IMG/VR virus record: IMGVR_UViG_3300023099_000006 | Span: 1 to 38,034 of that record | Length of the DNA: 38,034 bases | Reading direction: 5' to 3' (one strand) | Origin: a virus | Shown: positions 1 through 38,034 of the stretch, piece by piece | Layout: each line of letters begins with the position of its first letter | Numbering within the stretch: the first letter of the stretch is position 1 | Made by a program: the position numbers and the translations under genes | The notes under the pieces: model-generated | Told to the model about the DNA's origin: nothing | What the model saw: only the letters and a program-made list of their open reading frames with translations | The model's database searches: none

Positions 1-106
1 GGTATTCATTAAGGAACAAGTGGAAGGAGCAGCAAAGCAGTCAATGTCATCATTGGTAGCAGGACAGTTGCTTGAACTCTTAGACGGCGCTGAAGATAAG
101 AAATAA
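1..106 (+). CDS. Duplicate 3' fragment of hypothetical gene 37714..38013, produced by linearising the circle
   Basis: Identical to 37908..38013. The stop TAA at 104..106 corresponds to 38011..38013. Confidence 0.85.
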   Translation, partial: VFIKEQVEGAAKQSMSSLVAGQLLELLDGAEDKK

Positions 107-127
107 TATGAATGATACACAATTTAC
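1..127. repeat. Exact 127-bp terminal overlap: 1..127 is identical to 37908..38034, so the contig closes into a circle of about 37,907 bp
   Basis: Base-by-base comparison of the two ends. The repeat runs through coding sequence (end of gene 37714..38013 and start of gene 108..263). Confidence 0.95.
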
Positions 128-263
128 AACGCAAGAAGACTCTTCAGAATTAGTAGCTACAATTCACCCAATCTATAAGGATTTAAGTGATGAAAGAAAG
201 CTAAGATTCCTCAATACAATGAAATCATTTGTTGAAGATGAACTAAAGAAGCTAGAATCGTAG
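108..263 (+). CDS. Hypothetical small protein (51 aa)
   Basis: ATG 108, TAG 261..263, hand-translated MNDTQFTTQEDSSELVATIHPIYKDLSDERKLRFLNTMKSFVEDELKKLES. Starts 1 nt after the upstream stop. Confidence 0.5.
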   Translation: MNDTQFTTQEDSSELVATIHPIYKDLSDERKLRFLNTMKSFVEDELKKLES

Positions 264-307
264 TTTTACTCTAACCATACTCATCAGTGGTGGTTAGGAA
301 TAAGATT

Positions 308-538
308 ATGGAAGAAATCATAAAAGAAAAATTCAATCTCACAGAAGTTGATTACATATCAGAAAAGCCAGAAGCAACTTATTGGAAAAGTGGTAATACT
401 TTCGGTTGGATAATGGAACACAAAGGAACTCACTACGGAAGTCATGTAGTAAACGATGTTGAAGTATCTCCAGGAGTGATAAGAAATTGGCTGAAGGAAA
501 ACGTAGAAGAAACACTAAGAGTACTTAATAAAGAGTAG
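308..538 (+). CDS. Hypothetical protein (76 aa from ATG 308; the track ORF starts at GTG 287)
   Basis: ORF track 287..538. The first ATG at 308 is preceded by AGGAA about 9 nt upstream. Confidence 0.6.
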   Translation: MEEIIKEKFNLTEVDYISEKPEATYWKSGNTFGWIMEHKGTHYGSHVVNDVEVSPGVIRNWLKENVEETLRVLNKE

Positions 539-541
539 ATT

Positions 542-970
542 ATGGCAGACGTAGGAAGACCTTCACAATTACAGGACGAACAGTTTCTATTGAAAATTAG
601 AGAGCTTGTTCTTAATGGAGATACAGAGGAAGTTATGCAACAAAAGCTAGAAATAGCAAAGGGTACTTGGGATTACTGGAAATGGAAGAACTATGAGAGT
701 TTCCAAGATAAACTACTTTCGTATAGACATGAACGTATGTTACGTAAGGCTGAAATGAATATTGAAGTCCTCCAAGAGAGTGAAGATGAGAAGGTTAACC
801 TACAGGCTAATACTTTTGTACTTGAAACACTGGGTAAAAAGAACTATTCAAAACGCAGTGAACTAACAGGAGAAGACGGACAAGCTATTAATATGGGAGT
901 AATTATCCTACCAGCAAAGAATGCAACAGCCATCGATACAACAGAAAATACACTGGAAACCTCAAGCTAA
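542..970 (+). CDS. terS: Putative terminase small subunit
   Basis: 142-aa ORF immediately upstream of, and overlapping, the large terminase gene. N-terminal helical/basic region. The call rests mainly on position. Confidence 0.5.
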   Translation: MADVGRPSQLQDEQFLLKIRELVLNGDTEEVMQQKLEIAKGTWDYWKWKNYESFQDKLLSYRHERMLRKAEMNIEVLQESEDEKVNLQANTFVLETLGKKNYSKRSELTGEDGQAINMGVIILPAKNATAIDTTENTLETSS

Positions 971-2258
971 ACAAGAGATAGCTCTAGCTAGAATAGAAGA
1001 CGAGATACTCTTTGGAGGTTCTCGTGGAGGTGGTAAGACTGATGCAGGACAAGCATGGTTACTTTACGATAAAGACAATCCTAAATATCGTGCTCTTGTT
1101 ATCCGTCGTAATGCTACGGACCTAGAAGACTGGATTGACCGTGCTAAAGCTATGTTTGCTCCAGCAGGAGGGGTATTTGTTGGTAATACCTTTAATTTTC
1201 CTAGTGGAGCTCGTATTCGTACAGGGCACTTGAAGGATGATAATGCTTATTCTAAGTACCAAGGACACGAATACCAGAAGATACTCATGGAAGAGCTTAC
1301 GCACATTCCTAATGAAGCAGATTATGAAAAGCTTAGAGCCTCATGTCGTTCAACTGTAGTAGGTATAAAGCCACAGATATTCGCAACGACTAATCCTGAT
1401 GGACCAGGGCGCAAATGGGTAAAGAAACGATGGAATATTCCTGACAGACCAACAGACATAGTTATTTCAAGTGATGAACGAACAGGATTGTCTCGTATAT
1501 TTATTCCTTCAAAGCTACAAGATAACCAAGTATTGATGGAAAACGACCCTGGTTATATAAAACAGCTTGAAAGTATAACTGATGATGAACTTCGAGAGGC
1601 GTGGCTTGAAGGTTCTTGGGCTGGTTTTGGTATCAAAGGCTCATATTACAAGACGCAGATACAACAGGCTCATAAAGAAGGACGTATTAAGAATGTGCCA
1701 TACGAAGCAATGTTACCTGTTTACACATGGTGGGACTTGGGAGTTGGAGATAGTACAGCTATTGGATTCTTTCAGGTATTAGGTAATGAATGGCGCGTAA
1801 TTGACTATTACGAGGCTTCAGGAGAAGGATTGGCGCATTACATAGGCGTATTGAGAGAGAAAGGCTATGTATATGAAGATCATTATGCTCCACATGATAT
1901 TGAGGTACGTGAGTTCAGTTCTGGTAAGTCTCGACTTGAGATGGCAAAGGAATTAGGTATTCATTTTAAAATAGCTCCTAAATTGTCTATTGATGATGGT
2001 ATAAACGCTGCCCGATCAAGGTTTAATACAGTTTACTTTGATGCAGTTAAATGTGAGAGACTGCTTGAAGCACTGGCTAACTACCAAAAGGAATGGAATG
2101 ATAAACTTGGAGACTTCAAGAATGCCCCTCTTCACGACTGGTCATCTCATGCTGCCGATATGTGGAGATATTGGGCGGTAACCCAAATAAGACGACCTGA
2201 TACCGAATTTCAGAATAGAATATTGCGTAACCGTATGAATAGCGGTACGATGAAGTAA
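921..2258 (+). CDS. terL: Terminase large subunit
   Basis: Walker A-like GGSRGGGKT, Walker B-like KILMEELTH, ATTNP coupling motif. C-terminal nuclease-type motifs WWDLGVGDSTAIG and HDWSSHAADMWRY. Confidence 0.9.
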   Translation: MQQPSIQQKIHWKPQAKQEIALARIEDEILFGGSRGGGKTDAGQAWLLYDKDNPKYRALVIRRNATDLEDWIDRAKAMFAPAGGVFVGNTFNFPSGARIRTGHLKDDNAYSKYQGHEYQKILMEELTHIPNEADYEKLRASCRSTVVGIKPQIFATTNPDGPGRKWVKKRWNIPDRPTDIVISSDERTGLSRIFIPSKLQDNQVLMENDPGYIKQLESITDDELREAWLEGSWAGFGIKGSYYKTQIQQAHKEGRIKNVPYEAMLPVYTWWDLGVGDSTAIGFFQVLGNEWRVIDYYEASGEGLAHYIGVLREKGYVYEDHYAPHDIEVREFSSGKSRLEMAKELGIHFKIAPKLSIDDGINAARSRFNTVYFDAVKCERLLEALANYQKEWNDKLGDFKNAPLHDWSSHAADMWRYWAVTQIRRPDTEFQNRILRNRMNSGTMK

Positions 2259-2428
2259 TGAGACCAGCTAAAATACCAAAGGACGCAATACTTAGAGATG
2301 GAAACTACTACAATAAGTATGGAGTGTGCCTAGACTGTAATGACTGGCAGATGGAATGTACTCACAACAACCTAGCTGAATACCAAGGCAAGATAGTCTG
2401 TTCCATGTGTGGCATTGCAATAGATTAA
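2258..2428 (+). CDS. Small zinc-ribbon protein (56 aa)
   Basis: ATG overlaps the terL stop (TAATG). Hand translation gives CLDC...CSMC (two CxxC pairs). Below the track length cutoff. Confidence 0.45.
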   Translation: MRPAKIPKDAILRDGNYYNKYGVCLDCNDWQMECTHNNLAEYQGKIVCSMCGIAID

Positions 2429-2479
2429 AAACGTGCGATAATAAAATCAATAACTGTTTTGTGGGCAGTTTCATCCTAA

Positions 2480-4336
2480 ATGGAACCCAACAAAAATATC
2501 CTATCTATCATCAGAGGCGAGATAAGAGACTTCCTCTATAACTCTATTGAAATCGTACCTGGTTACGTGTTTAACCAATACGACACTATCAAGCGTTGTC
2601 ACCTGTATCTGAACTCACAATTTGAAGACCAAACATTCTATCAGGGAAGACCTAAGCTTTTTGATAACAAAATCAAGCCTAAGCGTGACCGTGTAGCAGC
2701 TTTTCTGAACATCGATACAAAAGACATCAAAGCCATCTCCCGCAGTGGTTCAGACAACCCTTACAAGATGTTGATAGCACAAAAAGAGCTTGATTATTAC
2801 CTCAAGGACAACGATTACGCCCAGAAACTTAACGACATGGCTGAAACATCAGTTGATTTCGGTTCAGTAGTTATTCGAAAGACTAATAAGGGTTCAGAGA
2901 CTGTTGACTTGCGCCGAATGTTTAATGACCCTACTGTTGAAAGCCTGCAGAAGTCACGTTTTCTTACTTTCAAACACCTGTTTACTTCATCCGAACTACG
3001 AGCAAAGGTTAAGGACGGATGGGATGAAGATGTTATCGAAGGAATTATCGAATGGAAGGAACGTCAGATGAACACCAGTAATGCTGGTTCTTCATATGAG
3101 CGTGACGGACAAATCAATATGATTCGTTCAACTCCATACATCGAAGTATATGAACGCTTCGGTGAGGTAGAGAAAGGTTTCTTAGATAAATCAAGTAAGA
3201 AATGGGACAAAACACTCGTTAAATCACTATTCATCGTTGCAGAACCAATGGCTTATTCTAAAGATGCCAACGGTCAATATATGGGTGAAGACGGAGGAAT
3301 ACTTTTTAAGTCAGCATGGACTAAGGATTATCCAGTAGATGAATATCATTACTACAAGACTCCAGGACGTTGGCTTGGTATAGGTGTTGTTGAATCATTG
3401 TTTATCCCACAAGAACGTATCAATGAACTAGCTAACCAGAAACGCTCATCAATGGAACTATCAACGCTCCACTTGTGGCAGACTTCTGAACCTACAATCG
3501 TTAACAACGTACTGACAGACCTACAAAATGGTGATGTGATGATTACAGGTCAAGCAGGGCTAAATCCTATCGTTAATGAAGAGCGTAACCTTGCTGCATT
3601 TGCTTCAGAAGAGCAATATTACCTTAATTCTATTGACGCTATATCATTTGTCTCACCACAAGCAGGAGGCGAACAGGTTCCTTCTTCTACTCCAGCTACT
3701 AATGCTGTTATCCAACAGAACAACACGCTTTCAGTGTTTAACTTCAAGCGTCAGAACTATGCTAACTTCGTTCGCCGATATCTTCGCAAGTTTGTATTGC
3801 CAGGATTGCTACGCCAGATGAGTGTTGAACATATTTTCCGTTTTGCTGGAGATTATGAGCAGATGACTAAGCTTAATCTCGGAGTTGCAACATCATTTGC
3901 TAACCAGAAAGCTCGTGAAATGTTCCTTAAAGGTACAATCGTTACACCTGAGGCTTACCAGGAGATTCTCATGAAGAACATCCAGTCACTCAAGGGTTCT
4001 CAGGAACTTCACCTGCAGATTAACGAGACCTGGTTCAGTGATATAGATTTGGACTTCGATATTCTTATTGATAACGAACAGCAGTCTACTGATGTTATCG
4101 CTAACAATACATGGCAGGTCATCCAAGCACTTTCAGCTAACCCAGAAGCTCTGCAACACCCTGTAACTCGAGCTCTTATCATGGATTATGCCGAAAAGGT
4201 AGGTATCAACCCAACTAAGCTTGAATCTATGGACATGAACCCAGCGTTACAACAGCAAGGACAGTCAATGCCTCAAGTACAAGCACAGCAAGCTCCAGTT
4301 GGTCAGGGAGCTACACAACCAGCTCAAGTAAGATAA
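2480..4336 (+). CDS. Portal protein (putative)
   Basis: 618-aa ORF directly downstream of terL, the usual portal position and size. Q-rich C-terminal tail. Confidence 0.7.
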   Translation: MEPNKNILSIIRGEIRDFLYNSIEIVPGYVFNQYDTIKRCHLYLNSQFEDQTFYQGRPKLFDNKIKPKRDRVAAFLNIDTKDIKAISRSGSDNPYKMLIAQKELDYYLKDNDYAQKLNDMAETSVDFGSVVIRKTNKGSETVDLRRMFNDPTVESLQKSRFLTFKHLFTSSELRAKVKDGWDEDVIEGIIEWKERQMNTSNAGSSYERDGQINMIRSTPYIEVYERFGEVEKGFLDKSSKKWDKTLVKSLFIVAEPMAYSKDANGQYMGEDGGILFKSAWTKDYPVDEYHYYKTPGRWLGIGVVESLFIPQERINELANQKRSSMELSTLHLWQTSEPTIVNNVLTDLQNGDVMITGQAGLNPIVNEERNLAAFASEEQYYLNSIDAISFVSPQAGGEQVPSSTPATNAVIQQNNTLSVFNFKRQNYANFVRRYLRKFVLPGLLRQMSVEHIFRFAGDYEQMTKLNLGVATSFANQKAREMFLKGTIVTPEAYQEILMKNIQSLKGSQELHLQINETWFSDIDLDFDILIDNEQQSTDVIANNTWQVIQALSANPEALQHPVTRALIMDYAEKVGINPTKLESMDMNPALQQQGQSMPQVQAQQAPVGQGATQPAQVR

Positions 4337-4337
4337 T

Positions 4338-4589
4338 ATGGATGATGAAACAAAACTAAAACTCAATAAGTTCGTAGCTGACCCTGACTGGTTTCTTGTT
4401 GAAGACATACTTATGTCATACATTGACCCTCTCAAGTCAGTGAGTTCTATCGATATGAAAGCTTCCAACGACCAAATCGCAAGTGAAGTCCGAGGAAGAC
4501 AGATTGCGATAGAGGGATTGACAAAGTTCCTCAATGAGATGAAAATAGTTAAAGCTAAACCAATTACAAACCCAACAACTTTTAAATAA
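4338..4589 (+). CDS. Hypothetical head-module protein (83 aa)
   Basis: ORF track. Starts 1 nt after the portal stop. Confidence 0.6.
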   Translation: MDDETKLKLNKFVADPDWFLVEDILMSYIDPLKSVSSIDMKASNDQIASEVRGRQIAIEGLTKFLNEMKIVKAKPITNPTTFK

Positions 4590-4590
4590 C

Positions 4591-4737
4591 ATGCATAAAC
4601 CAACACCAAAACCAAAAGGAAAGATGCTACCTGAAGCAGGACCAAACATGACTCCTAATCTTCGAAGAGCACTCAAAGCTCCTATTCCACCTTCAGTCAA
4701 GATGGATAAGAAATCACTAATCAAGGTATACAAATAA
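4591..4737 (+). CDS. Hypothetical small basic, proline-rich protein (48 aa)
   Basis: Hand-translated MHKPTPKPKGKMLPEAGPNMTPNLRRALKAPIPPSVKMDKKSLIKVYK. Fits exactly between neighbours with 1-nt gaps. Confidence 0.4.
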   Translation: MHKPTPKPKGKMLPEAGPNMTPNLRRALKAPIPPSVKMDKKSLIKVYK

Positions 4738-4738
4738 T

Positions 4739-4945
4739 ATGAAACATTCATTACAAAACGATAAGGGTCTCAACGCCACAAAGCCTGTTGAGCCGTACAC
4801 AAGTAAGATTCCTGTATCAGGTCCACGCAGTGCTCCGCAAGAACGTCTCTTGAACGGTAAACTAGCTTCATTCCGAAATGCTGAGAATGATGACGCGCCT
4901 ATACTCGTATCATACAACTCACCAGACCCTCGCAGACAGCGATAA
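4739..4945 (+). CDS. Hypothetical protein (68 aa)
   Basis: ORF track. Co-directional and tightly packed. Confidence 0.5.
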   Translation: MKHSLQNDKGLNATKPVEPYTSKIPVSGPRSAPQERLLNGKLASFRNAENDDAPILVSYNSPDPRRQR

Positions 4946-5025
4946 CATAACGGTATCGACCCGACCAAAACGAACAAACTTTAATACGGTATCATTGCCT
5001 ATATCAATGACTAAAACATATCATT

Positions 5026-5469
5026 ATGAATAATGAAGAAGAGCTAGACTTTGAGCTAGACGAAACCGTTGAGGAAGAGGAAACTCCCCAAGACAAACCT
5101 GAAGCGATTGATTGGAAAGCTACAGCTCTCCGATACAAGAAGAAGCTTGCTAATGTAAAAACTAACAAGCCAGCGCAAAAGGAAGACACATCAGAGACCA
5201 AATCTGAGCTCGCTCGCTTGGAAATGAGAATTGATGGATATTCGGATGAGGCCATCGCCTTCGCAATGAAGAATGGTGGAAAGGAATCTCTGAATGACCC
5301 ATACGTTAAGGCAGCTATCGAAGCAATTCAAGAGCAGAAACGCGCCGAACAAGCTACCGTAGCGTCGGAGACTTCAAAATCAGATATCGAGCGCAAATTT
5401 ACCCAAGAGGAAATCGCCGCTATGTCACCAGAAGAGATGTACAAGATTTTGCCAAAAGCAAGTCAGTAA
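5026..5469 (+). CDS. Scaffolding protein (putative)
   Basis: 147-aa, very acidic and helical (EEELDFELDETVEEEE...), immediately upstream of the capsid gene. Confidence 0.6.
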   Translation: MNNEEELDFELDETVEEEETPQDKPEAIDWKATALRYKKKLANVKTNKPAQKEDTSETKSELARLEMRIDGYSDEAIAFAMKNGGKESLNDPYVKAAIEAIQEQKRAEQATVASETSKSDIERKFTQEEIAAMSPEEMYKILPKASQ

Positions 5470-5545
5470 GCTCATTAAAAACTTAATAGTTCGCTCTCTT
5501 GTATTGAGGTGAAGTCATTTATTCTTTAATCTTTTTTAAATTAAA

Positions 5546-6457
5546 ATGCCTAGCTCTACTACTGGTTTAACAAACCTCATGAGTATCTACTACTCAAAAG
5601 AATTCCTAGCACGCGTTGAATTGGACACACGTTATGACTGGCTCGCGACAAAGAAGACAATGCCACTAAACAGTGGTAAGACTGTGTTCTTTAACCGTTT
5701 CTCTCGTCTTGCTGTTCAGACAACACCTCTTACAGAGTGTATCAACCCAACTGGTTTGGACATGAGTACAACAATCGTTTCAGCTACTATCGCTGAATAC
5801 GGTAACTACGTTAAAGTTTGTTCTCTGTTCGAACTTACATCTATTGATGAAAACCTCCGCGAACACGTTTCTGTGATTGCACAGAACGCTGCGGAGACAC
5901 TTGATATCTTGATTGCTGCAGAAATGTCAGCTAACTCAACTATCCAGTACGCTAATAACAAGGTTGCTGTATCTGCACTTGCGACTTCTGACACACTCGA
6001 TGGTCAGGATATCCGTCGTGCAGTTCGTACTCTTCGTCGTAACGGCGCTAAAGTTTTCTCAGATGGTTACTTCCATGGAATCGTTCCAGTATCATCAGAA
6101 TTCGACCTCCGTGCCGATCCTGAATGGTTGGACGCATATCGTTATACAGACGCTGAAAACATCCGCAATGGTGAAATTGGCCGTCTCCACGGTGTGAAGT
6201 TCATGGATACTAACGCTGAAGTCTCTCAAGCTTCTACTACTACAGTGTACTCATCGTTCATCGCTGGACGTGACGCGCTTGGTATCATTAGTCTTGCTGG
6301 ACAGCCTGGTTCACGTATTATCGTTAAGACTCCTGGAGATCAGGACACGTCTAACCCACTCAACATGTTTAGTACTGTTGGATGGCACGCATACTTTGTA
6401 GCCAAAGTTCTCAACAGTAGTTGGATTGTTCAGATTCTTGCAGGTACTCTTGCTTAA
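5546..6457 (+). CDS. Major capsid protein (HK97-fold; resembles the N4-gp56-type family from memory)
   Basis: 303 aa, positioned after the scaffold gene. N-terminal pattern YSKEFL...LNSGKTVFFNRFSRL...TPLTE...P.G is typical of that capsid family. Strong hairpin just downstream. Confidence 0.75.
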   Translation: MPSSTTGLTNLMSIYYSKEFLARVELDTRYDWLATKKTMPLNSGKTVFFNRFSRLAVQTTPLTECINPTGLDMSTTIVSATIAEYGNYVKVCSLFELTSIDENLREHVSVIAQNAAETLDILIAAEMSANSTIQYANNKVAVSALATSDTLDGQDIRRAVRTLRRNGAKVFSDGYFHGIVPVSSEFDLRADPEWLDAYRYTDAENIRNGEIGRLHGVKFMDTNAEVSQASTTTVYSSFIAGRDALGIISLAGQPGSRIIVKTPGDQDTSNPLNMFSTVGWHAYFVAKVLNSSWIVQILAGTLA

Positions 6458-6487
6458 ATCTAAACACATTCTGTAATCTGTTCGTTG

Positions 6488-6520
6488 CATGGGGGAAGTC
6501 TCACACGATTTTCCCCCATG
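6488..6520 (+). terminator. 10-bp perfect hairpin after the capsid gene (CATGGGGGAA / TTCCCCCATG, 13-nt loop)
   Basis: Read directly from the sequence. There is no clear T-run, so it may be an mRNA-stabilising or partial terminator. Confidence 0.5.
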
Positions 6521-6566
6521 TTCGTGTGACAATGAACAACAAGAGACGAACTAACTAATAACATTT

Positions 6567-6842
6567 ATGGATTCAAAAACATTTGAACAAAAAATTAAAC
6601 AGGAAATTGACCAAAGATTGTATCTTGAGCCGACCAACGAAACAGACCTTGACCGTGTCATGATTAACATTGAAGGAAAGCTCAAGCCTATCTATCTCTG
6701 TGCCTTTCCCAAGGCTGGAGTTAAGGAGGAGCTTGATTCAAACTATGTATCAGACCGTGGAGACGTATTCCCTAACAGAGAGATACTTGAAGCAAAAATA
6801 AGAACTAAGATTGACAACCTAGACCTAGAACTATATGACTAA
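6567..6842 (+). CDS. Hypothetical head-completion/connector-region protein (91 aa)
   Basis: ORF track; call is by position. Confidence 0.6.
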   Translation: MDSKTFEQKIKQEIDQRLYLEPTNETDLDRVMINIEGKLKPIYLCAFPKAGVKEELDSNYVSDRGDVFPNREILEAKIRTKIDNLDLELYD

Positions 6843-7182
6843 TGATATAAACCAGGAAGATTTTGCCAAGATTGACGCATCGGCATCACTTATTGCAAAG
6901 GAAAAGTTCAACATCAAGAAACAGGTTAATAAGCATTTCCTTGTAGAACCTTCTAGTGGCCAGGTATATATGATCGCATTTGGTAACGGAGAGAAGAATG
7001 AGACCAATCCAAAGGGTTTTTATGCCTACTGGGTGTGGTATTTCAATGAAGAACCGTACGGAGGGCTCATTAATTGTGTCCTTACTGACCGTTACGACTC
7101 AATAGACTACTTTGTATCTTGCATGGGTAACGCGGAAGAAACTATTAAGACAGTCATCAATGCCAAAGAAGAAAACAATTAA
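6835..7182 (+). CDS. Hypothetical protein (115 aa)
   Basis: ORF track. Has an 8-nt overlap with the upstream gene. Confidence 0.6.
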   Translation: MTNDINQEDFAKIDASASLIAKEKFNIKKQVNKHFLVEPSSGQVYMIAFGNGEKNETNPKGFYAYWVWYFNEEPYGGLINCVLTDRYDSIDYFVSCMGNAEETIKTVINAKEENN

Positions 7183-8122
7183 GATTTTGATGGTCAACAG
7201 ACCAGAAAATCAATGGATAGGGGGCGATTTCATCAAATTAAAAGCCGTAGCTGAAGAGTTGCGTCTTTTAGGTGTTGAAGTAGACATATTCGAAATGGAA
7301 ACACTTGGTATGAACGAATGGTACGGAGTTGAGAGCTACGATATTGTACATACCTGGAACTTCTCTATGCTTTGGAGCAAATATGCCATCTGGTTGGGAG
7401 GAAAGAAAAAGAAAAAGCTTGTTTCGTCGATGATTTATCACGACACAGATGTTTTCATTGATTACAAGCTTCAACAGGTGATGATGGACCACATGGACGC
7501 CTGCATTTACGAGACTGAAAGCGAAATCGAACGAGTAAAGAAACATCTTACCCCAAAGAACTCACATATTATTCCAAATGGCGTAGATTCATGGTGGTTT
7601 GAGCCAGATGAGGGAAATGTACCATTCGAGGGCTATGTGCTCACTGTGGGCCGTATAGAGCCTAATAAGGGGCAATTAGCGACTGCAGAAGCATGCCGTG
7701 AGCTAGGATTGCAATACGTCTGCATAGGCGAGATAACAGACCAGGTTTACGCAGAGAAATGCCTTGCGCAAGGTGCAATGCTTTATCCAGCTATGACCAA
7801 GGAAAAGTTAAAGCGTTGGTACAAGAATTGTGCTGTCTATGCCCAAGTATCTAAGAGTGAAACATGGGGAATGGCGGTTGATGAAGCTGGTACGCAAGGT
7901 GCTCGATTGGTTTTATCCACTGGATTCGAGAGACAAGACATACCAGACGCTGTATACTGTGATCATGACAATACAAACCTTATTACCCAAGCGTTACAGC
8001 AAGCACTTTCTCAGCCGAGAGGAGAAAGATTTAAGTTACAGCTCAAAAAAAGGACGTGGAAAAAGCACGCGCAAGAAATCCTCAAAATCTACAAAGAAAT
8101 CTTAAAACAAACAAATGAATAA
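7160..8122 (+). CDS. GT-B fold glycosyltransferase (GT1/GT4-like)
   Basis: C-terminal pattern SETWGMAVDEAGTQGARLVLS resembles the E-x7-E motif of GT4 enzymes. IEPNKGQ is also typical. Start chosen at ATG 7160 (MPKKKTIKILMV); the track ORF begins at 7112. Confidence 0.7.
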   Translation: MPKKKTIKILMVNRPENQWIGGDFIKLKAVAEELRLLGVEVDIFEMETLGMNEWYGVESYDIVHTWNFSMLWSKYAIWLGGKKKKKLVSSMIYHDTDVFIDYKLQQVMMDHMDACIYETESEIERVKKHLTPKNSHIIPNGVDSWWFEPDEGNVPFEGYVLTVGRIEPNKGQLATAEACRELGLQYVCIGEITDQVYAEKCLAQGAMLYPAMTKEKLKRWYKNCAVYAQVSKSETWGMAVDEAGTQGARLVLSTGFERQDIPDAVYCDHDNTNLITQALQQALSQPRGERFKLQLKKRTWKKHAQEILKIYKEILKQTNE

Positions 8123-8765
8123 AAAATTTTCAATCATCTGTCCTACATTTAACCGACCTCACATGATTAACCGTGCAATCATGGCTATTCTTGACCAAGA
8201 TTACGATAACTGGGAGCTCATCATTCAAAATGGTGGAGATACTATAAAAAATATAGTGCCAAAAGATCCTCGCATTAAACTCTTTGAAGAAAAAGATAAC
8301 GGTATTACCGACGCCATGAACAAGGGTATGGCTAAGGCTACAGGTGATATATTTACTTGGATCAATGATGACGATGAAATGAACCAGGAAACACTTAAAT
8401 GGGTTGATGAAAACCTAGAAAAAGAATGGGGATATGGAATCATTATGATGACTGATGGTACTCGAAGCTTTGAATGGGGAGATGTAGGGACTAATGCTAC
8501 ATTCACTAACTTAGTTGAAGGAAACTTTGTACCACAACCTTCAGTCTTTTGGACTCGGAAGGCTTATGAAACAGTAGGTGGAATGGATGAATCAGAAGAC
8601 CTAACAAGTGACTATGAATACTGGATGCGTCTTTGGAAAGCATTTGAACCTCAGAAGTTTCAGAGACTTATGGCAACCTATCACTTGCACCCAGGACAGA
8701 TTACACAGACTCAAACCGAAGAGCAGATGCGTCAAGCTCGAGAGACAGCTAAGAAATACCGATAA
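8115..8765 (+). CDS. Family-2 (GT-A fold) glycosyltransferase
   Basis: N-terminal FSIICPTFNRPHMINRAIMAILDQDYDNWELIIQNGG and an acidic DxD-type motif WINDDDE. Confidence 0.75.
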   Translation: MNKKFSIICPTFNRPHMINRAIMAILDQDYDNWELIIQNGGDTIKNIVPKDPRIKLFEEKDNGITDAMNKGMAKATGDIFTWINDDDEMNQETLKWVDENLEKEWGYGIIMMTDGTRSFEWGDVGTNATFTNLVEGNFVPQPSVFWTRKAYETVGGMDESEDLTSDYEYWMRLWKAFEPQKFQRLMATYHLHPGQITQTQTEEQMRQARETAKKYR

Positions 8766-9127
8766 TGAATCCAGCAATTCTACCAGAGTTGGAAAGACTG
8801 CTGCCTGAGAGAGGCTATTTCGTGGAAGTCGGTGCTTATGACGGCGAATCTCACTCTTTGACATGTGCTTTGGCTGACAAGGGATGGTCAGGAGAATACT
8901 TCGAACCTGTACCAGAGTATTACGAACGCTGCAAGAAAAGACATGAGCAAAACGATGTAGGAGTTCATAATCTAGCAATAGGCGATGGTTCAGAGATTAC
9001 ACTCAATGTAAATGGTGAATTAACTTCATCAAAATCATATGTTGCAGAAGTATTCGCTAACGCTGGATGGACCGTTGACGAACATTTATTAGAACATTTT
9101 CAATTTGTAGTTGCACATAATGAGTAA
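8765..9127 (+). CDS. FkbM-like SAM methyltransferase, unusually short (120 aa)
   Basis: FVEVGAYDGESH (motif I-like) and YFEPVPEYYERC resemble the FkbM/Methyltransf_21 N-terminal half. I could not see the C-terminal half. Confidence 0.45.
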   Translation: MNPAILPELERLLPERGYFVEVGAYDGESHSLTCALADKGWSGEYFEPVPEYYERCKKRHEQNDVGVHNLAIGDGSEITLNVNGELTSSKSYVAEVFANAGWTVDEHLLEHFQFVVAHNE

Positions 9128-9998
9128 AATATTAATTACTGGAGGAGAAGGATTTGTAGGACGTGCTTTTGTACGCCTTTTGAAGGACGAACATCAATTA
9201 TATATTGTAGACTTAAAAACTAATGGAGACTGCCGTGATTTCTTTAAGAACTCTACAGAACAGTTTGATTTAGTTATTCATCTAGCAGCTATTGTTGGAG
9301 GTCGTATGATGATTGAAGGAAACCCTATAGCAGTAGCTACGGACCTTTCTATTGATGCAGAAATGTTTAATTGGGCAGTAAAGACTAAACAACCACGAGT
9401 AGTGTATTTCTCCAGTAGTGCAGCATATCCAATCGCTTTACAAAGACAAATGCCTTATAGATATCTTACCGAAAGTGATATTAAATTAAATGGTGACTTT
9501 ATCGGGAATCCTGATATGAGTTATGGTTGGTCTAAAATCACTGGTGAGATGCTCGCGGAATATGCCCGAAAACAAGGTGTAAACGTCCATGTGTTCCGTC
9601 CTTTTAGTGGATACGGTGAAGACCAGGACCTGGATTATCCATTCCCTTCATTCATCAAGCGCGCAAAGGACAAGGTTGAAGAGTTCGAGATATGGGGAGA
9701 CGGTACGGCAGTTCGTGATTTCATTCACATCGATGACATCTGCGAAGCTGTAATGAAAGCAGTTGAATTGGATATCCAAGAACCAATTAACCTAGGAAGC
9801 GGAGTGGGTACCTCATTCAACGAATTAGCTGAAAAGGTAATGGAAATTTCTGGTCTTAAGGTACCCATCAAACACCATGTTGATAAACCAGTTGGAGTTA
9901 TGTACCGAGTAGGGGATAATAGTAAGATGTTAGAATTTTACACTCCTAAAATTTCACTCGAAGAAGGGATTAAGCGTTCACTTGAATATGGAAAATAA
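9120..9998 (+). CDS. NAD-dependent sugar epimerase/dehydratase (extended SDR)
   Basis: ILITGGEGFVGRAF (GxxGxxG), YGWSK (YxxxK), GDGTAVRDFIHIDD. Confidence 0.8.
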   Translation: MSKILITGGEGFVGRAFVRLLKDEHQLYIVDLKTNGDCRDFFKNSTEQFDLVIHLAAIVGGRMMIEGNPIAVATDLSIDAEMFNWAVKTKQPRVVYFSSSAAYPIALQRQMPYRYLTESDIKLNGDFIGNPDMSYGWSKITGEMLAEYARKQGVNVHVFRPFSGYGEDQDLDYPFPSFIKRAKDKVEEFEIWGDGTAVRDFIHIDDICEAVMKAVELDIQEPINLGSGVGTSFNELAEKVMEISGLKVPIKHHVDKPVGVMYRVGDNSKMLEFYTPKISLEEGIKRSLEYGK

Positions 9999-11145
9999 AC
10001 CAAAAATACTTCTAATTTCGACCGATTGGAGTCAAAATACTTACAGGACAATTAATAACAAACCTGGTGCTATTTCACAGTACCGTCTTATCTATCCTAT
10101 GCGTTACTTAGAGGAATACTATGACATCGATTATGTAGGTCCTGATTTCGCTGACAAGGTTGCAGGAAAAGACAAAGGTGCTGCATTTCATCGTTTCTTT
10201 TCTGATTACGACATGGTAATTAGTAAGATTACAGACAACCCTACAGCTGCTTCTGATATTCGATTCATGACTAGATATCTCGGTGTTGTTTTGGTAGTGG
10301 ACATCGACGATAACATTTGGGAACTCAAGCCAGATCAACCAGGATATGAAATCTATAACAAGGGAGGTGCAAGACTTGGCTTTGCTTCCACATACGTTTC
10401 AAATGCAGACGCGGTGTTTTCATCGACCAAACCTCTCGCTGATTACATCTCAAACCGAATGAAAGAAGCTCATGGTGAAGATAAACCTGTTTATGTATTA
10501 CCTAACTGTGTAGACACTAACGACTATCAGTTTCAAAAGGCTAAATTAGACCCAAATAAGATAGTTATCGGATGGCAAGGTTCTACTACTCACCATGAAG
10601 ACCTCAGAATTGCTATGCCAGCTATCGGAAAGCTTATGCAAGAATACCCAAATCTCTACCTAGAGCTTATGGGCGGTGTTTCTGACGAGATGGTAGGTGA
10701 TTTGTTTAAAGATATGCCAGAAGAATTACTTGAAAGAGTGAGAACTATCGGAGGAGGACCAGCATTTGACACCTTTCCTCATCTTTTAAGCGAGCAGGCA
10801 TGGGATATTGCTATTGCTCCTATCACAGACCATGCTTTTAATCATGCTAAGAGTCATATCAAGTGGATGGAATACGCAATGTATTCGATTCCTTGTGTTG
10901 CTTCAAAGGTTTACCCCTATTACATGCCCATCCAAGGAACCGATACCATCGTAGACGGAACTACAGGGCTTATCGCAGACGAAAAAGAATGGTATGATAA
11001 GTTGAAGTTACTTATAGACAACAAAAATCTCAGAGAAGAGATTGGAATAAATGCAAACATGTATGTTTCAAAGCATTGGCATATAAAAGAACATGTTAAA
11101 AAATGGAAAGAAGCAATAGACATGTTGTTAGAATCTAACTCGTAA
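9988..11145 (+). CDS. Second GT-B-like glycosyltransferase
   Basis: IVIGWQGSTTHHEDL...YPNLYLELMGG and KWMEYAMYSIPCVAS resemble the C-terminal Rossmann half of GT-B enzymes. Alternative start TTG 9982. Confidence 0.55.
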   Translation: MENKPKILLISTDWSQNTYRTINNKPGAISQYRLIYPMRYLEEYYDIDYVGPDFADKVAGKDKGAAFHRFFSDYDMVISKITDNPTAASDIRFMTRYLGVVLVVDIDDNIWELKPDQPGYEIYNKGGARLGFASTYVSNADAVFSSTKPLADYISNRMKEAHGEDKPVYVLPNCVDTNDYQFQKAKLDPNKIVIGWQGSTTHHEDLRIAMPAIGKLMQEYPNLYLELMGGVSDEMVGDLFKDMPEELLERVRTIGGGPAFDTFPHLLSEQAWDIAIAPITDHAFNHAKSHIKWMEYAMYSIPCVASKVYPYYMPIQGTDTIVDGTTGLIADEKEWYDKLKLLIDNKNLREEIGINANMYVSKHWHIKEHVKKWKEAIDMLLESNS

Positions 11146-11184
11146 CAGCCACAAACTGCCTGCGGGTTGGATTTTGGTAATATG

Positions 11185-11214
11185 CTAGACATTCTTCATA
11201 TAAATGTTCTATAC
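11185..11214 (+). promoter_or_regulatory. Candidate sigma70-type promoter for the tail genes (TAGACA, 18-nt spacer, TATACT)
   Basis: Hexamers read in the 102-bp gap between 11145 and 11248. Confidence 0.3.
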
Positions 11215-11247
11215 TAATTTTAGCTTTTGTGGAGCGTCTATATACAG

Positions 11248-11934
11248 ATGACTTTTACCCAATTAGTAACAGAATCAAGAAGACTAGTTAAAGCAACAGA
11301 AGTTGCCTACCCTATTTCAGAAGTTACAGATAGTTTAAATCGAGCACTTGATAGTGCTGTTTCATTGATTCGTCAAGCAGAGGGACGTTGGCAGTGGCAA
11401 GACACCAATGACTCAACTGCTCCTTATTCCTCTACAACCACTATTACGTCAGGAACAAATCAAATAGTAATAGACCCTACATATGAAAGAGTGCAACGAG
11501 TAGCAATTAAAGCTCCTGGAGCAACTTATTTCACAAAACTCATACCGTTTGACGTAGCTGACCCTAAGTGCTTGGACATGTATAACACTGCACAAACTGG
11601 TGTTCCTACTCATTACGATAAGATGGGTAAGTATTTTATCCTGTATCCTACTCCTAACTATACACAGGCAAACTCATTCCAAGTTTTCTATGAACAAGGT
11701 CCTAGTTATTTTACAACAGCCGATACTACAAAAGCACCAGGAATAGAGCCATTGTTCCACCGATATCTTTCTCTTAGCGCTGCTTACGATTACGCGATGA
11801 TCAACCTCACTAAGGTAGCTGGCACTATTCGTCAGGAAATGGCTTTGATGGAAAAGAAAATACAAGATTTTTATGCTCACCGTGATAAGGATGATAAACC
11901 ACAAATGAGAGTTAGAACTCAAAGTTTTAGATAA
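11248..11934 (+). CDS. Virion protein, possibly head-to-tail adaptor or tail tubular protein A-like
   Basis: 228 aa from ATG 11248 (track ORF 11227). First gene of the tail block; the call is positional only. Confidence 0.4.
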   Translation: MTFTQLVTESRRLVKATEVAYPISEVTDSLNRALDSAVSLIRQAEGRWQWQDTNDSTAPYSSTTTITSGTNQIVIDPTYERVQRVAIKAPGATYFTKLIPFDVADPKCLDMYNTAQTGVPTHYDKMGKYFILYPTPNYTQANSFQVFYEQGPSYFTTADTTKAPGIEPLFHRYLSLSAAYDYAMINLTKVAGTIRQEMALMEKKIQDFYAHRDKDDKPQMRVRTQSFR

Positions 11935-12713
11935 TGCCGCCAACAAATTTAAAAACACTTGAAAATAAAATTATACAGCTTGAGAATGAAATCAAGCTTT
12001 TAAAGTCTGGCTTACAACTTCATCAACATACAATCAGTGACGGAACTAGTGTGTTGAGAAAGAATATTCAATTAGATGCAGATCAGTGGTTGGCAATAGG
12101 TCCTGCTCAATTACTTTCACAAGTTAGAAGCACAGGATCAACAAGTAATGATTTCACAGCGTTTTCTATCGCTGTAGGTTCTGATCCAGTTACATTGCCA
12201 GCTAACTATAAGTCAGCAGACATGCAGTTAAACATGCTTCATTTTGAGAAGGATACTAACAAGTATTCTTATTTGACTTGTGCCCGAAGTCCGTTGGTTG
12301 CGTCATATGAAAATACTAGTATCTCTGTAACTTCTGGCGGGAACACAGTTACGATAGCAGGTTACAACTTTATTACTAATGAACTAACAGGTGCTTATAT
12401 AAACATAATCAACTCATCGGGGGCATTGGTTGAAACCCGTAGAATTACTTCAAATACTGCAACCGTTATTACTATCACTGGAACATGGGGTGCTTCTACT
12501 TCAGGAGGTAAATTCAGTATTTATACTCCTACCTTTATTGGGAAGACTGATTCAATCTTTCGCCGATTATATATTGACGAGGGAAACACTGACGGAGGAG
12601 TTCGATTTGGACCTGGTGCAACTTCTAATGGACAAAACGGACTACTGTATATGGACGCAGCAGGAGATCTCCAATGGCGAACTAAGGCAGGGGTAGTAAC
12701 CAAATTAAACTAA
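11934..12713 (+). CDS. Virion/tail-associated protein (259 aa)
   Basis: ORF track. ATGA-type junction with the upstream gene. N-terminal coiled coil, then a Ser/Thr/Gly-rich beta-type sequence. Confidence 0.5.
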   Translation: MPPTNLKTLENKIIQLENEIKLLKSGLQLHQHTISDGTSVLRKNIQLDADQWLAIGPAQLLSQVRSTGSTSNDFTAFSIAVGSDPVTLPANYKSADMQLNMLHFEKDTNKYSYLTCARSPLVASYENTSISVTSGGNTVTIAGYNFITNELTGAYINIINSSGALVETRRITSNTATVITITGTWGASTSGGKFSIYTPTFIGKTDSIFRRLYIDEGNTDGGVRFGPGATSNGQNGLLYMDAAGDLQWRTKAGVVTKLN

Positions 12714-12714
12714 T

Positions 12715-14733
12715 ATGCTTCAAATTCCACCACCTGACACACATACATTCATTCAACCGAACAACTCAGATTTGCACGGTAATATTTTCTATACTAAAAA
12801 CATCAACTTTGACGATCAGGGTTATTTGACATTATCAGCTGCACCAAAGGCAGTGATAAACAACACCATAGATGCTGATTTTGATAACTGTGCAGTAATT
12901 ATAAGGTCTGAAGACCACGGTTACCTCGCAGTCACATGGGATGAACTTTTTAATGTAAGTAATGATATTTTAGCTAATACTCCAGTGCAGAATACTGACG
13001 TTGGGGTACCTCAAGGAGATGTTGAGGCAGACGCCGCGTGGTTCAGTGGAAAACTTGTAGTCTCGCAAGATACTGACGTTGATTATTATGACCCAGTGAC
13101 AAATGCTTGGGTTGATACAAATATCTCTCTAACGGGAGGTAACGCAAACCAACACCCAGTCGTAAACTTTCTTTCTTATAATCAAGTTGCGATTGCTAAC
13201 GTCAACACAGTAGGGGTTTATGCAACTCCAATCACTGCAACACCAGTACTAGTGAACACACTCACCATTTCAAGTGATTTTACAATCACCTCAATGGTTT
13301 ATTTCAACCAAAACCTTTATGTAGGAACTCGTAGTGCGTTTGGTGGTAAGGCAGCACTGTATGTATGGAACGGACAGGGCACGGGAGCACAAGGTGTCTT
13401 TGAAGTAGACTCTAATATCATCTTTGACATATGTGTGTTTCAGGAATCTATTATTGTTTTCACGGGAAATGCAAGATTATTGAGATTTAATGGCTCGGGA
13501 TTCTCTCCTTTGGCTGAATTCCCAGCATTTTATGCAAACCAACACCTTACATCAGAAGGAGGCCTCAATATTTACCATAACTGCATGAAGTCAAATGGTG
13601 ATATACTTTACATATCTTTTACTGATGACGAAAACCAAAACCAATTATTGCTCAATCAACCGTCAGGAATTTGGTGCTACGATCCAAAAGTTGGATTGTA
13701 TAACCGTTATTCTCTGTCTAATTCTATTGTAACTAACAAGGCATTTTTAGTGGTTGACACAGCGACAGATCAAATAACAGTCACTTCTCCAGCTGTTACT
13801 ACTGGAACAGAAGTCTATTACAGTGTTAATGGCGGTACAGGAATTGCACCCCTTGTTGATGAAACAAAATACTTTGCAATTTATGTGGACGCTACACACA
13901 TAAGACTTGCAACAACATTAGCCAATGCTTTAGCTAATTTTTATATTAACCTCACAACTACTGGTTCAGGATCAGCAGAAAAACTTGTTTTCTACCCAAA
14001 GACTGATTACGGACAATTCTTCAATGAACGTCAGGTTGGACTTTATGCAATAAACCTTCCAGTACAAAACACTCAATATGGTACAGATTTAATATGGGGA
14101 GGAGAATTAGGTAGCAGAACAATTCCTACAGCTGGTGATGAATATCTTGGTTCTGTATCTATGGGTGTAGAATCACGAGGATATTTCGTTACTCCTAAAG
14201 TTTTTTCTACAAATGTAACTGATACATACAATCAAGTTTCTATTAAATACACTCCATTAAACGAACTTGATAAAATCATAGTTAAATTCAGAGTTACAGA
14301 TGATAATATGAACTCCATAGACCTTTCAGATTCAAACTTCTGGGCTATTACATGGACAAGTACTAACACTTTCACAACTGTCGATACACGATTCTCTGGG
14401 GCTGTTATAGGAAATGAAATCGAAGTACTACGAGGAGCCGCAGGAGGATTACTTGCACATATCACTGATATTACATTTAATGCAGGAACTTATACGGTAA
14501 CGATAGATGAAACTTTTACGGACTATATTTCAGGGGACAAGTCTTTGGCTATTTTCAGAAATTGGACAAAGCTTATGACTATTACCAGTGCCGACAGTGA
14601 TGAATACAAAATGGCACAGATTGCCAAGACAGGTACTTTCATTCAATTAAAAATAGAATTGCGGGGTATCGGAGTAAAAATTGAAGCCGTGCAGATAGAT
14701 AACGTAACCCAATTACCAGCAAAAATGACATAA
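12715..14733 (+). CDS. Large tail structural protein, possibly tail tubular protein B/nozzle-like
   Basis: 672 aa, beta-rich repetitive composition. Size and position match the podovirus nozzle protein. Confidence 0.45.
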   Translation: MLQIPPPDTHTFIQPNNSDLHGNIFYTKNINFDDQGYLTLSAAPKAVINNTIDADFDNCAVIIRSEDHGYLAVTWDELFNVSNDILANTPVQNTDVGVPQGDVEADAAWFSGKLVVSQDTDVDYYDPVTNAWVDTNISLTGGNANQHPVVNFLSYNQVAIANVNTVGVYATPITATPVLVNTLTISSDFTITSMVYFNQNLYVGTRSAFGGKAALYVWNGQGTGAQGVFEVDSNIIFDICVFQESIIVFTGNARLLRFNGSGFSPLAEFPAFYANQHLTSEGGLNIYHNCMKSNGDILYISFTDDENQNQLLLNQPSGIWCYDPKVGLYNRYSLSNSIVTNKAFLVVDTATDQITVTSPAVTTGTEVYYSVNGGTGIAPLVDETKYFAIYVDATHIRLATTLANALANFYINLTTTGSGSAEKLVFYPKTDYGQFFNERQVGLYAINLPVQNTQYGTDLIWGGELGSRTIPTAGDEYLGSVSMGVESRGYFVTPKVFSTNVTDTYNQVSIKYTPLNELDKIIVKFRVTDDNMNSIDLSDSNFWAITWTSTNTFTTVDTRFSGAVIGNEIEVLRGAAGGLLAHITDITFNAGTYTVTIDETFTDYISGDKSLAIFRNWTKLMTITSADSDEYKMAQIAKTGTFIQLKIELRGIGVKIEAVQIDNVTQLPAKMT

Positions 14734-14764
14734 TTGTCAATATACCTTATACTAAATCACATAC

Positions 14765-16267
14765 ATGGCTACTTCTCCAATTTTAAAATCTTCGAAGACA
14801 AATAGCACTTATAATATTAAGACAGGCGAACTTTCTAATGGTCCTACTGTTTATGCACCAAATACTGTTCTTCGTAATACTGATGCTCAAAATCAGGTAC
14901 TAGCTAATGCAAACCCCCAAGCTTTCGATGTTGCAGCTAACATGGCAGGATTTTCTAATTTTCCTGTTTCCCAGTCAAACATTCCTTCTGTTGTACCCGT
15001 ATCAGGTCTAAGTGCTACACCAGTTAATTTAATGCCCACACAAGTGCCTACAGCCGCTGTAGGAGGCATTGCAGCTCTTGGTCAACAGGCTCTAAGTGTT
15101 CAGGACCAATTCCTTCAACAACAACAGGCACAACTTGCTTCACAACAGAATCAAGTTACCACTCAGCAGAATGGTATCGCAGATGTCTATACTCGTCTTT
15201 TTGGTCAAGCTAATAGAAATGAAGACATTTATAAAGATTTAGGAGTAGATGATGCTCAAAAGGCAGTAAACAATTACACTTCACAAATTGAACAGGAGCA
15301 ACTCGCTAATCGTCGGCAAATAGAAGAACTTCAAAAGAATCCTAACGGTATGACAGCACAGGCACTTTCTGCAACTACACAAGAAGTAAATCGTAAGAGT
15401 CTATCACAGCAAGCTGACTTAGCTGTTCTTCAAGGTGCAGCAGCTCGTAACTTTGATGCCGTATCTTCAGCGGCAGACCGTAAGATTGCAGCAGAAACAG
15501 AAGGACTCAAACTAGAACTTCAAGCTAGACAATTCTTTTATCAAGAGAATAAGGAGGATTACAACAAGACTGAACAACGCATTTACGAACAGCAGAACAA
15601 GAAGATTGAGACAGAGATTAAGAACAAAGAAAATGGTCAGAAAATGATTGTTGAAGCTGTATCTTTTGGAGCTCCTAATGCAGTCATTCAACAAGCACAA
15701 GCTGCATACAATAATGGTGCAAGCCCTACAGAAATTGCAAGAATCATAGGAACTTACACTCCTGCAGGATTAGCAGCTCAAACAGAACGTTTACAGCAAC
15801 AAAATATTCGTAGTCAGATAGCTGAAAGACAGCAAGCAGGGAATGCAGCTGGAACTATTAATGGTAAACCTCAAAATGCAACACAGGCTACAGCTAATAC
15901 GTATGCAAATCGTCTAGCCGAAGCTAATGTGACCCTAGATACTCTTGGAGGGAAATTCACAGGAGTAGGAACTGCAATCGGTAATGTGTTGGGAGGTTTA
16001 GTTCCTAATTTCTTGAAAGGAGGAGATAGACAAGCTGTTGAACAAGCACAAAAGAACTTTGTTACTGCCATCCTTCGACGTGAATCAGGTGCGTCTATCG
16101 CTCCTACTGAATTCCAAACTGCCGCAGAAATTTATTTCCCTCAGCCAGGAGATAAACCAGAAGTTGTTCAACAAAAAGCTATCACTCGTAATAGTGCAAT
16201 CAATAACTTTTATAAGGAAGCTAATGCATTTAGACCAGTATTACCAGGTCAGATAATTCAGAGTTAA
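14765..16267 (+). CDS. Internal virion/ejection-type protein (putative)
   Basis: 500 aa, Q/A-rich and coiled-coil-like (QQQQAQLASQQNQVTTQQ). Position after the nozzle-like gene. Confidence 0.4.
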   Translation: MATSPILKSSKTNSTYNIKTGELSNGPTVYAPNTVLRNTDAQNQVLANANPQAFDVAANMAGFSNFPVSQSNIPSVVPVSGLSATPVNLMPTQVPTAAVGGIAALGQQALSVQDQFLQQQQAQLASQQNQVTTQQNGIADVYTRLFGQANRNEDIYKDLGVDDAQKAVNNYTSQIEQEQLANRRQIEELQKNPNGMTAQALSATTQEVNRKSLSQQADLAVLQGAAARNFDAVSSAADRKIAAETEGLKLELQARQFFYQENKEDYNKTEQRIYEQQNKKIETEIKNKENGQKMIVEAVSFGAPNAVIQQAQAAYNNGASPTEIARIIGTYTPAGLAAQTERLQQQNIRSQIAERQQAGNAAGTINGKPQNATQATANTYANRLAEANVTLDTLGGKFTGVGTAIGNVLGGLVPNFLKGGDRQAVEQAQKNFVTAILRRESGASIAPTEFQTAAEIYFPQPGDKPEVVQQKAITRNSAINNFYKEANAFRPVLPGQIIQS

Positions 16268-16269
16268 TT

Positions 16270-17784
16270 ATGGCACAATATAAAGTAAACCCAGACGGAA
16301 CTACCGCAACAGATTTAGAAACAGGAAAGACTATAAATATTAGTCAACTCAAAAGCTACAATGTAGTTGCGGGTCCAGCGACAGGTATTCCTGATCCTAA
16401 ACCTAAGACATCATTGGGTCAAAAAATATTGGATGCAGGTAGTTCTGTGGCTAAATTTGTAGGTGCAGAAGGAATAGCAGAGCAGTATGGTTCTACTATC
16501 GCTAAAGCACAAGCTAATACACAGCAAGAAAAAGATTTAGTTGAAAGTCCTTCCTTAAAGAAGGTTGTTGGGTCAGCTATTCAAACAGGTGCCAATCTTA
16601 TTCCTGGAGCAGGAAAGGGGGTTGGTTTGTTGGGTAAAACTTTGGCAGGAGCAGGAACTGGTTTAGCATTTGATGTAGGTTCCCAACTTCAAAACGATCA
16701 AGCTGTTTCTCCAGGCGTTGGAACTATCGTTGGAGCTGCACTACCAGGTGCTGGAGCAATATTGAAACCAGTTACAAAAATTGTGGGAAGGTTGTTTAAA
16801 GGAATTGGATCAGGACTTTCAGGAGTTTCTACTGACACTATAGAAAAAATCGTTTCTAATCCTGAAACTGCTCAAAAAGTATCTGAAAAATTGGCTAAAA
16901 CAGGTAATAGCAAACTTCTAGAAGAGAACACAAGAAAGGTTGTTAACGGAGTTTCAACTATTAAAAGAGAGGCAAGAGACGCTTTTGCTAAAGGGCTTGA
17001 CGAGCTTTCTGGTGTTGATATTGTCCCTGACAACGTAAGAACTGGTGTAGTAGGGGCTCTAGAAAAAAATGGAATCTCTATAGTAGATGATGGTGTTAAT
17101 TTCTCTGGCGCAGATTTTCTTGACGCAAATGTACAAAAAAAGGCAGAAAATATAATCAATACTATAAATGAAACTAAGGATTTGACTGGTACAGGAGTAA
17201 GAAAACTCATGGACATAGTTGATAGTGCAAAATTTAAATCAGCTCCAGATGGGGAACGACAGGCATTCAACGCCTTGATGAATGATATTAAGTCTGGTTT
17301 AAGAGATGGGGTGAGTAAGTCAACCACAAAACTTGATGAAATAAATGCGAAATACTCGGCTGATTTGCAGTTAGCTGAAACAGTAGAAGATATATTTGGT
17401 AACGTAAATTATAAAAATCTTCCTGAACTAGTGAAAGCTTCAAAAAAATTAGAAACAATGTTCGCTCAAAAAGGGCTTGCACCAGAAGTTATAGATGATT
17501 TCTTAACGAGAATAGGGGAGAATGCTGATGATTTCAAAACCTCAGAAGCAGTAAGACAAATTAGCAACAAATCTACAGGAGCAAACACAACTGGATTAAG
17601 TATTGGCGAAGTAGTACAACAAGCTACTAGCTCTGTAATTACTCCAAAAATGGTTAAGAATATAGCTACAATTACTGGCTTGGCAGAAAAAAAGGTTATG
17701 CCTTTCCTTCGTCAACTAAAGCCCGCCGCGCGAAATACCGTAATACAGGCTCTAATATCAACGAATCAATCAGGTTCCAAATAA
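16270..17784 (+). CDS. Internal virion/ejection-type protein (putative)
   Basis: 504 aa, G/A-rich hydrophobic N-terminal third (GAGKGVGLLGKTLAGAGTGLAF...), helical remainder. Confidence 0.4.
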   Translation: MAQYKVNPDGTTATDLETGKTINISQLKSYNVVAGPATGIPDPKPKTSLGQKILDAGSSVAKFVGAEGIAEQYGSTIAKAQANTQQEKDLVESPSLKKVVGSAIQTGANLIPGAGKGVGLLGKTLAGAGTGLAFDVGSQLQNDQAVSPGVGTIVGAALPGAGAILKPVTKIVGRLFKGIGSGLSGVSTDTIEKIVSNPETAQKVSEKLAKTGNSKLLEENTRKVVNGVSTIKREARDAFAKGLDELSGVDIVPDNVRTGVVGALEKNGISIVDDGVNFSGADFLDANVQKKAENIINTINETKDLTGTGVRKLMDIVDSAKFKSAPDGERQAFNALMNDIKSGLRDGVSKSTTKLDEINAKYSADLQLAETVEDIFGNVNYKNLPELVKASKKLETMFAQKGLAPEVIDDFLTRIGENADDFKTSEAVRQISNKSTGANTTGLSIGEVVQQATSSVITPKMVKNIATITGLAEKKVMPFLRQLKPAARNTVIQALISTNQSGSK

Positions 17785-17890
17785 ACCCTATTATCATAAT
17801 TAAGCAAAATGCTTTAAATATGAAATAAATTATTGTTATCATATTTTTGATACTACAGTACATTACAAAAACGTCAATAACTTTATCCAC

Positions 17891-17919
17891 TTGCAACAGT
17901 TCTTCACTAGTTCTATAAT
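17891..17919 (+). promoter_or_regulatory. Well-formed sigma70-type promoter: TTGCAA, 17-nt spacer, TATAAT
   Basis: -35 at 17891..17896 and -10 at 17914..17919, in a 240-bp AT-rich gap upstream of gene 18025. Confidence 0.55.
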
Positions 17920-18024
17920 AAGAGTGTAGTCATATCGACTATGAGAACTTATGAATTCGCACAATATATCTTTCGCGACACTAAATATTAAACAAATGGT
18001 TCTTAAATCAGGATATACTAGTAC

Positions 18025-18618
18025 TTGTATATGCCTCCCAACCATTTACCTGAGCTTGAAAAAAAGATGAGTGAGCTTAGGGATTCAATAGCTGAATATG
18101 CTGACAAGTTCCCAAGAATTTTTTCAAATGTAAATCCTTACCTTAAGGAGAAAAGATTTAGTGGAAATTATCTAGAATATATTATTTTTGGTACAGCTCT
18201 CATAGAGAGTATTCTTTACAGGTTTTTTGATGTACTGGCTCATAGTCATAGTTACGATTCTTTCGTCAAGGAAATCGAATCTACTGGTACAGTTTCCGAT
18301 AGTGCTGATGTTAAGATGGTATCCCGTAAAGACGAGGATCCATTTGGTGCGCTAGTAAGGAAGTTGGTTAATGATTTTAATATTGACCAGACTTACCCTA
18401 ATTTATATAAAAAATTAACAACCCTCAAAATTAAAAGAAATGCGATCGCTCATGATTTCATAGATGAGTATGAAGGAGATTTTGATAAAGCAAATAATGA
18501 CTTCAAATCTTATGCTGACGGACAACCAATCGAACTACTTATAAATGAAATAGCTAAAATTTCTGATGATATTAGGAATAAACAGGATAGTTTCTTTAAG
18601 GAAAAGTTTAAAAAATAG
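18025..18618 (+). CDS. HEPN-like protein (Rx4H motif), putative RNase/abortive-infection-type effector
   Basis: 197-aa helical protein with LKIKRNAIAHDF, where R-N-A-I-A-H fits Rx4-6H and the RNxxAH form seen in AbiD/F-type HEPN domains. Confidence 0.5.
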   Translation: MYMPPNHLPELEKKMSELRDSIAEYADKFPRIFSNVNPYLKEKRFSGNYLEYIIFGTALIESILYRFFDVLAHSHSYDSFVKEIESTGTVSDSADVKMVSRKDEDPFGALVRKLVNDFNIDQTYPNLYKKLTTLKIKRNAIAHDFIDEYEGDFDKANNDFKSYADGQPIELLINEIAKISDDIRNKQDSFFKEKFKK

Positions 18619-18639
18619 GGATTCACTTCCCTGTTTTTT
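18617..18639 (+). terminator. Rho-independent terminator after the HEPN-like gene
   Basis: AGGGA / TCCCT stem, 6-nt loop, then G + TTTTTT (18634..18639). Confidence 0.6.
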
Positions 18640-18724
18640 ATTGAAATTTTGAGGCTCTAGAATCGTTTTTAAGCCCTTCTTTATCAAAACTTGATACCAT
18701 GGTAGTGTATACTTAACGTACAAA

Positions 18725-18829
18725 AAGACTCGGCTACAGTAATCCGCTCACGCAGCGGGGTTTTCTCTTAGCCGAGTCTTCCCTCCTGATGGGCGGATTT
18801 GTGCGTGTTAGAAATAATCGACTCGGCTA
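18725..18829 (+). promoter_or_regulatory. Three-segment alternative-pairing leader upstream of gene 18834
   Basis: AAGACTCGGCTA (18725..18736) pairs perfectly (12 bp) with TAGCCGAGTCTT (18769..18780). A second copy of GACTCGGCTA (18820..18829, ending 4 nt before the ATG) can pair with the same middle segment (10 bp). Confidence 0.5.
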
Positions 18830-18833
18830 AAAT

Positions 18834-19328
18834 ATGACAAAACGCAAGAAAAAAATCCTCTATGTAGTAGGAGGTTTATTTCTAATAGGATTAATCTTAT
18901 TAGGTTTTAGATACTATAAATATACTTATAAAAAAATATTTACTTACAAATCGAACATTAGTACTTTCTATAAATATGATCTTAATTGCTCCATTGAACA
19001 TTCATCGGGATTTTATAATCCTCCAGAGAGTTACTACACTGAGTTTACAGGTCTTGAAGAAGGAGGTCTTAAATTTACATTTAAAGATTTAACACAAGAC
19101 AATGTTACTTTTCTTATTAGTGATGCAAATGGAGTTCAAGATGGTGAGTTAGTGAAAATTGTTGATACTGATGTAGCAATTCAGCTAATTAGAACGTGGT
19201 CTACAGATGAAAGTGGAATTGAATTATTTACTATCTATAAGAAAACAGGATTCTTTAGTTACGCAAAGTCTGGCGAATATTACCTATTAGGAACGGTTGC
19301 AAAAACAGCATTTGGAACTTGTCACTAA
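18834..19328 (+). CDS. N-terminally membrane-anchored or secreted protein (164 aa)
   Basis: MTKRKKK followed by hydrophobic ILYVVGGLFLIGLILLGF, then a beta-rich domain with Cys52 and Cys163. Confidence 0.65.
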   Translation: MTKRKKKILYVVGGLFLIGLILLGFRYYKYTYKKIFTYKSNISTFYKYDLNCSIEHSSGFYNPPESYYTEFTGLEEGGLKFTFKDLTQDNVTFLISDANGVQDGELVKIVDTDVAIQLIRTWSTDESGIELFTIYKKTGFFSYAKSGEYYLLGTVAKTAFGTCH

Positions 19329-19342
19329 AAATAATCAAACTG

Positions 19343-19362
19343 GCTCCTTCGGGAGCTTTTTT
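19343..19362 (+). terminator. Rho-independent terminator (GCTCC-TTCG-GGAGC followed by T6)
   Basis: Stem 19343..19347 / 19352..19356 with a TTCG tetraloop. T-run at 19357..19362. Confidence 0.8.
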
Positions 19363-19370
19363 GTTATAAT
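19362..19370 (+). promoter_or_regulatory. Extended -10 element TGTTATAAT, 6 nt upstream of ATG 19377 (possible leaderless mRNA)
   Basis: TG at 19362..19363 and TATAAT at 19365..19370. The A of the ATG lies 7 nt after the hexamer. No good -35 is present. Confidence 0.35.
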
Positions 19371-19376
19371 TCTCCC

Positions 19377-19628
19377 ATGATTCCCCTACCTAATCGAGAA
19401 AAATTCATCAAACTACTTAAAGGTGGTATGGATATAAGAAACGCTTGTAAGGAAGCTTCCATAACTCGCTCAAACCTCTATAAGTACTTTAAAGATATGC
19501 CAGGATTCCGTACAGAAGTAGATGCTATAGTTTCTGAAGTATCTCTTAAGTCCGAGACACAAAAAAAGCTCCAAGAAGAAGCTAATTTGTTAGAGATCAA
19601 GAAGATGATTTTGAATCGGAAGAGATAA
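19377..19628 (+). CDS. Small helix-turn-helix DNA-binding protein (83 aa)
   Basis: DIRNACKEASITRSNLYKYFKD resembles the ...(S/T)RSTLYRYF HTH recognition pattern. Basic C-terminal helix. Confidence 0.55.
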   Translation: MIPLPNREKFIKLLKGGMDIRNACKEASITRSNLYKYFKDMPGFRTEVDAIVSEVSLKSETQKKLQEEANLLEIKKMILNRKR

Positions 19629-20159
19629 TTAAACTATAATTCCTAACCTGTCACTTTTAATATGGCTGAACTTAATAATGGGTATTTGTGTATGAAAATA
19701 TGAATGTAAGTTAACTTCATCAGTCAGTATCACAAGATTATTTTCCTTGGCTATTTCTACTAATGAAATATCAGTAAAACCGAAATCATGAATTGTTCTA
19801 AAATTTAGAGATAAGACTTTTTCTAATGGAAAATGAAGTTCTTTAAATCCCCTAAGCTTGTCTAAGAATTTTGTAAGATAGATATGAAAATGCGGACTCT
19901 TAACTTTTATTTTAGCCTGATTAGATATTTCAGCTAAAATAGATGGAGTAATAATTATCTCTGGTTTAAAATGAGAGATAAGTTCTAATAAAATATCGAA
20001 ATCTTCGGCGGTATATTTAGACTTAACTAATTCACATTCGCAAATATAATCCTTATTATAGATTCCTATAAGTAATAAGTGCAGTATATTCGTATCAATT
20101 AAAAGTCCAACCTTACCATACTTGGTACGATATTTTTTAATGTCATCAAACGAGTACAC
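19629..20159 (-). CDS. PIN-like nuclease (176 aa), putative toxin/effector
   Basis: LLIDTNIL (Asp22), TPSILAEISN (Glu77), FGFTDISLVEIAKENNLVILTDE (Asp130, Asp147) match the order of the four acidic PIN residues. Confidence 0.6.
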   Translation of the reverse strand: MYSFDDIKKYRTKYGKVGLLIDTNILHLLLIGIYNKDYICECELVKSKYTAEDFDILLELISHFKPEIIITPSILAEISNQAKIKVKSPHFHIYLTKFLDKLRGFKELHFPLEKVLSLNFRTIHDFGFTDISLVEIAKENNLVILTDEVNLHSYFHTQIPIIKFSHIKSDRLGIIV

Positions 20160-20165
20160 GTTTTA

Positions 20166-20426
20166 TTAAACTTTTCTGATCACCATTGAAAGAACTGTTC
20201 CCTCAGGAGTCACTTCAAAGTCTTTATATTCTCTCTGTTTGTCAAAAGCAAAATCACCAGTTATATCATAACTTAAAGTAATTTTATAATTCCCTCCTGC
20301 ATGAGTTAAAGCTTCTTCTAATCTAAAATTAGAAATTTTTTCTTTACTAGTTCCACTTGCCGCAAGTGCTGTAATTAAATATTCTAGAGCTCCGTTAACA
20401 GCAAGTGACAATGTTTCTTTTGACAT
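20166..20426 (-). CDS. 86-aa partner protein upstream of the PIN-like gene (antitoxin/regulator candidate; fold not recognised)
   Basis: ORF track. 6-nt gap to the PIN gene on the same strand. I see no RHH, AbrB, Phd or HTH motif. Confidence 0.6.
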   Translation of the reverse strand: MSKETLSLAVNGALEYLITALAASGTSKEKISNFRLEEALTHAGGNYKITLSYDITGDFAFDKQREYKDFEVTPEGTVLSMVIRKV

Positions 20427-20591
20427 ATATTCTCGTTATTTTTTGATTAGTCTTCGTATAGATATTCTATCACGATTGAGCCGCAAGCATAACAGATATG
20501 CACTACTTAAGCAATTAAGACACAAATTTTTTAATGTACTATTCCCCTCCTCTACTTGCCCATTTCATAGGTTGAGGACACTTACTATATC

Positions 20592-20700
20592 TTTTACGAC
20601 ATATATACAATAAAATAACCTTTAATCCCCTACCGCTATTCATAACGGTATTTTAACAATTCATGACTTTAACGTCAATACAATTATTATTTTACGACAT
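20592..20700. repeat. 11-bp direct repeat TTTTACGACAT (20592..20602 and 20690..20700) in the 347-bp divergent intergenic region
   Basis: Exact match read from the sequence. No ORF of useful length on either strand in 20427..20773. Confidence 0.7.
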
Positions 20701-20773
20701 TAGAGGTCCACCTTGTTTGCACCTCCCTTCCAACACATGTATACTGATGTTAATATAATACCCTAACTAAAAA

Positions 20774-23700
20774 ATGGATAAAGAACCAATAGAAATTAAG
20801 ATTACAGGAGATTTTGTAAAGACCAACGACTTCTTAAAGGTCAACGAAACAATCCTAGCTCTCATCAAAAAAGCTAAGAATGAAGGCGATACTTCAATGG
20901 AAGTAAAACTCCGTGAAGTGTGGAATGCTCTCACCGCTCTAAACGATTCTTATACCCAGATATCAAGCAATCTAGGTCTCACAGCAAAAAAACAGGAAGA
21001 AAAGATGAACTCGATTAAAAACGAGATTCTTTCGACTATCTCCGACTTTAAAAAGACATTCAGCAAGGAACTCTACAACAAGGCCGACATCGGGGAAATA
21101 CCAGAAGAACTTACGTCAGACCAACTCAAGGAAAAGCTTAAAGGAAAATTGTCGCTGGCTGACATAACCGACGGTAATATTCTCATTGACAAGAAAACCT
21201 TTGAAATGGCTATCATCGAGATAGGTGGAAAGCTGCAAGTGGTTGAAAAACGTACAGCTAAAGGTTATGGAGCACTCGGAGGTGGTTCTGAAGGTACTGG
21301 TTCCCTATTCTTGTCACGGCTTCGTGACGTCGATGTCACAGGTCTCCCCTTCATAAACGGTAAATATAAACTTTATAACCCTGGCGGTGGAGGAGGTTCT
21401 GCAGTATGGGGTGATATAACAGGAACCATTACAGACCAAACAGACCTTGTCGCTTACATAGCTTCACAAGTGTCTGCATCATCATTTTGGTCACGAGATA
21501 GTATAAATGGTGATATTTATCCTACTACTCTTACTGATATGGTATCTATTGGTAGTAACACTGCCACACATTCATTGACGTTAGGTTCAACAGCAACAGG
21601 GTATGCTGACTACAATACCGTAGACCAAACTACTAACTACGAACGTGCTCGTGGAGCATGGGTAAGTAACGTCTATACAATCACAACAGAGAGTGGTGGA
21701 ACTGGGGTAAACAGAAACCTTATTTTAACTGCTGGTTCAGGCACAGCACGAGCTCTCACTGTAAGAGGTATTCCTACTATATTAGGTGCAGTAACAGCTA
21801 TTGGTTCATCTGGTACTGGATCAATAAGCTCATTCGGAATAACTGGAACATTAAGTGCTTCTAGTAACATCCAACAAGGTCTTTCAATCTTTAATTCTAT
21901 TTCTCAGACTGGTACTGCTGGTTATCGTTCAATATTTGTATCTACATTTGAAAATACACTAGGTTCAGGATCAAAATATTTGATAGACCTCGGTACAAAC
22001 TCTGCAGCTAACGGTGCTGGAACACACACTTCATTATTTGTTGTCACAAACCAAGGTAATACTGGTATAGCTACATCAATACCTACTTCAACAAACGGCG
22101 GTATTGATATTGCATCTGGCGGATTTGGTCTAATAATTGGTGCAGACAATAATGCCTCAACTCGAACCAATGCTACAGCGAAACTCGCTCGTATAGGTGG
22201 TTATCATTACACAAACACTGAAGAACCTATAACGTTTATGACGATGAACGCTGCGTCAGGCGGTAATAATCTTAACATTGGTGGAGGTTCAGGAATCATG
22301 AACTCTGCAACGCAGATAGATTTCTATACAGGAGCAAACAGTACTACTCTCAATGGACTTTCTCGAATGACCATTACAAGCGCTGGTTTGGTCGGATTCA
22401 TGACTCAAGCTCCTACTCACAACATAACGATGAGTAGTACTTCAAATGGAATAGCTGACTACAATACCGCGGATCAGACCACAAACTATGAACGTGTTGT
22501 CCATCAGTGGAGTGGTAGTGTCTATTCTTTATCAGCAAATGCAGGTGGTACAGGAGTGCAACGTACCATCTCGACCATTGTTCAAGGAACCGTCCTTTCT
22601 GTAAACAACGCAGGAATCAGTACTACCATAGGAGGAGTAGACATCAGTCGAAGTGGAGCACATGGATTTCTTTTCTCCCTTGGTGGAGTTATTAACTCAG
22701 CGTTAATTCTTCAAAACATTCAATCAATATTCCCCAGTGTTAGCCAGTCTGGTACCGCAGGTTATCGAACATTGTGGATTTCACCGTATGAACAAACAAC
22801 GGGATCTGGTATTAAATACCTCATTGATGCAGGAACGAACAGCGCGGGTGGCGGTACAGGCACACATACATCTAAATTTATTGTTGATAACAGCGGTAAC
22901 ATGCTTTCAGCTGCTTCCGTTTACCATAACTTCGGGACTACCATCGGTACCACAGGATATGGTTTCCGTGACAACGCTGGAACGATGGAATACAAGAACT
23001 CAGGTGGATCATGGACGGCGTTCTCAGGTGGTGGAGGTACTCCAGGAGGCTCTACTACACAGCTTCAATACAACAACGCAGGCGCGTTTGGTGGAATTTC
23101 AGGCGCTACTACAAACGGTACATCCGTAACGTATACAGCAAATAATCTTATCGCTACAAGTCCTAGATTTATTACGTCAATAGACGATACTAATGGTAAT
23201 GAGTTGCTAGTTTTCGCTCCTTCTGCTTCTGCAGTTAATGAATTAACATTTTCAAACGGTGCAACGGGCAGTGCTCCTAAATTTATAGCTTCTGGTTCCG
23301 ATACGAACATTGGGATTGATTTCATGATGAAAGGTAATGCTACTATTAACTTTCTCGGTACATCTACTAAACAGGCTAGTTTTACCCTTTTTGAACAAAC
23401 GACAAACGGTTTTGATGGTATTGTTTTTCAAGCACCAGCTTCTATAACTACTTTTAGAATTCAAACCCTACAAGACGCAGACGGAACAGTAGCATTGACA
23501 CTTCCTTACGGCGCAAAAGCCTATAGAAACACGAGCGTACAGTCGATTCCTAACAACACGACGACTAAAATTCAGCTAAATGCTGAGGATTGGGACTTGT
23601 CTAATGAATTTGATCCGACCACTAACTATCGCTATACCGCCACTACCGCTGGTTACTACATGATTACTTGCGCGGTGAAATGGAACTCTGCAACTTCTGG

Positions 23701-23923
23701 TCAGTACTTCCAGATCGAAGTTCAAAAGAACGCCTCTACTGGACCTCTATTGATCGGTCAATATTCTGGAGGTTCGGGCACTCTGGTCATGTCTGGATCT
23801 AGCATGGTTCAGCTCGGCATCGGCGATTATCTCGAACTGTACGCCTACCAGACTTCTGGTTCGGCAAAGGACATCGGAAACGCTTCAAACGGCACCTTCA
23901 TGACGATCCAGCGAGTATACTAA
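20774..23923 (+). CDS. Tail fibre / receptor-binding protein (1049 aa) with a C1q/TNF-like C-terminal domain
   Basis: N-terminal coiled coil. WGDITGTITDQTDLVAYI is a fibre-type motif. G/S/T-rich beta repeats. C-terminus ...YRYTATTAGYYMITCAV...QIEVQKNAS...LGIGDYLELYAY...GTFMTIQRVY matches the C1q-like jelly-roll pattern. Confidence 0.8.
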   Translation: MDKEPIEIKITGDFVKTNDFLKVNETILALIKKAKNEGDTSMEVKLREVWNALTALNDSYTQISSNLGLTAKKQEEKMNSIKNEILSTISDFKKTFSKELYNKADIGEIPEELTSDQLKEKLKGKLSLADITDGNILIDKKTFEMAIIEIGGKLQVVEKRTAKGYGALGGGSEGTGSLFLSRLRDVDVTGLPFINGKYKLYNPGGGGGSAVWGDITGTITDQTDLVAYIASQVSASSFWSRDSINGDIYPTTLTDMVSIGSNTATHSLTLGSTATGYADYNTVDQTTNYERARGAWVSNVYTITTESGGTGVNRNLILTAGSGTARALTVRGIPTILGAVTAIGSSGTGSISSFGITGTLSASSNIQQGLSIFNSISQTGTAGYRSIFVSTFENTLGSGSKYLIDLGTNSAANGAGTHTSLFVVTNQGNTGIATSIPTSTNGGIDIASGGFGLIIGADNNASTRTNATAKLARIGGYHYTNTEEPITFMTMNAASGGNNLNIGGGSGIMNSATQIDFYTGANSTTLNGLSRMTITSAGLVGFMTQAPTHNITMSSTSNGIADYNTADQTTNYERVVHQWSGSVYSLSANAGGTGVQRTISTIVQGTVLSVNNAGISTTIGGVDISRSGAHGFLFSLGGVINSALILQNIQSIFPSVSQSGTAGYRTLWISPYEQTTGSGIKYLIDAGTNSAGGGTGTHTSKFIVDNSGNMLSAASVYHNFGTTIGTTGYGFRDNAGTMEYKNSGGSWTAFSGGGGTPGGSTTQLQYNNAGAFGGISGATTNGTSVTYTANNLIATSPRFITSIDDTNGNELLVFAPSASAVNELTFSNGATGSAPKFIASGSDTNIGIDFMMKGNATINFLGTSTKQASFTLFEQTTNGFDGIVFQAPASITTFRIQTLQDADGTVALTLPYGAKAYRNTSVQSIPNNTTTKIQLNAEDWDLSNEFDPTTNYRYTATTAGYYMITCAVKWNSATSGQYFQIEVQKNASTGPLLIGQYSGGSGTLVMSGSSMVQLGIGDYLELYAYQTSGSAKDIGNASNGTFMTIQRVY
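21570..22905 (+). repeat. Diverged in-frame internal duplication within the fibre gene, period about 849 nt (283 aa)
   Basis: GCTGACTACAATACCG occurs at 21605 and 22454. At protein level ADYNT(V/A)DQTTNYER...GGTGV(N/Q)R and SQ(T/S)GTAGYR...GSG(S/I)KYLID(L/A)GTNSA...GTHTS occur in both units. Confidence 0.8.
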
Positions 23924-24038
23924 CAGCCTGCAAATCGACAGGGATTAGGACACACAGAGTGCTTTCTAACTCCTGTCTGTTTGTCAAAGGAATAAGAGTC
24001 ATGACCAGCAGACAGGGTTAAAAGTAATCTTATTCAAA

Positions 24039-24614
24039 ATGTCAGTATACAAATTCTTTCCCAACCTAGTAGCAATTCAGGACTTAGGTCTCAATGCCGA
24101 CATGTCGGTTCGATTTTCAATTTACGACGGAAGCGTGATGTCAGCCGAGGATCGCGTAATCTTTTCCATAGCGGGAGTCACGAACAACCTGCAGTTCAAG
24201 GGAGCGATGGATGCCGCGATGCTTCATTACGCAAACGTCGACCACAGTTACGGAATGACGATAGACGACATCATCTGGGATTCGATACCAGACCTTGCGA
24301 CAACTACCATGCCAGGTCTCCTATCGGCTTCAGACAAGGTCAAGCTTAATTCGCTTAAACGCACTGAAAAATATTCTGGAACGACCAATTCTTCAGGCAT
24401 ATACACGGTGACATTCGGGACAGCTTTCTCAGCAGCTCCAAATATTCAGGCCAACATAATCGGAGCGACCGACACGCAAAACCTTCGCATCACAAGCATT
24501 TCAACTACTGGCTTCACGGTCACTGTAAGAAATCGTACTGATGTCGTCGGCTTGCTTCCTACATGGTCAAACGTGAACGGAGCGAACGTGGACGTACTAA
24601 TTACAGAAAAATAA
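24039..24614 (+). CDS. Second fibre-like / carbohydrate-binding-like protein (191 aa)
   Basis: MPGLLSASDKVKLNSL is the common fibre GLMSxxDKxKL-type motif. C-terminus YTVTFGTAFSAAPNIQANIIGATD...ITSISTTGFTVTV resembles an H-type-lectin beta-sandwich. Confidence 0.5.
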   Translation: MSVYKFFPNLVAIQDLGLNADMSVRFSIYDGSVMSAEDRVIFSIAGVTNNLQFKGAMDAAMLHYANVDHSYGMTIDDIIWDSIPDLATTTMPGLLSASDKVKLNSLKRTEKYSGTTNSSGIYTVTFGTAFSAAPNIQANIIGATDTQNLRITSISTTGFTVTVRNRTDVVGLLPTWSNVNGANVDVLITEK

Positions 24615-24687
24615 ATCACACAACCATAGGATTAACGTCCTGTGGAGACATCTTTAACTCCGAAGGGTCTCCCTAGAAACACAAACT

Positions 24688-24972
24688 ATGCAAGAAATAA
24701 AAAGAAAAAACGAAATAGAAATCAATAAATCAGCCGTAGTTAACAATGGAGTTGCTGTATTTGATTTAGGAACGGTATTTAAGACTATCTACAAAGACAG
24801 TGCGGAGTTCAGCACTCATAACTCAAAGTTTGTATATAGTTTTAGTGACTGTGAAATAAATGGTACAATTATGACCGTAAGAATACAGAAACTCGGCACT
24901 TCTGTAGGACCAGTACAACTCTACAGCCCAGCGAACAACATTAAAATTTATTTAACAATAAAAGCAATATGA
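24688..24972 (+). CDS. Hypothetical protein (94 aa)
   Basis: ORF track. Confidence 0.6.
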   Translation: MQEIKRKNEIEINKSAVVNNGVAVFDLGTVFKTIYKDSAEFSTHNSKFVYSFSDCEINGTIMTVRIQKLGTSVGPVQLYSPANNIKIYLTIKAI

Positions 24973-25178
24973 ATCACGAAACAACTACAGAATCAGAAGT
25001 AATAGACGGATGGGTCAAGACCACAGTAACCTCATGGGTTGAACAGCCAGACCGTGTTGAAGAACTTACCAAGCGAAAGGCACAGCTTGAAGCTTCCCTT
25101 GCCAATACTGAAAACCAAAAGACATCAATCATTGATGAAATCGAAGCAGTAAACGAGGAACTTGAAAGCTACGAATAA
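24969..25178 (+). CDS. Hypothetical acidic coiled-coil protein (69 aa)
   Basis: ORF track. ATGA overlap with the upstream gene. Confidence 0.6.
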   Translation: MNHETTTESEVIDGWVKTTVTSWVEQPDRVEELTKRKAQLEASLANTENQKTSIIDEIEAVNEELESYE

Positions 25179-25179
25179 C

Positions 25180-25371
25180 ATGCAGAAGATACCAAAGAAA
25201 AGTAACCTGATCTACATTAATGTCCAGGCAATAAGAAACAATACCAAGGTGATGATAGCCCTTATTCTTGCCATCTGTGTCATCGGAGCGGTTATTATTG
25301 GTGCACAGACGACAGTACGTTACGCGAAACCTATTTCTAATTTACTCCCCCATTATGGAACCTATGAATAA
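25180..25371 (+). CDS. Small membrane protein (63 aa from ATG 25180)
   Basis: Track ORF 25162..25371. ATG 25180 follows the upstream stop. One TM segment (VMIALILAICVIGAVIIGA). Confidence 0.5.
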   Translation: MQKIPKKSNLIYINVQAIRNNTKVMIALILAICVIGAVIIGAQTTVRYAKPISNLLPHYGTYE

Positions 25372-25507
25372 ACCATTCTTTGTAATTTCTTGTATCGTTT
25401 TGTCAATAATCCTTATTCTTGATATTATAAGTGTGATAAAGACATTTCATTTTCAGAATCAACTAATAAACGTGTATGAAACTAACAAGCAAAATCAAAG
25501 TCAGTAA
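25364..25507 (+). CDS. Small membrane protein (47 aa)
   Basis: ATG 25364 overlaps the upstream stop (ATGAATAA). TM segment FFVISCIVLSIILILDIISVI. The long track form from 25268 overlaps the previous gene. Confidence 0.4.
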   Translation: MNKPFFVISCIVLSIILILDIISVIKTFHFQNQLINVYETNKQNQSQ

Positions 25508-25610
25508 AAAACTCCCAGTTTCTAAGGCAGTTAATTTTTCTAAAAAGAAAAAAGCGCCTAAAGCTGATCCGAATAAGAAATATAAGGACAGTTATCCTGC
25601 CTACGCATAA
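25476..25610 (+). CDS. Possible small lysine-rich protein (44 aa)
   Basis: Hand-translated MKLTSKIKVSKKLPVSKAVNFSKKKKAPKADPNKKYKDSYPAYA. Its stop overlaps the next ATG (TAATG). Overlaps the previous ORF by 32 nt. Confidence 0.3.
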   Translation: MKLTSKIKVSKKLPVSKAVNFSKKKKAPKADPNKKYKDSYPAYA

Positions 25611-25900
25611 TGTTGTACCAATACCTAAACATATTCATAGCGTTTCAAGTAATGTGTTTGGTATTTGCAACCTCTTTTACTATCTCTAATACTTTTACCT
25701 TTAAAAATACTGAATGGTTCCCTATTTATTGCTTTTATTTAACAGCACTCGGTACCCACACACTTCGTAGAATTATGGTACTTGTTCAAGGAATACCCGC
25801 AGCAACAACCAGTGACGCGATGGTTTGGCAGACAATAATAGCCGTTAGTTTTCTTATTTGTTCAGCTATGACTTATGGTCTTTTAAATCCTAAAAAATGA
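25610..25900 (+). CDS. Multi-pass membrane protein, holin candidate (96 aa)
   Basis: About three hydrophobic segments. Located in the lysis neighbourhood. Confidence 0.4.
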   Translation: MLYQYLNIFIAFQVMCLVFATSFTISNTFTFKNTEWFPIYCFYLTALGTHTLRRIMVLVQGIPAATTSDAMVWQTIIAVSFLICSAMTYGLLNPKK

Positions 25901-26334
25901 ATACTGCGCAAATAATACAATTCATAGTTGGTATAGCGGCATCTGGAGGACTTGGTGCTGTTATTGTAGCTGTTTCAAATAGAGGCAAGAACCAGGCGGA
26001 AACAGAACAGATAGCAACTAATGTTTACAAGGGACTTAACTCTGATCTTCTTCAGCAACTAAAAGACACTCGCGCAGAAGCTTTTCAACTTAGGTTAGAT
26101 ATCAAAACTCTCAATGAACGGCTATCTAAGATGGAGGAACTCGACGAAGAAAAGGATCGTGAGCTTAAGTCTAAGAATGAGCGTATAATTGAGCTTGAGC
26201 GACGTGTTGATGAGCTTGAAGCGGAACTAGGAAAACACAAAACAACGGACGAAATAATAGATATCGCAAAGGACACTATTCACGGAAAAATTGAAGAAGC
26301 TGCCCAGAAATTAAAAATAGATATAAAAAACTAA
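25897..26334 (+). CDS. N-terminally anchored coiled-coil protein (145 aa), i-spanin-like or holin-associated
   Basis: TM segment IIQFIVGIAASGGLGAVIVAV followed by a charged heptad-like helix. Immediately upstream of the endolysin. Confidence 0.35.
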   Translation: MNTAQIIQFIVGIAASGGLGAVIVAVSNRGKNQAETEQIATNVYKGLNSDLLQQLKDTRAEAFQLRLDIKTLNERLSKMEELDEEKDRELKSKNERIIELERRVDELEAELGKHKTTDEIIDIAKDTIHGKIEEAAQKLKIDIKN

Positions 26335-26335
26335 T

Positions 26336-27370
26336 ATGAATGATGAACTAGAATTTACTGGTGCTCTCCTAGACCCTCGTCCTACAGAACAAAAAGAACG
26401 TGACTGGCTCGCCGAAGAAGTTGTTGGTAGTGCCTCCCCTGTTGTATGGGTAGATAAAAAGAAATACAAATACTTCTCAAAGCGTAATCAGTCATCTAGT
26501 GGCTCCTGCGGTTCACAAGCCGTTGCCAAACTCATGACCGTAGAGAACTTCAACGAGGAAGGAATCGTGAAGGATTTCTCCGCAAAGCCCATATACCAAT
26601 CTCGCACTAATAAAGGTGCTGGTATGTTCCAACAGGAGGCTCTACAAGGCGCTGTAAAGCCCTCTACGTGCTTTGAAGGTCAATTACCCTCACAAGGCAT
26701 GAATGAGGCTCAAATGAACGAAAAATACGCGTTTACGGATGAAATGAAAGAAGTCGCTGAAACTTACAAGGCTTCTAAATATGTTCAGATACAGAATTAC
26801 ACAGATATTGATAGAATCGCTTCGGTAACAGAGGATGGTAAAGGTGTCATGCTGATGTTTTATTTCACTTCCGATGAATACTGGCGTGAGATTCCTATCG
26901 TAAGACACGACAATCTCGACCGTTACTCACCTGACACTTCAAGACACTTTGTTGCAGCCGTTGACTACACGATGTACCAAGGAGAAAAGGCACTTATTAT
27001 CGAGGATAGCGCTGGAAACAGTTCTTCAATTAACAAGAAAGGTCAGAGAATTATCACCGAAGAGTTTCTAAAATCTCGTTGTATGGGCGCTGGATATCTG
27101 ATTGACCTGCCTAACAAGCGTGTTCTAAAACCTGAATTTGAATATAAAGGTTTGTTAAAGTTTGGTATGAAAGGCAATCAAATTGAAAGCCTACAGAACG
27201 CATTGAAGTATGAAAAGGTAATGGATTCTAAGATTCCTAGCACTGGTTCTTTCTTGACAATTACTCGACAAGCTGTTAAAGATTTCCAAAAGAAGTATAA
27301 TTTAGTAGCTGATGGCATAGTCGGTAAAATGACAGGTGCCAAGCTTGAAGAACTTTACCCATTAAAATAA
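26336..27370 (+). CDS. Endolysin: N-terminal cysteine-peptidase-like domain plus C-terminal PG_binding_1 domain
   Basis: SSSGSCGSQAVAKLM (catalytic Cys context) and RHFVAAVDY (His). C-terminus GNQIESLQNALKY...TRQAVKDFQKKYNLVADGIVGKMT matches the peptidoglycan-binding repeat. Confidence 0.75.
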   Translation: MNDELEFTGALLDPRPTEQKERDWLAEEVVGSASPVVWVDKKKYKYFSKRNQSSSGSCGSQAVAKLMTVENFNEEGIVKDFSAKPIYQSRTNKGAGMFQQEALQGAVKPSTCFEGQLPSQGMNEAQMNEKYAFTDEMKEVAETYKASKYVQIQNYTDIDRIASVTEDGKGVMLMFYFTSDEYWREIPIVRHDNLDRYSPDTSRHFVAAVDYTMYQGEKALIIEDSAGNSSSINKKGQRIITEEFLKSRCMGAGYLIDLPNKRVLKPEFEYKGLLKFGMKGNQIESLQNALKYEKVMDSKIPSTGSFLTITRQAVKDFQKKYNLVADGIVGKMTGAKLEELYPLK

Positions 27371-27378
27371 TTAATTAA

Positions 27379-27675
27379 ATGAAAAAACTCTTACAAATAT
27401 TTCAAAGTGCACGATTTATCCAGCTTGTAATCGTAGCTATCCTACAATCACTTGTTTTATTCAACGTATTGACTACAGAACAGAGCGTTGGACTTGTGAA
27501 CATCATCTCTGCATTATTCGGAGCTAGTGTAGTTATCGGCACGGTTGATAAAAACACTGGTGAAGCACGCATTGAATCTGCTAAACTATCAACAGGTACC
27601 ACTACTGTAACTATTCCTGATAACGTTTCAGAAGTAACAGCAAGTACTAAAGTTACTAAGAAAGTTAAAAAATAA
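27379..27675 (+). CDS. Membrane protein, holin candidate (98 aa)
   Basis: Two hydrophobic segments (FIQLVIVAILQSLVLFNVL and LVNIISALFGASVVIG) and a basic C-terminus. Confidence 0.4.
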   Translation: MKKLLQIFQSARFIQLVIVAILQSLVLFNVLTTEQSVGLVNIISALFGASVVIGTVDKNTGEARIESAKLSTGTTTVTIPDNVSEVTASTKVTKKVKK

Positions 27676-27681
27676 ATTTAT

Positions 27682-27846
27682 ATGAGTACACTTATCGCTC
27701 TCCTTATTCTCGCAGTAATCGTATGGTTTTGTTTCTACATCATCGACGCGATTCCTGTCCCAACCCCTTTCAATTGGGTAATCAAAGCTATCATCGGTAT
27801 TCTTGCTATTGCAAAACTACTTTCTCTTGCAGGTCTAGGATTTTAG
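27682..27846 (+). CDS. Small two-TM membrane protein (54 aa)
   Basis: Hand-translated MSTLIALLILAVIVWFCFYIIDAIPVPTPFNWVIKAIIGILAIAKLLSLAGLGF. Last gene before the terminator. Confidence 0.45.
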   Translation: MSTLIALLILAVIVWFCFYIIDAIPVPTPFNWVIKAIIGILAIAKLLSLAGLGF

Positions 27847-27887
27847 TTTATACTGTATTTACGTCGGCTTCGGTTGACGGACATGAG

Positions 27888-27916
27888 GAACGCTTTAGGG
27901 CGTTCTTTTTGTTTTT
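27888..27916 (+). terminator. Rho-independent terminator ending the late/lysis operon
   Basis: GAACGC-TTTAGG-GCGTTC followed by TTTTTGTTTTT. Confidence 0.8.
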
Positions 27917-28059
27917 CACACTGTTGACATTTATTGAAAGGTGGTACAATTAAGGAACAACTAGCGGAGTTGGTAGCACTGTTGGTGATGTTGTTTGTAC
28001 TTTCTCAAATGAGCATAGATTTTTTTGACTATTGATTATTACATTCTCCTACCCAAGCA

Positions 28060-28090
28060 AAAACCCCACTTCATAGATAGGTGGGGTTTT
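28060..28090. terminator. Hairpin AAAACCCCAC / GTGGGGTTTT (11-nt loop), possibly a bidirectional terminator
   Basis: 10-bp stem flanked by A-run and T-run, within the 370-bp non-coding spacer. Confidence 0.55.
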
Positions 28091-28189
28091 CTTGTAATTG
28101 CTTGTGAAAGTTCTTCTCCGATACTTCAAACGGTTCCCCTGCATTAAGCAGGACCTATACTTTATAAGACTGATTATACACAAAACTAT

Positions 28190-28205
28190 TACATTTGTAA
28201 ATGTA
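28190..28205. promoter_or_regulatory. Inverted repeat TACATTT-GT-AAATGTA just upstream of the first early ORF (operator candidate)
   Basis: 7-bp arms with a 2-nt spacer. Ends 15 nt before ATG 28221. Confidence 0.35.
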
Positions 28206-28220
28206 TAGTATACTTATTAC

Positions 28221-28388
28221 ATGAAAATTAAGTGTCGTGACTGTGAAACTATATTGGACAGAAATAAGAACAGGTTCGCTGTGTGCTTGTGGTGTCAAAA
28301 AGAAAACCAGAGAAATTACATGATAAAAAACAAATCAAAAACCTATGTTGATAAAACAATCGAAAAAACCGATAGCAAAGAAAAGTAA
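28221..28388 (+). CDS. Small zinc-ribbon protein (55 aa)
   Basis: Hand-translated MKIKCRDCETILDRNKNRFAVCLWCQKENQRNY..., with two CxxC pairs. Overlaps the NinG-like ORF start by 44 nt in another frame. Confidence 0.4.
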   Translation: MKIKCRDCETILDRNKNRFAVCLWCQKENQRNYMIKNKSKTYVDKTIEKTDSKEK

Positions 28389-28749
28389 AACACCTATATC
28401 AAAAATCCAAAGACAGATTTGGGACGAATGTAAACGTATCATAAGAGCGAAGTATGGAAACACTTGTTATACCTGCGGAAAGACTGGCTTAGAAGGTTCT
28501 GGCTGGCATACGGGGCATTTTATACCTAAAGGAGCATGTGGAGCTTTTCTTAAATATGATTTTAGAAACCTGCGCCCTCAGTGTTATTTTTGTAATATAA
28601 ATATGGGTGGTAACGGTACTGCTTTTTATAGAAACATGGTTGAGCGTGAAGGCCAAGAATATGTAGACAAGTTATTCCAGGATAAAAATATCACTCTAAA
28701 AGCTTACGACCATTATTTGAAGATATTAGAAGAATATAAATTACTATAA
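28345..28749 (+). CDS. ninG: NinG-like recombination protein
   Basis: CYTCGKTG...WHTGHFIPKG...NLRPQCYFCNINMGGN matches the lambda NinG family pattern. Confidence 0.6.
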   Translation: MLIKQSKKPIAKKSKTPISKIQRQIWDECKRIIRAKYGNTCYTCGKTGLEGSGWHTGHFIPKGACGAFLKYDFRNLRPQCYFCNINMGGNGTAFYRNMVEREGQEYVDKLFQDKNITLKAYDHYLKILEEYKLL

Positions 28750-28898
28750 TGGAACGATTGACTAAACGACAAGGCTATATGAAAGCCACTTATAACTCAA
28801 AGCCATGCGAAACCTGTGGTGAAAAAATGGTTATAACTCAAAGCCAAAAGACTAAGAGGTTTTGTTCAGGTAAATGCCAAAGAGAACATGTTAATTAA
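28749..28898 (+). CDS. Small zinc-ribbon protein (49 aa)
   Basis: ATG overlaps the upstream stop (TAATG). Hand translation gives ...KPCETCGEKM...RFCSGKCQREH. Confidence 0.4.
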   Translation: MERLTKRQGYMKATYNSKPCETCGEKMVITQSQKTKRFCSGKCQREHVN

Positions 28899-29034
28899 AT
28901 GTTCATATTGTCCTGAATACGTTGAACGCAAGAACAATCAAAAGAAAGCAACTTGTTTCTCCTGTAAGATTTATTATCAGAAACTACAGAATGCTAAGAT
29001 GTCGGAACTATATGAAAAAGAAAAAACCAATTAA
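28888..29034 (+). CDS. Small zinc-ribbon protein (48 aa)
   Basis: Hand-translated MLIKCSYCPEYVERKNNQKKATCFSCKIYYQKLQ..., with two CxxC pairs. Preferred over track ORF 28922..29104. Confidence 0.4.
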   Translation: MLIKCSYCPEYVERKNNQKKATCFSCKIYYQKLQNAKMSELYEKEKTN

Positions 29035-29104
29035 GACTACACTCACTGACTTGATGATTGAGATATATGTTAATAAACCTACTGTTGCAAATATAAAAAA
29101 GTAG

Positions 29105-29204
29105 TATAATGTATTTGGGTTAATCACCCGATTAATAGCTTTACGCCCTCTAGCTCCTCCCTACTCGTAAAGCGGGGAGGGACTAAAGGGTACTCAAAAC
29201 AAAT
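29105..29204 (+). promoter_or_regulatory. TATAAT box plus structured leader element, copy A (paralogue of 37625..37713)
   Basis: TATAAT at 29105..29110. Stem GCTTTACG (29138..29145) / CGTAAAGC (29166..29173) with a 20-nt loop. Then a G-rich tract, TAAAGGG and AAAACAAA before the ATG. Confidence 0.55.
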
Positions 29205-29906
29205 ATGGCACAACGAAGAATGTTCAGCAGTCGCATTGCAAACTCGGCTAAGTTTTTGCAAATGCCTACTGAATCACAGTTACTTTACTTTCATTTGAAC
29301 TTACACGCAGACGATGATGGTATAGCGGAAGCTTATCCAATAATGAAACTTCTAGGTATCGCACCAGACGCTTTCAAAGTACTTATAGCAAAAGAATATA
29401 TCCAACAATTAAACGAGGATCAAGTTATCGTTATTTCTGATTGGTTAGAGCACAATATCATAAGAGCAGACAGAAAAATAGATAGTATCTACAAACATTT
29501 ATTACCAGAAAACGTTGTAACTATTGCACCAAAGCCACGTTCTGATGTTAAAGATAATTCAAAAAGACTAAGTGGACCGTCCACGGACGGCATAGGTAAG
29601 GTTAGGTTAGGTAAGGTTAGTAAGAACAGCGAAACAAGTTCGCAAGATTTTGACTGGGATAAATACCTGCAATCGATGTTGGACAGCGAACAGCGTCACA
29701 TCAAGATAATCGGTTTCTATTTCAAAACCCGTGATAAGAAGTTTGATTCTCTTTCAGAAATTCAATCAGCTTTAAAGCGACACGTTAAACCAGCGAAAGA
29801 ATTGGTTGGCTTCCCTAACTCAAAGATCGGTGAAGTGATAAGAAAACTCAATTATGACTTTCCCAAGTTCACTCTTGAAACAGTATTAAAAGAATTGACT
29901 AAATAA
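29205..29906 (+). CDS. Phage replisome organizer / replication initiator-like protein
   Basis: N-terminus RRMFSSRIANSAKFLQMPTESQLLYFHLNLHADDDGIAEAYPIM matches the replisome-organizer N-terminal domain pattern. Confidence 0.65.
   Translation: MAQRRMFSSRIANSAKFLQMPTESQLLYFHLNLHADDDGIAEAYPIMKLLGIAPDAFKVLIAKEYIQQLNEDQVIVISDWLEHNIIRADRKIDSIYKHLLPENVVTIAPKPRSDVKDNSKRLSGPSTDGIGKVRLGKVSKNSETSSQDFDWDKYLQSMLDSEQRHIKIIGFYFKTRDKKFDSLSEIQSALKRHVKPAKELVGFPNSKIGEVIRKLNYDFPKFTLETVLKELTK
29595..29624 (+). repeat. Pentamer array GGTAA GGTTA GGTTA GGTAA GGTTA GTAAG inside the organizer gene
   Basis: Read directly from the sequence. Includes the 11-mer GGTAAGGTTAG twice (29595 and 29610). Encodes the linker GKVRLGKVSK. 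Confidence 0.8.
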
Positions 29907-29907
29907 T

Positions 29908-30243
29908 ATGAACTACTATCAATATATTAAAAGCACTGAATGGAAAGACAAAAAGAAATCGCTTTCAGGTATAGGTGGTAGAAGATGCTGGATTTGTAAC
30001 AAGAAAAAAGTTGAGGCACATCATGCTACATATAAAAGACTAGGAAATGAAAATATACATACCGATTTGTATTTCTTATGTAGGCAACATCACCAGGAAG
30101 TCCACGATTTTTCAAAAACAAATAAACTAAGTATTTATATAGCTACTAAAAAAATAAAACAAAAATACGCTATAAAATGGAACGGTAGAGAAAGATGGAA
30201 CTATTGGAATAAATCTAAGAAGTTAGAAAAAATAGGTTTGTAA
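29908..30243 (+). CDS. HNH/zinc-finger-like protein (111 aa)
   Basis: RRCWICNKKKVEAHHATYKRLGNENIHTDLYFLCRQHHQEVH fits the CxxC...HH...CxxHH pattern of small phage HNH-like proteins. Confidence 0.55.
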   Translation: MNYYQYIKSTEWKDKKKSLSGIGGRRCWICNKKKVEAHHATYKRLGNENIHTDLYFLCRQHHQEVHDFSKTNKLSIYIATKKIKQKYAIKWNGRERWNYWNKSKKLEKIGL

Positions 30244-30256
30244 GTGGGGTAGTACT

Positions 30257-30305
30257 TGGATAAGAAATAACATTGATAATAAAAGATAAAATAGGTTTAT
30301 CCACA
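30257..30305. promoter_or_regulatory. Consensus DnaA-box 9-mer TTATCCACA (30297..30305) with an inverted partial copy TGGATAA (30257..30263), flanking an AT-rich stretch
   Basis: Read directly from the 140-bp gap after the organizer/HNH genes. GATAA occurs three times between the two sites. Confidence 0.35.
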
Positions 30306-30383
30306 AGTAAAAGATATTAACACTTGCACTATTTATCATGCGCATGTACACTATAGGAGTACAAGAATAATCAATAAATATCT

Positions 30384-30620
30384 ATGAAATACGAATTTGA
30401 AAATCATGAACTTGAACAAGCTGAAATAGAAATAGGATATGTACCGTTCACACAATCAGAATACATACAAGCACTTACTAAGTTCTCTCACCCTAGACAC
30501 AAGGAAGCTATGATAATCCGTGCAAGCAAGCACCTTGAGGCACATCCTAGTTACCAGATGACAGAACAACAGGAACAGGGACTTATCAACCATTACACGC
30601 CTAACTATATCAACGAGTAA
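30384..30620 (+). CDS. Hypothetical protein (78 aa)
   Basis: ORF track. Confidence 0.6.
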   Translation: MKYEFENHELEQAEIEIGYVPFTQSEYIQALTKFSHPRHKEAMIIRASKHLEAHPSYQMTEQQEQGLINHYTPNYINE

Positions 30621-30622
30621 TT

Positions 30623-30751
30623 ATGGAAAACCTCTTAGAAAAAATAAAAGAAGGAATGTTGCCTCAAGATTGGGGTCAGAACATAATTGACGCAATCATC
30701 TGGGCAGACAGTGAATTAAAAGAAAAGAAAGTAATAACACCGAATTTATGA
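30623..30751 (+). CDS. Hypothetical small protein (42 aa)
   Basis: Hand-translated MENLLEKIKEGMLPQDWGQNIIDAIIWADSELKEKKVITPNL. ATGA overlap with the next gene. Confidence 0.4.
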   Translation: MENLLEKIKEGMLPQDWGQNIIDAIIWADSELKEKKVITPNL

Positions 30752-31224
30752 AATTAACAGATGAACAAACACTAGCACTTTCAAAACCACTACCTTCATG
30801 GGCAGTTAAGGAACACCCTACAAAAAAGGGAATGTCTGCAATTCACCCAATGGCAATTATCGAACGACTTAATGAAGTCTTCGGAGTAGCTGGCTGGAGT
30901 TTCACGACTGAATTTTTAAGTTGCACTCCTTCAATTCAACAGACACGAAACGGGGACCGTAAAGTTTTCATCGCAACAGTAAAGGGGCGACTTGAAATTG
31001 ATGACTGTGTTATCGAGCAATATGGCGGAAACACCAACGACGACGCTGGTGACACACTCAAGGGTTCTGCAACGGACGCATTGACCAAAATAGCCTCTTA
31101 TTTAGGTATAGGGGCAGAGATATACAAAGGTAAAGGAAACGTGGCTCCTGGGCCAGTTTTGAGCTCTACAGAGGCCATCATGGACGTACCACCAGAAGCA
31201 TTTGATAGATTTAACAGAGGATAA
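30748..31224 (+). CDS. Rad52/Sak-like single-strand annealing protein
   Basis: LSKPLPSWAVKEH...IHPMAIIERLNEVFGVAGWSF and GSATDALTKIASYLGIGAEIY resemble the Rad52/22 family. Confidence 0.6.
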   Translation: MKLTDEQTLALSKPLPSWAVKEHPTKKGMSAIHPMAIIERLNEVFGVAGWSFTTEFLSCTPSIQQTRNGDRKVFIATVKGRLEIDDCVIEQYGGNTNDDAGDTLKGSATDALTKIASYLGIGAEIYKGKGNVAPGPVLSSTEAIMDVPPEAFDRFNRG

Positions 31225-31225
31225 T

Positions 31226-31501
31226 ATGATTATATTCCCAATTACATTACCGTGGCTGCCGACATCAGAAGATAGAGAAAAATGGCTTAAAGAAGATAAA
31301 CAACGTGCAAATGCGCAATATCCTATAGAATTTTCAAAAATGATAGAGGAAAGCAATTTGTCAACAGAATATCTATTAAAACTTGAAGAAACATTCACAA
31401 AAGAACAAAAAGAATTATATTTAAAAGCTAAATTACATGCTCAAAATAGTGTATTCCATAGCGGAAGAACTGAATTTTTAGCAAAAGAGATGAATAAATA
31501 A
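31226..31501 (+). CDS. Hypothetical protein (91 aa from ATG 31226)
   Basis: Track ORF 31202 (TTG start). ATG 31226 is preceded by AGAGGA at good spacing. Confidence 0.6.
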   Translation: MIIFPITLPWLPTSEDREKWLKEDKQRANAQYPIEFSKMIEESNLSTEYLLKLEETFTKEQKELYLKAKLHAQNSVFHSGRTEFLAKEMNK

Positions 31502-31502
31502 T

Positions 31503-31898
31503 ATGGAAAATAACACACAAACAGAAAAAGTATTCGTAAACGGAATGATGATACGAATGCCAAATGATAAAGCACCAGAATTTGTATTATTAGAACAATC
31601 AATTAAGGTAAAAGATTTCTTCGAGTTCTGCAAACAAAATATGGACGAGAAAGGTTGGTTAAACATTACTATTAAGCGTAGCCAGAAAGGAACTATCTAC
31701 AGTGAACTTAATCAATGGAAACCAAAGACTAACCCAGAACAGGCTCAATCTTATAACGATAATAAATACAAGACGTCACCGTCACCAGAGTTTCCTAATG
31801 GAGTAAACGCTTACAATCACCCATTGACTACTGACAAGGAACGAGAGGAAATGGACGCACGGGACGCATTAGAAGGTTTGGATCAAATTCCATTTTAG
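31503..31898 (+). CDS. Putative ssDNA-binding-type protein with an SSB-like C-terminal tip (...LDQIPF)
   Basis: 131 aa, next to the annealase. Disordered acidic C-terminal region ending in IPF, as in the bacterial SSB tail DDDIPF. The N-terminal domain is not a canonical SSB sequence. Confidence 0.4.
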   Translation: MENNTQTEKVFVNGMMIRMPNDKAPEFVLLEQSIKVKDFFEFCKQNMDEKGWLNITIKRSQKGTIYSELNQWKPKTNPEQAQSYNDNKYKTSPSPEFPNGVNAYNHPLTTDKEREEMDARDALEGLDQIPF

Positions 31899-31900
31899 CA

Positions 31901-32254
31901 ATGAGAATCTTACTGCCAGTACAACTTAATCCGATTTCTCGCAGAAAGGACAAGTCCGTAAAACTGAGTCTTGAGACGAGAGAACTTTCACCAACAGAGA
32001 TAATGACTCTTATGGCAATCGAAGGTGAAGAAATGTGGTGCTCCCTGGCGACCACGGAACAAGAATTACCAGAAGCTCCTGAAGAAGCCCCAGAACTTGA
32101 AACCAAGACCCAGGCACAGAGATTGAGAGGAGTATTGTTTATCCTTTACAAGAAAGCGACAGAGAACGGAAGTTTTGTAGGGACATTCGATAATTACTAT
32201 CGCGACAGAATGGAGAAGATTTTAGAATCATTAAAAGCTAAGATTGAAGAATAA
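31901..32254 (+). CDS. Hypothetical protein (117 aa)
   Basis: ORF track. Confidence 0.6.
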   Translation: MRILLPVQLNPISRRKDKSVKLSLETRELSPTEIMTLMAIEGEEMWCSLATTEQELPEAPEEAPELETKTQAQRLRGVLFILYKKATENGSFVGTFDNYYRDRMEKILESLKAKIEE

Positions 32255-32538
32255 TGCAAACAAGACAACAAAAGAAAGTGGCTATCAATCTTGAAAACGT
32301 ACTCAAAGAGTTTGAGGAAGCAAAGCTTGTTAAAAACAAATATAGAACTTTACGAGCAGTTATGAGACGTTCTTACCCTACTTTAGTTGACAGTGTTGAA
32401 CGGGACACGATGATAGCGTTCATGAAAGACCTGATTTATTCTGATAGAAAGCTTAGACAATTAACAGAAGGAAACGAACAAGAATTAAAAGACAAGCTTG
32501 AAATAGAAGCACAAATAGACTTAGGATATGCAAAATAA
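32254..32538 (+). CDS. Hypothetical protein (94 aa)
   Basis: ORF track. TAATG junction. Confidence 0.6.
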   Translation: MQTRQQKKVAINLENVLKEFEEAKLVKNKYRTLRAVMRRSYPTLVDSVERDTMIAFMKDLIYSDRKLRQLTEGNEQELKDKLEIEAQIDLGYAK

Positions 32539-32677
32539 TCAAACTAAAAAGAAAAGATTTTACTATTACGAGGACGCTGACGTATACGAATACATCAACA
32601 AGCAACCGTTTCACCTTAAATCAGACTTCGTGAGAAAGGCTACAAGGGCTTTGATGAAGAAGGAGTTGAAGAAATAA
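32528..32677 (+). CDS. Hypothetical small basic protein (49 aa)
   Basis: Hand-translated MQNNQTKKKRFYYYEDADVYEYINKQPFHLKSDFVRKATRALMKKELKK. Ends 1 nt before the next ATG. Confidence 0.4.
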   Translation: MQNNQTKKKRFYYYEDADVYEYINKQPFHLKSDFVRKATRALMKKELKK

Positions 32678-32678
32678 C

Positions 32679-32906
32679 ATGGATGATTCAGAAATAGAAG
32701 AGTTAGGGATTGAAGTTACCAAGTTTCTGAAAAAGAAGGCTGTAAGGAAGCAATTAGATTTTCATGCTAATCCTAAACAATATGTTATCGGAAAAGAAAC
32801 AGCTCTTGGAAAGGCGCTTAAAGATAATCCTGACGCACAAAAGGAATTTATGGATTTTATTGTTCTAGCCAAGAACGACGGATACGATATTCGAGATCAA
32901 GAATAG
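32679..32906 (+). CDS. Hypothetical protein (75 aa)
   Basis: ORF track. Confidence 0.6.
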   Translation: MDDSEIEELGIEVTKFLKKKAVRKQLDFHANPKQYVIGKETALGKALKDNPDAQKEFMDFIVLAKNDGYDIRDQE

Positions 32907-32983
32907 TTTTCCCCAGTTTTAAAGTTGCAGTCATGGCGTACATAGCGTATAGTTAAAGTGTTACCAATCAATAACAAATAATC

Positions 32984-33109
32984 ATGTATCAAATAGACTA
33001 TTCAAAAAAATACCTTGCTCTCAAGTCAAACTGTGAACGAACGCAAAACGAACTTTCACTGGTCGGTTACGCTCTCACTCTTATCATGGTAGTAGTAGTT
33101 TGCTTCTAA
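32984..33109 (+). CDS. Possible tail-anchored small membrane protein (41 aa)
   Basis: Hand-translated ...LSLVGYALTLIMVVVVCF. Ends 1 nt before the next ATG. Confidence 0.3.
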   Translation: MYQIDYSKKYLALKSNCERTQNELSLVGYALTLIMVVVVCF

Positions 33110-33110
33110 T

Positions 33111-33230
33111 ATGAAAAAACTAATATTTATAATTCTACACAAGCTGGGAATAACAAAGAACTGGAGCTATGAACAACTTGAAAGATGGGGAGTCGAAGAT
33201 ATCCATAACGGTAAGATTTATTGGGATTAA
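33111..33230 (+). CDS. Possible small protein (39 aa)
   Basis: Hand-translated MKKLIFIILHKLGITKNWSYEQLERWGVEDIHNGKIYWD. Confidence 0.3.
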   Translation: MKKLIFIILHKLGITKNWSYEQLERWGVEDIHNGKIYWD

Positions 33231-33233
33231 TTT

Positions 33234-33317
33234 ATGTCCTCAAAAGAATTACTAATTATATTTATAATAATCGCAGTCGGGTGTTTTGCTTGGGTACGAT
33301 TTATTATTACGGCTTAA
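33234..33317 (+). CDS. Possible micro membrane protein (27 aa)
   Basis: Hand-translated MSSKELLIIFIIIAVGCFAWVRFIITA. Confidence 0.25.
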   Translation: MSSKELLIIFIIIAVGCFAWVRFIITA

Positions 33318-33321
33318 TAAC

Positions 33322-33483
33322 ATGGAAACATACTCACCATTCAAGCACGCTCCAGACTTCATTGCATATGTCCCTGAGAAGCGCTATAAGCCCCTTAGAG
33401 GAGAGTTAAAGGACAGAAAGGAAAAAGTATATGGACTACACGGAAAACGATTACAAAAGCTTTATAAGACAATATACGGATAG
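33322..33483 (+). CDS. Hypothetical small basic protein (53 aa from ATG 33322)
   Basis: Track ORF 33286..33483. The internal ATG follows TAATAAC and avoids overlapping the previous micro-ORF. Confidence 0.45.
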   Translation: METYSPFKHAPDFIAYVPEKRYKPLRGELKDRKEKVYGLHGKRLQKLYKTIYG

Positions 33484-33485
33484 AT

Positions 33486-33635
33486 ATGAAAACAATCACA
33501 CTCAACGAGAAAATACTAGAAATAACTAAAGCGGCTCTTGAAAACGATAATCCTGAAATCTTATCAAGACTGTCAATACTATTCGATAATAAGGCAAAGT
33601 ACGCTTATACACTAAGGACTATTTTATCTAACTAA
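33486..33635 (+). CDS. Hypothetical small protein (49 aa)
   Basis: Hand-translated MKTITLNEKILEITKAALENDNPEILSRLSILFDNKAKYAYTLRTILSN. Fits neighbours with 1-2-nt gaps. Confidence 0.4.
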   Translation: MKTITLNEKILEITKAALENDNPEILSRLSILFDNKAKYAYTLRTILSN

Positions 33636-33636
33636 C

Positions 33637-34086
33637 ATGAAATCACCAGAACTCCTCTTCCTAGAGGAAGTAATAATAAAGCATGTACCAGAGATAGTGG
33701 AACTTAAGTTTGGATGTAAAGTTTTATATGAAAAAAATATATACACAATATATCGTGAATATCTGAAAGACCAATATAAAGCAACTGACAAAAAACATAC
33801 TGAAATAAGTCTAAACGCTCAAACATTTGGCATTGAAATCCTCGGGCGTGACATACAGCTTGCGGACGTAATGATTGCTCTAAGTAAAAAAATAGATACT
33901 CACGGATATGAAATGACATTGCTACGATTCAATTCAACTCTTGAGATAAGACAAAATGTTCTTACTTATCCTGGGCTTGAAGTTCAAGATACAGGCAATA
34001 AATGTGTTTGGGACCTCACCAAACCCCTCCACCTACAATCTCCTTCCACTATTAGTAGCCTAACAGAGCTTTTGAAGAGCGAGTAG
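33637..34086 (+). CDS. Hypothetical protein (149 aa)
   Basis: ORF track. Confidence 0.65.
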   Translation: MKSPELLFLEEVIIKHVPEIVELKFGCKVLYEKNIYTIYREYLKDQYKATDKKHTEISLNAQTFGIEILGRDIQLADVMIALSKKIDTHGYEMTLLRFNSTLEIRQNVLTYPGLEVQDTGNKCVWDLTKPLHLQSPSTISSLTELLKSE

Positions 34087-34088
34087 AT

Positions 34089-34238
34089 ATGAGAAATATA
34101 TTAGGGTTAATACTTTGCATAATCGCTAGTTTTATAGCAGGTCATTTCGGAGGGTATATCTGTGTTATTGCAGTAACGATTGGACAAATAGGAATCATTA
34201 TAGGAATAAATAATCCATTAATTCATAACCATGACTAA
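34089..34238 (+). CDS. Small two-TM membrane protein (49 aa)
   Basis: Hand-translated MRNILGLILCIIASFIAGHFGGYICVIAVTIGQIGIIIGINNPLIHNHD. Confidence 0.4.
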   Translation: MRNILGLILCIIASFIAGHFGGYICVIAVTIGQIGIIIGINNPLIHNHD

Positions 34239-34413
34239 CCCCCTAAAGACAGCGGAAGTAAAAGGGAATTTCCCAATAGGTATGTCTATAGTAGGAGAAA
34301 GTGAGCTCATTGATGGAAAGTTCATAACAAAACGAGTATCAGTCGGAACATCTCGAAAAATAAAAGTAAAAGGTAAAACTTATAATATACATATTCCTTA
34401 TGACAAAAATTAA
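34231..34413 (+). CDS. Hypothetical protein (60 aa)
   Basis: ORF track. Confidence 0.5.
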   Translation: MTNPLKTAEVKGNFPIGMSIVGESELIDGKFITKRVSVGTSRKIKVKGKTYNIHIPYDKN

Positions 34414-34720
34414 AACAAACCAGGAAATGATAGATGATTTTGAAAATGACGAGTTTTTCACCGAAGAATATGATGATTCATGTAAAAGCATATGTGATTA
34501 CTGGTTAAAAGTCATCTCAAAACGTGACACAGCCATAAGAGAGACTTTGATCGAGAAGTTGGAAGGGATGAATAAAAACGACCCATTTAAATCAGATTTC
34601 CAAAACTATTACTGCAAGTCATGCGATACACACAATGATTGCATATGTTGGAAACTGAACAACGCCGTGTATAACACAAAGCAAAGATTATCAGACCTTA
34701 TACGAGAAACATTGAAATGA
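34400..34720 (+). CDS. Hypothetical Cys-rich protein (106 aa)
   Basis: ORF track. Contains CKSCDTHNDCICW. Confidence 0.6.
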   Translation: MTKIKTNQEMIDDFENDEFFTEEYDDSCKSICDYWLKVISKRDTAIRETLIEKLEGMNKNDPFKSDFQNYYCKSCDTHNDCICWKLNNAVYNTKQRLSDLIRETLK

Positions 34721-35007
34721 AGGATTTAGAAAAACACAAAACAGACTTTGAATACTGGCTAATCACAGGGGAACAATCTTACAATTCAAAAATCTTTAGA
34801 ACACCTGAAGAGATGACAGTTTACTGGCTCTCCAAGATGGAAGAGCTCAAGGCGGAGATACGGAAAGAGATAGAAGAATCAAAATGTCATATAGAAGAAA
34901 GTATTACTGATTCAGAGCTTAGTTCAGAAGGAGTAAAAAACAGAATCTATGACAGAACTTACAACAAAGTTATTGATGACTTATTAGAAATTGAATCACT
35001 ACAATAA
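34717..35007 (+). CDS. Hypothetical protein (96 aa)
   Basis: ORF track. ATGA overlap. Confidence 0.6.
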   Translation: MKDLEKHKTDFEYWLITGEQSYNSKIFRTPEEMTVYWLSKMEELKAEIRKEIEESKCHIEESITDSELSSEGVKNRIYDRTYNKVIDDLLEIESLQ

Positions 35008-35009
35008 TT

Positions 35010-35498
35010 ATGGAACAAGAAAATAAAATTCGTTGCGTAAAGTGTGGAGCATACAATGGGGAAATAACGATAGCTCCAATGAAGATGTATTGCTGGCATG
35101 AATGGGAAAAATTACCCCAAGAAGAAGATGGAGAAAAGAAACTGCAAAGAGTCGAAGGTGGGGGTTATATTGATTTAAACGCCCCTCAATGGAGAAAGAA
35201 AACTACCCCCATAGCAGTGAGTGATTGGGAGATTATAGCGGCAGAACTTGCGCGACAGACTTGGTTTTCATTTAGAAAAGCAGGTTATGCAACACATTCA
35301 AAAATCATTTACGACGCTTGCAAAGAATTGTATGAGAAAACAGTACAGCGAACGCTATTATGGGCATTAGATGAAATGCCAGGATCAGGGTCGAAAGAAG
35401 CCGTAGAAGCTCTAAATGAATATGCAGATAGAATACATGCATACGCAAAAGAACACGGTATCGCTCTCACCAATGAATCTAAGGAGTTGGACGCATGA
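35010..35498 (+). CDS. Hypothetical protein (162 aa) with an N-terminal CxxC
   Basis: ORF track. Contains CVKCGAYNGE...YCWHEW. Confidence 0.65.
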   Translation: MEQENKIRCVKCGAYNGEITIAPMKMYCWHEWEKLPQEEDGEKKLQRVEGGGYIDLNAPQWRKKTTPIAVSDWEIIAAELARQTWFSFRKAGYATHSKIIYDACKELYEKTVQRTLLWALDEMPGSGSKEAVEALNEYADRIHAYAKEHGIALTNESKELDA

Positions 35499-35707
35499 GA
35501 ACCCATATCTGTGTACCTATAGAAAAAGCCCTAGATTTACTAGAGCAAGGCGAAAACGTCTTGGATTGCACACCAGTTCAGGCATACGAAGAACTTACGG
35601 CAGCACGAGCAGAGGGTAAAACTTATTATTCTGGTTGTGAAAATATGAATGAAGAAGGTCGTTGTGCAGGACACCCCGATTTACCAACTAAAAGCAATGA
35701 GAGTTAA
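35495..35707 (+). CDS. Hypothetical protein (70 aa)
   Basis: ORF track. ATGA overlap. Confidence 0.55.
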   Translation: MRTHICVPIEKALDLLEQGENVLDCTPVQAYEELTAARAEGKTYYSGCENMNEEGRCAGHPDLPTKSNES

Positions 35708-35711
35708 CACA

Positions 35712-36134
35712 ATGGAAACAATAATCAAAAAAGCTATAGAGGGAGGATGGAGTACTTGGTTGAAAGAAGACAATTACTGGATTTCTGGTGAATATATCTT
35801 TTGGAAAACTCATATCATTAAAGATGAGTTCGAGCAAAGAAAAATGACTTTTCATGAAGCATTCATGGATCCTTTGTTTTGGCATTATCTTGGAGATAGT
35901 CTGGCATGGTTTCCCTGGGTTCAGACAAGAAACGGAGTAAAGGTTTGTTTTTTGGAAGAACATGAGAAAAGAAAACGCCAGTCAGAACTCGGTGTGTCTC
36001 CAGTAGGAGGTCCTTTGATTGAATATGTGCCAACTCATATATTTTACGGAGCACTATTTCATGAAATGAACCTAGTTGAAGGATTTGACAAAGCCGTATC
36101 GTGGCTGGAAGCATTAGTAACCAAGGAGAGATAA
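35712..36134 (+). CDS. Hypothetical protein (140 aa from ATG 35712)
   Basis: Track ORF 35649..36134. ATG 35712 (METIIKKAIEGGW) lies 4 nt after the upstream stop. Confidence 0.6.
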   Translation: METIIKKAIEGGWSTWLKEDNYWISGEYIFWKTHIIKDEFEQRKMTFHEAFMDPLFWHYLGDSLAWFPWVQTRNGVKVCFLEEHEKRKRQSELGVSPVGGPLIEYVPTHIFYGALFHEMNLVEGFDKAVSWLEALVTKER

Positions 36135-36140
36135 AAATAT

Positions 36141-36344
36141 ATGGAAGGAGACGTAGAAATAGTTGAATATGTAAACAATGAAGGGGTCATTACCAAGATG
36201 ACTGCAAACGGACAAATATTACCATTACCAATGGGTGATAAGCCAAGTTATGCAGTATTCGAGCCGTTTCCAAACGGTTGGGCAATGAAAACCTATTACA
36301 TGTCACATCAGGAATATAAGAACTTTTATAAGTTAATCGGTTAA
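36141..36344 (+). CDS. Hypothetical protein (67 aa)
   Basis: ORF track. Confidence 0.55.
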   Translation: MEGDVEIVEYVNNEGVITKMTANGQILPLPMGDKPSYAVFEPFPNGWAMKTYYMSHQEYKNFYKLIG

Positions 36345-36354
36345 TCACACAGCC

Positions 36355-36504
36355 ATGAATAAGGAAACAAAACCAAATCCAGGAAGCGACCAAGCAATAG
36401 AGCTCGGCTGTATATGTCCAATACTTGATAACAACCACGGAAAGGGAGGCTATCGAGGAGGATTCTTTATAAACCTAAAATGCCCGATACACGGGGATCA
36501 TTAA
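36355..36504 (+). CDS. Hypothetical small Cys/His-containing protein (49 aa)
   Basis: Hand-translated MNKETKPNPGSDQAIELGCICPILDNNHGKGGYRGGFFINLKCPIHGDH. Confidence 0.4.
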   Translation: MNKETKPNPGSDQAIELGCICPILDNNHGKGGYRGGFFINLKCPIHGDH

Positions 36505-36517
36505 ACAGTAATAAACT

Positions 36518-36691
36518 ATGAAGGAATCAATTTTAAAAAAACTAGAAGATGAAAGAGTATTTAGCATCAAAAAAAATGATGATGGGTCTTATAGATTTAG
36601 AGAAGAGTGTGATGAGTATTTTAAATGTAACCTATCTAAGATTGAAATGATGCAACTTATTGAGGAACTTAAAGAATGTTTAAAAGATTAA
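36518..36691 (+). CDS. Hypothetical small protein (57 aa)
   Basis: Hand-translated MKESILKKLEDERVFSIKKNDDGSYRFREECDEYFKCNLSKIEMMQLIEELKECLKD. Confidence 0.4.
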   Translation: MKESILKKLEDERVFSIKKNDDGSYRFREECDEYFKCNLSKIEMMQLIEELKECLKD

Positions 36692-37125
36692 GAACATATA
36701 ACAAGATTATGAAGGAGGAACACACACCAAAATGCGCTTCAAATACTCACATGTATTACGGAGACCAAAGAAATCATCCTTATCTGGGAGACAAGATGAA
36801 AGAATGCGACTGTGACGGGTATCATACATTCGATGAGCTCTATGACCACCGTATTTCGCTCTATATTGCCCTCTGTAAGAGTTTAAACAGTGACGATGAA
36901 TATTATCAAGTTTGGAGATCTAAGAAGCATTCTGATGGAGAATTATGCTTCGGTACAGGAACCCAGTTCATCATGGGCATTGGAAAGAAAGTAGGAGAAC
37001 AAATAAGCTATCATATACCAATAGAACGTTGGAATGAGACAGATTTCGCGGAAAGTCTTGAAATCGCACCAGAATTTGACGGACATAGTTCAGATGATGT
37101 AATTACCAGACTTAAATCACTCTAA
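36676..37125 (+). CDS. WDGH-domain-like phage protein (149 aa; alternative start ATG 36709)
   Basis: GYHTFDELYDHR...WRSKKHSDG...ISYHIPIERW...APEFDGHSSDDVITRL resembles the phage family named for a WDGH motif (recalled from memory). Confidence 0.45.
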   Translation: MFKRLRTYNKIMKEEHTPKCASNTHMYYGDQRNHPYLGDKMKECDCDGYHTFDELYDHRISLYIALCKSLNSDDEYYQVWRSKKHSDGELCFGTGTQFIMGIGKKVGEQISYHIPIERWNETDFAESLEIAPEFDGHSSDDVITRLKSL

Positions 37126-37224
37126 CCATGGAAAATAACACCCTATCAGAACTTCTACAGAGTAGTAGAGAGATTTGAAAAATGGTGGCAAGGAACAAAT
37201 GCATCAAAAAGCTCTATCCAAGAA

Positions 37225-37431
37225 ATGCTCGACCAGGAACTCACCAAGGCCTATGAGAAAGGGAAGGAGGATATGAAAGTTGAAGCATTAGAGAAGCTTT
37301 TACCAATGGCTAAATATGCAGTTAATAATACAATGAACATTTCAGATCAATATCTCAAAAACCAAAAGCATGGAGAAGGAACAGGATTATTGAAAGCCAT
37401 TGACACTATTCGAGCTCTAACATCTAAGTAA
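37225..37431 (+). CDS. Hypothetical protein (68 aa from the first ATG; the frame is open from 37126)
   Basis: ORF track. See the finding on the upstream open frame. Confidence 0.55.
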   Translation: MLDQELTKAYEKGKEDMKVEALEKLLPMAKYAVNNTMNISDQYLKNQKHGEGTGLLKAIDTIRALTSK

Positions 37432-37463
37432 TAGGTGATATACTCTAATTAAACCTCATTCTT

Positions 37464-37583
37464 ATGAACCACAACACAAACTCCAAGGTTGGTAGAACTT
37501 ACCCTAACCCATCTTTACAAGCAAAACGCCACAGAGCATTTATGAAACTTCATCTGAATCAATTCAGGAAGCAAACGGCATGA
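37464..37583 (+). CDS. Possible small basic protein (39 aa)
   Basis: Hand-translated MNHNTNSKVGRTYPNPSLQAKRHRAFMKLHLNQFRKQTA. Followed by a terminator hairpin. Confidence 0.3.
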   Translation: MNHNTNSKVGRTYPNPSLQAKRHRAFMKLHLNQFRKQTA

Positions 37584-37592
37584 AAGCCACCT

Positions 37593-37618
37593 AAAGCCCC
37601 TTTACATTGAGGGGCTTT
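37593..37618 (+). terminator. Hairpin AAAGCCCC / GGGGCTTT (10-nt loop) ending the early region
   Basis: 8-bp stem followed by an AT-rich tail (ATTATG...). The T-run is weak. Confidence 0.5.
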
Positions 37619-37624
37619 ATTATG

Positions 37625-37713
37625 TATAATCTATTGGTACTTATTAAAAACCTTACGCCTTTCACCTAGCTCAAACTCGTAAGGGTGGGCTAGATTAAGG
37701 GAAAACAAACAAA
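37625..37713 (+). promoter_or_regulatory. TATAAT box plus structured leader element, copy B (paralogue of 29105..29204)
   Basis: TTTACA (37601..37606), 18-nt spacer, TATAAT (37625..37630). Stem CCTTACG (37651..37657) / CGTAAGG (37678..37684) with a 20-nt loop. Then GGGTGGGCTAG, TTAAGGG and AAAACAAACAAA before the ATG. Confidence 0.55.
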
Positions 37714-38013
37714 ATGCTTAAATTTGATACAAAAATAGTACTTAAAACACTTAAAGGAGAAGTTATCAAGGATGATACAGGTGAAGTGACAGCAGCACTT
37801 GTTATCTCAAACATCCTTTCAGGTCAGACAACAAACCCAGCACGCGCATATCAACTAGCTAAGAAGTTCGCTACAGAAGATATCGTTGACCTCAAAGCAG
37901 AAGACGTGGTATTCATTAAGGAACAAGTGGAAGGAGCAGCAAAGCAGTCAATGTCATCATTGGTAGCAGGACAGTTGCTTGAACTCTTAGACGGCGCTGA
38001 AGATAAGAAATAA
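37714..38013 (+). CDS. Hypothetical protein (99 aa), first gene of the operon that continues across the circle junction into the packaging genes
   Basis: ORF track. Its 3' end is duplicated at 1..106. Confidence 0.65.
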   Translation: MLKFDTKIVLKTLKGEVIKDDTGEVTAALVISNILSGQTTNPARAYQLAKKFATEDIVDLKAEDVVFIKEQVEGAAKQSMSSLVAGQLLELLDGAEDKK

Positions 38014-38014
38014 T

Positions 38015-38034
38015 ATGAATGATACACAATTTAC
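38015..38034 (+). CDS. Duplicate 5' fragment of gene 108..263
   Basis: Identical to 108..127. Confidence 0.8.

Follow-up and report, generated by a model that had tools for sequence, protein, structure and literature searches.

The window, by which we mean the whole 38,034-nucleotide stretch of DNA that was analysed, is a complete 38-kb phage genome with five sugar-handling genes between its capsid and tail genes. All five were found as overlapping open reading frames spanning positions 7160-11145, where the preliminary description had reported them, and every feature discussed below lies on the + strand. Pfam searches backed the assignments, and AlphaFold and Foldseek provided that of the last gene, GT5. 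The encoded enzymes had been described as sugar-active, which was borne out by profile and fold matches, with catalytic motifs intact in four of the five. Upstream are the major capsid protein gene (MCP, 5546-6457; phrog_1357, 7.4e-58; Phage_capsid_2), a gene for a lineage-specific small protein of 91 aa, F0 (6567-6842; a family of 139 clusters at 50% identity), and a gene for a 115-aa small protein, s2 (6835-7182). The locus ends at the gene for an SU10-type head-tail adaptor (11227-11934; PF24175, 7.3e-12), so that its placement between head and tail genes was correct. In a comparison set of 52 loci from about 50 relatives, the MCP gene forms the fixed left edge of the glycan slot (52/52) and the adaptor gene its fixed right edge, lying 3' of GT5 in 47 loci, which is every locus where an adaptor was detected, and directly downstream of it in most. 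The s2 family (F15) was present in only four loci, all from close relatives of the window, and s2 gave no Pfam, PHROG or NCBIfam match.

Cassette enzymes and operon structure

The first cassette gene, GT1 (7160-8122; family F2), encodes a GT4-family GT-B glycosyltransferase that matched Glyco_transf_4 (31.6 bits) and Glycos_transf_1 (29.2 bits) above the Pfam cut-offs and has an intact EX7E motif at residues 234-242. It is followed by GT2 (8115-8765; family F3), a GT2-family (GT-A) glycosyltransferase (PF00535, 2.5e-19) with an intact DDD motif at residues 85-87 and no predicted transmembrane helix. Both are variable members of the cassette, F2 occurring in 21/52 loci and F3 in 17/52. The fourth gene (9120-9998; family F1) encodes an extended SDR nucleotide-sugar epimerase/reductase (PF01370, 8.9e-34) with intact GxxGxxG (8-14) and YxxxK (135-139) motifs. 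Its best PDB match was GDP-mannose 3',5'-epimerase (2c59, 3.7e-28) and it matched the NCBIfam GDP-L-fucose synthase model at 5.8e-31, under the cut-off; by sequence it is closest to enzymes of GDP-hexoses, namely GDP-mannose epimerase and GDP-fucose synthase.

The third gene (8765-9127; family F19) had been called a short FkbM-like methyltransferase. Its membership in the FkbM family stands (Methyltransf_21, 2.2e-7, although below the TIGR01444 cut-off), but it is not a compact enzyme. The match covers only positions 1-68 of the 173 in the Methyltransf_21 profile, the protein aligns with residues 15-93 of a 196-aa homolog, and it lacks a conserved C-terminal block that family members of 196 and 212 aa share. 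The gene is a truncated copy encoding only the SAM-binding N-terminal half, and its product is probably inactive.

Using ATG starts at 7160, 8115, 8765, 9120 and 9988 reproduces the reported overlaps of 23, 8, 1, 8 and 11 nt exactly. Automatic gene calling put the GT1 start at 7190, which removes the overlap with s2, and homolog alignment favours 7160. The cassette resembles the flanking late genes in composition, as had been claimed, with a GC content of 0.402 against 0.401 and a codon usage that lies 0.337 from that of the remaining late genes, no farther than any single late gene does. Promoter- and terminator-like sites within the cassette showed no excess over shuffled sequence. The spacer between the MCP and F0 genes (6458-6566) contains a stable stem-loop with G5/C5 arms (MFE -29 kcal/mol, z = -3.0; 0/200 shuffles folded as well), which a terminator scan did not call because no T-run follows it, and which may be an attenuator or mRNA-stabilising element ahead of the cassette. 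Searches of the window ORFs of at least 80 aa revealed neither an integrase nor a repressor, and the reported lack of a lysogeny module in the window was confirmed.

The conserved glycosyltransferase and the variable slot

The core GT-B glycosyltransferase, GT5 (9988-11145), gave only a weak Pfam match in its window copy (Glycos_transf_1, 2e-3, under the cut-off), but its AlphaFold (AF2) model has a clear GT-B fold (pLDDT 95), and Foldseek matched it to the GT4-type enzymes GlgM, PglA, MshA, BshA, SdgB and TarM at about 1e-15. Eighteen residues are invariant across 51 GT5 sequences, and GT5 does not have the Glu that canonically opens the EX7E motif of GT4 enzymes. GlgM, MshA, BshA, TarM and PglA act on non-protein acceptors, so that the fold alone is no sign of a protein substrate. 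A Methylomirabilota homolog of 28% identity lies in a flagellar hook operon (FliK-FlgD-FlgD-FlgE-GT-...-FliM), and in Calditrichota, Acidobacteriota and Verrucomicrobiota the homolog is a domain of 2,600-4,000-aa proteins that join GT2, GT4, methyl- or sulfotransferase domains and TPR arrays. On sequence grounds these cellular relatives point to protein substrates. The flagellar-operon context represents one independent lineage. Among phages, gp5 of Streptomyces phage Zuko aligns with 71% of GT5 at 27% identity.

In capsid-selected IMG/VR loci, where GT5 was scored only if at least 5 kb of sequence lay downstream of the capsid gene, GT5 was found downstream of that gene in 41/41 relatives (25/25 with at least 9 kb, 16/16 with 5-9 kb). 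One locus, L071, was an apparent exception in which GT5 is intact under genetic code 25. GT5 identity tracks MCP identity over 1,326 pairs (r = 0.86; adaptor, 0.45). These two results strengthen the earlier view that the genes are an integral part of the late structural operon, inherited vertically with it, rather than a recent insertion. We infer that GT5 acts on a conserved acceptor.

F0 was present in 47/52 loci. Bacillus phage Pony, whose capsid is related, has neither F0 nor the cassette. The AF2 model of F0 (pLDDT 89) has an alpha-beta3-alpha fold for which a fold search returned no significant match; F0 could be a glycan acceptor or a targeting subunit. The interval between F0 and GT5 ranges in length from 362 to 7,891 bp and in content from no gene to about 11, with 73 protein families in 42 ordered architectures across the 52 loci, and its content differs even between phages whose MCPs are 97-98% identical. 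The gene classes found there include GDP-mannose dehydratase, DegT, GT2, GT4, deacetylase and PhyH, while in 10/52 loci no recognised sugar-pathway gene separates F0 from GT5. A scan of the cassette proteins from 10 loci predicted no transmembrane helix, and no flippase, polymerase or priming transferase occurred among the Pfam-annotated cassette families of the 52 loci. The "five-gene operon" is not the right unit: judged from these gene orders, the functional frame is F0 ... GT5, fixed around a hot-spot at which nucleotide-sugar and glycosyltransferase genes are swapped. A large podophage lineage without cultured members has F0 and GT5 among its core genes, and the region is one case of the "capsid-side glycan locus" that defines this lineage. 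The one relative with code 25, together with several binned with Patescibacteria, suggests CPR hosts. The insert changes rapidly while its frame stays constant, a pattern that recalls O-antigen loci and suggests that an exposed glycan on the virion is under diversifying selection.

Proposed acceptor and role of the glycan

The best explanation, to which we give a probability of roughly 0.5, is that a virion protein receives a lineage-specific glycan in the cytoplasm by a lipid-independent route. The gene overlaps and the lack of excess internal promoter- or terminator-like sites suggest that the cassette would be co-transcribed late with the head genes. Because all of the enzymes are soluble, the chemistry would be cytoplasmic and carrier-free, requiring no lipid carrier, flippase or oligosaccharyltransferase, and genes for these are absent. 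Judging from its nearest relatives, the SDR enzyme would convert a host GDP-hexose, probably GDP-mannose, to an epimerised or 6-deoxy sugar. GT5 would recognise a conserved acceptor of the phage, with the MCP, F0 and the adaptor as the likeliest choices, and attach a sugar to it, and GT1 and GT2 would extend the glycan. Since the FkbM gene is a truncated remnant without the C-terminal half of its full-length relatives, the glycan of the window phage is probably not methylated by its product, and the methylated glycan proposed earlier is doubtful for this phage. The MCP and the adaptor are candidate acceptors. The earlier proposal included Ser/Thr-rich virion proteins among the targets, but C-terminal tails rich in Ser/Thr, as reported for the capsid and tail-tube proteins of mycobacteriophages, were not seen. 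Several observations count against a virion acceptor: the adaptor's conserved N-x-S/T motif also occurs in the adaptor of a phage without GT5, the F0 fold is unrecognised, and several enzymes matched by the GT5 fold use acceptors other than proteins. Ordinary polysaccharide loci also hold the same gene classes as the cassette, and GT5 lacks the first EX7E Glu, its window copy falling below the Pfam cut-off.

The preliminary description had offered two hypotheses, virion decoration and remodelling of host polysaccharide. Neither is proven, and decoration fits better because none of the 52 cassettes holds a membrane, flippase, priming or polymerase function, because timing and position match the structural genes, and because the cellular GT5 relatives indicate protein substrates. 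Host-surface remodelling of the "auxiliary metabolic gene" kind, which we regard as unlikely, would have soluble enzymes modify lipid-linked or wall-polymer precursors of the host at the cytoplasmic face; host exporters would then display the glycan, blocking superinfection, preventing re-adsorption of progeny to debris or altering adhesion. TarM, which acts on wall teichoic acid, and PglA are among the best GT5 fold matches, O-antigen, capsule and teichoic-acid loci typically carry these classes of gene, and soluble glycosyltransferases can use host exporters, so that the missing flippase is not decisive. Such genes on putative Patescibacteria phages have been interpreted in this way (PMC12911398). 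However, the position is fixed in the head-tail structural block, GT5 co-diverges with the capsid, late co-expression would leave little time to display a new surface polymer, ten loci carry GT5 without a recognised sugar-pathway gene, and the transmembrane scan of 10 loci found no membrane component. Serotype conversion, moreover, normally pays off in lysogens, and the window has no integrase or lysogeny module.

A non-virion acceptor seems improbable. This could be a host protein (pilus, S-layer, flagellar subunit or defence factor), or else a soluble glycoconjugate or small molecule, an MshA-, BshA- or GlgM-type product that would help replication or lysis. It would agree with the small-molecule or glucan acceptors of the top fold matches GlgM, MshA and BshA, with a flagellar-operon homolog indicating a family able to serve host appendages, and with the lack of a structural-protein signature in F0. 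A conserved host target is nevertheless hard to square with extreme cassette turnover between near-identical phages, the locus lies inside the head-tail genes, and the cassette has no associated transport or secretion function. We consider it very improbable that the sugars are placed on modified phage bases to evade restriction, as in T4. T4-type DNA glucosyltransferases are GT-B enzymes, and in E. coli phapecoctaviruses the GT5-like genes are four tandem glycosyltransferases beside primase, DNA methyltransferase and DNA polymerase genes. DNA hypermodification by virus-encoded glycosyltransferases has been documented (Pyle et al. 2024, as cited in PMC12619734). But neither a DNA polymerase nor a thymidylate-synthase-like enzyme, dCMP/dUMP hydroxymethylase, deazaguanine or other base-modifying enzyme was found in the window, the cassette lies in the structural rather than the replication module, and DNA glycosylation does not typically involve multi-step deoxy- and amino-sugar pathways that include polysaccharide deacetylase and PhyH.

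Comparison with known systems

A precedent, summarised in PMC12619734 and PMC11256854, is the glycosylation of capsid and tail-tube proteins that mycobacteriophages themselves encode. According to these summaries, glycosyltransferases, sometimes with methyltransferases, have been proposed or shown to decorate structural proteins in actinobacteriophages Che8, Corndog and Myrna (Freeman et al. 2023), by cytoplasmic chemistry that, like that proposed for the window, is independent of host periplasmic machinery. As described there, these phages are siphoviruses of Actinobacteria, whereas the window lineage is a podophage lineage; cluster F1 phages carry the glycosyltransferase genes near the genome 3' end rather than between capsid and adaptor; and the acceptors are capsid or tail-tube C-termini of a kind not seen in the window. 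Their glycosyltransferases have no sequence relation to the window enzymes beyond the superfamily, and a conserved anchor glycosyltransferase with a hypervariable cassette was not found described in the same summaries.

Flagellin O-glycosylation by FlmG and Maf (PMC7591256) is similar in that one or more soluble GT-B enzymes transfer sugars sequentially from nucleotide-sugars onto a self-assembling protein before assembly, with no lipid carrier or oligosaccharyltransferase and with sugar-biosynthesis genes clustered with the transferase. FlmG, a cytoplasmic flagellin O-glycosyltransferase, combines TPR and GT-B domains (PMC7591256), an architecture also found in the giant cellular proteins that contain a GT5-like domain, and the 28%-identical homolog in the Methylomirabilota flagellar hook operon adds to the resemblance. 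GT5, however, has no TPR or other substrate-binding domain, which F0 might, speculatively, supply in trans, and the window sugars are not nonulosonic acids.

The locus shares its gene classes, and its conserved flanks around a highly variable central gene set, with bacterial loci for O-antigen and capsule and with the serotype-conversion (Gtr) modules of phages. It differs from them in lacking a Wzx, Wzy or ABC transporter, a priming phosphoglycosyltransferase and any membrane protein of the GtrA/GtrB type, and, unlike Gtr modules, it is not beside an integrase or attachment site in the window. Chloroviruses and mimivirus (PMC8456856) likewise encode their own nucleotide-sugar enzymes, such as GDP-mannose 4,6-dehydratase, and glycosyltransferases for the capsid, and their glycans also vary in composition between lineages. 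Those are eukaryotic viruses with large genomes, where such genes are either scattered or grouped into large clusters, whereas in this 38-kb phage the locus takes up about 10% of the genome and occupies a single defined slot.

The cassette and its setting

The five sugar-modification genes that the preliminary description had placed within the virion structural module were confirmed by the ORF map as five consecutive ORFs on the plus strand (7160-8122, 8115-8765, 8765-9127, 9120-9998 and 9988-11145), and the overlaps are exact at 23, 8, 1, 8 and 11 nt, with ATG starts. The first overlap requires the ATG at 7160; the automatic caller took the ATG at 7190, but alignment of homologs favours 7160. 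Pfam and PHROG searches identified terminase, portal and major capsid protein (MCP, 5546-6457) genes upstream of the cassette, and an SU10-type head-tail adaptor gene (11227-11934) followed by genes for large tail proteins downstream. The cassette runs in line with the head genes, in the same orientation, and its genes overlap their neighbours. GC content is 0.402 in the cassette and 0.401 in the flanking late genes, with indistinguishable codon usage.

Positions 1-127 and 37908-38034, the first and last bases of the window, are identical over 127 bp. Identical ends of this kind mark a circularly closed assembly or a genome with terminal redundancy, and the window is thus taken as a complete, circularly assembled genome of ~37.9 kb. 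Pfam and PHROG scans of window ORFs of at least 80 aa detected no integrase, repressor or recombinase, in agreement with the earlier statement that a lysogeny module is absent. Megablast analysis of the region against GenBank phages gave no match and thus no close DNA relative. A promoter and terminator scan of 4300-13000 found sites to be no commoner than in shuffled sequence. The spacer between the MCP gene and F0, a small core protein of 91 aa (6567-6842), contains a stable G5/C5 stem (6458-6566; -29 kcal/mol, z = -3.0, 0/200 shuffles as good); this hairpin could act on the transcript, by attenuation or stabilisation, at the junction of the abundant capsid gene and the enzyme genes. No unusual structure was seen in the spacer between the last cassette gene and the adaptor gene. 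Elsewhere in the window, the stretch from 17000 to 21000 has a low GC content (0.30-0.35, against about 0.40). It is the site of the only minus-strand genes of any size (19629-20159 and 20166-20426) and of a predicted transmembrane protein (18834-19328), none of the three with a family match.

The last gene of the cassette (9988-11145), designated GT5, is the core GT-B enzyme. Its AlphaFold2 model (pLDDT 95, pTM 0.93) has two Rossmann-like domains with an inter-domain cleft, the arrangement of the GT-B fold. Foldseek matched the model to the GT4-type enzymes GlgM, PglA, MshA and BshA (E 1e-15 to 1e-13, TM 0.6-0.72), and SdgB and TarM were also among the matches (E about 1e-15). GT5 is accordingly predicted from its modelled fold to be a GT4-like glycosyltransferase of the GT-B type. 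The window copy scores 18.1 bits with Pfam Glycos_transf_1, below the gathering cut-off of 26.4, and a precomputed PF00534 match is present in many members of the family. The second Glu of the EX7E motif is invariant (E295 in K292-W-M-E295); the residue eight positions before it is not Glu, and K288, S289 and K292 are conserved there. No extra substrate-binding domain was found in GT5.

Among the other enzymes, the first (GT1, 7160-8122) is a GT4 glycosyltransferase by Pfam (Glyco_transf_4, 31.6 against a cut-off of 28.5 bits; Glycos_transf_1, 29.2 against 26.4) with the EX7E motif ETWGMAVDE at residues 234-242, and the second (8115-8765) is a GT2 (GT-A) glycosyltransferase (PF00535, 70.3 against 23.3 bits) with DDD at residues 85-87. 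The fourth (9120-9998) is an extended SDR nucleotide-sugar epimerase/dehydratase (PF01370, 117.4 bits) with the NAD(P)-binding motif GGEGFVG (GxxGxxG, residues 8-14) and YGWSK (YxxxK, residues 135-139). Its best match among solved structures is GDP-mannose 3',5'-epimerase (2c59, 3.7e-28), with GDP-L-fucose synthase near, and since these are its nearest relatives its substrate is probably a GDP-hexose; the reaction is left unassigned, as the NF047922 score (SDR, GDP-L-fucose synthase) of 108 bits lies far below the equivalog cut-off of 500. While these glycosyltransferase and SDR assignments agree with the preliminary description, the "short FkbM-like methyltransferase" (8765-9127) does not. 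This ORF matches only positions 1-68 of the 173-position Pfam profile, scores 30.6 against a cut-off of 37.7 with TIGR01444, and, at 120 aa, is shorter than its homologs of 196 and 212 aa, aligning to residues 15-93 of the 196-aa protein and lacking the C-terminal block common to both full-length family members. Judged by its sequence, it is a truncated remnant without a complete FkbM domain, and the closest relatives of the window carry a full-length Methyltransf_23 gene in its place.

Gene order and slot content in relatives

A GT5 search of IMG/VR returned 11 loci with an MCP homolog upstream of GT5 and, where detectable, an adaptor homolog just after it. Because sampling on GT5 itself was to be avoided, a profile was built from the MCP, and the best 80 of 348 IMG/VR relatives were fetched. 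Among these best 80, all 25 loci that extend at least 9 kb beyond the MCP gene carry GT5 downstream of it, as do all 16 that extend 5-9 kb. Furthermore, GT5 identity tracks MCP identity with r = 0.86, against 0.45 for the adaptor. This retention and co-variation, with the matching composition, strongly support the earlier view that the genes are integral to the late region.

What is integral, however, is not the five-gene operon as a unit. Across 52 non-redundant loci the genes run MCP, F0 (47/52), variable slot, GT5, and an adaptor gene was detected after GT5 in 47. Between the MCP stop and the GT5 start lie 362 to 7,891 bp, F0 included (median 3.5 kb). Over the 52 loci this interval contains 301 ORFs, which fall into 73 families (43 singletons) and 42 different orders. 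Products of the slot genes include GT4, GT2 and SDR enzymes, several unrelated methyltransferase families, GDP-mannose 4,6-dehydratase, C-methyltransferase, cupin, DegT aminotransferase, a TOD1/MUCI70-like glycosyltransferase, PhyH dioxygenase, polysaccharide deacetylase, a radical-SAM/SPASM enzyme, UDP-glucose dehydrogenase, an RGP-family protein, a cytidylyltransferase (the longest member fused to a NUDIX domain), a Cpn10-like protein in loci with a duplicated GT5, and HNH/NinG endonucleases (6 loci). In 10 loci only F0, with or without one or two further small ORFs, precedes GT5. Slot content differs even between phages with 97-98% identical MCPs. At greater distance, MW202801 (MCP 27% identical) has the whole arrangement with another cassette, and Bacillus phage Pony (capsid 32% identical) lacks both cassette and F0. 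The five-gene operon of the preliminary description is therefore one allele of a locus made of two fixed genes and a replaceable insert.

The slot endonucleases (family F11, 6/52 loci) may drive cassette exchange; in loci L008 (7550-8032) and L018 (7406-7903) they lie directly 5' of GT5, and the window carries NinG and HNH genes of its own outside the slot. In a sub-lineage of three loci (L009, L010 and L011, about 6300-10200) the cassette is replaced by a Cpn10 (GroES)-like gene, a divergent small protein and a 325-344-aa protein, and GT5 occurs as two tandem paralogs. A GT5-like gene (26-28% identity) is also found in E. coli phapecoctaviruses as one of four tandem glycosyltransferase genes, beside genes for primase/helicase, DNA methyltransferase and DNA polymerase.

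For F0, a single-sequence search returned the query alone, and the homologs were obtained by profile search. AlphaFold2 gives it a confident alpha-beta3-alpha fold, for which searches of PDB and BFVD yielded no significant match (best BFVD hit E = 0.066, unnamed). F0 could be the acceptor of the glycan, could act in trans as a targeting subunit in place of a TPR domain, or could be a head protein unrelated to the glycan. Several homologs of ~145 aa (P0145, P0173, P0181, P0183, P0211 and others) have an extra C-terminal tail of ~40 residues, acidic and rich in Val, Glu and Thr, which is absent from the 91-aa window copy and may be a flexible exposed extension.

Candidate targets of the glycan

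In a scan of 10 loci no convincing transmembrane helix was found in the cassette proteins, and no flippase, polymerase, ligase or priming phosphoglycosyltransferase occurs among the annotated slot families. These absences point to a cytoplasmic pathway with no lipid carrier of its own. Ser/Thr-rich tails were found on neither the MCP (which ends "...QILAGTLA") nor the adaptor or the tail proteins; the highest Ser+Thr windows are internal, and terminal low-complexity tails are absent. The motif W-x-(W/F)-D-D-x-N-x-(S/T)-D, present in about 80% of the adaptors of the lineage (residues about 55-66), matches the D/E-x-N-x-S/T sequon, but it was dropped as evidence because MW202577, a phage without GT5, carries N-S-T at the same place. 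This motif is probably a feature of the adaptor fold; a PDB sequence search with the adaptor gave nothing significant.

Further downstream, a 1,049-aa ORF (20774-23923) that matches nothing in Pfam or PHROG has a higher Ser+Thr content (23%) than any other in the window; its product could belong to the fibre, the injection apparatus or the virion interior, and is also a conceivable glycan acceptor. A 191-aa protein (24039-24614) shows weak similarity to an H-type lectin domain (PF09458, 4e-4, under the cut-off) and to tail-fibre PHROGs, and may be a carbohydrate-binding receptor-binding protein.

The closest cellular homologs of GT5 occur in two settings. Two Methylomirabilota genomes encode a stand-alone homolog within the flagellar hook operon, with flgE on one side and fliM on the other; since tblastn found no flagellar neighbours for the other cellular homologs, this context belongs to one lineage only. 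In Calditrichota, Acidobacteriota and Verrucomicrobiota a GT5-like domain is part of proteins of 2,600-4,000 aa which join several GT2/GT4 domains and a methyl- or sulfotransferase to long TPR arrays. These proteins, represented by L030 6041-13951 (Calditrichales), L032 2609-11068 (Acidobacteriota) and L036 5042-17017 (Verrucomicrobiota) at 2,636-3,991 aa, appear to be uncharacterised "assembly-line" glycosylation enzymes. FlmG, which likewise combines TPR and GT-B domains, is a soluble enzyme that O-glycosylates flagellins in the cytoplasm, with the TPR domain serving substrate recognition (PMC7591256).

We consider it about an even chance (roughly 0.5) that GT5 glycosylates a conserved phage protein directly, and that the cassette sets the composition of the glycan. 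This reading is favoured by the cytoplasmic character of the genes, their position among the head genes, the cellular relatives, the lack of a base-modifying enzyme, and the mycobacteriophage precedent, in which glycosylation of capsid and tail-tube proteins by phage-encoded enzymes is treated as established in PMC12619734 and PMC11256854 (citing Freeman et al. 2023). The acceptors of the GT5 fold matches, however, are varied and include teichoic acid, small molecules and glucan, and this leaves room for other targets: remodelling of the host surface by the cassette is unlikely, and a non-virion target other than host surface or DNA seems quite improbable. Glycosylation of DNA would fit the context of the GT5 relative in Escherichia phage nepoznato (NC_052658.1, 104046-107190), which hints at DNA or another replication-linked target, but Pfam and PHROG scans of the window ORFs of at least 80 aa found no enzyme for a hydroxymethylated or otherwise modified base, which argues against it, and we regard it as highly improbable. 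Virion glycosylation is the best-supported mechanism, though unproven.

A fuller picture built on virion glycosylation is possible, and is offered tentatively. The podophage lineage, probably infecting CPR/Patescibacteria, would carry a virion "serotype" locus in which GT5 primes a virion protein, with F0 as acceptor or targeting subunit. A recombination hot-spot, sometimes with HNH genes, would swap in whole sugar pathways, so that near-identical phages would display different surface glycans under diversifying selection, the equivalent for virus particles of O-antigen variation. On this picture, many of the "nucleotide-sugar AMGs" of environmental phages would be structural-modification genes.

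Hosts, implications and known systems

Four of the five best GT5 matches in GTDB (one genome per species) are phage-sized contigs binned into Patescibacteria MAGs, which reflects either mis-binning or a host signal. These contigs (L015/L021, L022, L024 and L025) were assigned to Minisyncoccia, Paceibacterota, Nomurabacteria and the Parcubacteria group. Independently of the binning, one relative, L071 (IMGVR_UViG_3300009537_000070, 10001-16363; MCP 50% identical), reads TGA as a sense codon. Of the 14 in-frame TGA codons in its conserved proteins, 8 align to Gly; TAA and TAG do not occur in frame, and all its genes are intact under genetic code 25. The GT5 of this locus had been considered a pseudogene, a genetic-code artefact that disappears under code 25. 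To our knowledge, Gracilibacteria and Absconditabacteria, both CPR lineages, are the only users of this code. The Patescibacteria binning and the recoded relative together make CPR hosts likely for the lineage, with the window itself on the standard genetic code.

The most interesting result, which goes beyond the preliminary description, is that a large uncultured phage lineage combines a core glycosyltransferase linked to the capsid with a cassette that is swapped in the manner of O-antigen genes. As far as we know, virus-encoded glycosylation of virions has been demonstrated mainly in actinobacteriophages and giant viruses. If the locus glycosylates virions, the phenomenon would extend to small podophages of uncultured, probably CPR, bacteria, and could be a core, capsid-linked trait with O-antigen-like diversity. 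Diversity of this kind would mean that the virion surface is under strong selection, with host lectins or receptors, defence systems, grazers and particle adhesion as examples of possible causes. A common practice in viromics would need correction as well: nucleotide-sugar and glycosyltransferase genes on phage contigs are either taken as host-directed AMGs, as with the O-antigen reading of comparable genes on putative Patescibacteria phages (PMC12911398), or discarded by contamination filters (PMC12960796). The frame MCP-F0-[slot]-GT5-adaptor provides a simple genomic marker to find such loci, and glyco-engineering could draw on the slots as a natural library of glycosylation modules that are soluble and independent of lipids.

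The searchable literature yielded no account of this locus, and one candidate paper on Acinetobacter phages ("RNA and Sugars", PMC8402811) proved irrelevant to phage-encoded glycosylation. The locus works like the glycosylation systems of flagellin, actinobacteriophages or giant viruses, but is not demonstrably a member of any of them. Phage DNA glycosylation needs a base-modifying enzyme, and the scans of window ORFs of at least 80 aa detected none. Gtr serotype conversion uses the GtrA flippase, GtrB and a type-specific glycosyltransferase beside integrase/attP, whereas the cassette proteins have no transmembrane helices and no integrase was found in the window. With cytoplasmic flagellin O-glycosylation the cassette shares soluble glycosyltransferases, clustered sugar genes and independence of a lipid carrier or oligosaccharyltransferase. 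FlmG carries a TPR substrate module; the window GT5 has no extra domain, cellular GT5 homologs are fused to TPR arrays, and F0 could act in trans. With virion glycosylation of the actinobacteriophage type the locus shares phage-encoded glycosyltransferases, three of them in the window, but the acceptors there have Ser/Thr-rich C-terminal extensions of a kind not seen on the window MCP. Cluster F1 mycobacteriophages have their glycosyltransferase genes near the 3' end of the genome, and the mycobacteriophage case thus differs from the present one in gene position as well as in C-terminal acceptor tails, morphotype, host and the anchor-plus-slot organisation of the window lineage.

Follow-up and report, generated by a model that had tools for sequence, protein, structure and literature searches.

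Upstream of its tail-fibre gene, a phage genome recovered as IMG/VR record IMGVR_UViG_3300023099_000006 carries a block of AT-rich DNA with five genes. Does this block belong to the phage backbone, and what might its genes do there? We analyzed the window, that is, the whole stretch of 38,034 nucleotides, which comes from an uncultured, short-tailed, podovirus-like phage of roughly 38 kb. The proteins of the genes upstream of the block, labelled ejection proteins in a preliminary description of the sequence, had no family match.

An AT-rich island absent from a relative

The composition of the block was foreign to the phage genome. With its junctions set by comparison with a relative, L008 (JGI contig Ga0247803_1003950), the island measured 2814 bp (17893–20706) and had a GC content of 32.2%, compared with 39.0% in the remainder of the genome. 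It was the lowest-GC window of its size genome-wide (z about −3; the next lowest non-overlapping window had 34.6%), and the tetranucleotide distance to the rest of the genome was largest here, bearing out the proposal that the block is distinct from its flanks. The hand counts of GC behind that proposal were correct for 19681–19740 (28.3%) and 21001–21060 (31.7%); most 60-nt lines of 23761–24180 had 43–52%, and one had 31.7%.

L008 was the only relative found; its nucleotide identity was about 73% to the left as well as to the right of the island. In L008, the fibre gene begins 177 bp after the gene for a homologue of the 504-aa protein (76–78% identity), with no island between them. The blastn matches to L008 were collinear (16049–17892, then 21186–21394, 24377–24859 and 25177–25550; 72–75% identity), and blastn together with pairwise and three-way alignment placed the junctions at 17892/17893 and 20706/20707. 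The island is thus present here and absent from L008. Its absence from between these flanking genes in the sole relative found, together with its foreign composition and its own promoter-like and terminator-like signals, supports its description as a self-contained accessory island of the moron type. The same island was recovered, identical, in three independent assemblies.

On each side of the island lies a copy of the fibre-promoter region, the two copies having diverged (Table 1); within them, direct repeat D2 pairs 17855–17886 with 20656–20687 at 72% identity. By three-way alignment, the junction in L008 is a hybrid of the left and right copies, with its crossover at TCCAC(C)TT. This hybrid is the expected product of a deletion between imperfect direct repeats such as those flanking the island, as would be seen if the block were ancestral backbone with a structural or assembly role that L008 had lost by recombination between the promoter-region repeats. 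We nevertheless consider an ancestral origin highly improbable, as the GC content and tetranucleotide use of the island are unlike the whole remaining genome, its proteins had no significant match to structural families in Pfam or PHROG, and relatives of two of its components, the PIN pair and the HEPN-like protein described below, are found in bacterial chromosomes and unrelated phages. With a single relative, gain here and loss in L008 through recombination between the promoter repeats are not strictly separable; even if the absence were due to loss, the block would be dispensable in L008.

In T4-type phages, promoter–stem-loop cassettes represent modular shuffling at promoter sequences. The island is similar in that its ends coincide with promoter-region copies that are related to each other, with a promoter retained on each side. 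It differs in that there is one repeat pair and one relative, and no further members of the repeat family were found elsewhere in this genome.

Table 1. Features of the island and its borders (positions in the window)
Feature	Position	Strand	Remarks
Left copy of duplicated fibre-promoter upstream region (..ACGTCAATAACTTTATCCACTT)	17855..17893	+	L008 homology stops at 17892
Promoter-like TTGCAA-17-TATAAT	17891..17919	+	Consensus match only; exactly at left junction
195-aa all-alpha protein, RNxxxH motif (R136, H141)	18031..18618	+	HMMER family, alignment A4, AlphaFold2
Terminator-like hairpin AGGGA-TTCACT-TCCCT, then GTTTTTT	18617..18639	+	Overlaps stop codon of HEPN-like gene
Leader of membrane-protein gene	18640..18833	+	194 nt, relatively GC-rich (42%)
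164-aa orphan membrane protein	18834..19328	+	Hydropathy, homology searches
Terminator-like hairpin GGCTCC-TTCG-GGAGCT, then TTTTTTG	19342..19362	+	6 pairs, 4 G-C
Extended −10 motif TGtTATAAT	19362..19370	+	6 nt upstream of ATG 19377; sequence reading
83-aa helix-turn-helix (HTH) protein, charged C-terminal helix, orphan	19377..19628	+	Pfam HTH_7
Terminator-like hairpin and T-run	19567..19583	-	About 46 nt past PIN stop codon, antisense within HTH gene
176-aa PIN-domain nuclease, putative toxin	19629..20159	-	Alignment A1, AlphaFold2, Foldseek
86-aa partner, PepSY-like alpha+beta, putative antitoxin or inhibitor	20166..20426	-	Alignments A5, A6
Promoter-like TTGACG-17-TAAAAT with TG	20650..20678	-	10/12 positions; consensus match only
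Right copy of fibre-promoter upstream region	20656..20715	+	More diverged, 21-bp insertion; L008 homology restarts at 20707 (TCCACCTTG..)
Promoter-like site of fibre gene, TTTGCA-18-TATACT	20716..20745	+	Conserved in L008; outside island, marks right border

Four proposed cassettes with their own signals

Nearly all phage genes lie on one strand, and the only two convincing minus-strand genes lie in the island, as had been reported; other minus-strand ORFs of at least 80 aa are probably spurious because they overlap tiled plus-strand ORFs. The five-ORF layout also stood, except for the start of the first gene, where gene callers and homologues agreed in favouring ATG 18031 (195 aa) over TTG 18025. 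Accordingly, the non-coding border on the right is 347 bp as described (20427–20773), whereas the 240 bp claimed for the left (17785–18024) run to TTG 18025, and the distance to the preferred ATG is 246 bp.

The TTGCAA-17-TATAAT sequence noted at the left edge is present, with 10 of 12 positions matching, and is presumed from this match to be the promoter of the HEPN-like gene; the minus-strand site near the right junction is likewise presumed to serve the partner–PIN operon. Promoter-like matches were not enriched in 14–26 kb (41 found versus 34.9 ± 6.3 expected from shuffles), so that such a motif alone is weak evidence. By contrast, terminator-like sites were enriched in this region (16 found versus 7.0 ± 3.0 expected), and both of the hairpin and T-run sites described earlier are present. 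One was detected by the plus-strand scan (19342–19362); the other (18617–18639) was read directly from the sequence as AGGGATTCACTTCCCT followed by GTTTTTTATT, and the scan reported this hairpin for the minus strand. The extended −10 motif could possibly be a promoter that gives a leaderless mRNA for the HTH gene.

Four cassettes, each bordered by promoter-like and terminator-like sites, can be proposed. The first would run from a promoter through the gene of the putative, stand-alone HEPN-like RNase to a terminator; the second would consist of a structured leader, a membrane-anchored, putatively extracytoplasmic orphan protein and a terminator; and the third of the extended −10 motif and the small HTH protein. 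On the opposite strand, the fourth would comprise a promoter, the 86-aa PepSY-like protein, the PIN nuclease and a terminator. The preliminary description did not recognise this gene combination as a named system. Where the PIN pair or the HEPN-like protein has relatives elsewhere, they occur apart, the membrane and HTH proteins have no relatives, and no locus beyond this phage joins any two cassettes. Since the five genes co-occur nowhere else, we view the block as a mosaic of cassettes rather than a single system. Nor was a known defence system recognized, as no PADLOC model matched significantly. We favour, with a probability of roughly 60%, the reading of 17893–20706 as a composite, moron-type island in the fibre-promoter region, made of four independent cassettes with conflict or retention cargo.

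A PIN nuclease with a conserved partner

The earlier call of a PIN-like nuclease was confirmed by predicted structure and catalytic residues. The top Foldseek PDB matches of the AlphaFold2 model (pLDDT 83.6) were all PIN or VapC proteins with probability 1.0, and almost all of the top 50 were PIN-domain proteins (PAE2754, AF0591, VapC, FitB, SMG6 and PIN-type RNase P). In alignment A1, D22, E77 and D130 were invariant and D147 nearly so. The Pfam PIN models were matched below threshold only. Together, the predicted model and the alignment show a PIN fold with the catalytic tetrad.

The unrecognised 86-aa protein proved to be a real partner, adjoining the PIN gene in many genomes. Of 56 GTDB bacterial genome loci, 46 have a homologue immediately upstream of PIN, mostly with a 4-bp overlap, and in this phage the partner stop codon is 6 nt upstream of the PIN start; the two-gene architecture is thus conserved. 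The hosts are candidate-phyla-radiation (CPR) phyla, cyanobacteria and planctomycetes, with CPR bacteria the closest. No NCBIfam or Pfam family exists for either protein. PepSY was matched below threshold by 3 of 23 members of the partner family and over its full length by the family consensus (E = 3e-4; 21.5 bits versus a cut-off of 24), and no recognisable DNA-binding domain was found, which sets the partner apart from canonical type II antitoxins. The partner looks PepSY-like rather than DNA-binding. The neighbours of the pair vary and include an island of GmrSD, OLD and restriction-modification genes that also carries a serine recombinase, a further element with a recombinase, flanking housekeeping genes and another viral contig. 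In that other viral contig, L011, the PIN copy is broken into two ORFs.

The pair resembles VapBC-type type II toxin–antitoxins in its PIN fold with four acidic residues, in the small upstream gene of its operon, usually with a 4-bp overlap, and in its patchy, mobile distribution over mobile elements, a defence island and phages. It differs in that the PIN protein is longer (176 versus about 130 aa) and satisfies no Pfam PIN model, and in that the partner, with its near-threshold PepSY likeness and putative neutralising role, lacks an RHH, AbrB, HTH or Phd domain. The pair may act like a type II toxin–antitoxin or abortive-infection module, in which the 86-aa protein would bind and block the PIN RNase until lost or titrated, as a simple protein inhibitor and not as a DNA-binding repressor like VapB.

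A stand-alone HEPN-like protein

An exhaustive HMMER search placed the 195-aa protein in a family of 19 proteins including the phage's own. Its assignment to HEPN held in part: G54, R136, H141 and G149 are invariant in alignment A4, which includes the RNxxxH motif, the AlphaFold2 model (pLDDT 87) is helical throughout, and the weak matches in Pfam and PADLOC were repeatedly to HEPN models only; but every curated HEPN threshold was missed, and Foldseek returned no significant match to the predicted fold. The homologues are stand-alone genes, found in a temperate-phage contig between integrase and replication genes; others sit in a further phage-like contig and, on a small contig of chromosomal origin, behind rpsI. 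The protein shares with HEPN RNases (HepT, Abi-type, RiboL-PSP and Csm6/Csx1) the R-N-x-x-x-H (Rx4H) motif, an all-alpha structure and carriage by phages and mobile elements. Unlike them, it has no MNT or other conserved partner, it stays below the curated models and without significant structural matches, and its two very long N-terminal helices are atypical of minimal HEPN domains. Motif and model make a stand-alone HEPN-type RNase probable, though not proven, and the protein would then be a second RNase effector.

Two putative RNases could also serve host takeover or counter-defence by a virulent phage, degrading host or competitor RNA in the lytic cycle while the partner times PIN activity and the membrane protein alters the envelope during infection. 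The absence of a detected integrase and the nearly one-stranded gene order, as in virulent podoviruses, are consistent with this, as are the location of the island within the late region and the grafting of its first promoter onto the upstream region of the fibre promoter. However, we think it unlikely: the PIN pair is mainly a bacterial chromosomal two-gene operon found in many unrelated contexts, a pattern that fits a mobile toxin–antitoxin-like module better than a phage-specific takeover factor, and L008 does without the island.

A membrane protein and an HTH protein without relatives

The leader of the membrane-protein gene contains a 10-nt triple, GACTCGGCTA (18727), TAGCCGAGTC (18769) and GACTCGGCTA (18820), so that two exclusive folds are possible. 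Its minimum free energy is −42.0 kcal/mol (fold z = −2.84), compared with −36.9 kcal/mol for an alternative fold in which the bases immediately before the ATG are covered, and it includes an internal terminator-like hairpin (18743–18759). The proposed switch-like character is partly backed, by two stable, mutually exclusive folds; there was no Rfam match, and there are no homologous copies for covariation.

The N-terminal membrane anchor of the 164-aa protein was borne out by hydropathy (maximum 2.29, residues 7–25). The protein consists of KRKKK, one transmembrane helix (about residues 7–25) and a C-terminal domain of roughly 135 aa with two cysteines, C52 and C163; an N-in, C-out orientation is predicted. 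It had no relative among 5.8 billion proteins and no match in Pfam, PHROG, PADLOC, NCBIfam or PDB.

The HTH call passed Pfam HTH_7 (E = 2.5e-5; 24.8 bits versus a cut-off of 23.8). The helix-turn-helix is of the resolvase, transposase or terminase-small-subunit type, with PHROG matches to terminase-small-subunit-like HTH proteins and a weak IS3 N-terminal match; no relatives were found in the phage collection or IMG/VR. The claim that the cargo lies outside virion, lysis and replication functions was upheld by the lack of family matches, with the reservation that this protein weakly matches terminase-small-subunit families (best E 4.8e-5). The recombinases found as neighbours in L002 and L004 are unrelated to it.

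That two of the five proteins are orphans without any relatives could mean that the cargo is selfish or hitch-hiking, a set of addiction modules and orphans that gives the phage no exclusion or defence phenotype and persists by post-segregational or post-recombinational killing, or by drift. The split PIN copy in L011, which suggests decay, and a patchy distribution typical of selfish toxin–antitoxin modules point the same way. This is quite unlikely in our view, given that all five ORFs are intact and have expression signals, that three assemblies agree on the island, and that both the catalytic residues of PIN and the motif of the HEPN-like protein are preserved.

Comparison with phage morons

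The composite moron-type reading is that of an ordinary accessory ("moron") island whose cargo is poorly characterised. We infer that its role is one of conflict, by exclusion, abortive infection or addiction: together, the cargo would serve phage–phage or phage–host conflict, or the island's own retention, and not virion assembly. The island departs from known morons in being a cluster of four cassettes and not a single gene, and none of its proteins is homologous to a characterised moron product. In addition, the scanned phage proteins included no recognised integrase or repressor, so that the classical rationale, that morons are expressed from a prophage under repression, may not hold here. 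The moron concept came from HK97 and HK022, and HK97 gene 15, in the tail operon, encodes a small membrane protein for superinfection exclusion (PMC3594210). Like morons, the island is extra DNA that separates genes lying side by side in a related phage, has a GC content unlike its flanks, and carries its own promoter-like and terminator-like elements within the late/tail gene region. One of its products is also a small membrane protein, which may work at the envelope, for instance by keeping out the DNA of superinfecting phages in the manner of HK97 gp15.

The island lies within a duplicated promoter region

The AT-rich block between the 504-aa gene and the tail-fibre gene is a real but ordinary accessory ('more-on') island, and its cargo is partly novel. 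The preliminary description had taken it for a moron or defence island, and its accessory status was upheld when the same flanking genes were compared in the single phage relative that we found, JGI contig Ga0247803_1003950 (L008). There, the homologue of the 504-aa protein (76–78% identity) is followed by 177 bp and then directly by the fibre gene, whose N-terminus is homologous to that of the window fibre; the island is absent between them. By blastn, the two genomes are collinear to the left of the island and again in the fibre gene and beyond (table below). Homology ends on the left at 17892 (..TCCACTT) and restarts on the right at 20707 (TCCACCTTGTTTGCAC..TATACT).

The two ends of the island are diverged copies of one promoter-bearing sequence with the common core ACGTCAAT, and the L008 sequence resembles the left copy up to the junction and the right copy beyond it. 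The island thus lies within a duplicated fibre-promoter region. Judged from the sequence, the first island gene would draw the upstream half of its promoter from the left copy, and the fibre gene would retain a promoter through the right copy. We also considered the junction repeat TCCACTTG as a repeated phage signal and rejected this, as it is no commoner elsewhere in the genome than expected by chance.

The hand counts of GC content made earlier were correct on recount. The refined island has 32.2% GC as compared with 39.0% in the remaining genome, and it shows both the lowest GC content and the most deviant tetranucleotide use among all genome windows of its size. The alternative to acquisition is an ancestral block that dropped out of L008 when the repeats recombined. 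Its foreign composition speaks for gain over such a loss; a single relative does not strictly separate the two. The island is dispensable whether it was gained here or lost in L008. It is an ordinary example of cassette pick-up by a phage, with the insertion site cleanly resolved at a duplicated promoter.

The fibre proteins directly adjoining the island (in L008, 1948–5226) have only the N-terminal ~300 residues in common, at 37% identity, including one highly conserved stretch (GGGSEGTGSLFLSRLRDVD.TGLPFINGKY). Their remaining parts are unrelated, as expected for host-range swapping.

Coordinates of features in and around the island
Feature	Position	Strand	Basis
Sugar-modifying enzyme genes	7112–11145
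Collinear with L008, left	16049–17892		blastn, 72–75% identity
Left promoter-bearing copy	17855–17893		similarity of island ends
TTGCAA-17-TATAAT promoter-like site	17891–17919
Island, refined extent	17893–20706		limits of homology with L008
Leader of membrane-protein gene	18640–18833
Extended -10 motif TGtTATAAT	19362–19370
Minus-strand operon terminator-like site	19583→19567	-	hairpin + T-run scan
Adjacent stop codons, HTH and PIN genes	19626–19631
Right promoter-bearing copy	20656–20715		similarity of island ends
Minus-strand operon promoter-like site	20678→20650	-	consensus motif scan
Fibre gene	20774–23923
Collinear with L008, right	21186–21394, 24377–24859, 25177–25550		blastn

Signals of the island and its relation to morons

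The promoter-like site and the two hairpin + T-run terminator-like sites claimed in the preliminary description are all present in the sequence. Consensus-type promoter-like and terminator-like motifs flank every cassette. As a class, promoter-like matches were not enriched over shuffles (41 versus 34.9 ± 6.3 expected); terminator-like sites were (16 versus 7.0 ± 3.0). The island also holds the only convincing minus-strand genes, as had been stated: the remaining ORFs on that strand coincide with tiled ORFs on the plus strand and look spurious. Rfam gave no match for the whole window at gathering thresholds or for the island at permissive thresholds.

According to a working definition, morons are extra DNA relative to a related phage, with deviant GC content and their own promoter and terminator (PMC3594210). 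The island resembles them in that it is additional DNA between two genes that adjoin in L008 and has a deviant composition; if its consensus-type motifs act as a promoter and terminator of its own, it would fit this definition. It differs in being a cluster of four such units. Expression from the repressed prophage to the lysogen's benefit, a further moron trait, may not apply here: neither an integrase nor a repressor turned up in the window proteins scanned.

A PIN nuclease with a conserved, PepSY-like partner

What most deserves follow-up is the 176-aa PIN protein, whose family has a conserved PepSY-like partner in at least 46 genomes. A large protein search returned 10 relatives of the PIN protein. 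In the alignment of these 11 sequences, D22, T23, N24, E77 and D130 do not vary, and at least 90% of the sequences have D147. The AlphaFold2 model (pLDDT 83.6, pTM 0.80) matched almost exclusively PIN structures in a Foldseek search of the PDB (PAE2754, AF0591, VapC toxins, FitB and SMG6), the top matches having probability 1.0, E values from 1e-3 and target-normalised TM scores of 0.55–0.68. The proposal of a PIN-like nuclease is thus borne out by a PIN fold (Rossmann-like alpha/beta/alpha) in the model together with four conserved acidic active-site residues. No Pfam PIN model passed its curated threshold: the matches to PIN (E = 0.0028) and PIN-TPR-GreABC (E = 0.0061), like that of the family consensus to PIN_12 (E = 0.0026), all fell below the gathering scores. 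Profile searches of PDB sequences with the PIN, HEPN-like and partner families gave nothing meaningful. The closest PIN relatives (34–51% identity) all come from bacteria of the candidate phyla radiation (CPR; Shapiro-, Staskawicz-, Lipton-, Levyi-, Doudna- and Saccharibacteria), and those at ~30% identity come from Nostoc and other cyanobacteria and from planctomycetes.

The 86-aa partner, which had gone unrecognised, proved to be real: an HMM built from four partners matched the ORF directly upstream of the PIN gene at 46 of the 56 genome loci. The two genes are co-oriented, with the partner upstream, and overlap by 4 bp at most of the loci; in the window there is a 6-nt gap instead. Among 23 partners we found no DNA-binding domain of the RHH, AbrB, HTH or Phd/YefM type. 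PepSY was the only recurrent domain match (3 of the 23 members), and the family consensus (..RLEExELSED..WLITLxYD..REYKxFxVDxxTGEVxSMKIRxV) matches the full Pfam PepSY profile with E = 3e-4 and 21.5 bits against a cut-off of 24. No NCBIfam or Pfam model covers the PIN protein or its partner, and a literature search turned up no account of PIN being paired with an antitoxin of PepSY-like type.

The surroundings of the pair differ among loci and include recombinase-bearing elements, housekeeping flanks and two phage genomes. One context is a GmrSD/OLD/restriction-modification island adjoining a serine recombinase, another is a separate element with a recombinase and a Rep gene, and a third is a second viral contig, where the pair adjoins a methyltransferase. 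In VapBC-type II toxin–antitoxin systems, likewise, a small co-oriented gene lies directly upstream of the PIN gene, and the patchy occurrence of the pair in variable, often mobile contexts is a further likeness. The difference is that VapBC antitoxins carry a DNA-binding domain for autoregulation, whereas the 86-aa partner lacks one. Both architecture and distribution fit a putative type II toxin–antitoxin-like module.

We give a probability of roughly one in three to the following reading: the pair would be an undescribed two-gene toxin–antitoxin or abortive-infection family, in which a PepSY-like inhibitor, and not a DNA-binding antitoxin, restrains a PIN RNase; it would be common to CPR bacteria, cyanobacteria, planctomycetes and the phages of these groups, and would occur here with a new stand-alone HEPN-like family in a phage with accessory genes suggestive of a CPR host. 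Should the pair turn out to be such a module, it would represent a new antitoxin type and a conflict system of CPR bacteria and, if the guess of a CPR host is right, of a phage infecting them.

Two of the loci deserve a separate remark. In contig_140728 of a Candidatus Staskawiczbacteria MAG (L002; 1–9000), the pair is found at the margin of a densely packed defence/mobile region that encodes two GmrSD-type proteins, an OLD/AAA_15 protein, several N6/N4 methyltransferases, an EcoO109I-type restriction enzyme and a large serine recombinase. In IMGVR_UViG_3300037518_000480 (6001–6605), partner and PIN are located beside a DNA methyltransferase and upstream of the small terminase subunit; the PIN gene there is split into two overlapping ORFs (139 + 77 aa), which may reflect decay to a pseudogene or faulty assembly.

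A stand-alone HEPN-like family

A word-indexed search with the 195-aa protein found only the protein itself, and an exhaustive HMMER search yielded 18 relatives of 163–209 aa as well as a repetitive match of 1,817 aa, which was excluded from the alignment. Across 18 sequences, G54, R136, H141 and G149 never vary, which yields an R-N-x-x-x-H motif (R136 to H141, R-N-A-I-A-H). The AlphaFold2 model is all-alpha (pLDDT 87). Its Foldseek search gave no significant match in the PDB (best E 0.9) and nothing in BFVD; HepT, Csm6, AF_0298 and other HEPN chains were among the weak PDB matches, alongside unrelated helical bundles.

The earlier HEPN assignment thus retains its invariant Rx4-6H motif and an all-alpha model, but neither the protein nor its family passed any curated HEPN threshold. 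The window protein matched HEPN_MAE_28990 below threshold (E = 0.036), and HEPN_RiboL-PSP matched 4 of the 18 members, with a best E of 1.3e-4 that is below its curated threshold. Further sub-threshold matches of the family were to Cthe_2314 and to the PADLOC models RTasHEPN, CARF_HEPN, Csx1 and Csm6 (E 1e-3 or weaker). From motif and model, the 195-aa protein is probably a stand-alone HEPN-type RNase, its membership being not proven.

The homologues are stand-alone genes as well: one lies between integrase and Sak/RepO genes on a temperate-phage contig, a second is located on a further phage-like contig, and a third follows rpsI on a small contig from a chromosome. The HEPN-like proteins constitute a small stand-alone family with an invariant RNxxxH, found in phages.

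The membrane protein, its leader and the HTH protein

The 164-aa membrane protein carries KRKKK, followed by a single hydrophobic helix (residues 7–25) and a C-terminal domain of ~135 aa with two cysteines. It had no match in Pfam, PHROGs, PADLOC, NCBIfam, PDB sequences or a search of 5.8 billion proteins. As a small, predicted membrane-anchored product of an accessory phage gene it resembles superinfection-exclusion proteins (HK97 gp15, Sie2009, Ltp and T4 Imm), but it has no homology to any characterised one.

Its leader, 194 nt long and 42% GC in a 32% GC island, folds more stably than shuffles (z = -2.84). It carries a direct-inverted-direct triple of 10-nt elements (GACTCGGCTA / TAGCCGAGTC / GACTCGGCTA) that permits two exclusive folds of -42.0 and -36.9 kcal/mol, the weaker of which masks the bases just upstream of the start codon. 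The proposed switch-like character is consistent with the two exclusive folds, but the leader has neither an Rfam match nor homologous copies for covariation. On the minus strand, TTTTTG comes after the large hairpin, which could therefore also terminate antisense read-through from the PIN operon.

The small HTH protein (83 aa) was recognised as such by Pfam HTH_7, whose threshold it passes; no relatives were found in the phage collection or IMG/VR. The extended -10 motif lies 6 nt before its ATG and overlaps the T-run of the preceding terminator, a position that suggests a leaderless mRNA. The HTH and PIN genes are convergent without a spacer. Their stop codons are adjacent. The HTH coding sequence contains the terminator-like hairpin of the PIN operon, so that the two cassettes may be transcribed convergently or interfere with each other in antisense. 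Two candidate relationships were rejected: the HTH protein shows no similarity to the serine recombinase abutting PIN in two other contigs bearing the pair (L002 and L004), of which it might have been a remnant, and it is likewise unrelated to the 49-aa gene that follows PIN in L004.

Possible function of the cargo

The idea of the five genes as one conserved system was rejected, as the HEPN, membrane and HTH queries match none of ~60 PIN-pair loci; co-occurrence of the five was found nowhere else. Nor did PADLOC-DB v2 reveal a known defence system, its only hit being a non-significant match of the HEPN-like protein to PD-T4-2_B (E = 0.019). Based on domain content and context, the cargo would serve conflict, whether as a toxin–antitoxin or abortive-infection module, by way of RNase effectors or through exclusion at the envelope. 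Rival, less probable readings give it a role in host takeover or counter-defence, or take it to be purely selfish.

The phage, its relatives and its host

The window is a podovirus-like phage genome of ~38 kb with recognisable genes for the small and large terminase subunits, portal, major head protein, SU10-type adaptor, endolysin, DnaD-like loader, NinG and Rad52; no tRNA genes were found in it. An independent assembly gave this genome as a circularly permuted contig of 38,048 bp (ENA ERZ27228642), and the island by itself was assembled as a 2,664-bp Logan contig (SRR7967960). By tblastn against the INPHARED phage collection, the major head protein has only distant relatives (~32% identity) in Bacillus Page/Pony-type podoviruses, and the 504-aa and HTH proteins have no match; the region 17000–21500 has no nucleotide match there. 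Scans of IMG/VR for backbone relatives with the 504-aa protein, its alignment with L008 and the fibre N-terminal motif returned nothing, as did the HTH protein among the cargo; the PIN alignment returned one viral contig with the PIN pair and nothing else.

AGGA, GGAG or GAGG occurs within 20 nt upstream of the start in only 1 of 38 plus-strand genes (gene starts include 542, 5546 and 20774), and so Shine-Dalgarno pairing would not be essential to the phage or, presumably, to its host. The host may be a CPR bacterium, though this is unproven, the sole basis for this guess being that the closest PIN-pair homologues are all from CPR bacteria.

A run of genes for glycosyltransferase, methyltransferase and NAD-dependent epimerase enzymes stands within the structural module, flanked by the head genes and the SU10-type adaptor. 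This is an unusual location for sugar-modifying enzymes, which might act in virion glycosylation or host-surface modification.

Follow-up and report, generated by a model that had tools for sequence, protein, structure and literature searches.

What do two adjacent minus-strand genes do in the genome of a tailed phage that is otherwise encoded on the plus strand? In the window (the whole stretch of 38,034 nucleotides that was analysed, from IMG/VR virus record IMGVR_UViG_3300023099_000006), this question is raised by a pair of genes encoding proteins of 86 and 176 amino acids. A first-pass annotation, made from the sequence alone, read the pair as a possible VapBC-like module with a novel antitoxin, and its coordinates, strand and separation of the two reading frames agree with those found here (Table 1). 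It also described them as the only reverse-strand genes. This is plausible insofar as the five other minus-strand ORFs tested have no PHROG support, but further minus-strand ORFs of 70-126 aa do exist. Both ORFs of the pair can be regarded as real genes rather than chance reading frames, since each has homologues, each has a dN/dS of about 0.08, and their gene order is conserved.

Table 1. Features of the two-gene locus, in coordinates of the window
Feature	Coordinates	Strand	Basis
86-aa small partner gene, putative antitoxin	20166..20426	-	ORF, ATG start
176-aa PIN-fold gene, putative Mg2+/Mn2+-dependent endoribonuclease toxin	19629..20159	-	ORF, GTG start
Intergenic spacer, 6 nt, from the small-gene stop to the GTG of the PIN-like gene	20160..20165	-	Sequence
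Possible extended -10 element TGATAGAAT, 37 nt upstream of the small-gene ATG	20464..20472	-	Predicted, sequence only
Alternative sigma-70-like match TTGACG-17-TAAAAT, TG before the -10	20650..20678	-	Consensus match only, 10/12 positions
Terminator-like hairpin and T run	19567..19583	-	46 nt downstream of the PIN stop codon
Low-GC accessory island, the pair and three small plus-strand genes	17785..20773		GC

The layout is that of a compact transcription unit. A spacing of 6 nt is typical of operons with translational coupling, and the homologues of the PIN-like protein begin at the same aligned position as the GTG of the 176-aa ORF, several of them with ATG. The consensus promoter scan requires a -35 element, and the putative element TGATAGAAT is absent from its list; the match that the scan can recognize lies about 220 nt upstream of the small gene. 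The terminator-like hairpin falls within the 3' end of a convergent HTH gene. No convincing operator-like inverted repeat was seen upstream of the operon, and Rfam gave no RNA element in 19000-21000. The adjacent HTH_7 gene (19377-19628) was considered as a third, regulatory component and dropped, as no HTH gene recurs beside the pair elsewhere. The accessory island is flanked by tail genes and by a gene for a 1049-aa tail-fibre-like protein. Its GC content is 31.9%, compared with 29.3% for the pair and 39.1% for the rest of the phage, and the pair is the segment of lowest GC, the minimum elsewhere in the phage being 31.1% in 800-nt windows. The difference between the pair and the rest of the genome fits a recently acquired moron.

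The 176-aa protein is predicted to be a PIN-domain nuclease. Its AlphaFold2 model (pLDDT 85.8, pTM 0.84) is a three-layer alpha/beta/alpha structure with a parallel sheet, and the best Foldseek matches, all with a probability of 1.00, are the VapC-type PIN proteins PAE2754, AF0591, PAE0151 and the VapC proteins of Shigella and Mtb. For the matches in the VapC group, the target-normalised TM values are 0.6-0.7. A PIN fold had been expected from the motifs LLIDTNIL, ILAEISN, FTDISLVEIA and ILTDE, which are indeed present and hold the conserved acidic residues of the family. D22 and E77 are each conserved in 144 of the 145 family members, and D130 in 143. In the fold, the acidic residues of the family follow strand 1 and the 'ILTD' strand, and also occupy the helix after strand 2 and the N-terminus of the 'GFTD' helix. 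Asp22 and Asp147 had been named as the residues to mutate; the former is among the conserved residues, but the fourth site is better placed at position 148 (E148 in the phage protein), which is acidic in all 145 members, as D147 is retained in only 111. In addition, E107 is present in 145/145, a fifth acidic residue that the earlier list did not contain. The phage gene is intact and encodes all of the catalytic residues.

At the level of sequence, the relationship to known PIN families is distant. No Pfam PIN family reaches its gathering threshold with the phage protein (best PF20698, 15 bits against a cut-off of 27.8), and NCBIfam, PHROG and PADLOC give no match. Several family members have sub-threshold matches to PF01850, PIN_2, PIN_3, PIN_8, PIN_9 and PF20698, the best among the relatives being PF01850 with an E-value of 6.6e-4, also below threshold. 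The profile of the 145 members does match the PIN domain of MJ1533 (3i8o, E 4.1e-4) and AF0591 (1o4w, E 1.2e-3), and in 3i8o the acidic motifs E77, E107, D130 and T146-x-D148 are aligned. The family is large, with at least 3,127 representative clusters at 50% identity. With a median pI of 6.6, the nuclease is not basic. That the protein exceeds a VapC of about 130 aa was also pointed out earlier; in the model, the surplus consists of a helix at the N-terminus and a lengthened first helical segment, with no added domain. According to these results, the large protein is most likely a VapC-like metal-dependent endoribonuclease, with presumed RNase activity on an RNA target.

The 86-aa protein is of a different kind from the usual antitoxins. 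Its AlphaFold2 model (pLDDT 95.2) is compact, with one helix (residues 3-23) on a four-stranded antiparallel sheet (31-41, 47-56, 63-72 and 78-83), in agreement with the helix followed by beta strands that was read from the letters. All 86 residues are folded in the model, with no disordered C-terminal tail. The first-pass annotation saw no RHH, AbrB, Phd/YefM or HTH signature, and this reading stands, as there is no Pfam signature and the predicted fold is globular alpha+beta. Likewise, PHROG, PADLOC, NCBIfam and a PDB sequence search gave no match. With Foldseek, no match was significant (best E 0.023 in PDB and 0.0039 in BFVD), and no DNA-binding structural neighbour was found in either set. 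With no Pfam match, a single compact domain and no disordered tail, the protein departs from the VapB type. As it has no DNA-binding domain, classical autoregulation of the operon is not expected. The protein is acidic (pI 5.3), although the contrast with the median pI of the nuclease family is modest, and it contains invariant R35 and K68. A profile search returned at least 140 homologues or clusters, mostly of Patescibacteria, and the mean column identity is 59% for the small protein vs 51% for the nuclease.

The two genes are inherited together. Among 34 scanned loci (the phage window and 33 that were fetched, about 22 of them distinct), the small gene is followed immediately by a co-oriented PIN-like gene in 33. 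The single orphan, L025, has a small-protein domain and no PIN gene; orphan antitoxins are tolerated, whereas orphan toxins are not. Scanned with narrow patterns from the small-protein alignment, genomes yielded 5 loci and metagenomes 15. When loci were reached from the side of the PIN protein (P0002-P0007, P0276 and four cyanobacterial plasmids), the small gene was upstream in all, and no PIN gene without the small partner was seen among the loci inspected. In all, the pair is kept as a unit at about 22 independent loci of Patescibacterial or metagenomic origin and on the 4 cyanobacterial plasmids; at about 26 loci besides that of the phage, the two genes are separated by -4 to about 30 nt. 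Thus the proposed check for co-occurrence of the homologues finds them paired elsewhere almost without exception. Moreover, the two genes have diverged in concert (Mantel r=0.61, with none of 5,000 permutations as high), and both are under purifying selection, with dN/dS values, from a single between-locus comparison, of 0.083 (small gene) and 0.078 (PIN gene).

In contrast to the constancy of the pair itself, the flanking genes are different at every locus examined. The neighbours include serine recombinases, a tyrosine integrase, type I RM genes with a NYN nuclease, an OLD nuclease, ribosomal genes and tRNA synthetases, and no third gene recurs. A linked HEPN gene was considered and rejected: the 197-aa HEPN-like protein of the window shows no relationship to the 197-aa proteins encoded near the pair in L005 and L006, or to the DUF4145 protein near it in L003. 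Variable neighbours, occurrence in a phage, on plasmids and near integrases, and joint inheritance of the partners are the kind of mobility expected of toxin-antitoxin modules. The pair is most likely a self-contained, horizontally mobile operon that was taken up by the tailed phage as a moron.

The PIN fold, the conserved acidic residues, the near-constant co-occurrence and a partner without a DNA-binding signature best support a VapBC-like module with a novel antitoxin, and so the reading suggested from the letters remains the preferred one. Most likely, the pair is a VapBC-like module, of the type II toxin-antitoxin or the abortive-infection kind, whose antitoxin is uncharacterised and non-DNA-binding. 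In it, the larger protein would be toxic and the smaller would bind and neutralise it. For the whole of this proposal, a mobile operon of the type II toxin-antitoxin kind, carried as a moron by a tailed phage and composed of a VapC-like RNase and a folded inhibitor, we estimate a probability of roughly 0.6. In such a module, Mg2+ or Mn2+ would be bound by D22, E77, E107, D130, D147 and E148 in a pocket at the C-terminal edge of the parallel sheet. The two proteins would be translated from one transcript, the small one ahead of the nuclease, and the small one may bind its partner 1:1 as a folded, acidic, globular inhibitor over the face of the active site, with the invariant R35 and K68 as candidate plugs for the acidic pocket. 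If the small protein ran short, was titrated away or was displaced, as in a shut-off of gene expression or infection by a second phage, the nuclease would presumably be freed and lead to growth arrest or abortive infection. The benefit to the phage could be its own retention or the exclusion of competitors. A further-reaching version would have the 86-aa protein found a new antitoxin class, a stable globular sensor-inhibitor that frees the RNase upon a phage or stress cue. The module would then be an unrecognised abortive-infection system of Patescibacteria and Cyanobacteria, and its phage copy would have been captured to neutralise or outcompete the version of the host. To this we give only a small chance.

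The distribution of the pair among viruses bears on another explanation, in which the phage copy is a counter-defence locus. Here the small inhibitor would silence a homologous PIN protein of the host, with the linked nuclease as a passenger or as an RNase for host takeover. By tblastn, the pair has no match among 50,697 GenBank phage records, and the DNA of the region matches none of them either. In IMG/VR, narrow pattern scans with the small-protein alignment, the PIN protein of the window and P0170 returned no relatives, and a degenerate GFTD...LTD(D/E) DNA pattern gave 33 matches, with 0 true homologues by HMM. As the pair was not found in the phage collections searched, a phage-specific role is not general. 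This apparent rarity in phages, together with the abundance of the module in the presumed host clade, where most of the small-protein clusters are found, is what silencing of a host homologue might predict. The low GC of the pair is compatible with it as well, as is the nearest chromosomal copy, which has 71% identity in the small protein and 61% in the PIN protein and likewise points to a recent acquisition. Additionally, the pair has its own putative divergent promoter region, and no integrase match was obtained among the window ORFs scanned, a set that leaves out most short ORFs; no unassigned ORF in the window is of integrase length. However, the phage retains an intact nuclease, which would be needless for a pure supply of antitoxin, and cross-neutralisation is uncertain, as the closest known homologue has 71% identity. 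Also, no orphan small gene was found in the viral collections by the narrow pattern scan. Counter-defence is therefore considered unlikely.

Another alternative is that the toxin-like appearance is misleading. The pair would then form a non-toxic, two-subunit RNA-processing nuclease, Fcf1/Nob1- or HARP-like and acting on rRNA or tRNA, in which the small protein positions the substrate or assists assembly, and in the phage it would serve as an auxiliary host-like gene. Two family members are named 'rRNA-processing protein FCF1' in IMG, AF0591 and the PIN domain of MJ1533 are among the nearest relatives, and HARP appears among the Foldseek matches. Some loci adjoin a ribosomal-protein operon or tRNA synthetase genes, and such proximity to core genes would fit a housekeeping role too. 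The equally strong constraint on both proteins and the stable folded domain of the small one are likewise in keeping with a processing enzyme. Nevertheless, the IMG names are automatic, the HARP matches are weak, and no member matches Pfam PIN_5 or Fcf1. Moreover, the neighbourhoods vary and often contain integrases, RM systems and defence islands; the pair is carried by plasmids and by a phage to which its GC is foreign, and its spread over phyla as distant as Patescibacteria and Cyanobacteria also argues against a housekeeping enzyme. We regard RNA processing as less probable again than counter-defence.

The neighbourhoods raise one last alternative, that the pair is an accessory effector of larger BREX-related DUF499/DUF1156 or RM systems, with the small protein as sensor or adaptor and no autonomy of its own. 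Each of the 4 cyanobacterial plasmids inspected has the pair in the gap that separates the DUF499 ATPase gene of a BREX-related system from its DUF1156 methyltransferase gene (PMC12839542). The Giovannonibacteria copy adjoins HsdM/HsdS and a NYN nuclease, in a Staskawiczbacteria contig the pair is a few genes away from an OLD-family nuclease, and PIN endoRNases are reported to accompany BREX and BR loci occasionally as auxiliary effectors (PMC12839542). Such a dependence is nonetheless very improbable, as most loci, the phage included, have no such system nearby, and the same DUF499-DUF1156 gap also holds HTH/ImmA modules and unrelated autonomous toxin-antitoxin modules (MazEF, DUF433/DUF5615-PIN and macro/DUF4433), which suggests an insertion hot-spot rather than functional coupling.

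If the toxin-antitoxin reading is true, a function would be assigned to a large uncurated family, of which neither partner reaches threshold in Pfam, NCBIfam, PHROG or PADLOC. The antitoxins would likewise gain an architecture without DNA binding or disorder, which changes how such modules could be regulated and triggered. Our literature searches returned no description of the pair or of this type of antitoxin. The family is concentrated in Patescibacteria (CPR), whose defence repertoire is poorly known. These bacteria are largely without CRISPR (PMC4742961). Its presence in a phage and in the toxin-antitoxin-rich gap of cyanobacterial BREX-related operons makes the pair a candidate for a role in conflict between phage and host.

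Comparison with known systems places the pair at varying distances from each of them. HARP, the minimal protein-only RNase P, is of the PIN_5 type, has an inserted helical spike domain, and is encoded by a stand-alone gene. It was set aside as a model for the 176-aa protein, as it is reached only by weak Foldseek matches (E 6e-3 or worse, TM 0.41-0.47), no member matches PIN_5, and the gene studied here is always paired. Closer are AF0591 and the MJ1533 PIN domain. No other solved structure is matched by the sequence profile of the family, and both are among the top Foldseek matches. They differ in their low identity (16-18%) and archaeal origin, and Pfam PIN_9 reaches no better than E 0.026-0.23 with single members. 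AF0591 is an archaeal stand-alone PIN protein of PIN_9/COG1412, Fcf1-like, and we know of no pairing of AF0591 or MJ1533 with a homologue of the 86-aa protein.

The small protein resembles NTF2-, cystatin- and PepSY-like domains in having one helix packed on a curved antiparallel sheet. Its closest structural neighbours by Foldseek are NTF2-like proteins, TraM and TraH, with a query-normalised TM of about 0.5 and none of them significant; for the NTF2-like matches, E is 0.08 or worse. At about two-thirds of the size of NTF2, it is without the additional helices of that fold and has no sequence relationship to it. The PepSY match in one cyanobacterial member is likewise not significant (E 0.05, 14.4 bits against a cut-off of 24).

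Classical VapB inhibits its toxin by means of a disordered C-terminal tail, and classical antitoxins are labile, with fast-evolving tails. The small protein, in contrast, is fully folded and as conserved as the nuclease. A precedent for a protein antitoxin that binds only the toxin and has no DNA-binding domain is found in the PaaR-PaaA-ParE and omega-epsilon-zeta systems (PMC5086665). Unlike the pair, those systems have a conserved third gene for a repressor, and their toxins are ParE or zeta; here no third gene recurs beside the pair. From VapBC itself the pair differs in its partner, a fully folded 86-aa alpha+beta domain in place of AbrB, RHH, Phd/YefM or HTH. It also differs in a toxin candidate of 176 aa vs about 130, which has the extra N-terminal helix, the longer first helical segment and the additional invariant E107, and which scores below the gathering threshold of every Pfam PIN family. 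Even so, the VapC-group PIN fold with its acidic residues in the same positions, the small co-oriented gene upstream with tight spacing or a 4-nt overlap, and the mobile, patchy spread over plasmids, a phage, the vicinity of integrases and defence islands are all features that the pair shares with VapBC.

The two-gene module proposed in the first-pass annotation, a minus-strand bicistron in which an 86-aa protein is followed after 6 nt by a 176-aa PIN-like protein, is present in the window and recurs as a unit elsewhere. When the window and 33 fetched loci were scanned with HMMs, both genes turned up in 33 of the 34 (about 22 distinct). In contexts reached via either gene, the small gene comes first and the PIN gene lies directly downstream on the same strand, and no partnerless PIN gene was seen in the contexts examined. 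Upstream of P0276, a distant PIN representative, a small-protein homologue overlaps it by 4 nt. A tblastn search with P0200, another distant PIN member, reached five cyanobacterial plasmids; in RefSeq the plasmid pair is named 'hypothetical protein' and 'PIN domain-containing protein', with a 4-nt overlap, and HMMs confirm both. Distances among small proteins and among their PIN partners are correlated (Mantel r 0.61, reached by 0 of 5,000 permutations), and a comparison of two loci gives dN/dS values of 0.083 (small gene) and 0.078 (PIN gene). The exception among the 34 loci is L025, where no PIN gene follows the small domain. There the domain forms the C-terminus of a longer ORF whose N-terminal region is Cys-rich, and after this ORF comes a DUF5662 protein.

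The 176-aa protein has the PIN fold, and its acidic site is conserved. No curated family model matched it above threshold, the best Pfam match being PF20698 (PIN-TPR-GreABC) at a subthreshold E of 0.029, and PHROGs, PADLOC and NCBIfam gave no matches. Its AlphaFold2 model, built from an alignment of 10 sequences, is confident (pLDDT 85.8, pTM 0.84). In line with the PIN-like assignment of the first-pass annotation, Foldseek places the model in the PDB beside VapC-group PIN domains, all with probability 1.00, including 1v8o (PAE2754, E 2.5e-4) and 5ecw (Shigella VapC, target-normalised TM 0.69), with 1o4w (AF0591), 2fe1 (PAE0151) and 5x3t (Mtb VapBC) also among the top matches; HARP RNase P entries matched more weakly. 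A profile of 145 family members matched 3i8o (E 4.1e-4) and 1o4w (E 1.2e-3), both PIN domains whose acidic motifs line up with those of the family. The four PIN motifs noticed earlier are borne out by acidic-residue conservation in these members: D22 and E77 are each kept in 144 of 145, D130 in 143 and T146 in 141, and E107, an invariant acidic residue additional to those listed before, in all 145. Of the two catalytic candidates named at that time, Asp22 stands; Asp147 (111/145) is less conserved than E148, a position acidic in 145/145. The excess over a VapC of about 130 aa was also seen correctly, and in the model it is made up of an N-terminal helix (residues 4-14) and a lengthened helical segment between D22 and E77, not of an added domain. 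Full HMMER scanning of 1.84 billion representative proteins placed 3,127 clusters in the family at E<=1e-3 and 1,973 at E<=1e-10, and nearly all of the best 150 measure 150-190 aa. One homologue of 156 aa on a 1.3-kb NCBI contig (P0005) diverges and stops just before the ILTD(D/E) motif, and is possibly a toxin copy inactivated by a frameshift.

The small partner is conserved, co-diverging and translationally linked, and is without a DNA-binding domain. No family match was obtained in any library, including PHROG, PADLOC and NCBIfam, nor any PDB sequence match. Single-sequence searching gave 3 relatives and a profile of 7 gave at least 140, of which those with an organism name in the source annotation are all Patescibacteria, including Giovannoni-, Shapiro- and Doudnabacteria, Minisyncoccia and Parcubacteria. 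The AlphaFold2 model (95 sequences, pLDDT 95.2) reproduces the helix followed by beta strands read from the sequence, as helix 3-23 and four antiparallel strands, and has no disordered tail. Foldseek found no significant match in PDB (best E 0.023; TraM and NTF2-like proteins, query-normalised TM about 0.5) or BFVD (best E 0.0039, an uncharacterised protein). The reported lack of a DNA-binding antitoxin signature thus agrees with both the library and the structure searches; nothing points to a DNA-binding role, and a VapB-type antitoxin is rejected. The protein is acidic (pI 5.3; family median 5.5), and R35, S52, F61, K68, F70 and M81 are invariant in the 95 sequences.

The most probable reading, at about 0.6, is a toxin-antitoxin module in which the nuclease would be an RNase toxin, the small protein would block it as a folded domain through direct binding, and release of the nuclease would lead to growth arrest or abortive infection. 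Against a simple version of this stand the stability and high conservation of the small protein, a difference in pI between the partners that is only modest, and the loci that adjoin core genes.

Coordinates of the pair and associated features (window positions unless L025 is named)
Feature	Position	Strand	Description
Small gene	20426..20166	minus	86 aa; ORF, ATG start
PIN gene	20159..19629	minus	176 aa; ORF, GTG start
Low-GC island holding the pair	17785-20773		31.9% GC; flanked by tail genes and a 1049-aa tail-fibre-like gene
197-aa protein	18025-18618	plus	inside the low-GC island
164-aa protein	18834-19328	plus	N-terminal hydrophobic segment; same accessory island as the pair
Terminator-like hairpin	19342-19357		strong; after the 164-aa gene
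83-aa HTH_7 protein	19377-19628	plus	E 2.5e-5; also like small terminase subunits in PHROGs
Terminator-like hairpin	19583-19567	minus	within the HTH_7 gene
TTTTACGACAT motif, two copies	20584-20606 and 20690-20700		in the 347-nt divergent intergenic region
23-nt stretch	20584-20606		74% identical to the small-gene start-codon surroundings (20408-20430)
Glycosyltransferase-like genes	7112-8122 and 9982-11145	plus	phrog_2170 and phrog_7162
L025, ORF with small domain	422-1075
L025, DUF5662 protein	1132-1617

The GTG start of the PIN gene is credible because its homologues begin at an identical aligned position, several with ATG. The statement that these are the only reverse-strand genes holds for ORFs with homology support, all others of which are on the plus strand; five further minus-strand ORFs searched against PHROGs gave no match. 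Since the GC content of the pair, 29.3%, undercuts every 800-nt window elsewhere in the phage genome (mean 39.1%, minimum 31.1%), the pair is read as a recent moron, an accessory cassette picked up by the phage, and its low GC is the signature of that acquisition. A counter-defence role for the copy in this phage, one of the main rivals to the toxin-antitoxin reading, is unlikely.

Within the same island, the 197-aa protein carries an R-x4-H motif (KRNAIAHD), weakly matches HEPN_MAE_28990 (E 0.036) and PADLOC PD-T4-2_B (E 0.019), and could represent another accessory gene of the RNase type; the like-sized neighbours of the pair in three fetched loci (L003, L005, L006) are not related to it. 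The 164-aa protein has no family match. The HTH_7 and PIN genes converge with abutting stop codons, and convergent transcription across the pair is possible because no plus-strand terminator-like site was found in its antisense; the HTH_7 gene is not conserved beside the pair in other loci. The window itself is a tailed-phage genome encoding both terminase subunits, a major head protein, a portal- or adaptor-like protein, an endolysin and a DnaD-like helicase loader; both glycosyltransferase-like genes are embedded in the structural block, between head and tail genes. Among 50,697 GenBank phage records no DNA match was found, and its terminase reaches at most about 41% identity to any. As relatives of the pair are mainly Patescibacteria, this may be the phage of a CPR bacterium.

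The pair is mobile and patchy, occurring in a phage and on plasmids, beside integrases and in defence islands, and the family is concentrated in Patescibacteria. Its neighbours include serine recombinases, a tyrosine integrase with MerR, HsdM/HsdS with an NYN nuclease, an OLD-family nuclease, DUF4145, ABC transporters and a terminase, and no recurring third gene was found in the loci inspected. Ribosomal-protein genes, tRNA synthetases, EF-P and SSB also adjoin it. A second main rival, a non-toxic, two-subunit RNA-processing enzyme, has a low probability. Each of the four cyanobacterial plasmids inspected has the pair in the gap between its genes for a DUF499 ATPase and a DUF1156 methyltransferase, which belong to 'BREX-related' systems (PMC12839542). 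This gap also contains MazEF, DUF433/DUF5615-PIN, macro/DUF4433 and HTH/ImmA modules, so that the pair shares an operon gap with accumulated classical toxin-antitoxin modules. The gap in these plasmids (L035-L038) acts as a collecting site for such modules, and in three of them (L035, L037, L038) the gene after DUF499 is a conserved DUF7680 gene of 142 aa. The third main rival, a part as accessory effector of larger defence systems, is very improbable.

Literature searches found no published description of the pair. Matelska et al. (PMC5499597) list many VapC-like clusters in their PIN classification, and term searches of its text found none paired with a protein resembling the 86-aa one. The family is large, uncurated and readily testable; a new antitoxin for a PIN toxin would leave current understanding intact. 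Among known systems, three-component toxin-antitoxin systems have antitoxins without DNA binding (PMC5086665), in which the 86-aa protein resembles them; the pair differs from them because a conserved repressor gene is absent beside it. The pair also fails one of the features that define VapBC, a DNA-binding antitoxin whose toxin-binding region is extended, but resembles VapBC in the predicted mode of action of the module.
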